DNA of 64,000 nt, from the NCBI GenBank assembly GCA_029265905.1, contig JAJUGR010000010.1, positions 10,791 to 74,790 on the forward strand, in the 5' to 3' direction. Numbering within the stretch: position 1 is the stretch's first letter; each line of letters begins with the position of its first letter. This DNA comes from Sporomusaceae bacterium. Lineage in GTDB: Bacteria; Bacillota; Negativicutes; Acidaminococcales; JAJUGR01. Below are positions 1-64,000 of the stretch, one piece after another. The notes beneath the pieces were generated by a model. It had not been told where the DNA came from and searched no databases. It saw nothing but the letters and a program-made list of their open reading frames with translations. The position numbers and the translations under genes are program-made.

Positions 1-25
1 ACATTTGCGGTCCAGAAAAGCTCAT
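1..25 (-). CDS. First 8 codons (MSFSGPQM) of a divergent gene that runs off the left edge; product unknown
   Basis: Reverse-strand ATG at 25..23, with GGAGGA (rc of 33..38) 7 nt upstream. Too short to identify. Confidence 0.3.
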
Positions 26-135
26 GGGTTAATCCTCCGTTCAAGTTTTATGCTCTCATTTTACACCGAGCGGCGGTGAAAAACTACTGCCAGTAAAGTT
101 TTTAATCTTGCTGGCTGATGACGCGGCTTCGCACC

Positions 136-164
136 TTGACAGGCGTGCGGCCTTGCTTTAAAAT
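136..164 (+). promoter_or_regulatory. Sigma-70-type promoter candidate for the CDF transporter leader
   Basis: TTGACA (136..141), 17-nt spacer, TAAAAT (159..164). Confidence 0.45.
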
Positions 165-237
165 ACTGTTGATATCATTGCAAAAGTCATATAGTCAGGC
201 TGCTGCGGCAGCTGGGCCTTTTGGCAGTGGAGTTGAT

Positions 238-284
238 CCATGGGACATTTAAACGTAAATGTCCCATGGATTTTTTTATTTTTT
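238..284 (+). terminator. Intrinsic-terminator-like hairpin inside the 5' leader of the CDF gene (attenuator candidate)
   Basis: Perfect 14-bp inverted repeat CCATGGGACATTTA (238..251) / TAAATGTCCCATGG (256..269) with a 4-nt loop, followed by TTTTTTTATTTTTT. It lies between the promoter candidate and the GGAGGA/ATG at 302. Confidence 0.6.
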
Positions 285-301
285 ACGGAGGAGTGTGGGT
301 T

Positions 302-1174
302 ATGCTTATCCAAGTAGTGGAACAGGTCAAAAAGGTGCTTTGGTATATTCTCTTTGCGAATATTTTTGTGGCAGTGGTAAAAATTATCATTGGCAACATG
401 ATTCAGAGTGCCAGCATGACGGCTGACGGCTACCATTCCTTGACGGACGGCGTGTCGAATGTCGTGGGGATAATCGGCATCTCGCTGGCGGCCCAGCCGG
501 TTGATGAAAAACACCCCTATGGCCATCGAAAATACGAGTGCATTACCGGGCTCTTTATCGGGGGCATGCTGCTGGCAATCGTGGCTAATATTGTCATGGA
601 AGCCGTCCCGAAATTGATGAATCCTGTTGTCCCGCAGGTGAGCCTGGAATCGCTGGTGGCGCTTGTTGTCACCGTGGTCATAAATATATTGGTTTGCTGG
701 TACGAATATCGGGCCGGTAAACGGTTGAACAGCTTTATTCTTGTTTCTGATTCGCTGCACACGCGCAGTGATATCTATGTTTCGGTCGGCGTATTGTTTA
801 CGTTGGTGGCGATTAAGCTGGGCGCGCCGCCTGTAATCGATCCGATCACTTCCTTGGTTGTCGCGGCGTTTATCGTTAAGGCGGCAATCGAAATCATTCA
901 ATCCACCAGCGCCATCTTGCTTGACAGCAACGCCGTTGATGCGGAATTGGTTGAAGCAACTGTCCGTGCTTTTCCGCAAGTGATCAACGTGCACAAAATC
1001 CGCAGCCGCGGAACGGAGACACATTTGTTCATCGATATGCATATTGTCATCGATCCGGAGATGAGCATTGCGCAGGCGCATGCACTAGTGCATGACATTG
1101 ACGCAAAACTCAAAAGCGAGATCGGACCGCACTTGGAGACGATGATTCATACCGAGCCGTATAGTGAAAAATGA
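302..1174 (+). CDS. Cation diffusion facilitator (CDF) family divalent-metal efflux transporter
   Basis: The ORF-track frame 221..1174 has an internal ATG at 302 preceded by GGAGGA. Six predicted TM helices, CDF signature SASMTADGYHSLTDG, and a C-terminal cytoplasmic domain (HKIRSRGTETHLFIDMHI). Confidence 0.85.
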   Translation: MLIQVVEQVKKVLWYILFANIFVAVVKIIIGNMIQSASMTADGYHSLTDGVSNVVGIIGISLAAQPVDEKHPYGHRKYECITGLFIGGMLLAIVANIVMEAVPKLMNPVVPQVSLESLVALVVTVVINILVCWYEYRAGKRLNSFILVSDSLHTRSDIYVSVGVLFTLVAIKLGAPPVIDPITSLVVAAFIVKAAIEIIQSTSAILLDSNAVDAELVEATVRAFPQVINVHKIRSRGTETHLFIDMHIVIDPEMSIAQAHALVHDIDAKLKSEIGPHLETMIHTEPYSEK

Positions 1175-1202
1175 CTATTGTGGATAAAATGCAGGAATGC
1201 TA

Positions 1203-1231
1203 TTGACAAAAAAGAAAACCAAGCATATATT
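1203..1231 (+). promoter_or_regulatory. Promoter candidate for the aromatic amino acid operon leader
   Basis: TTGACA (1203..1208), 17-nt spacer, TATATT (1226..1231). Confidence 0.45.
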
Positions 1232-1237
1232 ATAAAT

Positions 1238-1528
1238 AATAACTGTAACATTGCAAAATGCAATGACAAGAGAGAAGTACCTTTTGCGGCACGCAAAGAG
1301 AGCCGGTGGCAGGTGTAAACCGGTAGGGCGGCAGGTGGGAAATACACTCTTTGAGCAGCGGGTTGAACGCGTGCCGCAAGGCAGGTCAGTAGGCTCAGCC
1401 GGCCGCCGCCGTTAACAGGCTGGGATATCGGCATTAGCCCGTATCCGAGAGGTGGCATGCGCAAGTAGGGTGGTACCGCGGGAAAATAAATCCCCGTCCC
1501 TTTTTAGGGATGGGGTATTTTTTTTCCC
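1238..1528 (+). promoter_or_regulatory. T-box leader (tRNA-sensing riboswitch), probable tyrosine specifier UAC
   Basis: AGAGAG...GGTGG stem I elements and candidate specifier GAAA-UAC-A (UAC at 1343..1345). Conserved T-box sequence AGGGTGGTACCGCGG (1467..1481). Terminator CCCCGTCCC/GGGATGGGG plus a T-run at 1491..1525. Confidence 0.85.
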
Positions 1529-1566
1529 GCGGAAAATATAACCGCGTAGAAAGGTAGGATGGTAGT

Positions 1567-2589
1567 ATGGTAGTGGTAATGGCTCCGGGGGCGACGAAGG
1601 CGCAAATCGAAGAGGTGGTGGCGGTTGTGGAGGGAGCGGGCTTAAAAGCGCATCTCTCGTTCGGCGACCAGCGCACGGTCATCGGCATCATCGGCGACAA
1701 AACCGTCATGATGGATTTGCCGCTGGCCGGCATGTCCGGCGTGGAAAAACTGTTGAAGGTCACGGCGAGCTACAAGCTGATCAGCCGGGAGTTTGCCGCG
1801 CGCGACCATGTAGTATGGGTAGACGGCGTGCCGGTGGGCGGAGGCAGCATGGCTGTCATGGCCGGTCCTTGTGCTGTGGAAAGCCGGGAGCAGTTGCTGG
1901 AAGCGGCGGCGATTGTCAAAGCGCAAGGTGCACAATTTTTGCGCGGCGGCGCATTCAAACCCCGTACATCGCCTTATTCGTTCCAGGGGTTAGAACAAAA
2001 GGGGCTTGAATTCCTGGCGGAAGCCGGTGAAAAATACGGCCTGAAAATAGTGACAGAAGTCATGGACGAAGGAAATGTCAGCCGCATTGCGGAAACCTCC
2101 CACGTGCTGCAAATCGGCGCGCGCAATATGCAGAACTTCGCCTTGCTGCGCGCTGTCGGCAGGGCCGGCAAGCCTGTGCTCTTAAAGCGGGGAATGTGCG
2201 GCACGATTGACGAATGGTTGAATGCGGCGGAATACATTGCAAAAGAAGGAAATATGGATATCATTATGTGTGAGAGGGGCATCCGCACGTTTGAAACCTA
2301 TACGCGTAACACGCTGGATTTGAGCGCTGTCGTGGCGGTGAAGGAACTGAGCTGCCTGCCGGTGATTGTCGATCCAAGCCATGGGACCGGGCTGCGCAAG
2401 ATGGTGCGCCCCATGTCGTTGGCGGCGGTTGGTGCCGGCGCGGACGGACTGATGATCGAGGTGCACCCGGAACCGGCGAAAGCCTTGTCTGACGGTCCGC
2501 AGTCGCTCGATGAACAAGGGTTTGCGAGTCTGATGAAGGAGGTGAACGGTTTGACGACCCTCTTGCGTGGTGAAAACCGTTTGCAATGA
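1567..2589 (+). CDS. aroF: 3-deoxy-7-phosphoheptulonate (DAHP) synthase, type I-beta with an N-terminal ferredoxin-like/ACT regulatory domain
   Basis: 340 aa. The N-terminal ~70 aa ([31 protein letters not shown]) resemble the Thermotoga-type regulatory domain. The rest is KDO8P/DAHP synthase-like ([25 protein letters not shown]). Confidence 0.9.
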
Positions 2590-3464
2590 CGCGGCCGGTT
2601 GCCGCGATTATCGGCCTGGGCCTGATCGGCGGCTCGCTTCTGCGGGCTTTGCGGCAGGCCGGCGGCTGGCGGCTTTCGGGAACCGATGTGGATGAACAGA
2701 CGATTGCTGCCGCTTGGCGGGCCGGTTATTTGCCTGAGTCGGCCCTGTCGCCGGAAAAAGCCGTTCGGGAAGCAGATTTGGTTGTTCTTTGCGTGCCCAT
2801 AGGCGCAATTGCGCCTATGGTGCGGCGCCTGAAGCCGTTTTTAAAACCCGGCGTGGTCGTAACGGATGTCAGCAGCGTCAAAGGCGATTTGGCCAGAACC
2901 GTTCAGCGGGAGTTGGGCGATGCGGGCGTTTTCATCGGCGGCCATCCGATGGCTGGTTCGGAACTGCACGGCTGGAACGCCGCCCGCGCCGATCTGTTTG
3001 CCGGCAAGGCCTACATGCTCGAGCGGACGCCCTTGGCGTCCGAGCAAGCGGTTGCGCTGGTGGAGCGGATGGTGGCTGCTGTCGGGGCAAGGCCTGTCTG
3101 GATGACTTCCGATGTGCATGACCGCGCCACGGCTTTGATCAGCCATGCGCCGCACGTTGTGGCCTCGGCGATGGTTTTGGCGACTGCCGAAGACGATCAT
3201 GCGCCTGAAGCCATATCGCTGGCGGCGAGCTGCTTTCGCGACATGACCCGCGTGACGGCTTCAAATCCGGAGATGTGGGTGGAGATTACCTGTGAAAACC
3301 GGCAGGAAGTTGCCCGCGCGCTGCAGGCGGTCAGCCGGCACTTGCTGGCGGTTGCGTCGGCGCTGGAGACGGGCGACGAGCAAGCGGTGCGGACCTTTTT
3401 TACCGCCGCTTACCAGGCTAAGAATGACTTTTTATTAAAGGATGGTGGACCGAATGTTGGTTAG
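2586..3464 (+). CDS. tyrA: Prephenate dehydrogenase
   Basis: 292 aa. Rossmann motif [10 protein letters not shown] and GGHPMAGSE, typical of the TyrA family. The ATG overlaps the aroF stop (ATGA). Confidence 0.85.
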
Positions 3465-4764
3465 CGGCGCAAAAGAGCCTTTGCGCGGGAGCGTTACTGT
3501 TCCGGGCGATAAGTCTATTTCTCACCGTGTTGTCATGCTGGGGGCGATTGCCGATGGCGTCACCGAGGCAACCGGTTTTTTGCCGTCTGAAGATGCGTTG
3601 TCAACCATTCGCTGCTTTCGCCAGATGGGCGTGCAGATTGAACAGGCGGATACGCATGTCCGTGTGGCCGGCGTCGGTCTGCACGGTTTGAAGACGCCCT
3701 TGGCCGACCTTGATGCAGGCAATTCCGGCACAACGATGCGCTTGTTGGCCGGGCTCTTGTCCGGGCAGGTGTTTGGCGTGACCATTACAGGCGATGCGTC
3801 TTTGTGCAAACGCCCAATGCGGCGTGTCGCTGATCCGTTGAAAAAAATGGGGGCTGATATCCATTTGCAGGATAATGGCTGCGCCCCCTTGCATATATGT
3901 CCGGTGGCCAAACTGCGCGGCATTGATTACGACATGCCGGTAGCCAGCGCGCAGGTGAAATCGGCGCTGTTGCTGGCCGGTCTGTACGCGGATGAGCCGG
4001 TCGTGGTTCGCGAACCCGTTCCCTCGCGCGACCATAGCGAAAACATGCTAAGAGCATTTGGGGCCGACCTGACGGTTGAAAACGGCGTCATTCGCCTCGT
4101 ACCGGGAAAGCGTCTGACGGGCATGACACTGACTGTTCCGGGCGACATTTCTTCCGCTGCTTTTGTCTTGGCTGCGGCGGCGATGGTGCCGGGATCGGAT
4201 GTAACCGTGAAAAATGTCGGCGTTAATCCGACGCGCACGGGCATTCTTGACGTGCTGGCAGCCATGGGGGCGAAAATCACCCTGGAAAACCGGCGTACTG
4301 AATGCGGCGAGGCGCGGGCCGATATCAGGCTCGAGCACCGCCCGCTCAAAGGCGTGACGATTAGCGGCGAATTGATTCCGCGGCTGGTTGACGAATTGCC
4401 GGTGCTGGCGTTCGTGGCGGCGGTTGCGGAAGGGAAAACGGTCATTGCCGACGCAGGAGAACTGCGTGTCAAGGAATCGGATCGGCTGAGCATGATGGCC
4501 AAGGGTTTGGCTGCGTTTGGCGCGAGTTTTGAGGAACTGCCAGACGGAATGATTATCAACGGCAAGCCGGGCTTGCTGACGGCACCGGCCCAAGTGATGG
4601 ACCCGGCTGGCGACCACCGCATGGCGATGGCGTTTTCGGTGGCGGCGCTGGCGACGGCCGGGACGCTGCGGTTAGCGGATGCGGCGTGCGTGGCCGTCTC
4701 CTATCCGAGCTTTTTCCGGACGTTGGCGGAGCTGGGGGCAGTCGTAACAGCGGAGGAGGAATAA
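3442..4764 (+). CDS. aroA: 3-phosphoshikimate 1-carboxyvinyltransferase (EPSP synthase)
   Basis: 440 aa with VPGDKSISHR, LDAGNSGTTMRLL and RVKESDRL motifs. The start could instead be the ATG at 3454. Confidence 0.92.
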   Translation: MVDRMLVSGAKEPLRGSVTVPGDKSISHRVVMLGAIADGVTEATGFLPSEDALSTIRCFRQMGVQIEQADTHVRVAGVGLHGLKTPLADLDAGNSGTTMRLLAGLLSGQVFGVTITGDASLCKRPMRRVADPLKKMGADIHLQDNGCAPLHICPVAKLRGIDYDMPVASAQVKSALLLAGLYADEPVVVREPVPSRDHSENMLRAFGADLTVENGVIRLVPGKRLTGMTLTVPGDISSAAFVLAAAAMVPGSDVTVKNVGVNPTRTGILDVLAAMGAKITLENRRTECGEARADIRLEHRPLKGVTISGELIPRLVDELPVLAFVAAVAEGKTVIADAGELRVKESDRLSMMAKGLAAFGASFEELPDGMIINGKPGLLTAPAQVMDPAGDHRMAMAFSVAALATAGTLRLADAACVAVSYPSFFRTLAELGAVVTAEEE

Positions 4765-5942
4765 TGATGCGCTTTGTAACAGCGGGCGAGTCGCACGGCC
4801 CTTGCCTCACGGCGGTGGTGGAAGGGCTTCCGGCGGGGTTGCCGATTGACGAAAACAAATTGAATGAGGCGTTGGCGCGCCGGCAACGCGGCGCTGGGCG
4901 CGGCGGCCGCATGCTGATCGAAAAAGACCAGGTGGAAGTACTCTCTGGTGTTCGGTTTGGCAAAACCTTGGGCAGTCCAGTGACGCTGTCGATAAAAAAC
5001 CGCGACTGGGATAACTGGCGTGAGGAAATGGCGCCGTTCGGCGCACCATCGGATCGCAAACGGGTTTACTGTCCGCGACCTGGGCATGCTGATTTGTCGG
5101 GCGTTTGGAAATATGGCTTTGAAGATGCGCGCCCGGTATTGGAACGGGCCAGCGCCAGGGAAACAGCCGCGAGGACGGCGGCCGGCGCGATTGCCGCCGG
5201 TTTTTTGGAACATGTTGGCATGACGTTTGCCGCTCATGTCCGCGGCATCGGCGGCATCGAGCTGCCGCGTGAGATACAGCCTAGCGTGCAGGAGATTCGT
5301 GCTAAAGCCTTTCCGTCGCCGGTTGGTTGCGTCGATGAAGCGACAGCAGCCAACATGCTCGCCCGGATTGCTGCCGCGCAGGAGGCGGGTGATACGCTGG
5401 GCGGGCTGATTGAAGTGCGCGGGGAAGGACTGGTGCCCGGATTGGGCAGCTACACGCAATGGGATGCCCGTTTAGACGGGCGGCTGGCGCAGGCGATTTC
5501 AGCGATCCCGGCGATCAAGGGTGTTGCCTTCGGCGATGGGTTTGCCTTGGCGGCTGTGCCGGGCAGCGAGGCGCATGACACGATGCAAAAATGCGGCGAG
5601 CGCGGCATTGCGCGGCCGACAAACCATGCCGGCGGCCTGGAAGGCGGCATGACCAACGGCGAGGTGCTGGTTGTGCAGGCGGCGATGAAGCCGATTCCGA
5701 CCCTGATGAAGCCGCTGGCTTCCGTTTCCTTGCTGGACGGGTCCACCACCTATGCTTCGACGGAGCGCAGCGACGCCTGTGCGGTTCCCGCCGCCGCCGT
5801 TGTCGCCGAGATGATGACGGCCTGGGTGATTGCTTGCGCCGTCCGGGAAAAATTCGGCGGCGACTACATTGAAGATGTATTGATAGCGTTGGAACATTAT
5901 AAAGCCCGTATCGCTCAGGGAGGCGCGCCATGGCAGGTGTGA
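4764..5942 (+). CDS. aroC: Chorismate synthase
   Basis: The ORF-track frame starts at 4686, but GGAGGAGGA lies just upstream of ATGATG at 4764 (TAATG overlap with the aroA stop). The N-terminus MMRFVTAGESHG is canonical for AroC. Confidence 0.92.
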   Translation: MMRFVTAGESHGPCLTAVVEGLPAGLPIDENKLNEALARRQRGAGRGGRMLIEKDQVEVLSGVRFGKTLGSPVTLSIKNRDWDNWREEMAPFGAPSDRKRVYCPRPGHADLSGVWKYGFEDARPVLERASARETAARTAAGAIAAGFLEHVGMTFAAHVRGIGGIELPREIQPSVQEIRAKAFPSPVGCVDEATAANMLARIAAAQEAGDTLGGLIEVRGEGLVPGLGSYTQWDARLDGRLAQAISAIPAIKGVAFGDGFALAAVPGSEAHDTMQKCGERGIARPTNHAGGLEGGMTNGEVLVVQAAMKPIPTLMKPLASVSLLDGSTTYASTERSDACAVPAAAVVAEMMTAWVIACAVREKFGGDYIEDVLIALEHYKARIAQGGAPWQV

Positions 5943-7015
5943 ATCAGGTCGTTCGCGTGCCGGTCGCGCTTGGGGAGCGCAGCTACCAGGTTGTTGCCGG
6001 GCCGCTTTCCGATACCTTGCCGGAAACGTTGGCCGCTCTGCGGGCGACGCCGAAAGTGCTGCTTGTGTCGGATGAACGAGTGGCTGGATTGTACGCGGAC
6101 AAAGTGAAGAAGCTCCTTGAGCAATGCGGTTTTTCTGTCCACCTGGCGGTCGTGCCGGTCGGGGAGGAGGCCAAAAGCCTGGCGGTCGCCGGGCGCCTGT
6201 ATGATCAGGCGGTGCGGTGCGAGTTGGATCGCAAAAGCCTGGTCGTGGCCTTGGGCGGCGGCGTTGTCGGCGATGTGGCCGGCTTTGTTGCCGCAACGTA
6301 TTTGCGCGGCCTTCTGTTTATCCAAATACCCACCACGCTGTTGGCACAGGTGGATGCGAGCGTCGGCGGGAAAGTGGCCATCAATCATCCGGCCGGGAAA
6401 AATTTGATCGGCGCCTTTTATCAGCCCAAAGCCGTATTGGCGGACGTCGCTTTTTTTGACACCTTGTCCGAAAGGGATTATCGTTCCGGATTGGCTGAAG
6501 TTGTTAAGCACGCGCTCTTAGACAGCGAAGCGCGCCTGCAATGGCTGGAAGCGAACCATGAGCGCTTGCTTGCGCGCGACCACGCCCTGCTGCAAGAAGT
6601 GGTCGCTTGGTGTTGCGCGCACAAAGCCGGCGTTGTGTCGCGGGATGAAACGGAGCAGGGTGAACGCAAGCATCTTAATCTTGGCCACACTTTCGGCCAC
6701 GCGGTGGAGGCCTGGGGCGGGTTTAACCGCTGGACGCATGGCGAGTCGGTGGCGATTGGATTGGTTGCGGCGCTAAAATTGTCCGTCAAGCATGTTCAAT
6801 GTCCGGCTGCTTTAGTGGCGCGCGTAGCGAAGCTGCTTGAACAACTGGGACTGCCGGCCGGCCTGCCGGCGGGGGAAACGTATGACTTGCAGTCTTACCT
6901 GCACCAGGACAAAAAAATGCTGCAGGATAAAATCCATTGGATTTTGCTTGCCGGCCCCGGCGACGTTCGGATCTGCGCGCTCGACAAAAACGAAAGCGTA
7001 GCCGAACTAATTTGA
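5930..7015 (+). CDS. aroB: 3-dehydroquinate synthase
   Basis: 361 aa with GGGVVGDVAGFVAATYLRG, the metal ligands LNLGHTFGHA and HGESVAIG. Confidence 0.92.
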   Translation: MAGVNQVVRVPVALGERSYQVVAGPLSDTLPETLAALRATPKVLLVSDERVAGLYADKVKKLLEQCGFSVHLAVVPVGEEAKSLAVAGRLYDQAVRCELDRKSLVVALGGGVVGDVAGFVAATYLRGLLFIQIPTTLLAQVDASVGGKVAINHPAGKNLIGAFYQPKAVLADVAFFDTLSERDYRSGLAEVVKHALLDSEARLQWLEANHERLLARDHALLQEVVAWCCAHKAGVVSRDETEQGERKHLNLGHTFGHAVEAWGGFNRWTHGESVAIGLVAALKLSVKHVQCPAALVARVAKLLEQLGLPAGLPAGETYDLQSYLHQDKKMLQDKIHWILLAGPGDVRICALDKNESVAELI

Positions 7016-7068
7016 TGACGGGGCGGGCGGCGCCCGTCGGCTGTTCAACAAAAAAATGCAACAGACTG

Positions 7069-7097
7069 TTGACAAGGCGGTGCAAGGTGGCTATAAT
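7069..7097 (+). promoter_or_regulatory. Consensus sigma-70 promoter for the solitary tRNA-Gly
   Basis: TTGACA (7069..7074), 17-nt spacer, TATAAT (7092..7097), 27 nt upstream of the tRNA 5' end. Confidence 0.65.
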
Positions 7098-7124
7098 AAT
7101 CGTTGTGAGTCACACAATTGAATT

Positions 7125-7199
7125 GCGGAAGTAGCTCAGTGGTAGAGCATCGCCTTGCCAAGGCGAGGGTCGCGAGTTCGAATCTCGTTTTCCGCTCCA
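7125..7199 (+). tRNA. tRNA-Gly (anticodon GCC), CCA encoded
   Basis: 75-nt cloverleaf with acceptor GCGGAAG/CTTCCGC-type pairing, anticodon loop TTGCCAA, T-loop GGTTCGAATC-like (GAGTTCGAATCTC) and a 3' CCA. Confidence 0.95.
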
Positions 7200-7209
7200 G
7201 ACATTTTTC

Positions 7210-7239
7210 AAACCCGGCCGCTGGTCGGGTTTGTTCTTT
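7210..7239 (+). terminator. Rho-independent terminator after tRNA-Gly
   Basis: Stem AAACCCGGCC / GGTCGGGTTT with a short loop, followed by GTTCTTT. Confidence 0.55.
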
Positions 7240-7241
7240 AC

Positions 7242-7270
7242 TTGAGTTTGCCGGGTGGATATGGTATGAT
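7242..7270 (+). promoter_or_regulatory. Promoter candidate for tig
   Basis: TTGAGT (7242..7247), 17-nt spacer, extended -10 TGgTATGAT (7262..7270). Confidence 0.5.
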
Positions 7271-7345
7271 GTTATGAGCACAATGCGTGCAGACCGGGTT
7301 ATTCCGGATTGCATCTAATTAATAACAAGGGGGATATGGTAGTAC

Positions 7346-8635
7346 ATGAAAGTTACAGCCGAAAAAATAGACAAGCATCAGGTGGCGCTGGCAATTGAAG
7401 TGCCGGGCGAAGAGGTAGCCAAATCTTTTCAGAAAGCTTATCAACGGTTGGCGAATAAAGTTAACATTCCCGGTTTCCGCAAAGGCAAAGCGCCGCGCAA
7501 AATCCTGGAAATGCGTCTTGGCGCCGATGTCTTGAAAGAAGAAGCGTTCGAGGTATTGGCTGGTCCCGCTTACCAAGAAGCGCTCAAGCAAGAGAAGCTT
7601 GAACCGGTCAGCCGCCCGGAGGTGGAAGTCGGCGATCTGGAAGACGGCCAACCGCTTTCCTTTAAAGTAACCGTTACGGTAAAACCGACGCCGGTTTTAG
7701 GCGAGTATAAAGGCCTGGTTGTTGAAAAGCCGGTTGCTGAAGTAACTGAGGCGGAAGTGGAAAGCAGCCTCAACACCATGCGTGACCGTCAGGCGCAAAT
7801 GGTTGTTGTCGAAGACGCGACAATTGAAAAAGGTGATTTTGCGGTAATCGATTTTGCCGGCACGATTGACGGTGTACCGTTCAGCGGCGGCGAAGGTAAG
7901 GGCTATCCGCTGGAAATCGGTTCGGGCAGCTTTATTCCCGGCTTTGAAGAGCAATTGATCGGCGTAAAAACCGGCGAGAAGAAAGTTGTCAGCGTCTCCT
8001 TCCCGGAAGACTACCATGTGAAAGAGCTGGCGGGCAAAGCGTCTGAGTTTGCCGTGACGGTGCATGAAGTCAAGCGGAAGCAGTTGCCGGAATTGAACGA
8101 TGACTTTGCCAAAGAAGTCGGTTCGTTTGAAACGTTGGAAGACCTGAAGGCCGACATCAAGGCAAAAATGCTGAACGCAGCCGAAGAGCGTGCGAAGAAC
8201 GAATACGAACGCGCCGTTGTCAAGAAGGCTGTCGACAACGCAACGCTTGAATTGCCGGAAGTAATGATCGATGACCGCGCTGCCAAAATTGTTGAAGACT
8301 TTGCTTACAATTTGGAAAGCCGCGGCATGAAACTCGACATGTACCTTCAATACACAAAAAAGACCCTTTCCGAGCTGAAGGATTCTTACCGTGAGATTGC
8401 GGCCGAGCAAGTTAAGGCCGATTTGGTGATGGAAGAGATCGCTAAAGAGGAAAACCTGGAAGTCACGGAAGCCGACATCAATGCCGAGCTGGAAAGTTTG
8501 GCCGCTCAATACAACATGCCGGTCCAAGACGTGCGCCGCACGCTGGTTGAGCATGGCAACGTGGACGTACTGAAAGGCAATTTGCTGCGCCGCAAGGCTT
8601 CCCAGGTTGTCTTGGAGAGCGCGGTAAACGCTTAA
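7346..8635 (+). CDS. tig: Trigger factor (ribosome-associated PPIase chaperone)
   Basis: 429 aa. N-terminal ribosome-binding motif GFRKGKAP, a central FKBP-like domain (IDFAGTIDGVPFSGGEG) and a C-terminal arm domain. Confidence 0.95.
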   Translation: MKVTAEKIDKHQVALAIEVPGEEVAKSFQKAYQRLANKVNIPGFRKGKAPRKILEMRLGADVLKEEAFEVLAGPAYQEALKQEKLEPVSRPEVEVGDLEDGQPLSFKVTVTVKPTPVLGEYKGLVVEKPVAEVTEAEVESSLNTMRDRQAQMVVVEDATIEKGDFAVIDFAGTIDGVPFSGGEGKGYPLEIGSGSFIPGFEEQLIGVKTGEKKVVSVSFPEDYHVKELAGKASEFAVTVHEVKRKQLPELNDDFAKEVGSFETLEDLKADIKAKMLNAAEERAKNEYERAVVKKAVDNATLELPEVMIDDRAAKIVEDFAYNLESRGMKLDMYLQYTKKTLSELKDSYREIAAEQVKADLVMEEIAKEENLEVTEADINAELESLAAQYNMPVQDVRRTLVEHGNVDVLKGNLLRRKASQVVLESAVNA

Positions 8636-8662
8636 TAGTCTTACAAAAAAGAGGTGTTGAGC

Positions 8663-9259
8663 ATGAGCTTTGTGCCAATAGTTGTGGAACAATCGAACCG
8701 GGGCGAGCGGGCCTATGACATCTTTTCTCGTCTGTTGAAGGATAGAATTGTGTTTATCGGCGGTCCTATCGACGACACGATGGCGAATTTGGTTATTGCG
8801 CAATTGCTCTTCCTTGAGTCGGAAGACCCGGACAAGGACATCCATCTGTATATCAATAGTCCGGGCGGCAGTGTCACGGCCGGTTTGGCCATGTATGACA
8901 CGATGCAATATATCAAGCCGGATGTTTCAACCATATGCCTGGGCATGGCGGCCAGCATGGCTGCTATTTTGCTGACGGCGGGCGCCAAAGGCAAGCGTTA
9001 TGCGCTGCCCTATTCGCGGGTTATGATTCATCAGCCGCTGGGCGGTGCGCAGGGGCAGGCGACGGATATTGAAATTCAAGCCCGGGAGATTTTGCGCTTG
9101 CGCGAAGTTGCCAATGAAATTTTGTCCCGCCACACGGGCCAACCGATCGACAAGATCCAACTTGATACGGAACGCGATTATTTCATGTCCAGTCAAGTGG
9201 CTTGCGACTACGGGTTGATTGACAAGGTGATTGTTCGTGGAGAGAGTTTCAGGGCATGA
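8663..9259 (+). CDS. clpP: ATP-dependent Clp protease proteolytic subunit
   Basis: The ATG at 8663 follows GAGGTG. Catalytic-triad context GMAASMAA (Ser) and IHQPLGG (His). Confidence 0.95.
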
Positions 9260-9286
9260 CTTCTTCCACAAGTGAGGTGAGCAGTA

Positions 9287-10546
9287 TTGAAATTCGGTGA
9301 GGAAAAAGGTCAGTTGAAATGCTCATTCTGCGGAAAGCTGCAGGACCAGGTGCGCAAGCTTGTGGCCGGTCCGGGGGTTTATATTTGCGATGAGTGCATT
9401 GAATTGTGCAATGAGATCATTGAAGAAGAGTTGCACGAGCACGTTGGCGTTGAACTGAAGGACGTTCCTCGTCCTAAAGAAATCAAGGCCATCCTGGATC
9501 AATATGTTATCGGCCAGGAGGAAGCCAAGAAGTCGCTGGCGGTGGCTGTTTACAACCACTACAAGCGGGTGAATTTGGGCGGACGCGCGACCGGTGACGT
9601 GGAGTTGCAAAAATCCAACATTCTGATGCTGGGCCCGACCGGCAGCGGCAAAACCCTGCTGGCGCAAACACTGGCTAAGATTTTGAATGTCCCCTTTGCC
9701 ATCGCCGATGCAACCTCCTTGACAGAAGCGGGTTATGTCGGCGAGGATGTTGAGAACATCCTGCTGAAGCTGATTCAGGCGGCTGATTATGATGTGGAGC
9801 GCGCCGAACGGGGCATTATCTACATTGACGAAATCGACAAGATCGCCCGCAAGTCGGAGAATCCGTCGATTACGCGTGATGTGTCCGGCGAAGGCGTGCA
9901 ACAGGCCCTGCTGAAGATTTTGGAAGGGACGGTTGCCAGCGTGCCGCCGCAAGGCGGACGCAAGCATCCGCATCAGGAGTTCATTCAAATCGATACGACC
10001 AACATTTTGTTCCTGTGCGGCGGCGCTTTTGCCGGCATTGAGTCGATCATCGCCAGCCGGATCGGCGAGAAGACGATGGGCTTCGGCGCGGAAGTGCGGA
10101 GCAAGGTCAAGCAGCAAAACACGGAGCTGTTCCGCAAGGTACTGCCGGAAGACCTGCTGAAATTTGGCTTGATTCCGGAGTTTGTCGGTCGGCTGCCGGT
10201 CGTGGTGACGCTCGATTCGCTCGATGAGGCGGCGCTGATCCGTATCTTGCGCGAGCCGAAAAACGCTTTGATCAAGCAGTATCAAAAGTTCCTCGCGATG
10301 GACAACGTCGAGCTTGAATTCCGTGATGAAGCCCTGCAGGCGATCGCCCAGGAAGCGTTGAAGCGCAATACGGGCGCGCGTGGCTTGCGCTCCATTATTG
10401 AACGGATCATGCGCAACGTGATGTATGAAGTCCCGTCGCGGGATGACGTGAGCCGCTGCGTTGTTACGGAAGACGTGGTTCGCAGCCAGGAAGAGCCGAT
10501 GCTGATCTGCGATCGAAAGAAAAAGAAAAAGGACGTTTCCGCGTAA
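9287..10546 (+). CDS. clpX: ATP-dependent Clp protease ATP-binding subunit ClpX
   Basis: TTG start after GAGGTGA. Zinc-binding N-terminus CSFCGK...CDEC, Walker A GPTGSGKT, Walker [10 protein letters not shown]. Confidence 0.95.
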
Positions 10547-10564
10547 GCTAGCCATAATTAAAAA

Positions 10565-10596
10565 GAAAAGAGCCTAACAGCTCTTTTCTTTTTTTG
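10565..10596 (+). terminator. Rho-independent terminator after clpX
   Basis: GAAAAGAGC (10565..10573) / GCTCTTTTC (10580..10588), 6-nt loop, then a T-run. Confidence 0.8.
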
Positions 10597-10702
10597 TGCT
10601 GGGCAGTGGGCAGGATTTCCTTTTTGCTGGTGCGAATAAATAGAAATGTGACATAGACGATAGACGACTTAGCCGCGGATGGTTAGGGGGAGATGCTTGG
10701 AT

Positions 10703-13021
10703 ATGGCTGAGAAAAAAGTGATACCGCTCTTGCCGCTCAGGGGACTGCTTGTCTTTCCGGCGGTAATCATGCATTTAGATGTCGGCAGGGCCAAGTCAAT
10801 CAGCGCGCTGGAAAGCGCGATGGTCAGCGACCGGCGGGTGCTGCTCGCCTCGCAAAAGGACGCTGACCTTGACGATCCGACGCCGGATGAGATTTACGAG
10901 ACTGGGACCGTCGCTGAAGTCCGGCAGTTGCTCAAACTGCCGGGGGGGAATTTGCGCGTGCTGGTTGAAGGGTTGCATCGAGGACGCATCAAGCGGTATG
11001 TTGACAATGCCAGCTACCTGGCGGTTGAGATCGAAGAGCTGCCTGTCGCCGAAGCGGTGACGCCGGAAACAGAAGCCTTGCGCCGCCTGCTCGTTGACCA
11101 GTTTGAACAGTGGGTCAAAATGAGCAAAAAAATTCCGCCGGAGACGCTCCTGACCGTGACCGGCGTATCCGATCCCGGCCGAATGGCCGATCTGGTGGCC
11201 GGCCATCTGGCCATGAAGCTGGAGGAAAAGCAGCAGGTTCTGGACACCATTGACGTCCGGGATCGCTTGAACCTGTTGTGTGACATGCTGGCCAAAGAAC
11301 TAAGCATTATGGAGATCGAAAAGAAGATTTCCCAGCGGGTGAGAAAACAAGTTGAGCGTTCGCAAAAGGAGTATTACCTGCGCGAACAGCTCAAGGCGAT
11401 TAACAAGGAACTGGGCGAAAAGGACGAAAAGGCCGCGGAAATTGAATCCTACCGCAAGCGCCTGGCCGAGGCTGGCGTGCCGAAAGACGTGGCGGAGAAG
11501 ATCAACCGGGAAATCGACCGCCTGGAGAAAATGCCCTCCATGACGGCCGAGACGGCGGTCATCCGCAATTACCTGGACTTTCTGCTGGCCTTGCCCTGGA
11601 ATAAGGAAACGGTTGAAAGCCTGGAACAGGAAGCGGCTGAAGCGGTTCTGGAAGCTGACCACTACGGGCTGGAGAAGGTCAAGGAGCGGATACTGGAATA
11701 TTTGGCGATCCGATCCCTGGCCGGCAGCATGAAAGGGCCGATCCTTTGCCTGGTCGGACCGCCAGGGGTGGGCAAGACTTCCTTGGCTAAATCGGTCGCG
11801 CGCGCGATGGAGCGCAACTTTATTCGCGTTTCCCTCGGCGGCGTGCGCGACGAGGCGGAAATCCGCGGCCACCGCCGCACCTATGTCGGCGCCTTGCCCG
11901 GACGGATCTTGCAGGGCATTCGCAATGCCGGCAGCAAAAACCCGGTTTTCCTGCTGGATGAAGTGGACAAAATGAGCAGCGATTTTCGCGGCGATCCTTC
12001 CTCGGCGCTCTTGGAAGTGCTTGATCCGGAGCAAAATGTCAGCTTCAGCGATCATTACGCCGAAGTCCCATTTGATTTGTCGCGTGTTTTCTGGATTGTG
12101 ACGGCGAATACCACGCACACGATTCCGCGCCCTCTGCTTGACCGCATGGAGGTCATCGAGATACCCGGTTATACGGAAGAGGAGAAGCTGGGCATTGCGG
12201 AGCGTTATCTGGTGCCGAAGCAAATTAAAGAGCATGGTTTGAAGCCGAGCTGGATCCGGTTTTCGCCGGAATCGGTGCTGGCGATCATCCGCGGCTACAC
12301 GCGGGAAGCCGGTGTACGCAGCCTGGAGCGATCGATCGCGACGGTTTGCCGCAAGGTGGCCCGGCAAATCGTGCAGCACAAGCGCAAGCGGGTTCAAGTG
12401 AGGGCTGATCGCCTGCAGGAGTTGCTGGGGTTGCCGAAATTCCATGAAGCGGATAAGGAACGCAATGCCGAAGTCGGGCTGGCGACGGGACTCGCCTGGA
12501 CGAGCGTCGGCGGCGATGTGCTGGAAGTGGAAGTGTCGGTGACGCCGGGCAAAGGTCGGATGGAACTGACCGGACAAATGGGCGACGTGATGAAGGAATC
12601 GGCTAAAGCCGGCTATACCTACATCCGCAGCCGCGCTTCGAGCTTGGGCATAGACGAAGCTTTTCACGAAAAATCGGATGTGCACGTTCATTTGCCGGAG
12701 GGGGCCATACCGAAGGACGGCCCCTCGGCCGGCATTACAATGGCCACGGCCATGGCCTCCGCTTTGACCGGACGGAAGGTGCCGCCTGATTTGGCGATGA
12801 CTGGGGAAATTACGCTGCGGGGGCGCGTCTTGCCTGTGGGCGGGATCAAAGAGAAGGTGCTGGCGGCGCATCGCTTCGGCATAAAACGGATTGTTCTGCC
12901 GGTTAAAAATGAGCGGGATCTGGATGAATTGCCGGCCAACATTCGCAAAGATTTGGCTTTTTTCCCGGTCAAGCATATGGATGAAGTGCTGGCAATAGCG
13001 TTGGAGGAAAAACATGGGTAG
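10703..13021 (+). CDS. lon: Lon protease (LonA type)
   Basis: The ATG at 10703 gives the N-terminus [14 protein letters not shown], typical of the Lon N-domain. Walker [10 protein letters not shown] and catalytic Ser context [14 protein letters not shown]. Confidence 0.95.
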
Positions 13022-13649
13022 TGGCAACTGGGATTTTATTCGCGCCAAGTATTTGGCTTCGGCCGTCCGGGCGGATCAATATCCGACCGGCGGCCTGCAG
13101 GAGATAGCCTTTATTGGCCGCTCCAACGTCGGCAAGTCGTCTTTGATTAATTCGCTTTGCCGGCAAACTGGCTTGGCTCGCGTCAGTGCGACGCCGGGGA
13201 AAACGCAAACGATAAATTTCTATGAAATTGCCGCCAAGGAGACGGCGACGGATCGGCGGGAGCAGTTTTATTTGGTCGATCTGCCTGGCTATGGGTATGC
13301 GAAAGCCTCCAAGGGGGCCAAGTCCCAATGGTCGGTGTTTATCCGCCAGTATTTGTCCGGCTCGCGCAATTTGCAGCTGGTTTGCCAACTGATTGACATC
13401 CGGCATCCGCTGATGGAGAGCGATCAGGAAGGTTATCACTGGCTGATTGGCAATGGGCTGCCGGTACAGATCATCTTGACGAAAGCGGATAAACTGTCGC
13501 GCCAGGAAATGACCAAGCAGCATCAGGCCTTGTCACGCGCCCTGGGCTTGACGCCCGATCGCGTCATTGTTTATTCCAGTGTGCAGCACACCGGGCGGGC
13601 AGAACTGCTCAACCGCATCGGCAGGCTGTTGTGGCCGATGCCAACCTGA
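13014..13649 (+). CDS. engB: Ribosome biogenesis GTP-binding protein YsxC/EngB
   Basis: 211 aa with G1 [10 protein letters not shown]3 DLPGYG and G4 TKADK. Overlaps the lon stop by 8 nt. Confidence 0.9.
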
Positions 13650-13664
13650 TAGAAAGTGTCTTTT

Positions 13665-13695
13665 AGCGTAGTTTTAGCGACTACGCTTTTTCTTT
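13665..13695 (+). terminator. Rho-independent terminator after engB
   Basis: AGCGTAGT (13665..13672) / ACTACGCT (13680..13687) followed by TTTTTCTTT. Confidence 0.7.
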
Positions 13696-13745
13696 CGCAA
13701 TTTTTGCTGTAGAATGTCAATAGACAATTTTTGCGGGGAGGGGTT

Positions 13746-14813
13746 ATGATGAGGCAAACTATTCCGGTCATCTTTGCTGCCATGTGCACGGCACAAGTGT
13801 TTGCTTTGGCGAAAGTCCCTCTGGCGTGGATGTTGGGGCCTTTGGCGGCGGGGCTGTTTTGGCTGTTGGTCCGCAAACAGGATTTTTATTGGCCAACCAG
13901 ATGGCGCAACTGGTCGTTGCTGCCGATTGGCTACGGCATGGGAAAATACGTGACCCTTCATACGGTGAACCAGATCATTGTGCAGCTGCCGGGCATGGTG
14001 GCGGCAACCGCCATCATGCTGCTGGCCTGCTATTATTTGGCCCGGCTGACCGCCAGCGGAGCAGGCTTGTCGACTGCCAGCAGCATCCTCGGCAGCACGC
14101 CGGGCGGTCTGTCGCAGATGGCTGTGCTTGGGGAAGAGTTTGAAAACACGGACCTAGCTGCGATCACGTTTATGCAGACTGCCCGCGTGTTGGGGGTGGT
14201 TTGCATTGTCCCGTTTTTGGCTGTGCATGGCTTGGCCGGCGAGCGGACGGCAGCAGCGCCGCCAATGCTGGCGATGTCCGCCGCACCGCTTGGCCTTGCC
14301 GGCTGGCTGGCTGTCAGCCTGCTGGTTGTGGCCGGGGCCTGGCTGGCGGTTAAGTGGCGCTGGCCGACGCCGTATATGATGGGACCGGTTTTTACCGTCG
14401 CCCTGGCATCGCTGTTTCACGGACCGCTGCCCGGCTTGCCGGTTTCGGTCATGAACGGCGCGCAGTTGGTGATGGGCCTGTATCTGGCGAAAAAATTTCA
14501 AACTAGTGAAGCGAGCGAGGGCGCAACATCAAATTGGCGGCTGCTTTTCTTTTTCACGGCTGTCGGCGTGTTGCTGATGATTGTCGTCTCGCTGGCCTTA
14601 GCCTGGGGCTTGGCGAGCGTGTATCATTTTTCGCTTACAACCGCTTTTTTGGCTATGGCGCCCGGCGGGATCGCCGAAATGGGGCTCACAGGCATTGCCT
14701 TGGGGGAAGACGTATCGATTATTTTTGCCTACCAATTGTTCCGTTTGCTGTTCGTGCTGGGCGTGCTGCCCATGTTGCTGCGCAAACTGCTGTTTCGGAG
14801 CAGTCTTGTGTAG
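13746..14813 (+). CDS. AbrB-family (duplicated AbrB / putative ammonia-monooxygenase-like) integral membrane protein; function unknown
   Basis: ATGATG at 13746 follows GGGGAGGGG. About 10 hydrophobic segments with an internal duplication. Family assignment is from recalled resemblance only. Confidence 0.55.
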   Translation: MMRQTIPVIFAAMCTAQVFALAKVPLAWMLGPLAAGLFWLLVRKQDFYWPTRWRNWSLLPIGYGMGKYVTLHTVNQIIVQLPGMVAATAIMLLACYYLARLTASGAGLSTASSILGSTPGGLSQMAVLGEEFENTDLAAITFMQTARVLGVVCIVPFLAVHGLAGERTAAAPPMLAMSAAPLGLAGWLAVSLLVVAGAWLAVKWRWPTPYMMGPVFTVALASLFHGPLPGLPVSVMNGAQLVMGLYLAKKFQTSEASEGATSNWRLLFFFTAVGVLLMIVVSLALAWGLASVYHFSLTTAFLAMAPGGIAEMGLTGIALGEDVSIIFAYQLFRLLFVLGVLPMLLRKLLFRSSLV

Positions 14814-14853
14814 CGTCTAGCTAAGCCGGGAGTGTGGCTTGAGGGGGAAAAAC

Positions 14854-15582
14854 ATGTTTCAACAGGTGAAGACAAAAAAAGTATATGAAGAGATTGTCGG
14901 ACAAATTAAGGCGCTTATTGTGGATGGCAGGCTGCAACCGGGCGACAAGCTTGCTTCCGAGCGGGATTTGTCCGAACAGCTCGGGGTCAGCCGCGCCTCC
15001 GTGCGGGAAGCGCTTAGCGCGCTAGAGATGTCAGGCATTATTGAAATACGGTCCGGGGAGGGCAGTTTTGTCAGACAGGTGTCTTTCGCCGGGCTGATGG
15101 CGCCTTTGTCGTTTTGCCTTCGGGTTGAGTCGAAAGAAATGGTGCATTTCCTCGAGGTGAGGCGCATGCTGGAAGCGGAAGCCGCGGCGCTGGCCGCTTT
15201 GCGGGCCGGAGAGGCCGAACAGGAGGAGATCAGAAGGTCGCTGGAGATGATGCGGGCGGAAATTGTCGCCGGCGGTTTTGGTGACGATGGCGACACGGCC
15301 TTTCATGCCGCAGTCGCAAAGGCGGCCCAAAATCCAATCCTCGACCAGTTGATGGGGGTTATCACCGAATTGATGAGCAATACTTTCCGCAGCGTCAGAC
15401 AGAAAATGTTTCTGGCCCCCGGGGTTGCAGACAGCATCTACGCTTCGCATGTCGACATCTATCGGGCGATCGTTTGCCGTGACCCCCAGGCGGCTCGGCT
15501 CGGCATGCGCAAGCATTTGTTTTTGCTCGAGCAGGCTTCGCAGCAAACCGCGGAGGTGCCCGGACAAGCCAACAACGCTTGA
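14854..15582 (+). CDS. GntR/FadR-family transcriptional regulator (wHTH plus FCD domain)
   Basis: The ATG at 14854 follows GAGGGGG. N-terminal GntR signature LASERDLSEQLGVSRASVREAL, then an all-helical FCD-like C-terminal domain. Confidence 0.85.
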   Translation: MFQQVKTKKVYEEIVGQIKALIVDGRLQPGDKLASERDLSEQLGVSRASVREALSALEMSGIIEIRSGEGSFVRQVSFAGLMAPLSFCLRVESKEMVHFLEVRRMLEAEAAALAALRAGEAEQEEIRRSLEMMRAEIVAGGFGDDGDTAFHAAVAKAAQNPILDQLMGVITELMSNTFRSVRQKMFLAPGVADSIYASHVDIYRAIVCRDPQAARLGMRKHLFLLEQASQQTAEVPGQANNA

Positions 15583-15607
15583 CACCCGGCAATCCTGCTG
15601 GTAAGAT
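15579..15607 (+). promoter_or_regulatory. Promoter candidate for the valS leader
   Basis: TTGACA (15579..15584, overlapping the GntR stop), 17-nt spacer, TAAGAT (15602..15607). Confidence 0.5.
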
Positions 15608-15613
15608 AGGCGT

Positions 15614-15866
15614 ATCGGAAAAATGACAACGGCAACGAACGGAAAGAGTAATTGTTGTGCGCCTCACAAGAGAGAAAGCCCCCGGCTGAAAGGCTTTCAG
15701 GCAGTCAGGCAGTGAAGTCGTCCGGGAGCCGGCAAAGTGAAAGCCAGTAGCTTTGTCCGCGGGCAACGCGTTATGTTGCCGAGAGTGCCTGCCGGCGTGC
15801 AGGAATCAGGGTGGTACCGCGGAATAACCTTCCGTCCTTGCTTAAGGACAGAGGGTTTTTATTTTT
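15614..15866 (+). promoter_or_regulatory. T-box leader, probable valine specifier GUC
   Basis: AGAGAGAAAG stem I element and candidate specifier GAA-GUC-G (GUC at 15717..15719). T-box sequence CAGGGTGGTACCGCGG (15807..15822). Terminator hairpin plus TTTTTATTTTT ending near 15866. Sits upstream of valS. Confidence 0.85.
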
Positions 15867-15885
15867 GTGCAGGGAGGAACTGTTA

Positions 15886-18537
15886 GTGGACAAGACAATT
15901 TCTACCGTATATGATCCGAAACAAGTAGAGGAAAAGTGGTACAAGGAATGGGAAGCGCGGGGCTACTTCCATGCGGAGGTCAAGCCGGACGATCCCGCCT
16001 TCAGCATTGTCATTCCGCCCCCGAACGTGACGGGGCAGCTGCATATGGGCCATGCGCTCGACAACACGCTGCAGGATATCCTGATCCGCTGGCGGCGCAT
16101 GCAGGGCTACAACACGCTGTGGATGCCGGGCAGCGACCATGCCGGCATTGCGACGCAGATTAAAGTGGAAGAGAATCTCAAGAACGAGGAAAACATCACG
16201 CGCTATGACCTGGGCCGCGAGAAGTTCATTGAGCGCGTCTGGGAGTGGAAAGAACAGTACGGCAGCCGGATTTTAAACCAGTTGAAGCGGCTCGGGGCCT
16301 CTTGCGACTGGCAGCGCGAGCGCTTCACCATGGACGAGGGCTGCTCGAAGGCCGTGCGCGAGGTGTTTGTCAGCCTCTACGAGCAGGGCCTGATCTACCA
16401 GGGCAGCCGCATCACCAACTGGTGCGTGCGCTGCCACACGGCCTTGAGCGACATTGAAGTCGAGCATGAGGATCAGCCCGGCAAGCTTTGGCACGTCCGC
16501 TACCCGGTCGTCGGCGAAGACGGCATTTACCTGACGGTGGCGACGACCCGCCCGGAAACGATCCTCGGCGATACCGGCGTGGCGGTCCACCCGGAGGACG
16601 AGCGCTACAAGCATTTGATCGGCAAGGAGCTGCTGCTGCCGATCGTCGGCCGCAAGATCCCGGTGATCGCCGACAGCTATGTCGACCCGGCTTTCGGCAC
16701 GGGCGCGGTCAAGGTGACGCCGGCCCACGACCCGAACGATTTTGAAATGGGCGTCCGCCATGACCTGCCGCATGTTGTTGTGATCGGCATGGACGGCAAC
16801 ATGCTGCCGGAAGCGGGCAAATATGAGGGAATGGACCGCTACGCTTGCCGCAAGGTGCTGGTGGCGGATCTGGAGGAAGCCGGCTATCTGGTCAAGGTTG
16901 AAGAGCATCAGCATTCTGTCGGCCATTGCCAGCGCTGCCACACGGTCGTCGAGCCGCTAGTCTCCAAGCAGTGGTTTGTCAAGATGGCGCCGTTGGCCAA
17001 ACCGGCGTTGGATGTGGTCAATGACGGTCGGGTGCAGTTTGTCCCCGAGCGCTTCACCAAAACCTACACCAACTGGCTGGAGAATATCCGCGACTGGTGC
17101 ATTTCCCGGCAGATCTGGTGGGGTCATCAGATCCCGGCCTGGTACTGCGACGACTGCGGCGAAACGATTGTCTCGCGCACGGACGTGACGGTCTGCCCGA
17201 AATGCGGCGGCGCCGTCCGTCAGGACGAGGATGTGCTCGACACCTGGTTCAGCTCCGGCCTCTGGCCGTTTTCCACGATGGGCTGGCCGGAGGACACGGC
17301 GGAATTGCGCCAGTTCTATCCGACGAGCGTTCTGGTGACGGGCTACGACATCATTTTCTTCTGGGTCGCCCGCATGATCATGCTGGGCATGGCCTTCCGC
17401 CAGGAAGTGCCGTTCAGGCACGTGTTCATCCACGGCCTTGTGCGCGACTCGCAGGGCCGCAAAATGTCCAAATCCCTCGGCAACGGCATCGATCCGCTGG
17501 AAGTCATCGAGCAGTACGGCGCCGACACGCTGCGCTTCATGCTCATTACCGGCAACACGCCGGGCAATGACATGCGCTTTTACTGGGAGCGCGTTGAATC
17601 AAGCCGCAATTTTGCCAACAAGATCTGGAACGCCTCGCGCTTTGTCATGATGAATTTGGACGGCTACGACGCCGCGGCGCCCAAGGCCCCGTACACGCTG
17701 GCGGACGAGTGGATTCTCTCGCGCCTCCAGCAGACGGTGCGCGACGTGACGAACATGCTGGAAAACTACGAATTAGGCGAAGCCGGCCGCCTGCTGTATG
17801 AATTCATTTGGAACGAATTCTGCGACTGGTACATCGAGCTGGCGAAAGCCCGCCTCTACAACCACGAGGCGGCCGAAGCGCGGGCGACGGCCCAGTCGGT
17901 GTTGTGCTCGGTGCTGGAGGCGGCGATGCGCCTTCTGCATCCGTTCATGCCGTTTATTACCGAAGAAATCTGGCAGTGCCTGCCGCACGACGGCGCGACG
18001 ATTGTTCTGAAGACCTGGCCGAAAGCGGACGAAGCCCTGCTCAATCCGGCGGCGGAGAGCCAGATGAACCTGATGATGGATGTGATCAAGGCGATCCGCA
18101 ACATGCGCGCCGAGCTCAACGTGCCGCCCGGCAAAAAGAGCCCTGCGTTGCTGCAGGTCGCCACGGACGAGTTGGCGGCGCTGTTTGACAACAACAGCGG
18201 CTACTTGCGGACGCTGGGGGCGGTCGACAACCTGACAATCGGCCGGCTCGATGACGCCAAGCCCGAGCATGCGATGACGGCGGTGGCCAGCGGCGTCGAG
18301 ATTTATCTGCCGATCGGCGGTCTGATCGACGTGCCGAAGGAAACGCAGCGCCTGCAAAAGGAGCTTGACTCGCTGGACAAGGAAATTGCCCGCGTGGAGG
18401 GCAAGTTGTCCAATGCAGGATTTTTGGCCAAGGCGCCGAATGATGTGGTGGAAAAGGAACAGGCCAAGGCGGCCGAGTACCGCGAAAAACGCCAGTCGAT
18501 CCAAGAGCGCATTGCGTACCTGGCGAGCCTGGTCTAA
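15886..18537 (+). CDS. valS: Valine--tRNA ligase
   Basis: GTG at 15886 follows AGGGAGGA; the ORF-track start at 15811 lies inside the T-box terminator. HIGH motif (LHMGHA), KMSKS motif and a C-terminal coiled coil. Confidence 0.95.
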
Positions 18538-18548
18538 AAAAAACAACT

Positions 18549-18580
18549 GCAAGGTGGCGATTTTTCGCCACCTTGCTTTA
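18549..18580 (+). terminator. Hairpin/terminator between valS and folC
   Basis: GCAAGGTGGCGA (18549..18560) / TCGCCACCTTGC (18565..18576), loop TTTT, then TTTATA. The weak T-tail suggests it is partially read through into folC. Confidence 0.55.
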
Positions 18581-18593
18581 TAGGGGTGGGAGC

Positions 18594-19901
18594 ATGACGA
18601 GTTACGAAGCAGCGGTAGCCTACCTGGAGAGCATCGGGGTGTTCGGCAGCCAGCTGGGCTTGGCACGGATTGAAGCGCTGCTGGACAAAATGGGGCGTCC
18701 GGAAAAAAAATATCCCTGCATTCATGTGACGGGGACGAACGGCAAGGGCTCAACCTCCGCGATGCTGGCCGCGATCGCCAGGGCGGCGGGGCTGCAAACC
18801 GGCCTGTACACGTCGCCGCATTTGAGCGATTATCCGGAGCGGATCCAGGTGAACGGTCAGGCGGTTGATAGGGCGGCGTTCGGCGCAGCGGTGGCGGCGG
18901 CGCGGGCGGCGGCCGACGCGCTGGTCGCCGGCGGCATGGAGCAGCCGACGCAGTTTGAAATTTTGACGGCGGCGGGCTTCTGGCATTTTGCCGCCGTCAA
19001 GGTGGACTTGGCGATTATTGAAGTCGGCCTCGGCGGCCTGCTGGACTCGACGAACGTGATCACGCCGCTCTGCTCAGTCATTACGAACGTGGCGCTCGAA
19101 CACGCCGACCGTTGCGGCGGCACGCTGGACGGCGTCGTCGAGCACAAGGGCGGGATCATCAAGCCGGGCGTGCCGGCAGCGACGGCGGCCCAGGGGCCGG
19201 CGCTTGAGGCGCTGCGCGCGATCGCGCGCGCCAAGCAGGCGCCGTTTTATTGCGAAAGCGAGGCCTGGCAGGTGAGCGGAGTTTCTGTTTCGCGCCAAGG
19301 CACGCGGTTTCATTACGAGGGGTTGGGCGCAAAAGCTTGGTATGAAATTCGCCTTGTCGGACGCCACCAGGCGAACAACGCCGCTCTGGCAGTCTCGGTC
19401 ATGCGCCTTGTGCTGCCGCAGTTTTTCGTCAGCGGCGAGCAGTTGGAAAACGCGGTTCGCCAAGGGCTGGCCGAAGCGCGCTGGCCGGGGCGGATGGAAG
19501 CGGTGCCGCACCACAAAGACTGGTGGATCGACGGGGCGCACAATCCGCACGGTGCGGCGGGGCTGCGGGCGGCGCTCGATGAACTTTACCCGCACCAGCC
19601 GGTCACGTTTGTCTTGGGCATCCTGGCGGACAAGGACCGGCGCGGAATGCTGGAGCTTTTGGTCAGGCCCGAGGACAAGGTGATCGTGGTGCCGGTTCAT
19701 TCCGAGCGGGCGGCGTCGCCTGCGGACATTGCCCGGGAGATACAGACTGTTACCCCGCCGGTCGCCGTTGACAGCCTGGCGGACGGCCTCGCGCTGGCGG
19801 AGCGGGAGACAGGCATCGTTTGCATTGCCGGCTCGCTCTACTTGATTGGCGAAGTGCGGGAGCGCCTGTGGCTGGACAAAGAACCGCCAACTACAGTATA
19901 A
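18594..19901 (+). CDS. folC: Bifunctional folylpolyglutamate synthase / dihydrofolate synthase
   Basis: The ATG at 18594 follows GGGTGGGA. Mur-ligase P-loop VTGTNGKGST and a FolC-type domain layout. Confidence 0.9.
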   Translation: MTSYEAAVAYLESIGVFGSQLGLARIEALLDKMGRPEKKYPCIHVTGTNGKGSTSAMLAAIARAAGLQTGLYTSPHLSDYPERIQVNGQAVDRAAFGAAVAAARAAADALVAGGMEQPTQFEILTAAGFWHFAAVKVDLAIIEVGLGGLLDSTNVITPLCSVITNVALEHADRCGGTLDGVVEHKGGIIKPGVPAATAAQGPALEALRAIARAKQAPFYCESEAWQVSGVSVSRQGTRFHYEGLGAKAWYEIRLVGRHQANNAALAVSVMRLVLPQFFVSGEQLENAVRQGLAEARWPGRMEAVPHHKDWWIDGAHNPHGAAGLRAALDELYPHQPVTFVLGILADKDRRGMLELLVRPEDKVIVVPVHSERAASPADIAREIQTVTPPVAVDSLADGLALAERETGIVCIAGSLYLIGEVRERLWLDKEPPTTV

Positions 19902-19907
19902 TAATGT

Positions 19908-21221
19908 ATGCTTGAAAAATTGCTGCGTGAGGCAAAGTGGAGGCAAGTGCGCGTGTCTGATTGGATGAAGTGGCTAAATGAACGCTGTGGCGAGGGACTG
20001 GCCGCCTATCTGGCTGTTTTGGCCTTCTTTTTGCCGTTATCGCCTAATGTGACAAATCACTTGCTTGTCCCTTTGCCGTTTTTGCTGCTGTGGGCGTGGC
20101 GGCAAAAACAGCTGGCGCATCTGACCGAACGGCGGGCGGCCGGCTTGTTTGGCGCCTTCGCGCTTGTCGGGGCGCTGTCATTGGCTGTGTCGCCCCGGTT
20201 TTTTGAAAGCGCCTATAACTACGTGTACCTGATGGGGCGCTATGTCCTAATTTACTTTGCCATTCTGCTGGGAATACAGACTCGCCCGCAGGCGTATCGC
20301 GTGGTGGGCGCCGTTTTGGCCTCTTCGCTGTTTGTAAGCGGCTATGGCATTTACCAGTATTTTCACGGGGTTGCCATGCTGACCTCCGAGTGGGTGGACG
20401 TCGCGCAATTTCCCACGTTGAAAACGCGCGCTTTTTCGACGCTGCAAAACCCGAACTTGCTGGCGGCCTTCCTGCTGATGGTCATGAGCTTGGCGGGCGG
20501 AATTTTCTTTTCCACTGCCAAGCTGCGTTTTCGGCTGCCCTTGCTGCTGGTGGGCGGCGTGGCGCTGTTGTGCCTGATTTTCACTTATTCACGCGGCGCT
20601 TGGGTCAGCCTTGTTTTTATCACGGTCATTTGCGGTGTTTTGTTCAGCCGCCGTTTGCTCTGGGTGCTTGGTCCTGCCTTGGGCGTGATCGGCTTTTTCG
20701 CCCGGGATTTGGTTGTAGCACGCGTGGTTTCCATCTTCAACCCTACTGACACGTCATCCACCTTGCGCATGGCGCTGTGGGAAAGCACCTGGGGCATGAT
20801 TGCCGACCATCCTGTCACAGGCATCGGCTGGGGCGCGTATCAGTTCGTTTATCCGACTTATGACTTTTTCGTTCTGGATCCGGGCACGATCATTTTCCAT
20901 GCCCACAACTTGTATTTAAATATTGCCGCCGAGTTGGGCTTGCCTGGCATCGCATTGTTCTTGCTGGCGCTTTCGGCCCACCTGGCCATCGGTTTTCGGG
21001 TGCTGCGCCATACGCGCATGCCGGAGCAGCGGGGCGTTGTGATCGGTCTGATCGCGATCATCATCGGCGTATTGGTAAACGGCATGACAGATTACGCCTT
21101 GTTCAACATCGAGATTTCGATGTTGTTCTGGCTGCTGGTCGCGCTGCTGGGGGTATTTTCGCGTTGCGCGCTGCGCGAAGGGGTTTCTGAGGAAAATTTA
21201 AACATGGATGCAAAAATGTGA
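19908..21221 (+). CDS. O-antigen ligase / Wzy_C-family polytopic membrane protein
   Basis: 437 aa with about 12 TM segments and a YSRGAWVS motif region typical of the O-antigen polymerase/ligase family. No clear RBS, so the start is uncertain. Confidence 0.6.
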   Translation: MLEKLLREAKWRQVRVSDWMKWLNERCGEGLAAYLAVLAFFLPLSPNVTNHLLVPLPFLLLWAWRQKQLAHLTERRAAGLFGAFALVGALSLAVSPRFFESAYNYVYLMGRYVLIYFAILLGIQTRPQAYRVVGAVLASSLFVSGYGIYQYFHGVAMLTSEWVDVAQFPTLKTRAFSTLQNPNLLAAFLLMVMSLAGGIFFSTAKLRFRLPLLLVGGVALLCLIFTYSRGAWVSLVFITVICGVLFSRRLLWVLGPALGVIGFFARDLVVARVVSIFNPTDTSSTLRMALWESTWGMIADHPVTGIGWGAYQFVYPTYDFFVLDPGTIIFHAHNLYLNIAAELGLPGIALFLLALSAHLAIGFRVLRHTRMPEQRGVVIGLIAIIIGVLVNGMTDYALFNIEISMLFWLLVALLGVFSRCALREGVSEENLNMDAKM

Positions 21222-21248
21222 GAGGAAGGTACAACCTTCCTCTTTTTT
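21221..21248 (+). terminator. Rho-independent terminator
   Basis: AGAGGAAGG (21221..21229) / CCTTCCTCT (21235..21243), then TTTTTT. Confidence 0.8.
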
Positions 21249-21312
21249 ACTGTAGGAAAAAGTATTTTTGTGTCGAATTATGATTAATATGCATTTTTTT
21301 TGCGGTTGGCAA

Positions 21313-21341
21313 TTGTGAAAATTCTAACTGAATGGTATGAT
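21313..21341 (+). promoter_or_regulatory. Promoter candidate of the hydrogenase locus, overlapped by a Rex/CRP-like motif TTGTGA-N6-TAACTGAAT
   Basis: TTGTGA (21313..21318) as -35, 17-nt spacer, extended -10 TGgTATGAT (21333..21341). The 21-nt pattern 21313..21333 recurs, identical at all 15 fixed positions, at 30415..30435. Confidence 0.45.
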
Positions 21342-21367
21342 TAAGATAATATTGAATTGACTAGGGA

Positions 21368-21754
21368 TTGGGGTGCAACCTTTTGCTGACACTCGCGGAA
21401 GTATGCGAAGTTCTTGATGCCAGCGTGTTGACGGGTGAAACTTCTTTGCAAATGACCGTCTATACCGCCTGCGGCGCCGATTTAATGAGCGACGTGCTGG
21501 CTTTCACCAAGGAGAGAACGCTGCTATTAACCGGATTGACCAATTTGCAGGTGATCAGAACCGCTGACGTCAGCGATCTGAGCGCGATTGTTTTTGTGCG
21601 CGGCAAGGTACCGCAGTCAGATTTGATTGAAGTAGCCAGGGAAAGAAAAATTCCGCTGCTCTTAACCCGCTATCCTATGTATGAAGCTTGCGGCTTGTTG
21701 TATCAAAAGGGACTGAAAGGCTGTTCGAGTGCGCCTGTGATGCATCATGGGTGA
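21368..21754 (+). CDS. DRTGG-domain protein
   Basis: 128 aa with LLLTGLTNLQVIRTA, characteristic of DRTGG domains. The start codon is uncertain (TTG-rich 5' end). Confidence 0.7.
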   Translation: MGCNLLLTLAEVCEVLDASVLTGETSLQMTVYTACGADLMSDVLAFTKERTLLLTGLTNLQVIRTADVSDLSAIVFVRGKVPQSDLIEVARERKIPLLLTRYPMYEACGLLYQKGLKGCSSAPVMHHG

Positions 21755-22184
21755 ACCGGTGCTGTCGGTCGTTTTTGAGCTGATAGGCGGCGATTTTTCT
21801 TTAGCGGGGGATGCATCGAGCCGTGTCAAGCGTATACTGCAGCAAGCGGGCATTCCCGCTCCTGTCGTGCGGCGGGCAGCGATAGCCGCCTACGAAGCGG
21901 AGATGAACGTTATTATCCATGCCGACGGCGGGACTATGCGATTAGAGATTCATCCTGATGAAACCCGTTTGACGGTTGCCGATCAGGGGCCTGGCATTGC
22001 TGATGTCGGGCAGGCCATGCAGGAAGGGTATTCGACCGCGCCGGATTATGTGCGCGAGATGGGGTTTGGCGCCGGCATGGGGTTGCCAAATATGCGCAAA
22101 TGTGCCGATCGCTTCGATATTGTTTCGGCAGTTGGTGAAGGCACGCGCATTGAGATGGTTTTTCGCCATAACGGGCCAGCGTAG
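21747..22184 (+). CDS. GHKL-type ATPase, SpoIIAB/RsbW-like serine-protein-kinase / anti-sigma-factor fold
   Basis: 145 aa with N-box EAEMNVIIHA, G1 DQGPGI and G2 GFGAGMGLPN. The ATG overlaps the upstream stop by 8 nt. Confidence 0.75.
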   Translation: MGEPVLSVVFELIGGDFSLAGDASSRVKRILQQAGIPAPVVRRAAIAAYEAEMNVIIHADGGTMRLEIHPDETRLTVADQGPGIADVGQAMQEGYSTAPDYVREMGFGAGMGLPNMRKCADRFDIVSAVGEGTRIEMVFRHNGPA

Positions 22185-22217
22185 CAATCACACTGCCAGG
22201 AAGCGTGGTGAACAAAG

Positions 22218-23555
22218 GTGCAGGGGTTTTTTCATTCGGTACGGCTGAATGAGGCGCGTTGCAAGGGCTGTGTCAACTGCATCAAGCACTGCCCGACGGA
22301 AGCGATTCGCATCCGCAACGGCAAGGCGGAGATAACCGAGGAACGATGCATTGATTGCGGCGAGTGCATACGGCAATGCGTCAATCATGCAAAAACGGCT
22401 GTCACTGACAAAATGGCCAATTTGGATCGTTATCGTTATAATGTTGCTTTGCCGGCGCCGTCGCTGTATGCGCAATTTCCGGTCAAGGTTCAGGAAACGG
22501 AGATTGAAACGGCGCTGATTTCGATTGGCTTCGATGATGTGTTTGAAGTGGCCTGGGCAGCTGAACTGGTGTCGGCGGCTATCACTGAATTTCTGAATAG
22601 TCCGATTAGGCAGACGCATAAAAAGCCGCTCCTGTCGTCCGCTTGTCCGGCGGTTGTGCGCCTGTTGCAGGTGCGGTTTCCGGAACTGCTCGACAACATT
22701 GTTCCGCTGCCGCCGCCGGTTGAGGTGGCCGCCATTCAGGCGCGCCGGGACGCGGCAACGAAAACGGGCTTCAAGCCTGAAGAGATCGGCGTTTGGTTTA
22801 TCACGCCCTGTCCGGCCAAAGCAACGACCGTGCGCCACCCGCTAGGCGTAAAAGAGAGCGCTTTGAGCGGCACGATCAGCATGGCCAGGGTCTACGGCGA
22901 AATTCGCCGGGCGATGCGCCATCTGCAGCATCGGCACGACAACCCGAAAGGGTTGGGCCGTTCGGGTGTCGGCTGGGCGGCGCCGGGCGGCGAGACAGAG
23001 GCGGCGCATATTGAAAACGTGCTTGTCGTGCACGGCATCCATGCCGTGGCGGAACTCCTCGAGCAGATGGCGATGAACAAGCTAAACGATTTGGACTATA
23101 TAGAATGTTTGGCGTGCGAAGGCGGCTGCCTTGGGGGGCCGCTGACTGTTGAAAACCGGTTTGTGGCGGAAAAAAACTTAAAAAACCGGATGCGGAACAT
23201 GCCTGAAAAAATTGAACAGGAAAAAGTTGAGCTGTCGCCCGAGGTTCAGCCTGTTGAGCCTCGTTCCATGCTGGCGATGGATAATGACATTGCCGCGGCG
23301 ATGCGGAAAATTGAAGCCATGGATTTAGTGCTGATGCGGTTGCCGGGACTTGATTGCGGCTCCTGCGGATCGCCGAGCTGCAAGGCGCTGGCTGAAGATA
23401 TTGTTCAGGGGCGCGCCAACGAGACTGACTGCGTATTCAGGTTGCGCGAGCGCGTGAAAACTTTGGCGGAAGAGATGGTTGACCTTGCGCAACGGCTGCC
23501 GCCGTCACTTAATCGAACGACAGGGAACGATTTGGAGGATGACGATGAAACTTAA
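22218..23555 (+). CDS. HydS-like [FeFe]-hydrogenase paralog (putative sensory): 2x[4Fe-4S] ferredoxin domain, H-cluster domain and a C-terminal Fe-S motif
   Basis: 445 aa. CKGCVNCIKHCP and CIDCGECIRQC near the N-terminus. H-cluster-like motifs SSACPAVV, ITPCPAKA and IECLACEGGCLGGP. C-terminal LDCGSCGSPSCKAL...DCVF. No PAS domain. Confidence 0.75.
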   Translation: MQGFFHSVRLNEARCKGCVNCIKHCPTEAIRIRNGKAEITEERCIDCGECIRQCVNHAKTAVTDKMANLDRYRYNVALPAPSLYAQFPVKVQETEIETALISIGFDDVFEVAWAAELVSAAITEFLNSPIRQTHKKPLLSSACPAVVRLLQVRFPELLDNIVPLPPPVEVAAIQARRDAATKTGFKPEEIGVWFITPCPAKATTVRHPLGVKESALSGTISMARVYGEIRRAMRHLQHRHDNPKGLGRSGVGWAAPGGETEAAHIENVLVVHGIHAVAELLEQMAMNKLNDLDYIECLACEGGCLGGPLTVENRFVAEKNLKNRMRNMPEKIEQEKVELSPEVQPVEPRSMLAMDNDIAAAMRKIEAMDLVLMRLPGLDCGSCGSPSCKALAEDIVQGRANETDCVFRLRERVKTLAEEMVDLAQRLPPSLNRTTGNDLEDDDET

Positions 23556-23883
23556 TGACTTGCAGACGCTCATACCGCTAACCGTTCATTACGCGCCAGC
23601 GGATTTAACCCAGGAGCTTGAGGGCGCTTATTGCTCCGATTTGCTTAGCAATGTCATGGGACAGGCAAAGCCCGGCATGGTCTGGCTGACAATGCAGTCT
23701 CATCCTAATATCATTGCCGTTGCTTCGCTGCTAGGTTTGGCCGGCATCTTGCTGGTGGGCGGCGCAAAGCCGGAACAAGAGACGATCAATAAGGCGGCCA
23801 GCGAAAACATCCCCTTGTTCTCAGCACCGGCGTCATGCTTTGAAATTGCTGGATTGCTTTACCAGCAAGGACTTAGAGGATGA
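23545..23883 (+). CDS. DRTGG-domain protein (second copy)
   Basis: The ATG at 23545 follows GGAGGA and overlaps the upstream stop. 112 aa with the same small alpha/beta DRTGG-like pattern (ILLVGGAKPEQETINKA). Confidence 0.65.
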   Translation: MKLNDLQTLIPLTVHYAPADLTQELEGAYCSDLLSNVMGQAKPGMVWLTMQSHPNIIAVASLLGLAGILLVGGAKPEQETINKAASENIPLFSAPASCFEIAGLLYQQGLRG

Positions 23884-24647
23884 GAGCCTGGGTTGCCGAC
23901 CTGCACGTCCACAGCTTGCTGTCGCCGTGCGCTGATTTGGAGATGACACCGCACCAAATTGTTTTGGCGGCCGCTGAGGCTGGCATTGACATCGTGGCTA
24001 TCACCGACCACAATGCTTCCGGCAATGTGGCGGCGGCGATCAAGGCTGGCAAACAGGCGGGGGTCGTCGTTTTGCCCGGCATGGAAGTTGAAACCGCGGA
24101 GGAAGCCCACCTGGTTGTGCTGTTTGACAGCCTGGCGGCGCTGGCAGCCTGGCAGGAAATCGTTGATGCGGCTTTGCCGCCGCGCAAAAATGACCCTAGC
24201 CGGTTCGGCGCGCAAATGGTTGTGGACGAAGCTGATGAGTTCGTTGCGTATGAAGAGCGGATGCTCCTGCAACCGACGCATTTGACGGCTCGCCAGGTGA
24301 TAGCTGAAGTCAACAGGCTGGGCGGGCTTTGCATCGCCAGCCATGTCGACAGACCGGCTTACAGCTTGCTGGGCAAGTGGGGACTGCTGCTGCCGGATTG
24401 CGATCTGCATGCCATTGAAATATCGCGGCGGTTTGACTGCTTGACGTATATGGAAGCGAATGCCGCCTTGCTGGGCGGATTTCCCGGCGTCACCAATTCA
24501 GATGCCCATAGATTGATTGATTTTTTCACCGGGCCGAAAACGGTCTGGCATATAGAACGACCGACCATTGAAGAGATGCGCCTTGCATTGCAAGGGCGGG
24601 GGGGACGAAAGGTGGTGTCTGGGGTTTATCTTGAATGGCGGAAGTAA
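23880..24647 (+). CDS. PHP-domain metal-dependent phosphoesterase
   Basis: 255 aa with the N-terminal ADLHVHS motif, ITDHNA and NSDAH, typical of the PHP (polymerase and histidinol phosphatase) family. ATGA overlap with the upstream gene. Confidence 0.8.
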   Translation: MRAWVADLHVHSLLSPCADLEMTPHQIVLAAAEAGIDIVAITDHNASGNVAAAIKAGKQAGVVVLPGMEVETAEEAHLVVLFDSLAALAAWQEIVDAALPPRKNDPSRFGAQMVVDEADEFVAYEERMLLQPTHLTARQVIAEVNRLGGLCIASHVDRPAYSLLGKWGLLLPDCDLHAIEISRRFDCLTYMEANAALLGGFPGVTNSDAHRLIDFFTGPKTVWHIERPTIEEMRLALQGRGGRKVVSGVYLEWRK

Positions 24648-24685
24648 GGCATAAAATAGAGTAGGGTGAAAGGAGAAAAGGAAAA

Positions 24686-25174
24686 ATGAGTGAAACCCAA
24701 AAATGCTGTTGTGGTGGAAAGAATCCCTTAGAACAGCTTGACCAGGCTTTGGTCAAGTATAAGGGCGACAAGGGGACTTTGATTCCGGCTTTGCAGGAGG
24801 CACAAAACATTTATGGCTACTTGTCCAAGGAAGTGCTGGAGCGGATTGCTTGCACCTTGGAAATTCCGATCAGCCAAATTTACGGCGTGGTGACTTTTTA
24901 CTCCCAGTTCCATCTCAACCCGCGCGGCCGGAACATTATTCGCGTCTGCGCAGGCACGGCCTGCCACGTCCGCGGCGGCAAAGCCATTTTGAAAGCAATT
25001 GAGGATAAACTTGGCGTGCCTGCCGGTGCAACGACGTCCGACCTGCGCTTCACAATTGAAACGGTCGCCTGCATTGGGGCTTGCGGTTTAGCGCCGGTCA
25101 TGATGATTAACGATGATACGCATGGCCGTCTGACGCCGGAGCATGTGGTTGAGATTCTCGAGCGCTACAAGTAA
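24686..25174 (+). CDS. hydC: NuoE-like [2Fe-2S] subunit of an electron-bifurcating [FeFe]-hydrogenase (HydC)
   Basis: 162 aa with cluster cysteines VCAGTACHVRG...CIGACGLAP, typical of the 24-kDa NADH dehydrogenase subunit family. Confidence 0.9.
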   Translation: MSETQKCCCGGKNPLEQLDQALVKYKGDKGTLIPALQEAQNIYGYLSKEVLERIACTLEIPISQIYGVVTFYSQFHLNPRGRNIIRVCAGTACHVRGGKAILKAIEDKLGVPAGATTSDLRFTIETVACIGACGLAPVMMINDDTHGRLTPEHVVEILERYK

Positions 25175-25177
25175 CGC

Positions 25178-25729
25178 ATGCGGGACTTATCGCTTCATAT
25201 GCTGGATTTGGCCCAAAACTCCCTGGCTGCGGGGGCGACCTGCCTGACGCTGTCAATTTGTCTTGATCGGGTCGGGGATGCCTTGACGATCCGCCTTGCG
25301 GACGACGGGCGGGGTATGGATTCAGAAACTTGTGCGAATGTGCTCGATCCTTTTTTCACCACAAGAACGACGCGGCGAGTTGGCTTGGGTCTCCCCCTTG
25401 CCGCCATGACGGCGGAAAGGACCGGGGGACGCCTGCTGCTTTCCTCGGCGCCGGGAGAAGGAACGACGGTTGAAATTGAATACCGGTTAAGCCACTGGGA
25501 CTGCCCGCCGGAAGGCGACGTTGCAGAAATGCTGCGGGTGCTTGTCGGCGGACTGGGTGAGACAAGGCTTATTTTTTCCTATGAATGCGACGGGCGGCTG
25601 TTTTCTTTGGACACGCAGCAGTTAGTCGCTGAATTGGGTGAGGTTGCCTGGCTTGCTGATCCGCAGGTACTGGCCTGGTTGGCTGATTACGTGCGGGACG
25701 GTTTGGAAAAAGTGCGAAACGCGCCTTGA
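25178..25729 (+). CDS. GHKL-type ATPase-like protein embedded in the hydrogenase structural operon
   Basis: 183 aa with N-box LDLAQNSLAAGA, G1 DDGRGM and G2 GLGLPL. No DHp/His-phosphotransfer, sensor or TM region. Confidence 0.7.
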   Translation: MRDLSLHMLDLAQNSLAAGATCLTLSICLDRVGDALTIRLADDGRGMDSETCANVLDPFFTTRTTRRVGLGLPLAAMTAERTGGRLLLSSAPGEGTTVEIEYRLSHWDCPPEGDVAEMLRVLVGGLGETRLIFSYECDGRLFSLDTQQLVAELGEVAWLADPQVLAWLADYVRDGLEKVRNAP

Positions 25730-25741
25730 GGAGGAAAAAGA

Positions 25742-26107
25742 ATGAAGACGTTGGAAGATCTGAAAAAATTGCGTGAAAAATTGCAGGCCGATGCGCAAAT
25801 TCGTCACGCTGACGGAATACGGATTATTGTCGGTATGGGCACTTGCGGTATTGCGGCCGGCGCCCGGGAAGTCATGACGGCCGTGCTGGACGAGGTTGCA
25901 AAGCGTGAGCTGAAGAACGTTACTGTCCATCAGACCGGCTGCATCGGCATGTGTGAAAAAGAAGTGCTTGTGGATATCGCCCGTCCGGGTGAGCCGCGTG
26001 TGACGTACGGCAAGGTAAAACCGGCCGATGTGCCCAAGCTTGTTTCGGAGCACGTCGTCAATGGGCGCGTAGTGGAAGAACTGGTAGTGGGGAAAATCGA
26101 GGCTTGA
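25742..26107 (+). CDS. Thioredoxin-like [2Fe-2S] ferredoxin
   Basis: 121 aa with GMGTCGIAAGA...CIGMCEKE, typical of the (2Fe-2S) ferredoxin domain found next to HydB. Confidence 0.8.
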   Translation: MKTLEDLKKLREKLQADAQIRHADGIRIIVGMGTCGIAAGAREVMTAVLDEVAKRELKNVTVHQTGCIGMCEKEVLVDIARPGEPRVTYGKVKPADVPKLVSEHVVNGRVVEELVVGKIEA

Positions 26108-26146
26108 CAAAAGCAGTGTGATCAATGAGTTGGAGGGACGAGAAAA

Positions 26147-27937
26147 ATGCAACATACGAGAGCACATGTTCTGATTTGTGCCGGTACGGGTTGTACCTCT
26201 TCCGGTGCAAAGAAGGTAGAAGCGGCTTTCCAGACGGAATTAGCCAAACAAGGCTTGCAAGACGAGGTCAAGGTTGTTGAGACGGGCTGCCATGGCTTTT
26301 GCGAAATGGGTCCGTTGGTAATTGTCTATCCCGAGGGCGTTTTCTACTGCCGCATGCAGCCGGAAGACGTTGCGGAAGTGGTGGAAAGCCACCTGCTCAA
26401 AGGCCGGATTGTAAAACGGCTGCTGTATCAGGAACCGATTTCGATGGAACGGATTCCTAGCTACAAGGACATTAGCTTTTATAAAAAGCAAATGCGCTAC
26501 GTGCTGGGCAATTGCGGACACATCAACCCGGAGCTCATCGAAGAATACATTGCGGTTGGCGGTTATGAGGCGCTGGGCAAGGCGCTGACGACAATGACTC
26601 CGCAAGGCGTTATCGATGAAATGAAAAAATCGGGCTTGCGCGGTCGTGGCGGCGGTGGTTTCCCGACCGGCATGAAATGGCAGTTTGCCTCTAATTCGCC
26701 TGGCTCGAAAAAATATGTCATCTGCAACGCCGACGAGGGCGATCCCGGTGCCTTTATGGACCGCAGCGTCCTGGAGGGCGACCCGCACAGAATCATTGAA
26801 GGCATGGCGATTTGCGGTTATGCCATCGGCGCTGACGAAGGCTATATTTATTGCCGCGCCGAGTATCCGCTGGCGATCAAGCGCCTGAAAATTGCTATCC
26901 GCCAAGCGGAAGAAATGGGCCTGCTGGGTACGAATATTTTCGGCAGCGAGTTCAATTTCAAATTGAAAATCAAGGAAGGCGCCGGCGCCTTTGTCTGCGG
27001 CGAAGAGACCGCGCTGATGGCTTCGATCGAGGGCAAACGCGGCATGCCGCGTCCGCGTCCGCCGTTCCCGGCCGTGGCTGGCTTGTGGGGCAAGCCGACA
27101 AACATCAACAACGTCGAAACGTTTGCCAACGTACCGCAAATCATCCAAAAAGGCGCTGACTGGTACGCTTCGATCGGTACGGAAAAATCCAAGGGTACAA
27201 AAGTATTCGCGCTGACAGGCAAAATCAACAACACCGGCTTGGCGGAAGTGCCGATCGGCATTACGATGCGCGAGATCATTTATGATATCGGCGGCGGCAT
27301 CAGCGACAACAAAAAATTCAAGGCGGTGCAGATCGGCGGTCCGTCGGGCGGCTGCTTGCCGGAAGAACTGCTGGATATGCCGATTGATTACGACTCCTTG
27401 CTTGCAGTCGGTGCGATGATGGGGTCGGGCGGCCTTGTCGTTATGGACGAGACAACCTGCATGGTTGACGTTGCGAAATTCTTCCTGAATTTCACGCAGT
27501 CCGAGTCCTGCGGCAAGTGTACGCCGTGCCGCGAGGGCACGAAGCGGATGCTGGAAATCCTCACCAGAATTACCGAAGGCGAAGGCAAAGAGGGCGATAT
27601 CGAGCTGTTGGAAGATCTCGGCGCCCAGATTAAAGATACGGCCCTGTGTGGTTTGGGTCAAAGCGCACCGAACCCTGTTTTGAGCACCCTGCGCTATTTC
27701 CGGCATGAGTATGAAGCCCACATCCGCGACAAACGCTGTCCGGCCGGGGCGTGCAGCAAGCTGGCCGCCTACCGGATCACGGAATTGTGCAAAGGCTGCG
27801 GCTTGTGCAAAAAAGTTTGCCCGGTTGGCGCTATTACTGGCGAGGTCAAGGGGCAGCATGTCATTGATCCGGAAGTCTGCATCAAGTGCGGCGCTTGCTT
27901 CACGAAGTGTCCGTTTAAAGCCATCGTTAAGGGTTGA
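26147..27937 (+). CDS. hydB: NuoF-like NAD(P)H/FMN-binding subunit of a bifurcating [FeFe]-hydrogenase (HydB)
   Basis: 596 aa. N-terminal 2Fe-2S domain, FMN/NADH site GLRGRGGGGFPTG, ESCGKCTPCREG, and two C-terminal CxxCxxCxxxCP motifs. Confidence 0.92.
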   Translation: MQHTRAHVLICAGTGCTSSGAKKVEAAFQTELAKQGLQDEVKVVETGCHGFCEMGPLVIVYPEGVFYCRMQPEDVAEVVESHLLKGRIVKRLLYQEPISMERIPSYKDISFYKKQMRYVLGNCGHINPELIEEYIAVGGYEALGKALTTMTPQGVIDEMKKSGLRGRGGGGFPTGMKWQFASNSPGSKKYVICNADEGDPGAFMDRSVLEGDPHRIIEGMAICGYAIGADEGYIYCRAEYPLAIKRLKIAIRQAEEMGLLGTNIFGSEFNFKLKIKEGAGAFVCGEETALMASIEGKRGMPRPRPPFPAVAGLWGKPTNINNVETFANVPQIIQKGADWYASIGTEKSKGTKVFALTGKINNTGLAEVPIGITMREIIYDIGGGISDNKKFKAVQIGGPSGGCLPEELLDMPIDYDSLLAVGAMMGSGGLVVMDETTCMVDVAKFFLNFTQSESCGKCTPCREGTKRMLEILTRITEGEGKEGDIELLEDLGAQIKDTALCGLGQSAPNPVLSTLRYFRHEYEAHIRDKRCPAGACSKLAAYRITELCKGCGLCKKVCPVGAITGEVKGQHVIDPEVCIKCGACFTKCPFKAIVKG

Positions 27938-27963
27938 TTTTGTTTAAAAAGGAGCGTTGTACC

Positions 27964-29688
27964 ATGGAGACGGTTACACTTACAGTAGACGGCAAACAGG
28001 TGACGGTGCCTGCGTCTGCGTCTGTATTAGAGGCTTGCAAAGCGGCGGGCATTAAAATCCCCTCCCTTTGCTATCACCCGGAGCTGCGGGCGGAAGGCGC
28101 TTGCCGCGTTTGCGTAGTTGAAATTGAAGGCGTCAGAGCGCTGCCGGCATCCTGCGTTTATCCCGTAGCGGAAGGCATGAAGGTGAAAACAAACACCCAG
28201 CGCGTTCGCAAGGCGCGCAAAACGGTAGTGGAGCTGCTGTTGGCGAACCACCCCGACGACTGCCTTTCTTGCCAACGCAATTTGAATTGCGAGCTGCAAA
28301 CGATTGCCTCTGACCTCGGCATTCGGGAAAAACGCTTCCCGGGTGAGAAGAAGAAGCATCCGCTTGATGCGAACAACCCTTCGCTAGTGCGCGATCAGGA
28401 GAAGTGCATCCTGTGCGGACGCTGCGTGCGTGCTTGCACGGAACGCCAAGGGGTCAACATTTACTCGTTTGCCAACCGCGGCTTCGATACGACGGTCGTG
28501 CCGGCCTTCAACCAAGGCCTCGACCAAGTCCCCTGCACGTACTGCGGGCAGTGCTCTTCCGTCTGCCCGACGGCGGCCATTGTTGAAAAAGACGACACTG
28601 ACCTCGTATTCGCCGCGATCAACGATCCGACGAAGCATGTCATCGTGCAAACCGCTCCGTCCGTCCGCGTGGCGCTGGGCGAAGCGCTGGGCATGAAGCC
28701 GGGCGAGGCTGTTACCGGGCAAATGGTTGCCGCCTTGCGCCGCCTTGGCTTTGACCGCGTCTTTGACACTGACTTCTCCGCCGATCTGACGATCATGGAG
28801 GAGGGCGCTGAGCTGATCCACCGCATTCAAACCGGCGGCGTACTGCCGCAAATCACGTCTTGCAGCCCTGGCTGGGTCAACTTCATCGAACTGCTGTACC
28901 CGGACCTGCTGCCGCATTTGTCGACGGCGAAATCGCCGCAGCAAATGTTCGGCGCGGTGGTCAAGACGTACTACGCTGAAAAAGCCGGCATTGATCCCAA
29001 AGACATCGTTTCCGTTTCCGTCATGCCTTGCACGGCGAAAAAAGCGGAAGCCATCCGCCCGGAAATGCGCGACAGCGGTTACCAGGACGTTGATTACGTA
29101 TTGACAACGAGAGAATTGGGGCGTATGATTCGAGAAGCGGGCATTGAATTTGCTCAGCTGCCGGCAGAAGAATTTGACGCACCGATGGGCATCTCCACCG
29201 GCGCCGGCGTCATCTTCGGGTCGACCGGCGGCGTTATGGAAGCGGCGCTGCGGACCGTGGCGGAAGTGCTGACGGGCAAGGAGCTCGGCTGCATCGAATT
29301 CCAAGCCGTCCGTGGTTTGCAGACAATGCGTGAAGCGACCGTGCAGGTTGGCGATTTGCCGGTAAAAGTGGCAATCGTCAACACCCTGAAGGAAGCCAGA
29401 AACATGATGGAACGCGTTCGCAAAGGCGAAGCCGATTACCATTTCATCGAAATCATGGCTTGCCCGGGCGGCTGCATCAGCGGCGGCGGGCAACCGGTGC
29501 CGGTCAATCCGGACATCCGCAAAGCGAGACAAGCGGCGATTTACGAATGCGATCGCGATGCTGTTTTGCGCAAATCGCATGACAACCCAGCCATTAAGGA
29601 ACTGTACGACACCTGGCTTGGCAAACCGATGGGGGAAAAGGCCCATCACTTGCTGCACACGCACTATCATCCGCAAACACGCGGATAA
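27964..29688 (+). CDS. hydA: [FeFe]-hydrogenase catalytic subunit (HydA, group A multimeric type)
   Basis: The ATG at 27964 follows AAAAGGAG. N-terminal 2Fe-2S plus His-ligated and 2x4Fe-4S domains. H-cluster motifs TSCSPGW, MPCTAKKAE and EIMACPGGCISGGGQP. Confidence 0.92.
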   Translation: METVTLTVDGKQVTVPASASVLEACKAAGIKIPSLCYHPELRAEGACRVCVVEIEGVRALPASCVYPVAEGMKVKTNTQRVRKARKTVVELLLANHPDDCLSCQRNLNCELQTIASDLGIREKRFPGEKKKHPLDANNPSLVRDQEKCILCGRCVRACTERQGVNIYSFANRGFDTTVVPAFNQGLDQVPCTYCGQCSSVCPTAAIVEKDDTDLVFAAINDPTKHVIVQTAPSVRVALGEALGMKPGEAVTGQMVAALRRLGFDRVFDTDFSADLTIMEEGAELIHRIQTGGVLPQITSCSPGWVNFIELLYPDLLPHLSTAKSPQQMFGAVVKTYYAEKAGIDPKDIVSVSVMPCTAKKAEAIRPEMRDSGYQDVDYVLTTRELGRMIREAGIEFAQLPAEEFDAPMGISTGAGVIFGSTGGVMEAALRTVAEVLTGKELGCIEFQAVRGLQTMREATVQVGDLPVKVAIVNTLKEARNMMERVRKGEADYHFIEIMACPGGCISGGGQPVPVNPDIRKARQAAIYECDRDAVLRKSHDNPAIKELYDTWLGKPMGEKAHHLLHTHYHPQTRG

Positions 29689-29698
29689 CGGGAGTGGA

Positions 29699-30352
29699 AT
29701 GCTGTTGAAGAAGATGATGCTTGCATCTCGCGCGACGGTTGATCGCCTGCCGATTTATTACCGCTCGCTGAAGGAAGCTATGCAGGAAGGGATCGAGATC
29801 ATCTCCTCGGAAGAACTCGGGCGTCGCATTGGTGTGACGCCCGAGCAAATCCGCAAGGATCTCTCATCCTTCGGCGAATTTGGGAAAAAAGGCGTAGGGT
29901 ACTACGTAAGCGAGCTAAAACGGAATATCGGTGAAATTCTGGGCTTGCATAAGCAATGGAACATTGCTATTGTAGGTACAGGGCATCTGGGATGGGCGCT
30001 CGCGCATTATCGGAATTTTTCCGAGATGGGTTTTTTGATCAAGGCGCTGTTCGATGTCGATCCTGCCAAACAAGGACTGGAAATTGACGGTGTCGCGATT
30101 GAACCGATTAATAAATTAGCCGAAGTGGTGGCGCGCGAACAGATTCACATTGCGATTGTGGCCGTACCAAGCGAGGTAGCCCAAGAAATGACAAATGCCC
30201 TTATCGCTGCGGGCGTGCACGGTATTTGGAATTTTGCTCCAGTCAAACTGGTTGTTCCCGACAACGTTTCGATTGTCAATGCCGATTTGTCCGCCGAACT
30301 GGCGACAATTTCTTATCAACTTGTCCACCGAGACGCAACGCAAAAAGTTTGA
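29699..30352 (+). CDS. rex: Redox-sensing transcriptional repressor Rex
   Basis: The ATG at 29699 lies 10 nt after the hydA stop; the ORF-track start at 29558 overlaps hydA. N-terminus ATVDRLPIYYRSL, then FGEFGKKGVGYYV and Rossmann motif VGTGHLG. Confidence 0.92.
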   Translation: MLLKKMMLASRATVDRLPIYYRSLKEAMQEGIEIISSEELGRRIGVTPEQIRKDLSSFGEFGKKGVGYYVSELKRNIGEILGLHKQWNIAIVGTGHLGWALAHYRNFSEMGFLIKALFDVDPAKQGLEIDGVAIEPINKLAEVVAREQIHIAIVAVPSEVAQEMTNALIAAGVHGIWNFAPVKLVVPDNVSIVNADLSAELATISYQLVHRDATQKV

Positions 30353-30414
30353 AAAAATAAAAAATATTTTTTAATTCCAGCAGGAGATTGCTCCTGCCCG
30401 GCGAATACTAGTAT

Positions 30415-30435
30415 TTGTGATGATAATAACTGAAT
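30415..30435 (+). promoter_or_regulatory. Second copy of the TTGTGA-N6-TAACTGAAT motif (Rex/CRP-like), just downstream of rex
   Basis: TTGTGAtgataaTAACTGAAT here versus TTGTGAaaattcTAACTGAAT at 21313..21333. The left half matches the TGTGA half-site of the Rex operator TGTGA-N6-TCACA. Confidence 0.4.
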
Positions 30436-30439
30436 AGCG

Positions 30440-30670
30440 ATTGATTCTTTAGGGCTTAGGCGAATGCTGAAGTAACAACACTGCTTTCGGCGCAACTCGC
30501 ATTAGGTTGTCATGGACGGGACGGTGGAATGCCTGACTGAAAGTGAAGGTAAAGAACAGGAGCGGTTTGCGATCTGCCGTTAACAAAAGCGGAGGGTGCT
30601 TAGTAGACTGACACGTAGTTTGAGTTAGGTGTGGCAACACACACAACGCATCAGTGTCTCTTTTTTTTGG
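30440..30670 (+). ncRNA. Unclassified structured RNA region (leader, attenuator or small RNA) ending in an imperfect hairpin plus U8
   Basis: About 230 nt with no credible ORF. Contains local hairpins (GTGTG-GCAA-CACAC at 30629..30642) and ends in CAGTGTCTC followed by TTTTTTTT (30661..30668). No known riboswitch signature recognised. Confidence 0.3.
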
Positions 30671-30761
30671 GTAAAAACCCCGTTTGTATGATTAAACAAA
30701 AAACCTACATTTGGGGGTTTTGCTATATCAACGAACCTACATACAGGGAGGCGGGTTATTC

Positions 30762-32270
30762 ATGATTGACATTCGTGATCGCGTCCGAAATGCGGCGCTG
30801 CACGCGAAGATCACTACGGCAGAGCAAGCTGCTGAGTTGATCAAACCAGGCATGAATTTGGGTGTGAGCGGATTTACGCCGGCGGGTTATCCTAAGTGCG
30901 TACCTCTTGCCCTCGCGGAACGCATCAAAAAAGAAAACTTCAAGATCAACCTCTGGACCGGCGCTTCGGTCGGCGACGAACTCGACGGAGCATTGGCCCG
31001 CGTTGGCGGCATCGCACGACGCTTGCCCTACCAAACCAATAAAGACATTCAAAAGGCAGTCAACAATGGTTCCATCGAGTACACCGACTTGCATCTGAGC
31101 CATGTTGCGCAAATGTCCCGTTATGGCTTCTTCGGCGGCAAAGTCGACGTGGCGATCATTGAAGCTTGCGCGATCACCGAAGAGGGGCACATCGTCCCGA
31201 CTACCTCGCTCGGAAACAGCGCTTCCTTCGTTCAAAGCGCTGATCTGGTCATCGTTGAAGTCAACACCAGCCAACCGCTTGCCTTAGAAGGCATGCATGA
31301 CGTCTATGTGCCGCTAGATCCTCCCCACCGCCTGCCTGTGCCGATCGTCAACGTTGATGACCGCATCGGCACGCCGTATATCGTTTGCGGACCGGAAAAA
31401 ATCGCGGCAATCGTTGCTTGCGACATTCCGGACGGCGTTCGCCCGTTAGGCGCGATCGATGACGATGCTCGTGCAATGAGCGCGCATTTGATCGACTTCC
31501 TCAACAAAGAAGTTGCAGCTGGCCGGATGCCGAAAAACCTCCTGCCGCTGCAGTCTGGCGTTGGTTCCGTGGCAAATGCGGTTATCAGCGGGTTGGTCGA
31601 CTCCCCCTATGAAAACCTCACCGTTTTTACCGAAGTTATTCAAGACGGCATGTTCGACTTGATCGATGCCGGCAAACTGGCCTTCGCTTCCGGTACGTCG
31701 CTAACTCCGTCGCCGGACGGCTTGAAACGCCTCTATGCCAATATTGATGAATATCGCAAAAAAATCGTTCTTCGCCCGCAGGAAATTGCCAACAGCCCGG
31801 AAACGGCTCGCCGCTTGGGCATTATTGCAATGAATACGGCGATTGAGTTTGATATTTATGGCCATGTCAATTCGACCCATGTCATGGGCACGAGAATGAT
31901 GAACGGCATCGGCGGTTCCGGTGACTTCGCCCGCAACGGCTACCTGACCTTCTTCTTCACGAATTCCGTGGCAAAAGGCGGCGACATCTCATCGATCGTT
32001 CCGATGTGCTCGCATATCGACCACACCGAGCATGACGTCGACGTTTTCATCACCGAGCAGGGCGTTGCCGACGTCCGCGGCTTGAGCCCGAGAGAACGAG
32101 CCAAAGTCATCATCGAAAACTGCGCGCATCCTGACTACAAGCCGATGCTCCGCGACTACTACGAACGCGCTGTGGCGGCGACGAAAAACGCCCACACGCC
32201 GCACATCCTGAGTGAAGCTTTATCCTTCCATACCCGGTTCCAAGAAACCGGCAGTATGAAGATAAAATAA
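30762..32270 (+). CDS. Acetyl-CoA hydrolase/transferase-family CoA transferase, probable propionyl-CoA:succinate CoA transferase
   Basis: The ATG at 30762 follows GGGAGG. 502 aa with the family pattern [11 protein letters not shown] ... [11 protein letters not shown]. Its position at the head of a methylmalonyl-CoA pathway operon supports the substrate call. Confidence 0.8.
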
Positions 32271-32287
32271 AAAAGGAGGACTTGAGA

Positions 32288-33934
32288 ATGGCAAACGAAA
32301 GCTTAAAAGCCGGGTTCCAGGCCTACACTGCAAAGGTGGAAAAAAGCCTGGAGAAATTCCCCGAGCGCAAAAACCTGGAGTCTAACAGACTCTACACCCC
32401 ATTAGACATCGAAGGATTCGACTATGAAAAGGATCTTGGCTTCCCCGGCCAATATCCGTTCACCCGCGGTGTGCAACCGACCATGTACCGTGGCCGTTTC
32501 TGGACCATGCGCATGTATGCCGGCTTTGCTACGGCAGAAGAATCCAACAAACGGTATCGCTACCTCTTGGCATCCGGTGGTTCGGGCCTGTCTTGCGCCT
32601 TTGACCTGCCGACCCAAATTGGTTATGACTCCGACCACCCAATGGCGGAAGGTGAAGTTGGTAAAGTCGGCGTAGCAATTGACTCGCTGGCTGATATGGA
32701 AATCTTGTTCGACGGCATCCCCTTGGACAAAGTTTCCACTTCCATGACGATCAACGCGCCTGCTTCCGTTTTGCTGGCGATGTACATTGCAGTTGCTGAA
32801 AAACAAGGCGTTAGCCCCGACAAGTTGGCCGGCACGATTCAAAACGATATTCTGAAAGAGTATGCGGCTCGCGGCACCTACATTTTCCCGCCGAAACCGT
32901 CCATGCGCCTGATCACGAACATCTTTGAATACTGCTCCAAACATGTTCCGAGCTGGAACACGATCTCCATCTCCGGTTACCACATCCGTGAAGCTGGTTC
33001 CACGGCTTCGCAGGAAATCGCGTTCACGATCGCTGACGGCATTGCCTACGTTGAAGCCGCTATTAAAGCAGGCATGGACGTTGACGACTTTGCTGGCCGC
33101 CTCTCCTTCTTCTGGAACGCACACAACAACGTGCTGGAAGAAGTTGCGAAGTTCCGCGCTTCCCGCCGGATCTGGGCGAAAGTCATGAAAGAGCGCTTCA
33201 ATGCGAAGCAAGCTAAATCCCAAATGCTGCGCGTTCACACCCAAACGGCTGGCTCCATGCTGACGGCACAACAACCGGACAATAACATCGTCCGCGTTGC
33301 TTTGCAAACGGCAGCTGCTGTTATGGGCGGCACCCAGTCCTTGCACACGAACTCCAAAGACGAAGCGCTTGCTTTGCCGACGGAAGAATCCGTGCGCATC
33401 GCGCTCCGCACGCAACAAATCGTTGCTTACGAAAGCGGCTTGGCTGATACCGTTGACCCGTTGGCTGGCTCCTACTATGTAGAAGCGCTGACCAACAAAA
33501 TTGAAGCTGAAGCCTGGGAATACATCAAGAAAATTGATGAAATCGGTGGCGCTCCGGCGGCAATCGAAAAAGGCTACATCCAAAAAGAAATCCAAGAGAG
33601 CGCTTACAAATGGCAAATGCAAGTTGAAAAAGGCGAGCGCGTAATCGTCGGCGTCAACAAATTCCAAATCGAAGAACAAGCGCCGAAGAACCTGCTCCGC
33701 GTTGACGCTTCCGTTGGCGAACTGCAAAAGAAAAAGATCGCTGACCTCAAGGCCCGCCGCGACAACGCTAAAGTTGAAGCTGCCTTGGCTGCACTCAAAA
33801 CAGCCTGCGCTGATGAATCCGTCAACCTTATGCCGATCATACTTGACGCAGTCCGCGCTTATGCGACGGAAGGCGAAATCTGCGGCGTAATGCGCGAAGT
33901 ATTCGGCGAATATCAAGCAAGCACCACGCTGTAA
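32288..33934 (+). CDS. Methylmalonyl-CoA mutase, large (substrate-binding TIM-barrel) subunit
   Basis: The ATG at 32288 follows AAAGGAGGA. About 548 aa with [25 protein letters not shown] and [13 protein letters not shown], typical of the MCM catalytic domain without the B12 domain. Confidence 0.92.
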
Positions 33935-33957
33935 GCAAAGAGATAGGAGGGACAACG

Positions 33958-34350
33958 ATGGAAAAGCGGATTAGAGTATTAGTTGCAAAACCCGGTCTTG
34001 ATGGTCATGACCGTGGCGCTAAAGTTGTGGCCCGCGCTCTTCGCGACGCAGGCTTTGAAGTAATCTACACGGGTATCCGGTTGACGCCGGAACAAATCGT
34101 TGCTGCATCGGTTCAAGAGGACGTAAACGTGGTTGCGCTGAGCTTGCTTTCCGGCGCGCACAATACGCTCTTCCCGAAAGTGGTAGAACAATTGAAGGAA
34201 AAAGGCCTGAATGACATCCTCGTCATCGGCGGCGGCGTTATTCCTGATGCCGACATTCCTTTCTTGAAGGAACATGGTGTTGCCGAAGTGTTCACTCCAG
34301 GCACTCCGACCACAAAGATTGTTGACTTCATCAAGGAAAATGTGAAATAA
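33958..34350 (+). CDS. Methylmalonyl-CoA mutase, small cobalamin-binding subunit
   Basis: 130 aa with B12-binding motif [12 protein letters not shown] (DxHxxG) and a Rossmann-like fold. Confidence 0.92.
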
Positions 34351-34433
34351 TAAACAACACGTGGTTCGGCGAGAGGCAACCTCTCGCCGGGCCCCGGCTT
34401 TTGCCGGGCTAACCACGGCAAGGCGGTGATGAC

Positions 34434-35372
34434 TTGGATATAGTGGCAGGCGTATTGAGCGGCTCACGACTAGCTTTATCCCGCGGCATTACATATGTCG
34501 AAAATGAATATGACGAAGCCGTCGATATTATGCGCAAACTTTACCCGCACACCGGTAATGCCTATGTTATCGGTATTACTGGGCCTCCGGGCGCCGGCAA
34601 GAGTACTTTGACTGACAAGTTGGCGAAAGAGTATCGCAAACAGGGAAAACTTGTAGGCATTGTGGCTGTTGATCCTACCAGTCCTTATACAGGCGGCGCA
34701 ATTTTGGGCGACCGCATCCGCATGATGGATTTGACGATGGATGAAGGCGTTTTCATCCGCAGTATGGCTACTCGCGGCAGCCTCGGCGGCTTGTCGCAAA
34801 AGACCGCGGATGTTGTTAAATTGATGGATGCCTTTGGCATGGATATTATCATAATTGAGACAGTTGGTGTCGGCCAATCGGAAGTGGATATTGTCAAAAC
34901 GGCCGATACGACCATGGTGGTCATGGTGCCGGGCTTGGGTGATGACATTCAGGCGATCAAGGCGGGCATTTTAGAAATAGGTGATTTATTCACCATCAAT
35001 AAAGCTGACCGGGACGGCGTTGACAAGCTTAACATCGAACTGGAAATGATGTTGGAGCTGAACCCCAAAGGCGTTGATTGGCGGCCGCCGATCAATCGCA
35101 CAATCGCTGAAAAAGGCGAAGGGGTTGTTGAAGTAGTCAACTCCATCGAGGCGCATGCCGCTTATTTGCGTGAGAGCGGCGAACTGGCCGTCAGGCGCAA
35201 AGACAGGCTTAAGTCAGAATTGTTTACCATGGTGAACGACCGTATTGTCCGCTACATTGCCAAGCAGGTTTTGGAGGCGGAAGGGTTTGAGGAAACCTTG
35301 GTGAACCTTCAGAATCGGGTTATCGACCCATATACGGTTGTTAATAAAATTGTTTCCGATGTTTTAAAATAA
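34434..35372 (+). CDS. meaB: MeaB/ArgK-type G-protein chaperone of methylmalonyl-CoA mutase
   Basis: 312 aa, TTG start, with P-loop [22 protein letters not shown] and NKADR. Confidence 0.9.
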
Positions 35373-35395
35373 GCCGAAATAAAGGGAGGATTATC

Positions 35396-35803
35396 ATGTT
35401 TAACACACTCAGAGTCGACCACATTGGTATTGCTGTAAAAGATTTGGAGCAAGCCAAAAAATTCTACACCGAAGTTTTGGGCATGGAATGCATGGGCGAG
35501 GAAGTTGTTGAGGAGCAAAAAGTTAAAGTTTGCTTCATTCCTTGCGGCGACAGCGAAGTGGAATTGCTCGAATCCACTTCTCCGGACGGCCCGATTGCCA
35601 AGTACATCGAAAAAAATGGCGAAGGCATCCAACATCTTGCCATCCGCGTTGACGACATCGAAGCGGCTTTGGCTGACCTCAAAGCAAAAGGCGTCCGTCT
35701 GATCGACGAAAAACCGCGTTACGGCGCCGGCGGCGCTTCCATCGCTTTCGTCCATCCGAAAGCAACGGGCGGCATCCTGCTCGAGCTTTCCCAACGCAAA
35801 TAA
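35396..35803 (+). CDS. mce: Methylmalonyl-CoA epimerase (VOC/glyoxalase fold)
   Basis: 135 aa with [10 protein letters not shown] ... [14 protein letters not shown] ... [13 protein letters not shown], typical of the MCE family. Confidence 0.88.
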
Positions 35804-35924
35804 GCATTCTTAAAACGCAAAATGCCGAAGGACTTAGCGCTTCGGCATCTTTGCATGTTTAACTTAAATACACCCGTAACGGTGTAGATAAATGTCGCTG
35901 ATATCAGTATGGAGGTGTAAAGTT

Positions 35925-37451
35925 TTGTCTACTCAAAAACGTATTGAGGACATGAAAGCGCGCTCAGCCAAAATTATGGCTGCCGGCGGTCCAAAACGTG
36001 TTGAGAAACAGCATGCGTCAGGCAAGCTGACTGCACGTGAACGTATCGAAAAACTGCTCGATCCAGGTACCTTTGTTGAACTCGATCGCTTCGTCGCCCA
36101 TCGCTGCACCAACTTTGGCATGGACAAAAAAGAGCTGCCGGGTGAAGGCGTTGTTACCGGCTATGGTACTGTTGACGGCCGCTTGGTTTACGTTTTTGCA
36201 CAGGACTTCACGGTTGAAGGCGGCTCGCTTGGCGAAATGCACGCTGCCAAAATCGTTAAAGTGCAACGCCTGGCAATGAAAATGGGTGCGCCTTGCGTCG
36301 GTTTGAACGACTCAGGCGGCGCTCGCATTCAAGAAGCGGTTGACGCACTTGCCGGTTACGGCAAAATCTTCTACGAGAACACCTGTGCTTCCGGTGTTAT
36401 CCCGCAGATTTCGGCGATCATGGGACCGAGCGCCGGCGGCGCTGTATATTCACCGGCCCTGACGGACTTCATCTACATGGTCAAAAAGACCAGCATGATG
36501 TTCATCACCGGTCCGCAGGTTATAAAGTCCGTTACGGCGGAAGAAGTTACTTCCGAGGAACTTGGCGGCGCGATGACGCACAACACCGTTTCCGGCGTAG
36601 CGCATTTCGCAGCGGAAAACGACGAAGATTGCTTGCAGCAAATCCGTCATCTCCTGAGCTTCCTGCCTTCCAACAACATGGAAGAGGCGCCGGTTTACGA
36701 GTGCACTGACGATCCGAACCGCATGGATCCGGAACTCGTCACTTTGATGCCGGACAACCCGAACATGCCTTACGACATGAAGGAAGTTATCGCGCGCTGC
36801 GTCGATAACGGCGAATTCTATGAAGTGCATGCTCACTACGCTCAGAACATCATTACCTGCTTTGCACGCTTTGGTGGCCAAAGCGTCGGTATCATCGCTA
36901 ACCAACCGAAGGTCATGGCCGGCTGCCTCGACGTAAATGCGTCTGACAAATCCGCTCGGTTCATTCGCTTCTGCGATGCCTTCAACATTCCGGTTGTCAA
37001 CTTCGTTGACGTTCCTGGCTTCTTGCCGGGCACGAACCAAGAGTACGGCGGCATTATTCGCCACGGCGCAAAAATGCTCTATGCTTACTCGGAAGCGACT
37101 GTGCCGAAAATTACCGTTATCACCCGTAAAGCTTACGGCGGCTCTTACTTGGCTATGTGCTCCCAAGACTTGGGTGCCGACCAAGTCTTCGCTTGGCCGT
37201 CTGCTGAAATCGCGGTTATGGGACCGGCCGGCGCTGCTAACATCATCTTTAAAAACGACCCGAACCAGCAGGAAAAAACCGACAAGTACGTCGAGGATTT
37301 TGCTACGCCGTACAAGGCGGCTGAACGCGGCTTCGTAGACATCGTCATAGAACCGCAGGAAACCCGCCCGCGCATCATCACCGCCCTCAACATGCTGGCT
37401 AGCAAGCGCGAAGTTCGTCCTGCCAAGAAACATGGTAATATTCCGCTATAA
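35925..37451 (+). CDS. mmdA: Methylmalonyl-CoA decarboxylase alpha subunit (carboxyltransferase)
   Basis: TTG at 35925 follows GGAGGTG; the ORF-track start is 35892 and the true start is uncertain. Carboxyl-transferase domain with [18 protein letters not shown] and [12 protein letters not shown]. Confidence 0.9.
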
Positions 37452-37470
37452 CCCAGAGAAAGGGGAATGA

Positions 37471-37809
37471 ATGATGGGTTTCTTTTCTTCATTGTTCGGT
37501 GGCGGAAAAAAGGCTGAGGCTCCTAAAAAAGAGAAGGCTGTTCCCGCTGCTGCACCGGTTGCTACAGAAGCGCCGGCCGGAGCAAGCGTTGTCGCGGCTG
37601 ACGGCGTTCCGCCGGAAGTTGTTGCCGCTATTAGCGCCAGCATCAACGCGATTATGAATGATGACGCTGAGATGATCGCCGCCGTTACAGCAGCAATCAT
37701 CCATGCGCAAGGCGGCGCTGGAGTCCGTGCGATCAGCATCAAACGCACGGGCAATCCTTGGGCTGCGGCCGGTCGAACCAAAATTATGGATAGCCGGCAA
37801 ATGTTCTAA
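37471..37809 (+). CDS. mmdD: Small Ala/Pro-rich subunit, MmdD/OadG-like, of the Na+-translocating decarboxylase
   Basis: 112 aa with an N-terminal hydrophobic stretch, an Ala/Pro-rich linker and a conserved tail (NPWAAAGR). Sits between the carboxyltransferase and the biotin carrier. Confidence 0.6.
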   Translation: MMGFFSSLFGGGKKAEAPKKEKAVPAAAPVATEAPAGASVVAADGVPPEVVAAISASINAIMNDDAEMIAAVTAAIIHAQGGAGVRAISIKRTGNPWAAAGRTKIMDSRQMF

Positions 37810-37926
37810 ACGACCGCAAGGTTCAAATTTCGTTTCGGTATACAATCCGTTGACACCTGACATGTGGCAGGCTATGATGGGTTGTGCGAAAAATATTCAC
37901 CAGAATTGAATGGAGGAAAAATAACA

Positions 37927-38349
37927 ATGAGAAAGTTCAAAGTCAATGTCAATGGTGTATCCTACAATGTTGAAGTTGCTGAAGAAGGCGTTGTTGCTGT
38001 AGCTCCGGCTGCTGCTCCTGCTGCCGCTCCGGCTCCGGCTCCGGTTGCTGCTGCTCCTGTCGCTGCTCCGGCTCCCGCTGCCGCTCCGGCTCCTGCTGCT
38101 GCTCCGGCCGCTGCTGCTGTTGAAGCTAAAGCTGGTGAAACCGCTCTGACCGCTCCGATGCCGGGCAAAGTCAGCAAAATCGTCGCTAAAGTCGGCGACA
38201 CGGTGAAAAAAGGCGACGTTGTTCTCCTTCTCGAAGCTATGAAAATGCAAAACGAAATCGCTGCTCCTGTTGCCGGTACGGTTAAAGCTATCAACGTAGC
38301 TGCTGGCGAAAACGTAAAACCTGGCCAAACCATGGCTGTTATCGGCTAA
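37927..38349 (+). CDS. mmdC: Biotin carboxyl carrier subunit of methylmalonyl-CoA decarboxylase
   Basis: The ATG at 37927 follows GGAGGAAAA. An Ala/Pro linker, then a biotinyl domain with EAMKMQNEI. Confidence 0.9.
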   Translation: MRKFKVNVNGVSYNVEVAEEGVVAVAPAAAPAAAPAPAPVAAAPVAAPAPAAAPAPAAAPAAAAVEAKAGETALTAPMPGKVSKIVAKVGDTVKKGDVVLLLEAMKMQNEIAAPVAGTVKAINVAAGENVKPGQTMAVIG

Positions 38350-38443
38350 TAAGCCACTGTTGTCGGCAGCGCCGCTTTAGACTGGCGCTGCCGGCATATT
38401 AAGCAAAGGTTCTCGATTAAGCATTAGGAGGTTACAGAAAAAC

Positions 38444-39601
38444 ATGGAAGCATTGTTAATGCAGTATCCCTGGTTAGACGAGCTCCTCATGGGCTTCCTC
38501 GGTCTTTCCTTTAAACATGTCGTCATGTGGGGCATCGGCGCCTTGCTGATTTTCCTGGCCGTTAAATACGACTACGAGCCGGCTCTGCTTCTGCCGATCG
38601 GCTTTGGTGCTGTTTTGGCCAACATTCCGCACTCTTCCGCAACTTCGACGCACCCGGGTGAAGAAGGCTTCTTGATCGTTCTTTATCAAGCGGGTATTGC
38701 CAACGAGTTGTTCCCAGTCCTTATCTTCGTTGCGATTGGCGCGATGTGCGACTTTGCGCCGCTGATTCGCCGCCCGTCGGTTATGCTGTTTGCTGCCGCC
38801 GCTCAGTTCGGCATTTTTGCCACCGCGGTTGGCGCGACTCTCTTGGGCTTCTCCTTTGAACATGCTGCTTCGATCGGCATCATCGGTGCCGCTGACGGCC
38901 CGACGACGATCTATGTTGCCAGCCGCTTTGCGGTAGAGCTCTTAGGACCTTTGTCAGTTGCCGCTTACTGCTACATGTCTCTCGTGCCGGTTATCCAACC
39001 GCCGGTTATCAAAGCGGTTACGACTGAAAATGAACGCAAAATCAAAATGGGCTTCATGGGCGAGGAACCGGTTTCCCAAACCACGAAGTTCCTGTTCCCG
39101 ATCATGATCGTTCTGATCGCGGGTATCGTGGCGCCGATTTCTGTTGCGCTGATCGGTTCCTTGATGTTCGGCAACATCCTGAAAGAATCCGGTGTTGTTG
39201 AAAACCTGTCGAACTGCGCGCAAAACGAATTGGCTAACCTGGTTACCTTGGTACTCGGCATCACCATCGGCGGCACGATGACCGCTGAACGTTTCTTGAA
39301 CTTCGAAGTGCTCTTGATCATGGCGCTCGGCGCTGTTGCCTTCGTGTTCGATACGATTGGCGGCGTCTTGTTCGCCAAACTTCTGAACATGTTCAGCACG
39401 ACGAAAATCAACCCGATGATCGGCGCTTGCGGCATTTCCGCATTCCCGATGTCCGGCCGCGTTATTGCTAAAATGGCGCTCAAAGAAGATCCGACCAACT
39501 TCATCATCCAGCACGCGATCGGCGTTAACGTTGCCGGTCAGGTTGCCTCGGTTGTTGCCGGCGGTCTGGTGTTGGCTCTGATCCCTGCTTTGGCGAAATA
39601 A
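38444..39601 (+). CDS. mmdB: Na+-translocating decarboxylase beta subunit (OadB/MmdB/GcdB family)
   Basis: 385 aa polytopic membrane protein with family motifs IGIIGAADGPT and CGISAFPMSGR. Confidence 0.9.
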   Translation: MEALLMQYPWLDELLMGFLGLSFKHVVMWGIGALLIFLAVKYDYEPALLLPIGFGAVLANIPHSSATSTHPGEEGFLIVLYQAGIANELFPVLIFVAIGAMCDFAPLIRRPSVMLFAAAAQFGIFATAVGATLLGFSFEHAASIGIIGAADGPTTIYVASRFAVELLGPLSVAAYCYMSLVPVIQPPVIKAVTTENERKIKMGFMGEEPVSQTTKFLFPIMIVLIAGIVAPISVALIGSLMFGNILKESGVVENLSNCAQNELANLVTLVLGITIGGTMTAERFLNFEVLLIMALGAVAFVFDTIGGVLFAKLLNMFSTTKINPMIGACGISAFPMSGRVIAKMALKEDPTNFIIQHAIGVNVAGQVASVVAGGLVLALIPALAK

Positions 39602-39619
39602 ATTGGAGGTGTGCTCATA

Positions 39620-39760
39620 ATGCCAGCTGCAACTACAAAAGCGTTGACCATGATGGCAATTGCTCTGCCGACTATGTTTGCCGTTATTGCTGTATTCATG
39701 GTTGCTACTACTGCGCTTCATAAAGCTTTCCCGGCCGAGGTCGAGGAAGAAGAGGATTGA
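39620..39760 (+). CDS. 46-codon single-TM ORF, candidate fifth small subunit (MmdE/OadG-like) of the decarboxylase; absent from the ORF track
   Basis: GGAGGTG (39605..39611) lies 8 nt before the ATG at 39620. Product MPAATTKALTMMAIALPTMFAVIAVFMVATTALHKAFPAEVEEEED has one hydrophobic helix and an acidic tail. The operon terminator follows directly. Confidence 0.5.
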   Translation: MPAATTKALTMMAIALPTMFAVIAVFMVATTALHKAFPAEVEEEED

Positions 39761-39780
39761 TCGATACTCCCCGAGAGTGT

Positions 39781-39817
39781 AAAACTGGGAGTGTCAACCC
39801 GACACTCCCAGTTTTTT
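39781..39817 (+). terminator. Strong rho-independent terminator ending the propionate operon
   Basis: ACTGGGAGTGTC / GACACTCCCAGT 12-bp stem flanked by AAAA and TTTTTT. Confidence 0.9.
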
Positions 39818-39964
39818 CTTGGTTATACTTTTCGAAATTGCGTGTCTACGCAGCATTGGATGAAACGTAACAAAGCTGTTAAAACTGAATAGGTATGTTT
39901 TATCCTCCTGCCGCAACACGCTGATTGTGTAGGCTAATGCAAAATTGCAAGGAGGAAATACTTC

Positions 39965-41314
39965 ATGGAAATCAGTACTGCGGCACTCGCGTCTATGATT
40001 GCCCTGGTGATTGTTGTTATCATCAGCTGCGTCAATGAAGACCTGAACGTTGGTTTCTTGGGTATCGGTTTCGCCATTATCGTTGGCGGTTTGTTTGGCG
40101 GCTTGACTGGCGCTAAAGTTATGGCGTCTTTCCCGCTCAGCCTGTTCATGATCCTTGTTGGTGTAACGTTCCTGTTTGGCATGGCGCAAACGAACGGCAC
40201 GATGGAAAAGCTGACTGCTTATTCCGTTCGCGTTTGCAAAGGCAACACGGCCTTGATTCCGCTGATCGTGTATCTGCTGACAACTTTTGTTACGACGATC
40301 GGGCCTGGCAACATTGCCGGTTGCGCCCTGATGGCGCCGGTCGCGATGGCGATCGCAGCCCGTGTCGGCATGCCGGCGTTTTTGATGACGTTAATCGTTG
40401 TCGGCGCTGCTAACGGCGCGGCATTCTCCCCGTTTGCTCCGACTGGTATTATCTCCAACGGCATCATTGCGAAAATGGCGCCGTCCCTGGGCATCGCTCC
40501 TGAGGCACTGAACAGCCTGGCTTGGAAGGTTCACTTGAACTCTACGTTAGGCCAAGGTCTCGTCAACATCGGCGGCTTCTTTATTCTTGGCGGTTGGGCT
40601 TGGATTCAAAACCAACGCGGCGCTTCTTTAGATATTGATGAACTGGCTCCGAAACCGGAACCGTTTAACAAGCATCAATGGCTGACGCTTGGCATGGTTG
40701 GTTTGTTGATTCTTCTCGTAGTGCTTCCTGGACTTCCGTCCATGAAAGGTATGTTCAGCAAGACCATTTTGAATCTGCTTTCTAATGTTGGTTCGATTGC
40801 GTTTATCCTCTCCTGCGTGCTGATGCTGACCGGTTCCGGCGACAGCAAGGCGGCGGTTAAGGTAATTCCTTGGGGCGTAATCATGATGGTCTGCGGCGTT
40901 TCCGTCCTGATCGATGTTATGGATCAAGCAGGCGGATTGAATGCAATGGTTAAAATGATTGGTGCCATTTCCGGCCCGGTTACGATTACCTTCTGGCTTG
41001 GTTTGATTCCGGGCATTATTTCGGCTTACTCCAGCTCGTCGGGCGTAGTTATGCCGATGTTTTTGCCGATGGTTCCTGGTTTGATCAAAGAAGTGGGCGG
41101 CGGCGATCCGATTGCTATGATTTCTGCGATCAACGTAGGTTCCCACTTGGTCGATACGTCCCCCTTGTCCACGCTCGGCGCGCTTTGCATTGCGTCTGCC
41201 GGCGACCATGAGGACAAAGCGGTTCTCTTCCGTAAACTGTTGATTTGGGGCCTGGCCATGTCGGTTGTTGGCGCAGCAGTTTGCTACGTGTTTTTTGGCC
41301 TGTTGGGTTTCTAA
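39965..41314 (+). CDS. IT-superfamily permease, MatC/dicarboxylate-carrier-like (paralog A)
   Basis: 449 aa with about 12 TM segments, preceded by AAGGAGGAAA. Substrate is inferred only from family resemblance and operon context. Confidence 0.6.
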   Translation: MEISTAALASMIALVIVVIISCVNEDLNVGFLGIGFAIIVGGLFGGLTGAKVMASFPLSLFMILVGVTFLFGMAQTNGTMEKLTAYSVRVCKGNTALIPLIVYLLTTFVTTIGPGNIAGCALMAPVAMAIAARVGMPAFLMTLIVVGAANGAAFSPFAPTGIISNGIIAKMAPSLGIAPEALNSLAWKVHLNSTLGQGLVNIGGFFILGGWAWIQNQRGASLDIDELAPKPEPFNKHQWLTLGMVGLLILLVVLPGLPSMKGMFSKTILNLLSNVGSIAFILSCVLMLTGSGDSKAAVKVIPWGVIMMVCGVSVLIDVMDQAGGLNAMVKMIGAISGPVTITFWLGLIPGIISAYSSSSGVVMPMFLPMVPGLIKEVGGGDPIAMISAINVGSHLVDTSPLSTLGALCIASAGDHEDKAVLFRKLLIWGLAMSVVGAAVCYVFFGLLGF

Positions 41315-41484
41315 TTCGGTTCATGCCGATTGTCCGGAGGCGGGGGCATTTCAAGCCCCCGCCAAACCCGGCAAAGAAATTACAGAGGTTGAAAAGTTGT
41401 TGCAAAAAAAGGATTTTTCAAGTTGCGTCACGAAATTAGCTTCAAAGTCATTTTTTTTGACACCCAATTTTCCGAATTATAAAT

Positions 41485-41533
41485 TATATTTACATAAGTT
41501 TATTAAGTAGGGTGATAAACTTATGTAAATATA
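41485..41533. repeat. Perfect 19-bp inverted repeat (operator or RNA hairpin candidate) upstream of permease paralog B
   Basis: TATATTTACATAAGTTTAT (41485..41503) and its exact reverse complement (41515..41533), separated by 11 nt. Lies downstream of TTGACA at 41457..41462. Confidence 0.8.
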
Positions 41534-41632
41534 TAAAGTTTTGTAAGTAAAAGGTGGTGGTTAAAAAAGTTAAAAAACAAAAGGCCTCATGTTTTTTACG
41601 AAATCATAATAGGTTAAGGAGGAAAAAGGTCT

Positions 41633-42982
41633 ATGGATATTTCAACAGCTGCAATTGCGTCAATCATTGCTCTCACTATCCTTGTTGGTATTAGCTGCGT
41701 CAACGAAGATCTGAATGTCGGTTTCTTGGGTATCGGTTTTGCTATCCTTGTTGGCGGCCTGTGGGGCGGCCTGACTGGCGCCAAGGTCATGAGTTCCTTC
41801 CCGCTCAGTTTGTTTATGATTTTGGTTGGTGTTACCTTCCTGTTTGGCATGGCCCAAACGAACGGCACGATGGAAAAACTGACCGCTTACTCCGTTCGTA
41901 TGTGTAAAGGCAACACGGCTCTGGTTCCGCTGATCGTTTATGTGTTGACGACCTTTGTCACAACGATTGGACCAGGCAACATCGCTGGTTGCGCTCTAAT
42001 GGCGCCGGTTGCGATGGCTATTGCCGCCCGTGTCGGTATGCCGGCCTTCCTGATGACACTGATCGTTGTCGGCGCTGCTAACGGCGCGGCATTCTCCCCG
42101 TTTGCTCCGACTGGTATTATTTCCAACGGTATTATCGCCAAAATGGCGCCAGCCCTTGGCTTAGCGCCGGAATCCTTGAATGCTCTTGCCTGGAAAATCC
42201 ATTTCAACTCGGAATTAGCGCAAGGCTTTGTTAATATCGGCGGCTTCTTCATCCTTGGCGGCTGGTCCTGGATTCAAAAGCAACGCGGCGCCTCCCTGGA
42301 CATAGATGAACTGGCTCCGAAACCATCGCCGTTTGACAAGCATCAAATCCTGACGCTGTCGATGGTTGCCATTTTGATTCTCCTGGTTGTTGTGCCTGGC
42401 TTGCCTGGTATGAAAGCAATGTTCCCGAAAGTAATTTTGAACATGCTCTCTAATGTTGGTTCGATTGCGTTCGTCCTCTCTTGCGTCTTGATGCTGTCTG
42501 GATCAGGCGACAGCAAAGCAGCTGTTAAGGTAATGCCGTGGGGCGTTATCATGATGGTTTGCGGCGTGTCTGTACTGATTGACGTTATGGATCAGGCCGG
42601 TGGCTTGAATGCCATGATTAAAGTAATTGGTGCTGTTTCCGGTCCTACGACAATCAACTTCTGGCTCGGTCTGGTACCGGGCATCATTTCCGCTTACTCC
42701 AGCTCCTCTGGTGTTGTAATGCCGATGTTCCTGCCGATGGTGCCGGGCTTGATCAAAGAAGTTGGCGGCGGCAACCCTGTTGCCTTGATTTCCTCGATCA
42801 ACATCGGCGCTCACTTGGTTGATACGTCCCCCTTGTCCACGCTGGGCGCGCTTTGCATTGCTTCTGCCGGTGAGCACGAAGACAAAGCGAAGCTCTTCCG
42901 CAACCTGCTGATTTGGGGCTTGGCCATGTCCGTTGTAGGTGCGATCGTTTGCTACGTGTTCTTTGGTCTTCTTGGTTTCTAA
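41633..42982 (+). CDS. IT-superfamily permease, MatC/dicarboxylate-carrier-like (paralog B)
   Basis: 449 aa, collinear with paralog A and identical at most positions. Preceded by AAGGAGGAAAAA. Confidence 0.6.
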   Translation: MDISTAAIASIIALTILVGISCVNEDLNVGFLGIGFAILVGGLWGGLTGAKVMSSFPLSLFMILVGVTFLFGMAQTNGTMEKLTAYSVRMCKGNTALVPLIVYVLTTFVTTIGPGNIAGCALMAPVAMAIAARVGMPAFLMTLIVVGAANGAAFSPFAPTGIISNGIIAKMAPALGLAPESLNALAWKIHFNSELAQGFVNIGGFFILGGWSWIQKQRGASLDIDELAPKPSPFDKHQILTLSMVAILILLVVVPGLPGMKAMFPKVILNMLSNVGSIAFVLSCVLMLSGSGDSKAAVKVMPWGVIMMVCGVSVLIDVMDQAGGLNAMIKVIGAVSGPTTINFWLGLVPGIISAYSSSSGVVMPMFLPMVPGLIKEVGGGNPVALISSINIGAHLVDTSPLSTLGALCIASAGEHEDKAKLFRNLLIWGLAMSVVGAIVCYVFFGLLGF

Positions 42983-42993
42983 GCTTGCAAAAA

Positions 42994-43021
42994 AGCCGGG
43001 GCTGACGCTCCGGCTTTTTTT
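42994..43021 (+). terminator. Rho-independent terminator
   Basis: AGCCGGGGC / GCTCCGGCT stem followed by TTTTTTT. Confidence 0.8.
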
Positions 43022-43125
43022 ATGGCCGTGCCAGGCTTTGTCTTTAGCTAGGAGTTTTCATAAAAATCTGTTATAATATTGCACTAGGAGCGATACTAAA
43101 TTTGAATTAAAGGAGTGTCTGCACC

Positions 43126-44310
43126 ATGAAGCCATTAAAGGGTTTGGTAGTACTTGATTTGAGCCGGGTGTTGGCTGGCCCATACACGGCAATGATGCTG
43201 GCTGATTACGGCGCCAATGTTATCAAGATTGAGCCGCCGGAAGTGGGGGATGATTCGCGCGCATTCGGGCCTTTTGTCGGCAAAGAGAGCGCCTACTACA
43301 TGAGCCTGAACCGCAACAAGCGCTCCATGACCTTAAACTTAAAAGAACAAGCGGCCAAGGACCTGTTCAAAGAAATGGTGAAAAAGGCCGATATCGTGCT
43401 GGAAAACTACCGCCCGGGGACAATGGAGAAGTTTGGCCTTGGGTATGACGAGTTAAAGAAAATCAACCCGAAGCTGATTTATGCCGCTTGCTCCGGGTTC
43501 GGCCATACTGGCCCTTACATGTTGAAACCGGCTTATGACATCATCGTGCAGGCGATGGGCGGCATTATGAGCATCACCGGCGCGGAAGACGGCGAACCGA
43601 CCCGGGTCGGCGCCTCGGTTGGCGACATTATCGCCGGGCTGTTTACGACGATTGGCGTCATGATGGCGCTTCATCATCGCGATGCAACCGGCGAGGGCCA
43701 AAAGGTCGATGTTGCGATGCTCGATTGCCAAGTTGCCGTATTGGAAAACGCCATTTCCCGCTATTTTGTCAGCGGCGTCGTGCCGAAGCCGCTGGGCAAT
43801 CGGCACCCTTCGATTACGCCGTTCGAATCCTTTACCGCCAGCGATGGCCACGTTATCGTCGGGGCTGGCAATGACCGCTTGTGGGAAAAGCTGTGCAACT
43901 TGCTCGGCCACACGGACTTGATTGCGGACGAACGCTTCAACAGCAACTTGAACCGAACAAAAAACGCCAAGGCGCTGAAAGTGATTTTGGATGAATCATT
44001 CAAGGCCAAGACAATTGACGCCTGGCTGAGTGAACTTGAAGCGGCGGGCATCCCTTGCGCGCCGATCAATACGGTCGATAAAATTGTCAACGACCCGCAA
44101 ATCAAAGCCCGGGAAATGATCGTGGAGTTGGAACATCCGGTGGCCGGCGCACTGCACGTGCCAGGCGTGCCGATCAAGCTGTCTGCCACGCCCGGTTCAG
44201 TGGATACGCCGGCGCCGCTCTTGGGCCAGCATACGGCGGAAATATTGCATGAAATTCTTGGCTTGAGTGAAGCGGAAGTTAAGGCGCTGTACGAGAAAAA
44301 CGTGTTATAA
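43126..44310 (+). CDS. Family III CoA transferase (CaiB/BaiF/Frc type); substrate unknown
   Basis: 394 aa with the N-terminus LKGLVVLDLSRVLAGPY and ENYRPGTMEKFGLGY, typical of the family. An extended -10 TGtTATAAT lies at 43069..43077. Confidence 0.85.
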   Translation: MKPLKGLVVLDLSRVLAGPYTAMMLADYGANVIKIEPPEVGDDSRAFGPFVGKESAYYMSLNRNKRSMTLNLKEQAAKDLFKEMVKKADIVLENYRPGTMEKFGLGYDELKKINPKLIYAACSGFGHTGPYMLKPAYDIIVQAMGGIMSITGAEDGEPTRVGASVGDIIAGLFTTIGVMMALHHRDATGEGQKVDVAMLDCQVAVLENAISRYFVSGVVPKPLGNRHPSITPFESFTASDGHVIVGAGNDRLWEKLCNLLGHTDLIADERFNSNLNRTKNAKALKVILDESFKAKTIDAWLSELEAAGIPCAPINTVDKIVNDPQIKAREMIVELEHPVAGALHVPGVPIKLSATPGSVDTPAPLLGQHTAEILHEILGLSEAEVKALYEKNVL

Positions 44311-44324
44311 TGGAAAACGGAAGG

Positions 44325-44352
44325 GTGGGCGCGTCCGCGCCCATCTCTTTCT
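44325..44352 (+). terminator. Terminator candidate after the CoA transferase
   Basis: GTGGGCGC / GCGCCCAT GC-rich stem followed by CTCTTTCTGATTT. Confidence 0.5.
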
Positions 44353-44375
44353 GATTTATCAGGATGGGAGAATGT

Positions 44376-44945
44376 ATGAAAGCAGAAGAAAAATTGGTGA
44401 CTGACACTTCGCAAGTGACAAGAAAAAATTTGATTGTGATGTCAGTCGGTGCGGGGCTCTTTGTCTTGTTGCTGGCTGCCAGCGCCTACAAATGGTATGC
44501 TTGGAATTACCGAAATCCGGTTGAAGTGTTTATTAATGTGATGTTCCTGTATGTGCTGGTTGAACGCGCCCAAGCCAGGTATATTACGGAGATGGGGCCG
44601 AAAGCGCTGCGCTTCACGAAAAAAAGTTTGCTGGGGTCCACTGTCTACGAGGTGCCGTATAAAGACATTTTTGGCATTTACCGCTACAAGGCGCAGTTGG
44701 TCAGGGCGGTTAAATTTCGCCATACCTACCGCTTGAACTCGGCGCTGGATAATCGTACGGTATGGGTTTTGGCTTATCGGGCGCCGGGGAAAAAAGGCAA
44801 GATGGAAAATCGTCGGATCTACTTCAAAACAAGCGATGCGATGCTCGATGCGTTAGCGGAAAAGCTGCCCAATAAAGTAAGAGCGAATGAAGAGCAGGTG
44901 GCCGTCGAACTGCTGAAGGCGGAGCCTGATTGGGATAAAAAATAG
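44376..44945 (+). CDS. Hypothetical membrane-anchored protein (two N-terminal TM segments plus a soluble beta-rich domain)
   Basis: 189 aa from the ATG at 44376. Hydrophobic stretches LIVMSVGAGLFVLLLAASAY and VFINVMFLYVLV. No family recognised. Confidence 0.5.
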   Translation: MKAEEKLVTDTSQVTRKNLIVMSVGAGLFVLLLAASAYKWYAWNYRNPVEVFINVMFLYVLVERAQARYITEMGPKALRFTKKSLLGSTVYEVPYKDIFGIYRYKAQLVRAVKFRHTYRLNSALDNRTVWVLAYRAPGKKGKMENRRIYFKTSDAMLDALAEKLPNKVRANEEQVAVELLKAEPDWDKK

Positions 44946-44956
44946 GAGGGGACGCG

Positions 44957-45334
44957 ATGTTTTGCAGCCAGTGCAACAGTGTTCTTCCTGAAGGGGCCGC
45001 ATTTTGTCATGTTTGCGGCGCTAAGCAAAGCGCGGAAGCGGTGCTGCCGAAAGCGGGTGTCGAGCGTTGCACGATACAGTTTGTCGAAGTGGGATCAAAG
45101 TGGTCGCTGTTTGGCAAAGAAATTTGCGAGTTCAGGGCCTGCCGTGAAAATGGCGAAGTTGTCATGGCTTCGGAGCAAATAACGTTGTCCGGCTTTGAAT
45201 ACAATGGGCCGAATGAAAAGAATAAAAAGCACAAGCGGGCGTTTGATAAGCTGGTAGCGCAAATGTTGCAGCAAGGCTGGCAGCAAGCACCTGACGAGCC
45301 GCAGTTGTGGTATGCGATTTCTTTTTGGCGATAG
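44957..45334 (+). CDS. Hypothetical zinc-ribbon protein
   Basis: 125 aa, preceded by AGGAGGG. N-terminal CSQC...CHVCG zinc-ribbon motif; the remainder is unrecognised. Confidence 0.55.
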   Translation: MFCSQCNSVLPEGAAFCHVCGAKQSAEAVLPKAGVERCTIQFVEVGSKWSLFGKEICEFRACRENGEVVMASEQITLSGFEYNGPNEKNKKHKRAFDKLVAQMLQQGWQQAPDEPQLWYAISFWR

Positions 45335-45355
45335 GAAGCAGTAGTCAATGTCCAT

Positions 45356-45390
45356 AACAGACCGGGCTATAGCCCGGTCTGTTTATGTTT
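45356..45390 (+). terminator. Rho-independent terminator
   Basis: AACAGACCGGGC / GCCCGGTCTGTT perfect 12-bp stem, loop TATA, then TATGTTTATT. Confidence 0.7.
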
Positions 45391-45469
45391 ATTAAAGTAT
45401 TTTAACAGGATTTTGCTGCTTTTCATGGAATATACTATTCTATAGACTGGGCAGAAAGGAGACGATTGT

Positions 45470-46723
45470 GTGCTGCCTGCCACGCAAACGCTGGTGGTTT
45501 TGCTGATTGTAGTAGCTCTGTTCATTTCGGAAGCAATGCCGCTTGCCATTACAGCGATGGGCGGCGCTATCGCCCTGGGATTGCTGGGCATTATTCCGCT
45601 CAAATCAGTTTTTAGCGGCTTGGCGGACAGTACGGTCATTATCTTTGCCAGTATGTTTGTAATCGGAGCGGCGACCTTTCATACCGGACTTGCCAAAACG
45701 ATCGGAATCAATATCGTCAGGATAACGGGCAAGCGCGAGAATGCGCTTATTTTTGGGATCATGGTAATCGCCGCCCTGCTGTCATCGATCACGTCCAATA
45801 CCGGTACCACGGCTGTGCTGATGCCGGTGGTGATGGGGATTTGCGCGGCGGCCGAGATTCATCCTGCCCGTCTGATGCTGCCGCTGGCTTATGCGGCCAG
45901 CCTCGGCGGGATGATCACCTTAATCGGCACGCCGCCGAACGTAATTGCCGCCAGTGCCTTGAAGGCTGCGGGCTTGCGTCCGTTTGGCCTGTTTGAATTC
46001 GCAGGAATTGGCTTGCCGCTGACGGCCGTCGGCATTTGCTACATGCTGTTGGTCGGGAAGCGGCTTCTGCCGCATAAACCATTTCGTTTGGACAAGCGGT
46101 ACGCGCCGACTACTCCCAAAAACACATCCAAGCGGTTAGTTTCCGGCATGATTTTGCTGGTCGTTATTGTCTTAATGGCGCTCAATTTGCGGGGGTTGCC
46201 GCTGGAGATCGTCGCTGTCGGCGGCGCGCTGCTTTGCGTGCTGACCGGCTGCTTGAATGAACGCCAAGCGTACAGAAGCATCGACTGGGTTACCATTTTT
46301 TTATTTGCCGGCATGCTGGCGATTGCCGAAGGGCTTGACCGGAGCGGGGCGGCGCGCATGATCGCGGACCTGGTGGTGCTGGAATTGGGGAGCAATCCCG
46401 AGCCGCTATTGGTCACCGCAGCCTTGTTTGCCCTGGCTGCCTTCTTGACGCAATTTATGTCGAATACGGCCTGCGCGGCTCTGTTGGCGCCAATTGGCGT
46501 TGCCATTGCAAAAAAGCTGGGGATTAGCCCTCAGGCTGTTTTAATGGCGATCGCCATAGCATCGTCCTGTGCGTTTGCCACGCCGGTTGGGACGCCCTCA
46601 AATTTGCTGGTCTTAGGACCCGCACGCTATCGCTTCATAGATTATGTGAAGACGGGGATTGGGCTGGTGCTGCTTTGCTTTTTGGTTATGCTTGCCGTCA
46701 TTCCCTGCCTATGGCCGTTCTAG
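45470..46723 (+). CDS. SLC13/DASS-like (IT superfamily) anion permease
   Basis: 417 aa, GTG start after AAAGGAGA. Polytopic, with the repeated motif pattern SNTGTTAVLMP ... SNTACAALLAP typical of DASS/SLC13 hairpin tips. Confidence 0.65.
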   Translation: MLPATQTLVVLLIVVALFISEAMPLAITAMGGAIALGLLGIIPLKSVFSGLADSTVIIFASMFVIGAATFHTGLAKTIGINIVRITGKRENALIFGIMVIAALLSSITSNTGTTAVLMPVVMGICAAAEIHPARLMLPLAYAASLGGMITLIGTPPNVIAASALKAAGLRPFGLFEFAGIGLPLTAVGICYMLLVGKRLLPHKPFRLDKRYAPTTPKNTSKRLVSGMILLVVIVLMALNLRGLPLEIVAVGGALLCVLTGCLNERQAYRSIDWVTIFLFAGMLAIAEGLDRSGAARMIADLVVLELGSNPEPLLVTAALFALAAFLTQFMSNTACAALLAPIGVAIAKKLGISPQAVLMAIAIASSCAFATPVGTPSNLLVLGPARYRFIDYVKTGIGLVLLCFLVMLAVIPCLWPF

Positions 46724-46898
46724 GCGCCAGCTGGCGAAACAAAGTTAAAGCTTTTTTAGAAGATAAATTTGGCCTTTCAGGCAGAAAAGACTGTCAAATA
46801 TCGTGCGAGCGGGTATAATATGGGTGTCGGCCTTTTTGGGCGCGGGCAAAAAAAGGCACGGCAATAATTATGGTTGGTCAGACAAGGAGGACGTTAAC

Positions 46899-48404
46899 AT
46901 GAGTAATAAACGGGGGCGTGGTGCCGTCAACACAGGGCGCGGATGGCCGTTGCTGGCTTTAGCGGTGATGGTCGGCGCACCAGCAACGGCGCTTGCCAGT
47001 GCGCCGGGCGCGGCCGAGTGTCCGTACCCGGTGTGGAGTGTTATTCCTTTCGTAGGCATGCTGCTGTCAATCGCATTAGGGCCACTGCTCAATGCGCACT
47101 GGTGGGAGCATAATATCGGCAAGGTCAGCTTCTTTTGGGCCATGCTGTTTGCCTTGCCGGCCGTGGCGCTGATCGGCGCCGGTGAAACGCTTTACGAACT
47201 GCTACATATAACGATTATCGACTACATCCCGTTTTTGGTTTTGCTGGAGGCCTTGTTCATCATCGTTGGCGGCATTGCGATCGACGGCGTGCTGCCGCAT
47301 ACGCCTTTTTCTAACACGCTTTTGCTGCTGACCGGCGCGGTGTTGGCCAGCTTCGTCGGGACGACCGGCGCGACCATTTTGATGATCCGTCCGCTGATCA
47401 AGGCCAATCGCGAGCGCCGGAACATTGTGCACACGATGATTTTTTTAATTTTCCTGGTCAGCAACATCGGCGGCGCTTTGACGCCGGTCGGCGATCCGCC
47501 GCTCTTCATCGGCTATCTGCACGGCGTGCCGTTTTTCTGGACGACGCTGCATGTCATCTTTCCTTGGCTGACCAGCGTCGCCGTGCTGCTAACGATTTAT
47601 TACTTCATTGATTACTACTACTACCAACGTTATTTGAAGGATGTTGCCAGTGGCGTGCTGCCCCCGCCGGCTGTTGAGACGGGCGTGCCGCGCGGCAAGA
47701 TCCGGATCAGCGGCGTTCTGAATCTCCTTTTTCTTGCCGGCACGCTGGGGGCGATTGTGCTCAGCGGCATGTATGCCACACATCCGGCCTTTTTTGATGA
47801 AGCCGCCAAATCGGCTAAGGGAGTCACGGTGATGTCCTTGCACGGCCATGCCTTGGTGATGCCGTACATCAACATCGTCCGCGACGGGTTTATACTGCTG
47901 ATGGCGGTATTGTCCTGGGTTCTCACCGCGCAGAGCGTGCGCGTGGCCAACAACTTCACCTGGGGCCCGATGAACGAAGTGGCGATTTTGTTCGCAGGTA
48001 TTTTTGCCACGATTATTCCGGCGCTGAAACTATTGCAGGCGCGCGGCGGCGAACTGGGCGTCACCTCGCCGGCGCAGTTTTTCTGGACGGCTGGCGCGTT
48101 ATCGAGCTTTTTGGATAATACGCCAACCTACCTGGCCTTCTTAAGCCTGGCCGGACAGATGGGGTCGCAGACCGGTGTTATGACCGACCTGGGACAGGTC
48201 AATGAGCGCATTTTGATGGCGATATCGTGCGGGGCCGTATTTATGGGCGCCAATACGTATATCGGCAATGCGCCGAATTTTATGGCCAAGGCGATAGCTG
48301 AGGAAAACGGGATTAAAATGCCGAGTTTCTTTGGCTATATGGGCTGGTCAGTGGCAATCCTCATCCCGGTTTTCATTTTGGTCACCTTCCTGTTTTTCCG
48401 TTAG
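46899..48404 (+). CDS. ArsB/NhaD-type (IT superfamily) permease, commonly annotated as sodium:proton antiporter or citrate transporter-like
   Basis: The ATG at 46899 follows AAGGAGGA. About 501 aa, polytopic. Family assignment is from general resemblance only. Confidence 0.55.
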   Translation: MSNKRGRGAVNTGRGWPLLALAVMVGAPATALASAPGAAECPYPVWSVIPFVGMLLSIALGPLLNAHWWEHNIGKVSFFWAMLFALPAVALIGAGETLYELLHITIIDYIPFLVLLEALFIIVGGIAIDGVLPHTPFSNTLLLLTGAVLASFVGTTGATILMIRPLIKANRERRNIVHTMIFLIFLVSNIGGALTPVGDPPLFIGYLHGVPFFWTTLHVIFPWLTSVAVLLTIYYFIDYYYYQRYLKDVASGVLPPPAVETGVPRGKIRISGVLNLLFLAGTLGAIVLSGMYATHPAFFDEAAKSAKGVTVMSLHGHALVMPYINIVRDGFILLMAVLSWVLTAQSVRVANNFTWGPMNEVAILFAGIFATIIPALKLLQARGGELGVTSPAQFFWTAGALSSFLDNTPTYLAFLSLAGQMGSQTGVMTDLGQVNERILMAISCGAVFMGANTYIGNAPNFMAKAIAEENGIKMPSFFGYMGWSVAILIPVFILVTFLFFR

Positions 48405-48441
48405 AAAGTTTTCTTCCATACAATAGACATAAATGCAAAAG

Positions 48442-48478
48442 CCAAGTCCAGGTGAGGGTTTTCCTCACCTGGACTTGG
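48442..48478. terminator. Perfect 16-bp hairpin between convergent genes (bidirectional terminator candidate)
   Basis: CCAAGTCCAGGTGAGG (48442..48457) / CCTCACCTGGACTTGG (48463..48478), 5-nt loop. The A-run on the left gives a T-run on the minus strand. Confidence 0.65.
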
Positions 48479-48503
48479 TCGCAGATACGATATTCCGTTG
48501 CCG

Positions 48504-48815
48504 CTATTCAACCGGGGGTTCGTAAGCCTGCACCCGAGCAGCAAAGTCAAGCGCATTGCTTGCTTGACTATACAGCTCAAGCACGGGCTGGGCATCCTTG
48601 AATTCCTTCGCCCAACGGAAGGCGCCTTCCGCTGTATACAAAGCCAGGATCAGCGGGCTTTCTACGGAGGCAGGAAAAAAACCTAAATCATCCGTCATTT
48701 GAAGATAATCACCGTCTGGTTCTAATTCCAAAATAAGCGCGGTGTTGTTGTCATCGGTTTCTTCTTCAATAAAAGCAGTAGATGCAAACAGCTGGAGAAA
48801 GGCTTGCTTGGTCAT
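48504..48815 (-). CDS. Hypothetical small acidic protein (103 aa)
   Basis: One of the few minus-strand genes in the core (the others are the truncated ORF at 1..25 and the glycosylase at 60009..60683). ATG at 48815 with GAGGTG 11 nt upstream. Rich in D/E; no recognised domain. Confidence 0.5.
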   Translation of the reverse strand: MTKQAFLQLFASTAFIEEETDDNNTALILELEPDGDYLQMTDDLGFFPASVESPLILALYTAEGAFRWAKEFKDAQPVLELYSQASNALDFAARVQAYEPPVE

Positions 48816-48958
48816 AGGATTGCCATCACCTCATTTTCTTTCTTGACAACAGCATACCGGAAGGCAGGGCTGTTGTCCACGCTTTCTTTGCAACGGCAGG
48901 AAAGAAAACAAGGGTGGCGAATAGAAACGACATACAAAACGTCTGAGGAGGAAATAGC

Positions 48959-50257
48959 GTGGATTTTACAAAAGAGGCGCAAGCATTGCAGGAAAAAATG
49001 ATTGCCAGAAGACGGGACTTTCATCGTCATCCGGAATCGGCCTGGACGGAATACCGCACGGCGGCCTTTGTGGCGCAAACGCTGACGGAACTAGGGTATG
49101 AGGTGGCGTGCGGGGCCCAGGTCATCGCCGAAGCGGCGATGATGGGCGTGCCAGAGGCGGACGTTTTAGCCGAGCACGAAAAAAGGGCTGTTGCGGAAGG
49201 CGCTGATCCGGCGTGGGTGGCTAAAATGGCTGGCGGGAAAACCGGCGTTGTTGGCACGATGCGCTTTGCCAAGCCGGGCAAGACGGTGGCGTTGCGTTTT
49301 GATATGGATGCGAACGATGTGGAAGAGGCGAAAGACGAGGGGCACCGACCATACAAGGAAGGCTTCGCCTCCTGCCACGCCGGGGTTATGCACGCCTGCG
49401 GCCATGACGGCCACACAGCCCTGGGACTGGCGGTGGCGGAGATTTTGGCCGGCGCCAGAGACGAGCTGTGCGGCACGCTAAAGCTGATTTTCCAACCGGC
49501 GGAGGAAGGCGTTCGCGGGGCAAGGGCCATGGTTGAAGCGGGCGTCGTTGACGGCGTCGATTACTTCTTCGGCTTGCATCTTGGATTTAATGCCAACAAG
49601 GCTGGACAGTTTGCCTGCACGACGGACGGTTTCCTGGCGACAACGAAGCTCGACGCCCGTTTCACCGGCTTGTCGAGCCATGCCGGGGCGGCGCCGGAAC
49701 AGGGGAAAAATGCGCTGTTGGCCGCGGCTGCCTCGAGCATTGCCGTCCACTCCATTTCCCGCCATGGCAAAGGCGCTTCCCGCATCAACGTCGGCGTTTT
49801 GCAAGCCGGCACGGGACGCAATGTGTTGCCGGACAGAGCGGTCGTCAAGCTGGAGACACGCGGGGCGACGACGGAAATTAACGAATTTATGATCAGCGAA
49901 GTGAAGCGCATGGTCCAAGCCTCCGCCATGCTGTATGACGTCAAAGTGGAAACGGAAATTATGGGGGGCGCGCCCTCCTGCTCGCTTGACAAAGAGATGG
50001 GCGAAAAGGTTTGCGAATTGGTCACGGCAACGGGCCGCTTCGGCGAAGTCGTGCCTTTGGTCAGCCTGGGCGCCAGCGAAGATTGCGCCTATTTCATGGA
50101 GCGCGTGCAGCAGCAAGGCGGACAGGCGATCTATTCCATGCTTGGCACGCCGATTGCCGCCGGTCATCACAATTTCCGCTTTGATTTTGACGAAAGTTGC
50201 CTCGCCGCCGGCGCGGCCACCTCGGCGGAATTGGCGGCCGCTTTTTTGGGCGCGTAG
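48959..50257 (+). CDS. M20-family amidohydrolase (aminoacylase / aminobenzoyl-glutamate hydrolase-like)
   Basis: 432 aa, GTG start after GAGGAGGA, with motifs HACGHDGH and FQPAEEG typical of M20D peptidases. Confidence 0.85.
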   Translation: MDFTKEAQALQEKMIARRRDFHRHPESAWTEYRTAAFVAQTLTELGYEVACGAQVIAEAAMMGVPEADVLAEHEKRAVAEGADPAWVAKMAGGKTGVVGTMRFAKPGKTVALRFDMDANDVEEAKDEGHRPYKEGFASCHAGVMHACGHDGHTALGLAVAEILAGARDELCGTLKLIFQPAEEGVRGARAMVEAGVVDGVDYFFGLHLGFNANKAGQFACTTDGFLATTKLDARFTGLSSHAGAAPEQGKNALLAAAASSIAVHSISRHGKGASRINVGVLQAGTGRNVLPDRAVVKLETRGATTEINEFMISEVKRMVQASAMLYDVKVETEIMGGAPSCSLDKEMGEKVCELVTATGRFGEVVPLVSLGASEDCAYFMERVQQQGGQAIYSMLGTPIAAGHHNFRFDFDESCLAAGAATSAELAAAFLGA

Positions 50258-50259
50258 CG

Positions 50260-50288
50260 TTGACGCTGACGCATGAGTATGATAGAAT
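50260..50288 (+). promoter_or_regulatory. Promoter candidate of the pyr operon
   Basis: TTGACG (50260..50265), 17-nt spacer, TAGAAT (50283..50288); overlaps the 3' end region of the amidohydrolase. Confidence 0.5.
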
Positions 50289-50299
50289 AAACGAAACTA

Positions 50300-50446
50300 A
50301 GAAGTAGAGTGTGTACCACAGACCACCTTTAAGCTAGTCCCGTGAGACTGGGAAGGGGAATCGGTCGAGCAGTCGATCGTCTGGCGGAACGCTTGTTGCG
50401 TTTTCGTGTGCCTTCTTGTCCAATCGGGCGGGAAGGCACTTTTTTA
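50300..50446 (+). promoter_or_regulatory. PyrR-binding attenuator leader of the pyrimidine operon
   Basis: CCUUUAAGCUAGUCCCGUGAGACUGGGAAGG resembles the PyrR binding loop (UUUAA...AGUCCAGAGAGGCU). Downstream terminator GTGCCTTC (50408..50415) / GAAGGCAC (50432..50439) plus TTTTTT. Confidence 0.7.
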
Positions 50447-50491
50447 TTGCCGAAAAGAGACGCTTGCCAAAAACGAGAGGGGGATTCCACC

Positions 50492-51448
50492 ATGGCGAAA
50501 GCAGCCGTATCGCTGCGACAGAGGGACATTCTGGATCTAGCTTCAATGGAACCGTCGGAATATGAACTGATTTTAAAGACTGCGGAAGAAATGAAAAAAC
50601 TGATCAATCGTGACATTAAGAAAGCGCCAACCTTGCGCGGCAAAGCGATTGTCAATTTGTTTTTTGAAGCGAGCACAAGAACGCGCACTTCGTTTGAGTT
50701 GGCAGGCAAATACCTTGGCGCCGACGTCATCAACATCTCCACCTCCACCTCGAGCGTGACAAAGGGCGAGAGCTTGCGTGATACGCTGCTGACGGTTGAG
50801 GCGATGGGGGTTGACGCCATCGTAATGCGCCATCCGGCGGAAGGGGCTGCGCATTATGCGTCGCAGATCGTGAAGCCCGTGATCATCAACGCCGGCGACG
50901 GTGCGCACGCCCACCCGACGCAAGGTCTGCTCGATTTGTTTACGATCAAACAATATAAAGGCCGCTTTGAAGGCCTGAAGGTCGCCATCGTCGGCGACGT
51001 GCTCCACAGCCGTGTGGCCAGAACAAACATTTCCGCCCTGAACAAACTCGGCGCCGACGTTCATGTCGCCGGTCCGAGCACGCTGATGCCCCGGGAAGTG
51101 GAACAACTGGGCGTGACGGTCCACCACCGCGTGGAAGAAGCGTTGGAAGGCGCTGATGTCGTGGACGTGCTGCGCATCCAATTGGAGCGCCAGAAAAAAG
51201 GCCTGTTCCCGACCCCGCGCGAATACGCCCGCATTTTCGGCGTGAACGCCGCCCGTTTGGCGTTGGCCAAGGAAGACGTGCTCTTGATGCACCCGGGTCC
51301 GATGAACCGCGGGTTGGAAATTTCGCCCGACGTCGCTTACGGCGACCGGTCGGCAATAACGGAAGAAGTGCAAAACGGTGTTGCCGTACGCATGGCCATT
51401 CTATTCTTGGTGCTGATGGGAGGGAAACCGCTTGAAGCTATTGATTAA
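50492..51448 (+). CDS. pyrB: Aspartate carbamoyltransferase catalytic subunit
   Basis: The ATG at 50492 follows GAGAGGGGG; the ORF-track start at 50342 lies within the leader. Motifs [17 protein letters not shown] and HPGPMNRG. Confidence 0.93.
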
Positions 51449-52736
51449 AGGGGGACGCCTCGTCGACCCGTCACAGAATCTGGATGCGGCAAGAGACATT
51501 TTGATTGAGGACGGCCTGGTCGCCGCCGTCGGCGAAACGCTGACGGCTGACGCCGATACGCAGGTCGTCGATGCGACCGGACTGGTTGTCGCACCGGGGC
51601 TTGTTGATCTCCATGTTCACCTGCGCGAGCCGGGGCAGGAAGCGAAAGAAGACATCGTAACCGGCACGAAAGCGGCGGTGGCCGGCGGCTTCACGACGAT
51701 CGTGCCGATGGCCAACACCCGCCCGATCGTGGATTCAGCCATTATCGTGTCGGGCCTGAAGGAGCGGATCAGCCGGGAAGCGCTGGCGGAAGTCATGCTG
51801 GTCGGTTCCGTCACCAAAGGCTTGAACGGCGAGGAGTTGTCCGAGATGGGCGATATGGCCGAGCACGGCGCGGTCGCTTTTTCCGACGACGGCCGGTTTG
51901 TGGAAAACAGCCGCTTGTTCCGCTCCGCCTTGGAGTATGCCAGCATGTTCAATAAGCCGATAATCTCCCATGCGGAGGATCCGACCCTGGCCGGCGACGG
52001 GTATATGCATGAAGGCGCCGTTTCCGCGCGCCTGGGCATCCCGGGCATCCCGGCTGTTGCAGAAGATATCGCCGTGGCCAGGGATGTGCTGCTGGCGGAA
52101 AATACCGGCGCCCATTTGCATGTCGCGCATGTTTCGACTAAAGGCGCGGTAGAAATTATCCGCCAAGCGAAAAAACGCGGCGTGAAGGTCACAGCTGAAG
52201 CCGCGGTTCACCACTTGACCCTGACGGACGAAGCGGTCAGCGGTTTCAGCACGGCGACCAAGGTTGCGCCGCCGCTTCGCTCTAGTGAGCATGTGCAGGC
52301 GCTGCGCGAGGGCCTGAAAGATGGCACGCTCAATGCGATTATTACCGACCATGCCCCGCATGCGTTTGAAGAAAAAGACGTCGAATTCCGCTATGCGCCG
52401 AATGGCTTCTGCGGCTTGGAAACGGCGCTGGGGGTCATTTTAACTGAACTTTATCACACTGGGGAGTTTTCTTTAAGCGAAATTATTGGTAAAATGAGTG
52501 TGGAGCCGGCGCATATTTTCTCACTGAAAGCTGGAAGTTTAAAAGTTGGCATGCCGGGGAACGTCGTGTTAATCGATTTAAACAAAGAGTGGACAGTGAA
52601 AAAAGAGAATTTTTATACGCGCGGTAAAGCAACGCCCTATGAGGGGAAACACTGCCGGGGGCAAGCGGTGATGACGATTGTTCGCGGTAATGTGAGAATG
52701 AAAGATGGTGAAGTATGCGTAGGAAAGCAAAACTAA
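51432..52736 (+). CDS. pyrC: Dihydroorotase
   Basis: 434 aa, TTG start, with [10 protein letters not shown] and a metal-binding pattern typical of class I DHOase. Confidence 0.92.
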
Positions 52737-53782
52737 TTCTTGAAGACGGCACGGTGCAGACGGGCGTACTGATTGGTGCGGAAAAGGCGGCCGTGGGCGA
52801 AGTCGTTTTCACCACCGGCATGACCGGTTATCAGGAAGTCCTGACCGACCCGTCCTATTGCGGACAGATTGTGACGATGACGTATCCGCTGATCGGCAAC
52901 TACGGCGTTTGCGACTTGTTCAACCAAGCGCGCCGCTCGTTTGTGCGTGGGTTTGTGATTGATGAGCTCTGCGATACGCCGAGCAACTGGCGCAGCCAGA
53001 CTTGCCTGGAAGAATATTTGAAGGCCAACGACATTCCCTGCCTGACGGGAATCGACACGCGGGCGATCACGCGCAAAATCCGCGTGAACGGCACCATGCG
53101 CGGCATGATCGTCCCGGAAGGCGAGGAAATCGACGCGCAAGCGATCATCGCCAAGCATGAAGAGCATGATCAGGTGGCGCAGGTCACGACGCCGGAAACG
53201 TACGTCATGGACAATGACGGCCCGCACGTGGTGGTGCTCGACCTGGGGATCAAACGCAACATTTTGCTGTCGATGCATGAAATGGGCTTCAAGCTGACGG
53301 TTGTTCCGGCCTTTACGAGCGCCGAAGCGATCAAGGCGCTGAACCCGGACGGCCTCTTTTTCTCCAACGGCCCTGGCGATCCGAAGGATGTGCCGCAAGC
53401 GATTGAAACGATCCGCCAATTGATCGGCTACAAGCCGATGTTCGGCATCTGCCTCGGCCACCAGCTGTTGTGCCTGGCTTTGGGGGCGGACACGTACAAA
53501 TTGAAGTTCGGCCATCGCGGGGTGAACCACCCGGTCAAGGATCTCAGCCTCGATCGCGTATTCATCTCCTCGCAAAATCATGGGTATGCCGTTGACGAAG
53601 CTTCGCTCAAGGGGCTTGATTTGGTTGTGACCCATCTGGCGGTCAATGACGGCACCGTTGAAGGCATGCGCCACACGAAGCTGCCGATTTTTTCCGTGCA
53701 ATACCATCCGGAAGCAGCGCCAGGGCCAGATGACAACATCTACCTGTTTGAACAGTTCAAGAAACTGATGGGAGGATGTTGA
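52715..53782 (+). CDS. carA: Carbamoyl-phosphate synthase small (glutaminase) subunit
   Basis: 355 aa with the catalytic-Cys context GICLGHQLL and the HGYAV / YHPEA motifs. Confidence 0.94.
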
Positions 53783-53783
53783 G

Positions 53784-56700
53784 ATGCCGTTAAATAAAGA
53801 CCTGAAGAGAGTTATGGTAATCGGTTCCGGTCCGATCGTCATCGGCCAGGCCGCCGAGTTTGATTATGCCGGTACGCAGGCTTGCCGCGCCTTGAAGGAA
53901 GAGGGACTGGAAGTCGTTCTGGTCAATAGCAACCCGGCGACGATCATGACGGATAAAAACGTCGCCGACCGCGTTTACATTGAGCCGCTGACGCCGGATT
54001 TTTTGGAAGCGGTTATTGAAAAAGAGCGTCCGGACGGCCTGCTCGCCACCCTGGGCGGACAAGTCGGCCTGAACCTGGCGGTTGACCTGGCTAAAAACGG
54101 CACGCTGGACCGCTACAATGTGAAGCTTCTTGGCACTTCGCTGGAGAGCATCAAAAAAGCGGAAGACCGGGAGCTGTTCAAGGAAACGATGCAGAAGCTT
54201 GACCAGCCTGTGCCGGAGAGCACCATCGTTGAAACGGTGCATGCAGCGCGGGAGTTCGCCCGCGAGGTCGGATATCCCTTGATCGTGCGTCCGGCCTACA
54301 CGCTGGGCGGAACGGGCGGCGGCATCGTCTCCTGTGAAGAAGAGCTCCTCGACGTCGTCAACCGCGGCTTGAAATACAGCCTGATCGGTCAGGCGCTGAT
54401 TGAACGCAGCGTCGCCGGCTGGAAAGAAGTCGAGTACGAAGTTATCCGCGATGCCAAGAACAACTGCATCACCGTCTGCAACATGGAAAATATCGATCCG
54501 GTCGGCGTGCATACGGGCGACAGCATTGTCGTGGCGCCGTCGCAGACATTGAGCGACCGCGAGTATCAGATGCTGCGCACCGCCTCGCTGAAAATCATCC
54601 GCGAGCTGGGCGTGGAAGGCGGCTGCAACGTTCAGTACGCGCTTGACCCGTATTCCGAACGCTACTATGTTATCGAGGTTAATCCGCGCGTCAGCCGTTC
54701 GAGCGCCCTGGCTTCCAAGGCGACCGGTTATCCGATCGCCAAGGTGGCCTCGAAAATCGCGATCGGTTACACGCTGGACGAGATCGACAATGCTGTAACC
54801 GGCAAAACGAAAGCCTGCTTTGAGCCGGCGCTCGACTATGTCGTCGTCAAGTTCCCGCGCTGGCCGTTTGACAAGTTCCCGCGGGCTGACCGCAAACTTG
54901 GCACGCAGATGAAAGCGACCGGTGAAGTCATGGCGATCGACCGGAATCTCGAGGGGGCGCTGCTAAAAGCGATCCGTTCGCTGGAAATCGGCTTGACCCA
55001 TCTGGAGATGGCTTCGCTGAAAGGCTTGAGCGACGAAGAGATCCGCGCTCGCCTGCACCTGATCGACGACGAGCGCCTGTTTGTGATCGCGGAAGCGTTC
55101 CGCCGCGGCGTCGAGCTGGAAGACATCCACGTCATCACCAAGATCGACCGCTTCTTTTTGGAGAAGCTGTACAACATCATTTGGATGGAAAAACGCCTGG
55201 TTGCCGAAGAAATGTCGCCGGAGCTGCTGCGCCGGGCCAAACGCATGGGCTTTGCCGATGCGGTGATTGGCAAGCTGACGGGCAAGACGGAGCCGGAGAT
55301 GCGCGCGCAGCGCAACGACTGGAATATCATCCCGTGCTACAAAATGGTTGACACCTGCGCGGCCGAGTTCGAGGCGCTGACGCCTTACTACTACTCGACG
55401 TATGCCTTCGAGGATGAAGTGGTTGTCACCGACAAGCCGAAGGTGCTTGTGTTGGGCTCCGGTCCGATCCGCATCGGGCAGGGGATTGAGTTTGACTACT
55501 GCTCCGTCCATTCCGTCTGGGCTTTGAAGGAGCTGGGCTACGAAACGGTTATCATCAACAACAATCCGGAAACCGTCAGCACGGACTTTGATACGGCCGA
55601 TCGTCTCTACTTTGAGCCGCTGACGATTGAAGACGTCATGAACGTCATTGATAAGGAAAAGCCGGAAGGCGTCATCGTCCAATTCGGCGGCCAAACCGCG
55701 ATCAACTTGGCCGCTCCTTTGGCCAAACGCGGCGTCAAGATCCTTGGCACCAGTGTCGACGGCATCGACCGTGCGGAAGACCGCGAGCGTTTTGACGAAC
55801 TTTTGACGCAGGTCGACATCCCTCGCCCGAAAGGCCACACCGTCACTTCGGCCGAAGAGGCCATTCCGGCGGCCAACGACGTCGGCTACCCGGTTGTCGT
55901 GCGTCCTTCCTATGTGCTGGGCGGCCGGGCGATGGAAATCGTCTACAACGACGAAGAACTTGACTACTACATGAAAAATGCGGTCAAGGCCTCGCCGGAA
56001 CATCCGGTCTTGGTCGACCATTATATGCAAGGCACGGAAGTCGAGGTTGACGCCATCGCCGACGGCACGGACGTCGTCATTCCGGGCATTATGGAGCATA
56101 TCGAGCGGGCCGGCGTCCATTCCGGCGACAGCACCGCCGTCTATCCGCCCCGCAGCCTGTCGAAAAAGGTGATGGATTGCATCCTCGACTACACGAACCG
56201 CCTCGCCCTGGGCTTGAATGTCCGCGGCTTGATCAACATTCAGTACGTTGTTGTCGATGACGAGGTTTATGTCATCGAAGTAAATCCGCGTTCGAGCCGG
56301 ACGGTGCCTTTCTTGAGCAAAGTGACCGATATTCCGATGGTCAACGTCGCGACGAAAGTCGCCCTGGGCAAGAGCTTGCGCGAACTGGGCTACGAAGCGG
56401 GCTTGAAAGCCTTCCCGAACTTCTTTGCGGTGAAAGCGCCAGTCTTCTCCTTTGCCAAAATGCACCGCGTCGATATTTCGCTCGGACCGGAGATGAAATC
56501 GACCGGCGAAGTCATGGGCATCGACTACCATTATGCCCGGGCGCTTTATAAAGCCAACACGGGCGCCGGCCTCAACGTGCCGGAGGAAGGGTGCATCCTC
56601 TTCACGGTCGCCGACCGCGACAAGGAGGAAGCGCTGGAATTGGCGAAGGGATTCAGCCAGCTTGGCTATGCGCTGATGGCGACGCCGGGTACGGCGGCTT

Positions 56701-57005
56701 ACTTCCGCAAAGCAGGCCTGTTCGTTGAAGAAGCAGCCAAGGTCAGCGCTGAGTCGCCGAACCTGCTGGATGCGATCAAAAAAGGCCAGATCCATATCGT
56801 CATCAACACGCTGACGCATGGCCGGGAACCTGAGCGCGACGGCTTCAAAATCCGCCGGGCGACCGTGGAACATGCCATTCCCTGCCTGACCTCCATGGAT
56901 ACGGCGGCAGAGGTGCTTGGCGTGCTGGACGTCATGCGCGACAGACGCCACATCTACGTGATGGCGCTGCAGGATTATATTGGGGAAGGTGAAAACTTTG
57001 GGTGA
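53784..57005 (+). CDS. carB: Carbamoyl-phosphate synthase large subunit
   Basis: 1073 aa with duplicated ATP-grasp halves and an MGS-like C-terminal domain. Confidence 0.96.
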
Positions 57006-57768
57006 TAAACGGCGCTTTAGCGCAACCCTTGTTCAACAGCAACAAATGAATCATGACGTGTATCGGATGGTGCTGTCGGCGCCGGAGATTGCGGCGATGA
57101 TCAAGCCGGGACAGTTTTTGCAGCTCAAGACCGGACGATTGATGGATCCTTTGTTGCGGCGTCCGATCAGCATTGCTGACGCGGATGACGGCGAGGGGAC
57201 GCTCCAGCTCGTTTACCGTGTAGTGGGCGAAGGCACGAAATATTTAGCCGGACTACAGCAAGGGGCCGAGATTGATATTCTCGGCCCCTTGGGAAACGGC
57301 TTTACCTTGCAAGGCGAACGCCCGCTGATCGTTGGCGGCGGCATGGGCATCGCGCCGCTTTTGTATCTTGTCCGCGCGCTGTGCCCCAAGCCGGTTGATG
57401 TGCTGTTGGCTGGCCGCGAAGCAAGCGAGCTGTTTTGGATCAAGCTGTTTGCCGAACGCTGCCAGGCCGTCCACGTGACGACGGATGACGGCAGCCTTGG
57501 CACCAAGGGCAACGCCCTGGCGCTGCTGCCTCAGTTGTTGGCGCAAGGCCAATACGACATGCTCTATACCTGCGGGCCGGATCCGATGATGGAAGCGGTG
57601 GCCAAAGAGGCGGCCAAACACGGCGTGCCTTGCCAGGTTTCCCTGGAGCGCTATATGGCGTGCGGCATCGGCGCCTGCTTGTCGTGCAGCTGCGGCGCCA
57701 AGGATGGCTCGCGCAAAAAGGTTTGTACGGACGGCCCGGTCTTTTGGGCTGAGGAGGTGATGCTGTGA
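56998..57768 (+). CDS. pyrK: Dihydroorotate dehydrogenase B electron-transfer subunit
   Basis: The frame opens at 56980. The TTG at 56998, preceded by GGGGAAGGTGA, is the likeliest start. FAD/NAD-binding fold and a C-terminal 2Fe-2S motif [11 protein letters not shown]. Confidence 0.88.
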
Positions 57769-58721
57769 GTAAGGTTGATTCCCGCTTGGCGGTCAATTTA
57801 GCCGGCTTGCAGCTCAATTCGCCGGTCATGACGGCCTCCGGTACCTTTGGGTTTGGCCTTGAATTCCGTGATTTTCTCGACTTGAACCGCGTCGGTGCGG
57901 TAATGGTCAAAGGCACAACCCTGGCGCCGCGCGCCGGCAACAGCGGACAGCGCGCGGTGGAAACGCCGGCCGGCATGCTCAACTGCATCGGCTTGGAAAA
58001 CCCCGGGGTAGATAAATTCTTAAACGAAACCCTGCCGCAACTCAGGGAGTATGATACGCAGGTAATCGTCAATATTGCCGGCGCGACGGAAGATGAATAT
58101 GCGCGGCTGGCGGAAAAATTGACAGTTCCGGGCGTTGCCGCCCTGGAGCTTAATATTTCCTGCCCGAACGTCAAACAGGGCGGGATTGCTTTCGGCACTT
58201 GCCCGGAGAGTGCGAGCGGCGTCGTGCGGGCAGTGCGCAACGCGACAGACAAGCTGGTTATTACCAAGCTGTCGCCGAACGTGACGGACATTGTCGCGAT
58301 GGCCAAAGCCACGGTCGAGGCGGGCAGCGACATCCTGTCGCTGATCAACACCTTGATTGGCATGAAGATCGACATCGACCGCCGCCGGCCGGTGCTGGGC
58401 AATGTGATCGGCGGCTTGTCCGGCCCGGCGATTCGTCCGGTGGCCGTGCGGATGGTCTATCAGGTGGCGCAGGCTGTCGACGTGCCGATTATCGGCATGG
58501 GCGGCATCATGACCACCGAAGATGCGCTGGAATTCATCCTGGCCGGCGCTTCCGCCGTCGCCATCGGCACGGGCAACTTTGTCGAGCCGGAACTGGCGGA
58601 ACGGATGGCGGATGAGTTGTCTGCCTACCTTGATAAAACCGGCACGGCGTCAATCACCGAGTTAATTGGCGCCGCCCTTCCCGAGCGGCAGACGAGGGAA
58701 GGCGGTGGCTGCACATGCTAG
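57765..58721 (+). CDS. pyrD: Dihydroorotate dehydrogenase, class 1B catalytic subunit
   Basis: 318 aa, GTG start overlapping the pyrK stop, with motifs [14 protein letters not shown] and [10 protein letters not shown]. Confidence 0.93.
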
Positions 58722-59437
58722 CAAAAGAACGGCTGATTGTGGCGCTTGATTTTCCAGACGAACAAGCGGTCAAAAACCTGGTGGATACCTTGGGCGACGA
58801 AGTTGTCTATTACAAGGTCGGCATGGAGCTTTACTACAGCGTCGGCCAATCTGTTTTGGATTTCCTCGCGCAACGCGGGAAAAGGATCTTTTTGGACCTC
58901 AAGCTCCACGACATCCCGAACACCGTGGCGCAGGCCCTGGCCAGCCTGGCGACGCGCCCCGGCATTGACATACTGAACGTCCATGCCAGCGGCGGCCCGA
59001 CGATGATGAAAGAAGCGGCAGCCCGGATGCGTGCTGCCGCGCAAAAAGCAGGCCTGACCCCGCCGAAACTGATTGCCGTGACGCTGCTCACCAGCTTGAG
59101 CGAGGAAGAATGGAAGCAGTTGAACGGCAGCTTGTCCGTGCGCGAACAGGTGGTCTGCCTGGCCAAGCTGACAAAAGAATGCGGCTTGGACGGCGTTGTC
59201 GCCTCGCCACAGGAGGCAGCCGCGATTCGCGCCGCATGCGGCGACGATTTTCTGATCGTTACGCCGGGCGTGCGGCCGGCCGGGGCGGCAATTGGCGATC
59301 AAGTGCGCATTGCCACCCCGGCTACGGCCTTGTCTGACGGCGCTGACTACCTGGTTGTGGGCCGCCCGATCACCCAGGCCGCGGATCCGGTGTTGGCGGC
59401 TCGACAGATCATAGCCGAGATGGAGGGACATAAATGA
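58715..59437 (+). CDS. pyrF: Orotidine 5'-phosphate decarboxylase
   Basis: 240 aa with [17 protein letters not shown] and VVGRPI motifs. Confidence 0.93.
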
Positions 59438-60006
59438 ACGAACAGGAAGTAACAAAACTGTTGGAAGAAACCGGCGCGATCATGCATGGCCATTTCTTGC
59501 TGACCTCTGGCCTGCATAGCCCGATGTATGTAGAAAAATTCAACGTACTGCAGCACCCGCTTTATACGGAAACGCTCTGCAAGGCCTTGGCCGAACGCTT
59601 CCGCAACGACAATGTCCAACTTGTCATCGGGCCGATGACGGGCGGCATTTTGCTGGCCCATGAGGTAGGCAAGGCGCTGGGAACGAGAGCGATTTTCACG
59701 GAGCGCGACAATGGCGTGATGACGTTGAAACGCGGTTTTTACATTGAGCCGGGCACGCGCGTGCTTGTCGTCGAGGACATCGTCACAACCGGCGGTTCCG
59801 TGCAAGAAGTGCTGCGCGTCGTCAAAGAGCAGGGCGGCGAAGCAATCGGTGTCGGCCTCTTGGTCGACCGCAGCGGCGGCAAGGCGGACTTCGGCGTAAA
59901 AACCGAAGCGTTGCTCAAACTGGCGATTGAAACCTATAAACCTGAAAACTGCCCCCTCTGTGCGGCTGGCGTGCCGATCACAAAGCGAGGCAGAACAGGT
60001 AAATAA
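59434..60006 (+). CDS. pyrE: Orotate phosphoribosyltransferase
   Basis: 190 aa with PRPP-binding motif VLVVEDIVTTGGS; ATGA overlap with pyrF. Confidence 0.92.
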   Translation: MNEQEVTKLLEETGAIMHGHFLLTSGLHSPMYVEKFNVLQHPLYTETLCKALAERFRNDNVQLVIGPMTGGILLAHEVGKALGTRAIFTERDNGVMTLKRGFYIEPGTRVLVVEDIVTTGGSVQEVLRVVKEQGGEAIGVGLLVDRSGGKADFGVKTEALLKLAIETYKPENCPLCAAGVPITKRGRTGK

Positions 60007-60008
60007 GG

Positions 60009-60683
60009 CTATTTGCGTTTGGCAGGCTTGCTTTTGGGCGAGTCTGCCTTTTCTTTTTTCTTGCCGGGGGCCGCTTCTTCCAAAACCGGCAGGGCCGACC
60101 AAAGATACCAGACGGCAAGCGTTCTCCAGGGATGCCACGGCTCGCTAATGAGGTTCAGCTCGCGGCGTCCGGGCAGTTTATCAAGCTTATGCCAAAGCTT
60201 GACGGCTTTTTGCAGACCGAAATCTTCGGCCGGCAAAACGTCGGGGCGCGCCAGCGCTAGGATCAAGAACATTTCCGCCGTCCAGCGGCCGACGCCCTTG
60301 ACAGCGGTCAACTGGCGGATGATCTCGGCATCCGGCAAGTCGGCCAGCGCAGTCAGTTTGATGGCGCCCTTTACGATACAATTTGATAAGTCGCGCAGAT
60401 AGCCGACCTTCTGCGGCGAAAGGCCAAGGCCTTTTAAAGCGTCTTCTGGCGCCGCCAGCAGCGGTTCAGGTTGCAGGTCGTGCTGAAAGTAGGCTGAAAC
60501 ACGTGCGATAAGTTCTTCTGCGACTTGGGGCGCTACTTGCTGTGATATAATGCCGCGCACCAAAGCGGCAAAATACTGCTCCGGCGCGACTGGTTGCAGG
60601 CGGCATGGCCCTGTGGCTTCAATCAGCTGCGCGAAAAAAGGATCAAGTTGCTTCAAATACTCCTCGCCTGACTGCCAGTCCAT
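60009..60683 (-). CDS. HhH-GPD superfamily DNA glycosylase (AlkA / 3-methyladenine glycosylase II-like) with a Lys-rich C-terminal tail
   Basis: The ATG at 60683 is preceded by GGAGG; the ORF-track start at 60791 is an upstream TTG. HhH motif LTAVKGVGRWTAEMF, catalytic Asp context PAEDFGL, and tail PGKKKEKADSPKSKPAKRK. Confidence 0.8.
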   Translation of the reverse strand: MDWQSGEEYLKQLDPFFAQLIEATGPCRLQPVAPEQYFAALVRGIISQQVAPQVAEELIARVSAYFQHDLQPEPLLAAPEDALKGLGLSPQKVGYLRDLSNCIVKGAIKLTALADLPDAEIIRQLTAVKGVGRWTAEMFLILALARPDVLPAEDFGLQKAVKLWHKLDKLPGRRELNLISEPWHPWRTLAVWYLWSALPVLEEAAPGKKKEKADSPKSKPAKRK

Positions 60684-60785
60684 AGTCAATCCCTCCTGAG
60701 GTAAACGATCATCATTGTCTATTATACCTGAATACGGAGAGGGAGAAAAGCCGGCCCGCATCAGCAAAAAGTTGCTTGTTAAGGC

Positions 60786-60814
60786 TTGCAAAATGGATTA
60801 AGTCATGCTAAGAT
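60786..60814 (+). promoter_or_regulatory. Promoter candidate of the tRNA cluster
   Basis: TTGCAA (60786..60791), 17-nt spacer, TAAGAT (60809..60814). Confidence 0.5.
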
Positions 60815-60847
60815 ATATAAGCGTCAGGCGAGTGCTTGATGCGTCGT

Positions 60848-60924
60848 GGCCCGGTAGTTTAGTCGGTTAGAATGCCGCCCTGTCACGGCGGAGGTCGTGG
60901 GTTCGAGTCCCATCCGGGTCGCCA
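60848..60924 (+). tRNA. tRNA-Asp (anticodon GUC), CCA encoded
   Basis: 77-nt cloverleaf with anticodon loop CTGTCAC and T-arm GTGGGTTCGAGTCCCAT. Confidence 0.93.
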
Positions 60925-60927
60925 TTT

Positions 60928-61002
60928 GCGGAAGTAGCTCAGCGGTAGAGCATCGCCTTGCCAAGGCGAGGGTCGCGAGTTCGAATCTCGTTTTCCGCTC
61001 CA
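60928..61002 (+). tRNA. tRNA-Gly (anticodon GCC), CCA encoded
   Basis: 75 nt, identical to the copy at 7125..7199 except for one D-loop base (CAGCGG versus CAGTGG). Confidence 0.95.
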
Positions 61003-61003
61003 T

Positions 61004-61079
61004 AGGGGTATAGCTCAATTGGTAGAGTAGCGGTCTCCAAAACCGTTGGTTGTGGGTTCAAGTCCTACTGCCCCTGCCA
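61004..61079 (+). tRNA. tRNA-Trp (anticodon CCA), CCA encoded
   Basis: 76 nt with acceptor AGGGGTA/TGCCCCT, anticodon loop CTCCAAA and T-arm GTGGGTTCAAGTCCTAC. Confidence 0.93.
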
Positions 61080-61210
61080 GAAATTCCTGAAAGAATCTCT
61101 CTTGTCGAGGGGTTCTTTTTTTATTTCTCAGGGATTATTAGGGTGAATCTTTGCCTTTGGTAGTATACCTGTCAGCCCTCTTGTCTAATACAAAAAAGGG
61201 GTGGACACGC

Positions 61211-62149
61211 ATGGTACAGGTAAGACATATTGCACCTGTATTGGGGCAGATGGAAGCACTGGAGGTTGTCGATGAATTTATTCTTTTTTGTAAAGCACAG
61301 GGGCTTGGGGAAGACAGCCGTAAAAGCCACAGGTATGCCCTGCAGCAATTCTTTGGGCTTTACAATGGGGCGCTGAGCGACACCAAAGGAATCCAAAAGG
61401 CACTAACGAGGATGCTTCAAGACAAACAGGACGCATACTACAATAAGCAACTGAACGCTATTCGCAAGTTCTTTGACTACTGTGTCGGTGAGGGTCTCAT
61501 GAAGTCGAATCCTGCCATTGGCTTTAAGTACAGGAGACCGACAGTCCAAATCGTGGAGCACTCAGAGGACAGCGTAAAGGCGTTGCTCAAGGTGATTGAT
61601 AAGGAAACCTTTGCGGGGCTGAGGGACTACGCATTTGCTGTCTTGATACTGGACACAGGCATCAGACCGAATGAAGCACTACAACTGCAAATATCAGACA
61701 TAGACTTTGAAGGTAAGCAAGTCAGGGTTCGCAGGGAATACTCAAAGACTCGCAAGGAACGCTATCTGCCAGTGTCGGGGCAAGTCTTGCAGGTCTTGAG
61801 AAAATTAATAACCGTTCGTCCTGACGTTTGGAAAGAGGCTGTTCCTGTCTTATGTTCTTTTGACGGTCACAGGATGCCAGCAAGGGGGATGCAAGACCGC
61901 TTCAGAAACTATTCTAGGATGATTAAGGCAAACATCACGCCATACCATCTTAGGCATATCTTTGGTCTGTGGTTCGTTCGTAATGGTGGCGATGCGTTTG
62001 TCTTGCAGAGAATCATGGGGCACACAAAGATGGACATGACGAGAGTCTATGTCAACTTAGCAGACACCGATATCAAGGAATGTCACGAGAAGGCAAGTCC
62101 CTTCGCTAATCTGTTAGCGGGAAAGCGGGTCAGGAATATTCACAATTAA
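61211..62149 (+). CDS. Tyrosine-type site-specific recombinase / phage integrase
   Basis: The ATG at 61211 follows AAGGGGTGG. An N-terminal SAM-like domain, then catalytic-domain residues in LDTGIRPNEAL (Arg), YHLRHIFG (His-x-x-Arg region) and GHTKMDMTRVYV (His...Tyr). Confidence 0.88.
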   Translation: MVQVRHIAPVLGQMEALEVVDEFILFCKAQGLGEDSRKSHRYALQQFFGLYNGALSDTKGIQKALTRMLQDKQDAYYNKQLNAIRKFFDYCVGEGLMKSNPAIGFKYRRPTVQIVEHSEDSVKALLKVIDKETFAGLRDYAFAVLILDTGIRPNEALQLQISDIDFEGKQVRVRREYSKTRKERYLPVSGQVLQVLRKLITVRPDVWKEAVPVLCSFDGHRMPARGMQDRFRNYSRMIKANITPYHLRHIFGLWFVRNGGDAFVLQRIMGHTKMDMTRVYVNLADTDIKECHEKASPFANLLAGKRVRNIHN

Positions 62150-62276
62150 CCTTCCTTAGGGCGTTCAAAGGGGAATTTCAAGGGAAACCTTTCGAAGCCT
62201 ATTCAGAAACACGTTCATTCCCTGTTCCCCCCCCTATGGGGTATCAACGACTGATATTGAGGAGGATGGAGACAAT

Positions 62277-62591
62277 ATGAGGAATAAAGAAAAAGCACAA
62301 CAAAGACAAGCATTGATGAAAGCGGTGAGAGCCAACAGGCGGCATGACGAGGCAACCAGTGAGTACATCTGGGAACGCATGGGAACACTCAGCGAACCGC
62401 AGGAACTCACTGAGGAACAGCAGAGCCTCTTTGATAAACTCAAGGAACTCCTGAGCGATAGACCTGAAGCCATAGCGTTACTTTGTCATTATGACTTCGC
62501 TATGACAGAGAAAGCCTCTGTCTTAATGGAACAAGCGTATCGACAGGGTTTCAAAGATGGACTGAACAGCAAGACCGCAAGAACCGCATAA
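62277..62591 (+). CDS. Hypothetical island protein (104 aa, helical, charged)
   Basis: ATG at 62277 downstream of GAGGAGGA. No recognised domain. A hairpin plus T-rich tail follows. Confidence 0.45.
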   Translation: MRNKEKAQQRQALMKAVRANRRHDEATSEYIWERMGTLSEPQELTEEQQSLFDKLKELLSDRPEAIALLCHYDFAMTEKASVLMEQAYRQGFKDGLNSKTARTA

Positions 62592-62891
62592 ACAAAACAT
62601 CAAGGCTGTCCATGTGATGGGCAGTCTTTCTCTTTGGGTCGCACTAAGGAAATTGCTGATGGGTTCGCCTTTACGCAGACTAGGGTTACTCCTAAAGGTA
62701 TCGAATGGATTGCCCTAAGGTGGTGGTCGTAGTGGTTTATCAACAACGACAACAACAAAACAGATACCTAAGGGGCAGGTGGAAACTAATGGAAATAGCC
62801 AGGTATCCTCATGTCAACACTCAATGCTTGTCTTTATTGAATGTTCACATCAAGACACCTAATCTAGGGGAGAATCCTTACGGTACGATTT

Positions 62892-64000
62892 TTAGTATTT
62901 TTCTATATTAGAAACAGACAAATTTTCGTACCTTAGAATACGCCATACTTGTTCTTTGCGTCCTTTGGTTTTCTTTGGGAAAGACTCAAGGCGAATAGTG
63001 TACCCGTATTTCTCTAGGTACTCATTGATTTTCCCGATACTGTGTTTCATTTTGTGGTCTTTGCACAAGGCTATGATGCTGTTCTGTTGGGGTTTGCTGA
63101 GGAACTCAGGGTTTCCATAAGATTCCAAAAGGTCAACAAGCAAAGAGACACCTAAAGTTGTTACAGTTATGCTGTCGTATCTGTCTTGAAACAATTCCTG
63201 ATAGGCTTCCAGCATGTCCCCCTTAGCGGTAAGTTCCTTGAGGGTCGCAAGGTCATGTCTCTTGTTGGCTACCATCATTTGGTTTATAACATAGCGGTTG
63301 TCGTTGGAATCAGCGTCTTGGGCAAAGATAGGCAGTCGTCTTGAGTGTCCTTTCCATTCGTCCTTATTGTCCACAAAGAGGATGTCGTTTTCAATTTGCG
63401 TCTTCCTTGCGTTGAGACTATACCACCGAGGGACAGCACAATAGACCGTCTTTAACTTCCGAGGGTTGTCCTTGCTTCCTTTGCGTACCCTTGCTATCAG
63501 TTGGAAAATCGAGGTCTCAGAGGGATTCCCAAAGATGAATAGGTACTCGAAGTCCTCATTGATTGATACGCCTGTGTTTAACGCAGAGGTCAAGAATAGA
63601 ATGTCAGCGTCGATTCTTTCTGTTGCCGCAAGTCTGTCTAACTGTTCTTCGTCGCAGTGGACAAATAAACGGTTGTGTCTGGAGCAGATAAAGGAGACTC
63701 TCAGTCCTAATTCGTTCTCTAGGTCTTTGAAGCGGGAATATTGCTCGTACAATTCAGCAGCGTTACTGTCGAATACGAGAATCCTTTTTCCTTCCCTAGC
63801 GAGTGTCTCAAGGTGTTTCTTAAGGTGGTATTCGCCGTCTTTGTCCCTTTCTACGTAAGGAGCAAGACAAACTGTCTGAACATTGTGGTTAGAGGTATCA
63901 AGGTCTTTAAGGACTTCGACAGGTCTATCCCAAAGATTCTCTATGCACTTAAGGGCTTCAGGTGTGCCAGTCATAAGAATAACGGTTGCACTGCTGTTAT
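62892..64000 (-). CDS. Superfamily-2 helicase (C-terminal RecA-like domain plus an unknown ~190-aa C-terminal region), 5'-truncated by the window edge
   Basis: The frame stays open upstream of the track's first Met (…NSSATVILMTGTP). Motif III-like MTGTP, motif IV KRILVFD, motif V LFLTSALNTGVSI, motif VI FQLIARVRKG. Confidence 0.7.
   Translation of the reverse strand, partial: NSSATVILMTGTPEALKCIENLWDRPVEVLKDLDTSNHNVQTVCLAPYVERDKDGEYHLKKHLETLAREGKRILVFDSNAAELYEQYSRFKDLENELGLRVSFICSRHNRLFVHCDEEQLDRLAATERIDADILFLTSALNTGVSINEDFEYLFIFGNPSETSIFQLIARVRKGSKDNPRKLKTVYCAVPRWYSLNARKTQIENDILFVDNKDEWKGHSRRLPIFAQDADSNDNRYVINQMMVANKRHDLATLKELTAKGDMLEAYQELFQDRYDSITVTTLGVSLLVDLLESYGNPEFLSKPQQNSIIALCKDHKMKHSIGKINEYLEKYGYTIRLESFPKKTKGRKEQVWRILRYENLSVSNIEKY

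Follow-up and report, generated by a model that had tools for sequence, protein, structure and literature searches.

Publications dating back to about 2010-2012 already placed group D putative sensory [FeFe]-hydrogenases (HydS) upstream of bifurcating HydABC, accompanied by "kinases and phosphatases", which bears out a preliminary description of the locus analyzed here where it spoke of similar neighborhoods beside hydABC in other anaerobes. For TamHydS, the HydS of Thermoanaerobacter mathranii, high affinity for H2, low turnover, and an H2-induced change in secondary structure have been reported (PMC8163306, PMC13104023). The hydrogen sensor gene set is widespread and already recognized. The framing of the locus as a non-canonical H2 sensor in the preliminary description holds insofar as H2 sensing has been proposed for this neighborhood, but the class has already been named and studied biochemically; its statement that the mechanism has not been worked out agrees with the literature. 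To this we add the recurrence of a ten-gene block, a sixth member of the module (GHKL2), three pairings indicated by gene fusions, and the kinship of the PHP protein with nucleotide phosphoesterases.

Gene layout and conservation of the block

The window is a stretch of 64,000 nucleotides from a contig of a Sporomusaceae bacterium, and all features given below are on its forward strand. An intrinsic-terminator-like hairpin (21220..21244; an 11-bp stem, then a T-run) ends the preceding Wzy_C-type gene and sets the 5' boundary of the block, and the genes 5' of the block vary widely among 71 loci compared. Next come a promoter-like site with a TG extension (TTGTGA-17-TATGAT, 21313..21341) and five tightly packed genes that end 38 nt 5' of hydC. 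These encode DRTGG1 (21368..21754), a DRTGG-domain protein of 128 amino acids for which TTG at 21383 is a possible alternative start; GHKL1 (21747..22184), a SpoIIAB/RsbW-like ATP-binding protein and putative Ser/Thr kinase of 145 amino acids; the HydS-like protein of 445 amino acids (22218..23555); DRTGG2 (23545..23883), a DRTGG1 paralog of 112 amino acids that is translationally coupled to HydS; and PHP (23880..24647), a PHP-family metal-dependent phosphoesterase of 255 amino acids. The packing, the overlapping stops and starts, and the gap to hydC described earlier were all confirmed when the junctions were read in the sequence: the ATG of GHKL1 at 21747 lies within the end of DRTGG1, whose TGA is at 21752-21754; the ATG of DRTGG2 at 23545, which follows a GGAGGA ribosome-binding site, runs into the end of HydS, whose TAA is at 23553-23555; DRTGG2 and PHP share an ATGA overlap at 23880-23883; and the 38-nt spacer contains AAGGAG, with the ATG of hydC at 24686.

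The genes that follow encode HydC (24686..25174), a NuoE-like [2Fe-2S] subunit (2Fe-2S_thioredx, 184 bits; NuoE in NCBIfam); GHKL2 (25178..25729), a 183-residue protein with a histidine-kinase-type ATP-binding domain that lacks a DHp domain and has a conserved C-terminal region of ~80 residues; a HydD-like thioredoxin-like [2Fe-2S] ferredoxin of 121 amino acids (25742..26107; NCBIfam 2Fe-2S ferredoxin); HydB (26147..27937), the NuoF-like FMN/NADH subunit (Complex1_51K and NADH_4Fe-4S); and HydA (27964..29688), the catalytic group A [FeFe]-hydrogenase of the bifurcating type. HydD is homologous to the N-terminus of HydB and is always 3' of GHKL2 in the related loci compared.

Among 80 related loci, drawn from species-representative genomes, most share this order, DRTGG1-GHKL1-HydS-DRTGG2-PHP-HydC-GHKL2-HydD-HydB-HydA. 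The 80 loci are the best of at least 563 matches and are skewed toward Bacillota; the counts in this paragraph all refer to these best 80. GHKL1 adjoins HydS in 70/72 loci, and DRTGG1, DRTGG2, and PHP are neighbors in 69/72, 68/75, and 67/75, respectively. The HydC-to-HydA genes are present in 35-40 of the 56 loci with sufficient flank, as had been anticipated for hydABC in the preliminary description, and GHKL2 in 40/56. The arrangement of the module genes is not a matter of chance. All five genes first proposed as the module are conserved, but that proposal omitted GHKL2, which lies directly 3' of PHP where the gene order differs; GHKL2, which is conserved and is fused to PHP in one locus (L085), belongs to the system. 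DRTGG2 and PHP were lost together in 6/6 cases. Since DRTGG1 is kept in four loci without DRTGG2 and PHP, and is absent from three others (L057, L063, and L085), the pairing of DRTGG1 with DRTGG2 is not obligatory, and the sole invariant pair of the module is GHKL1 and HydS. The block is conserved with a specific HydABCD subtype (HydA with TSCSPGW, GHKL2, and HydD). The module is nevertheless without an adjacent HydABC in ~30% of loci and in one (L082) stands beside a Mvh-type NiFe hydrogenase, which is more in keeping with a regulator than with a structural subunit.

HydS and its partner proteins

The 445-residue protein is very probably a group D (M2e) putative sensory [FeFe]-hydrogenase of the TamHydS class, judging from its sequence. 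It consists of two N-terminal [4Fe-4S] motifs, an H-domain, and a C-terminal Cx2Cx4Cx16C cluster domain (C380-x2-C383-x4-C388-x16-C405), with no PAS domain; Pfam matches were Fer4 dicluster, Fe_hyd_lg_C (110.7 bits), and FeS PF04060 (48.7 bits). The motifs quoted earlier were all correct on re-reading: SSACPAVV, ITPCPAKA, and LACEGGCLGGP in HydS, and TSCSPGW, MPCTAKK, and MACPGGC at the corresponding places in HydA. When checked against the published features of group D (PMC8163306, PMC13104023), every sequence hallmark was present, which upholds the earlier label of a HydS-type paralog without PAS. A142, T196, and L298 occupy the CpI positions C299, M353, and M497; D379-C380 and D404-C405 correspond to D378-C379 and D403-C404 of TamHydS, and K36 and K59 to its K35 and K58. 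In a neighbor-joining tree HydS groups with the Thermoanaerobacterium-type group D, apart from the PAS-bearing group C and from the catalytic group A. HydA matches NCBIfam FeFe_hydrog_A6 at 910.8 bits (cutoff 765) and HydA1 of solved HydABC complexes at 1e-196.

Pfam searches upheld the domain calls of the preliminary description for all five proteins and found no PAS, STAS, receiver, or HTH domain in any of them. DRTGG1 scores 28.0 bits against the DRTGG profile (cutoff 25.2) and DRTGG2 24.6 bits, slightly below that cutoff; the two families match each other in hhalign (99.8% probability, E 1.8e-28), and the fold is that of AF1212 (2ioj) and of the DRTGG domain in the CBS-pyrophosphatase. The invariant residues are D38, S41, T55, T65, K80, and G109 in DRTGG1 and Y29, D32, L33, L34, S35, W47, T49, and N55 in DRTGG2. 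The paralogs share a D-L-[ML]-S motif whose invariant Ser (S41, S35) lies at a strand-to-helix junction, and each has an invariant Thr (T55, T49). GHKL1 (HATPase_c_2, 47.7 bits) was labeled SpoIIAB/RsbW-like from the start, and the label is sustained by a profile search of the PDB (SpoIIAB 2e-12, RsbW 5e-5) and by a Foldseek comparison with the model of a fused ortholog (SpoIIAB, TM 0.85). Its N box (E50/N54), G1 (D79xGxG83), G2 (G106-G112), and G3 (G132-T133) are invariant, as are D10/N14, D42xGxG46, G69-L70-G71, and G95 of GHKL2 (HATPase_c, 54.8 bits; T96 at >=90%). The predicted ATP-binding motifs are thus intact in both proteins, as are the predicted metal ligands of PHP (PHP domain, 40.4 bits; invariant D7, H9, H11, S15, C17, D43, H44, N45, E69, E74, H77, H155, D208, and H210).

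What PHP acts on is a different matter. The nearest solved structures in a profile search are the PHP domain of EndoQ (2.6e-15), followed by enzymes of the TrpH/RNase AM type and TM0559, with no match to the protein phosphatases CpsB/YwqE, and the NCBIfam matches are 3',5'-bisphosphate nucleotidase and RNase RNM. The preliminary description had made PHP a protein phosphatase; with relatives of this kind nearest, that PHP acts on proteins is an assumption.

Natural fusions indicate which proteins may work together. DRTGG1 is found at the N-terminus of GHKL1 in more than 115 protein clusters and in three of the loci compared (L008, L012, and L021). Of the 150 best representative clusters, 7, all from metagenome contigs, carry DRTGG2 as a C-terminal fusion to HydS, exactly where group C sensors have PAS. 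PHP is fused to GHKL2 in one lineage only (L085). The three pairs, each a single polypeptide in some other lineage, would be DRTGG1 with GHKL1, HydS with DRTGG2, and PHP with GHKL2. With DRTGG1 on the kinase and DRTGG2 on the sensor, the pattern suggests adaptor or transducer domains more than simple phospho-targets. The earlier proposal that DRTGG proteins are phospho-targets finds a foothold in the invariant Ser of both paralogs, but the fusions point elsewhere.

Output of the module and rival explanations

The gene directly 3' of hydA encodes Rex (29699..30352), the NADH/NAD+-sensing HTH transcriptional repressor (NCBIfam Rex, 268 bits; cutoff 126). Rex is an occasional neighbor of the block: it has the same place in four Negativicutes loci (L003, L004, L005, and L077), lies farther downstream in L001, and is encoded upstream of the module in L008, L012, and L021. 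The -35 region of the promoter-like site overlaps a Rex-operator-like half-site (21313-21330, three mismatches), which is not significant when the window is taken by itself (7 matches, with 5.8 expected). Among related loci, boxes with at most three mismatches occur within 300 nt 5' of DRTGG1 in 20/73 (4 of the 20 are perfect), compared with 7.8% of random windows. With Rex after hydA and a Rex-like half-site at the module promoter, transcriptional control need not come from the module, one of the two options in the preliminary description, and hyd transcription is probably handled separately by Rex. The 123 immediately flanking genes include no sigma factor, STAS domain, or conserved HTH protein, so an output domain, noted earlier as absent from the module, is not conserved in its flanks either.

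Taken together, the module may be the regulatory half of a ten-gene hydrogenase block, an H2-responsive ATPase/phosphoesterase switch that acts post-translationally, and we would give this reading as a whole an even chance. A sensing or regulatory role is itself somewhat likelier than that, and the detailed mechanism is tentative. H2 at the H-cluster would shift the conformation of HydS, as published for TamHydS. The two DRTGG domains, judging from the fusions, would serve as adaptors at the C-terminal region of HydS and link it to two arms, one with the kinase (DRTGG1-GHKL1) and one with the phosphoesterase (DRTGG2-PHP-GHKL2). The balance of the arms would set the phosphorylation or nucleotide state of some target and so tune the adjacent NAD-linked electron-bifurcating hydrogenase; a post-translational output is proposed because a conserved DNA-binding partner is absent. 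Against this model, the C-terminal cluster of TamHydS keeps its redox state with H2, H2 yield was unaltered in a T. saccharolyticum hyd cluster knockout according to a secondary citation, and the fusion of PHP with GHKL2 occurs in one lineage only. Of the preliminary interpretation, the HydS-type protein, the co-occurrence with hydABC, and the missing output domain stand; DRTGG proteins as targets and PHP acting on proteins are assumptions that the fusions and the PHP relatives do not favor.

That interpretation amounts to a relay resembling partner switching, in which GHKL1 phosphorylates DRTGG proteins on Ser/Thr and PHP reverses this, so that DRTGG would stand in for the STAS protein of the SpoIIAB/SpoIIAA system. 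The likeness of GHKL1 to SpoIIAB/RsbW in sequence and fold, the invariant Ser and Thr of the DRTGG paralogs, the joint loss of DRTGG2 and PHP among the best 80 of at least 563 loci, and the pairing of group C sensors with a PP2C phosphatase all favor it. We nevertheless consider it rather unlikely: fusion to kinase and sensor is unusual for freely exchanging substrates, no relationship between DRTGG and STAS was detectable, and the PHP relatives are those given above. The relay is compatible with DRTGG domains as adaptors, and DRTGG2 may serve as both. Alternatively, GHKL1 could hold a sigma factor encoded elsewhere, which HydS and DRTGG would free on H2. Its best sequence and structure matches are the anti-sigma F factor SpoIIAB, RsbW, and UsfX, and public records label it an anti-sigma regulatory factor, but it scores 54 bits where the spIIAB equivalog cutoff is 135, the family extends to non-sporulating lineages and beyond Bacillota, and the 123 immediately flanking genes include no sigma factor or STAS gene; we regard this as very unlikely.

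The kinship of PHP with nucleotide and nucleic-acid phosphoesterases would instead fit cleavage of a messenger, either a nucleotide or a dinucleotide (pAp-, Ap4A-, or cyclic-nucleotide-like), that DRTGG domains bind while the GHKL proteins sense ATP, so that the module would signal energy or redox charge instead of acting as a protein phospho-relay. DRTGG domains do occur in the nucleotide-regulated CBS-pyrophosphatase and in SpxR-type regulators, and a GGDEF-EAL protein follows the module in one locus by domain scan (L020), with the gene layout alike in a second (L032). The block, however, holds no conserved cyclase or synthetase and DRTGG has no defined ligand site, and we regard this idea as quite unlikely. 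It is highly improbable that the six proteins are not a sensor at all and instead use ATP to assist, activate, or maintain the bifurcating hydrogenase, or act as an alternative low-rate hydrogenase that feeds electrons into it. The two GHKL ATPases, the C-terminal cluster that is very hard to reduce, the slow H2 turnover of TamHydS, and the conservation with one HydABCD subtype would suit such a role, but not the loci without adjacent HydABC or with a NiFe hydrogenase, nor the place of GHKL1 in the kinase/anti-sigma rather than the clamp-ATPase branch of the GHKL superfamily. Purified HydABC(D) enzymes (Soboh 2004 and the solved complexes) are also reported to be independent of the six module proteins.

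Comparison with known systems

The closest known counterpart of HydS is TamHydS, which has the same two Fer4 motifs, H-domain, and Cx2Cx4Cx16C cluster without PAS, the same substitutions (the C299 relay Cys is lost, M353 is replaced by a hydroxyl residue, and M497 by Leu), the conserved Asp and Lys near the clusters, and a place upstream of a trimeric bifurcating hydrogenase (PMC8163306, PMC13104023). The proteins differ at ~48% identity, measured to the Thermoanaerobacterium ortholog as a proxy for TamHydS, and those papers do not describe the DRTGG, PHP, and GHKL2 partners or the fusions. The group C sensors (M2f; HydDB C3, "phosphatase-linked"), including TmHydS, R. albus HydS, and T. saccharolyticum HfsB with HfsC/HfsD, likewise have N-terminal clusters, a modified H-domain, and a C-terminal four-Cys cluster and are linked to bifurcating hydrogenases. 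In two of the loci compared (L058 and L075) they are paired with a SpoIIE PP2C phosphatase, so both sensor classes appear to be wired to parts of Ser/Thr phospho-signalling. Group C, however, has a fused PAS and a PP2C partner, whereas the locus here has DRTGG, fused in some lineages, and a PHP-type phosphoesterase.

Like the kinases of SpoIIAB-SpoIIAA and RsbW-RsbV, GHKL1 is a compact Bergerat-fold protein without DHp and with all ATP-binding boxes, and a dedicated phosphoesterase is encoded beside it. In contrast to those systems, there is no STAS antagonist, sigma factor, or PP2C, the kinase is fused to or paired with DRTGG, and the input is a hydrogenase paralog. The DRTGG fold and its regulatory, oligomerizing context are shared with the CBS-DRTGG insert of family II pyrophosphatase (3L2B/3L31) and with AF1212 (2IOJ), but the domains here are standalone or fused to a GHKL kinase or hydrogenase, lack CBS domains, and possess invariant D-L-[ML]-S and Thr motifs of their own. 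The regulatory [NiFe]-hydrogenase system HoxBC-HoxJ-HoxA (HydDB group 2b) differs in its metal centre and in using HoxJ, a canonical PAS-histidine kinase, with a DNA-binding response regulator, where the module has no HisKA/DHp domain, receiver, or DNA-binding output, but the logic is the same: a low-activity hydrogenase paralog is encoded with its presumed target enzyme and is coupled to a GHKL-type kinase.

The gene block and its sensory hydrogenase

A strong terminator (21220-21244) bounds the block upstream, and the only promoter-like site seen upstream of the block lies 3' of it (21313-21341). The preliminary description had placed here five co-directional, tightly packed genes, separated from hydC by 38 nt and lacking a recognisable output domain, and each of these points stood up to the ORF map, the junction sequences or the domain scans. 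On the forward strand, DRTGG1 (21368-21754; Pfam DRTGG, 28.0 bits against a cutoff of 25.2) is followed by GHKL1 (21747-22184; HATPase_c_2 and spIIAB-like in Pfam and NCBIfam), the 445-aa hydrogenase paralog HydS (22218-23555), the second small DRTGG-domain protein, DRTGG2 (23545-23883; 24.6 bits, slightly under the cutoff of 25.2), and the 255-aa phosphoesterase PHP (23880-24647; PF02811, 40.4 bits), with stop/start overlaps of 8, 11 and 4 nt at three of the junctions. The 38-nt spacer carries a ribosome-binding site, and hydC starts at 24686. No PAS, STAS, receiver or HTH domain was found in the five proteins by Pfam and NCBIfam scans. Beyond PHP the order is HydC, GHKL2, a HydD-like [2Fe-2S] protein, HydB, HydA and Rex. 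GHKL2 (183 aa; 25178-25729, forward strand), an ATP-binding protein of the histidine kinase type that lacks a DHp domain and is coded between hydC and hydD, is counted here as a sixth member of the module. HydA, 3' of HydB, matches the NCBIfam model 'NADH-dependent [FeFe] hydrogenase' at 911 bits, and Rex (29699-30352; NCBIfam, 268 bits) is coded directly 3' of hydA. The start codon of DRTGG1 (21368-21386) may be TTG 21383, which lies 9-12 nt past a GGGG stretch; the orthologs and the profile alignment begin at annotated residue 7.

By all of the sequence hallmarks tested here, HydS is a putative sensory [FeFe]-hydrogenase of group D (M2e), in agreement with the literature and with the sensory reading proposed earlier for the 445-aa protein. 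Pfam matches comprise Fer4 dicluster models at the N-terminus, Fe_hyd_lg_C (110.7 bits) and PF04060 'FeS' (48.7 bits). The cysteines of the N-terminal clusters (C15/18/21/25 and C44/47/50/54) and the H-cluster ligands (C143, C198, C300 and C304) are all kept and are invariant across 28 homologs. Group D has been described as having lost the relay cysteine C299 of CpI, with a hydroxyl at M353 and a residue other than Met at M497 (PMC8163306); the corresponding residues of HydS are A142 (SSACP), T196 (TPC) and L298 (LAC motif). The C-terminal Cx2Cx4Cx16C motif is formed by C380/383/388/405, and the chain ends about 40 residues past the last cluster cysteine with no match to PAS, a domain that the same scan detects in the group C paralogs of loci L058 and L075. 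Assignment to group C (M2f) was rejected because the C-terminal PAS domain is absent. In a neighbor-joining tree of 375 columns, which left out group B and the characterised group D enzyme TamHydS itself, HydS falls among group D proteins, a Thermoanaerobacterium ortholog included, and apart from groups A and C. Its phmmer E-values are about 1e-130 to group D loci versus 1e-32 to PAS types and 1e-9 to 1e-17 to HydA. There is no near solved relative, the closest PDB matches being group A enzymes (~1e-18); a catalytic group A or B enzyme was rejected on the NCBIfam matches, the PDB profile matches and the tree.

The catalytic HydA of the block has a feature of its own at the L1 motif, where residues 298-304 (28855-28875) read TSCSPGW, whereas the solved HydA1 (8a6t) has TSCCPSW. 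The serine occupies the position of CpI Cys300 (+1 numbering offset), a ligand of the [4Fe-4S] subcluster of the H-cluster. The motif recurs in 42 of 44 HydA orthologs adjoining group D modules, and the sole paper found to contain it is a Melainabacteria genome study, in which it is taken as a deviation.

Conservation of the module and its genomic settings

A scan of one genome per species returned at least 563 relatives, of which the best 80 loci, a top-scoring subset of the matches, were analysed with crude gene calls (stop-to-stop ORFs, greedy selection) and phmmer mapping of gene order with eleven proteins of the window. Among these best 80, the shared order is DRTGG1-GHKL1-HydS-DRTGG2-PHP-HydC-GHKL2-HydD-HydB-HydA, and the ten-gene order occurs in Negativicutes, Clostridia, Thermoanaerobacterales, Christensenellales, Oscillospiraceae and a few non-Bacillota bins. 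Where the best 80 have enough flank, GHKL1 is present in 70 of 72 loci, DRTGG1 in 69 of 72, DRTGG2 in 68 of 75 and PHP in 67 of 75. The genes from HydC to HydA are present in 35-40 of 56 such loci, which upholds the expected co-occurrence of the module with hydABC. DRTGG2 and PHP are lost jointly in six loci, and GHKL1 and HydS make up the invariant core. GHKL2 lies directly 3' of PHP in eight rearranged loci (L047, L051, L058, L065, L066, L069, L072 and L079).

About 30% of the loci have no adjacent HydABC. The genes next to the block vary (71 upstream and 52 downstream genes), and the 25 commonest families of either flank include no sigma factor, STAS protein or conserved HTH protein. A conserved output gene was looked for in the loci without adjacent HydABC and was not found; their neighbors include CN_hydrolase, WG repeats, CheW, an OmpR-type regulator and a GGDEF-EAL protein. 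The last of these, a 7TM-GAF-GGDEF-EAL protein of ~1030 aa (cyclic-di-GMP turnover), comes next after the five-gene module in L020 (7954-11037), and L032 (12677-15796) is laid out alike, with a gene of 1039 aa in that place (the domain scan covered the L020 gene). In L082 (4737-11987), the module consists of DRTGG1, GHKL1, a HydS::DRTGG2 fusion, PHP and GHKL2 and precedes genes for an Mvh/Vhu-type [NiFe] hydrogenase (small and large subunit) and for a HycI protease, with divergent Hdr-like (CCG, Fer4) and NuoE/NuoF genes alongside; no full-length HydA gene was seen in the stretch examined. In L058 (1042-3922, reverse strand) and L075 (2205-5043, reverse strand), the group D block has a group C paralog with PAS and a PP2C phosphatase of the SpoIIE type directly beside it, and both putative sensor types thus share one locus. 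The [NiFe] context of L082, the loci lacking HydABC and the group C paralogs with PP2C fit a module that regulates H2 metabolism better than one that supplies a structural subunit. Other arrangements include a second group D-like paralog of 487 aa (L002, 9875-11338), in the same metagenome-assembled genome as L001, which has no partner genes and is flanked by a cation-efflux gene and a DUF364 gene. Four loci (L034, L035, L053 and L054; ~300-7600) carry a second HydC-HydB-HydA set just 5' of the module; its HydB is unusually long (1000-1090 aa), and it includes neither GHKL2 nor HydD.

Transcription of the block is plausibly under the control of Rex, given the position of rex 3' of hydA, a half-site on the -35 element and the enrichment of Rex-like boxes across loci. 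A Rex-operator-like sequence with 3 mismatches (21313-21330) overlaps the -35 of the promoter-like site. This box is not significant within the window by itself and gains weight only from the enrichment, Rex-like boxes being found upstream of the module in 27% of loci versus 7.8% of random windows. Four boxes are perfect (L035, L037, L038 and L074). Rex is also found in three downstream neighbors of the flank census and, by phmmer, in Negativicutes and Tepidanaerobacter-type loci.

Fusion proteins and the partners of HydS

Three pairs of module proteins occur as fusions. DRTGG1::GHKL1 is a single ORF in L008, L012 and L021, and a query that joins the two sequences is matched over 95-97% of its length by more than 115 protein clusters of ~270 aa. 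In the AlphaFold model of one such fusion (pLDDT 87), a disordered linker connects two well-folded domains; by Foldseek, the N-terminal half matches the DRTGG proteins 2ioj (TM 0.78) and 3l31, and the C-terminal half matches SpoIIAB and RsbW (TM up to 0.86). HydS::DRTGG2 was found in 7 of the 150 best 50%-identity DRTGG2 representatives, as proteins of 515-563 aa whose domains run Fer4-Fe_hyd_lg_C-FeS-DRTGG. The fused DRTGG domain retains the invariant Y-x-S-D-L-L-S and W-x-T motifs and starts just past the C-terminal cluster helix of HydS, which is the site of PAS in group C. The fusion is preceded by DRTGG1 and GHKL1 in L082/L083 and by GHKL1 alone in L085/86, and it is followed by PHP in L081. 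PHP::GHKL2, known from one lineage, is a 437-aa protein of L085 in which residues 3-241 match PHP (9e-55) and residues 245-420 match GHKL2 (7e-43). A search for DRTGG2::PHP found none among the 120 best matches.

The two DRTGG proteins are clear paralogs by profile comparison (hhalign between the families, 99.8%), and their pairing with each other cannot be obligatory because either can be absent. Thermoanaerobacterium orthologs (L023, 8176-8529 and 10280-10609) are publicly labeled 'transcriptional regulator' or 'predicted transcriptional regulator containing CBS domains' and have no HTH domain. Such labels on DRTGG genes are probably annotation artefacts, and the 'AraC family regulator' reported beside TamHydS probably goes back to this mislabeling.

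GHKL1 has Bergerat boxes and a predicted SpoIIAB-like fold without DHp and is a putative Ser/Thr kinase. Its ATP site is intact, with invariant N (E50/N54), G1 (D79xGxG83), G2 (G106-G112) and G3 (G132-T133) boxes; the nearest solved relatives are SpoIIAB (2e-12) and then RsbW, and the GHKL1 part of the fused ortholog superposes on SpoIIAB with TM 0.85 and rmsd 2.0. In GHKL2, the N, G1 and G2 boxes are invariant and the G95-T96 pair of G3 is kept in at least 90%. GHKL2 recurs together with the block. Its C-terminal region of ~80 aa is also conserved; a single-sequence model of the protein was poor (pLDDT 45). Neither protein has HisKA, and canonical histidine kinases were rejected for both, as was a two-component system, there being no HisKA/DHp in either and no receiver in the block. 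For the same reasons, the 'histidine kinase-linked' label that HydDB lists for a putative sensory subgroup looks like a misnomer, if HydDB C1 corresponds to group D.

The metal site of PHP, spread over the four PHP motifs, is likewise intact: D7, H9, H11, D43, H44, E69, H77, H155, D208 and H210 are invariant among 26 orthologs, as is S15-P16-C17. Its nearest solved relatives are the PHP domain of Endonuclease Q (2.6e-15), nucleotide phosphoesterases of the TrpH/RNase AM type and TM0559. The Endonuclease Q alignment covers the PHP domain only (PHP 6-243, EndoQ 5-231) and leaves out the Zn-ribbon and C-terminal domain of that enzyme, and identity with that enzyme (TIGR00375/COG1379) was rejected at 15.5 bits versus a cutoff of 326.6 and 255 versus ~400 aa.

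A possible H2-responsive switch and its relation to known sensors

In fermenters, syntrophs and acetogens, the partial pressure of H2 and the balance of NADH to ferredoxin are determined by bifurcating HydABC enzymes. In the reading that we find most likely, the DRTGG domains would link HydS to two arms, one with the kinase (DRTGG1-GHKL1) and one with the phosphoesterase (DRTGG2-PHP-GHKL2). These arms would act antagonistically on a target, and the output would be post-translational control of the neighboring NAD-linked bifurcating hydrogenase. A bolder version, which we offer tentatively and regard as rather unlikely in its entirety, makes DRTGG domains the signal transducers of PAS-less (group D) sensors; HydS, two DRTGG adaptors, the SpoIIAB-like GHKL1 and PHP with its own GHKL ATPase would then be a push-pull switch not described before, tuning HydABC after translation in response to H2 and with no DNA-binding output. 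Post-translational control of a hydrogenase would be rare, and the module would be an example of it if it acts on the enzyme and not on transcription.

An alternative mechanism, advanced in the preliminary description, is a relay run by GHKL1 in which the DRTGG proteins are phospho-substrates and PHP is the opposing protein phosphatase. The sensory-hydrogenase part of that account stands, and the relay stays alive as an explanation, both DRTGG paralogs keeping an invariant Ser and an invariant Thr. As a whole, that mechanism has partial support. No PHP-type protein tyrosine phosphatase of the CpsB/YwqE kind is among the PDB profile matches of PHP at E <= 0.01, which lowers the likelihood that PHP acts on proteins. 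GHKL1 might also be a true anti-sigma factor, as its kinship with SpoIIAB and RsbW would allow; it scores 54.4 bits against the anti-sigma F equivalog TIGR01925, short of the cutoff of 135, and no cognate STAS antagonist or sigma factor is present in the block or among the 25 commonest flank families per side. A nucleotide-messenger system and an ATP-dependent accessory machine are further rival explanations.

The locus adds no new class, since its kind is already known and widespread: earlier work describes M2e enzymes as 'monomeric sensory hydrogenases' whose genes precede those of trimeric bifurcating hydrogenases and have kinases and phosphatases nearby. What the present analysis adds is GHKL2 as a sixth member, together with three fusion pairs. 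How the group D signal passes without PAS was asked in 2020 (PMC8163306), and a 2026 study reported that the C-terminal cluster gives no response to H2 and stated that the native partners are not known (PMC13104023). In our search for DRTGG with hydrogenase, or for HydS/HydABC kinase/phosphatase operons, no paper on the accessory proteins was found. The fusion pairs and GHKL2 turn the question of group D signaling into specific protein-protein predictions. In published work, TamHydS, from Thermoanaerobacter mathranii, shows a high affinity for H2, slow turnover and a change of secondary structure when exposed to the gas. HydS resembles it in having two N-terminal clusters, four H-cluster cysteines, the Cx2Cx4Cx16C motif and no PAS, and D379-C380, D404-C405, K36 and K59 of HydS match D378/C379, D403/C404, K35 and K58 of TamHydS (offset 1). 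The comparison of loci also names candidate partners for TamHydS, namely DRTGG2 at the C-terminus of the hydrogenase, DRTGG1 with GHKL1, and PHP with GHKL2.
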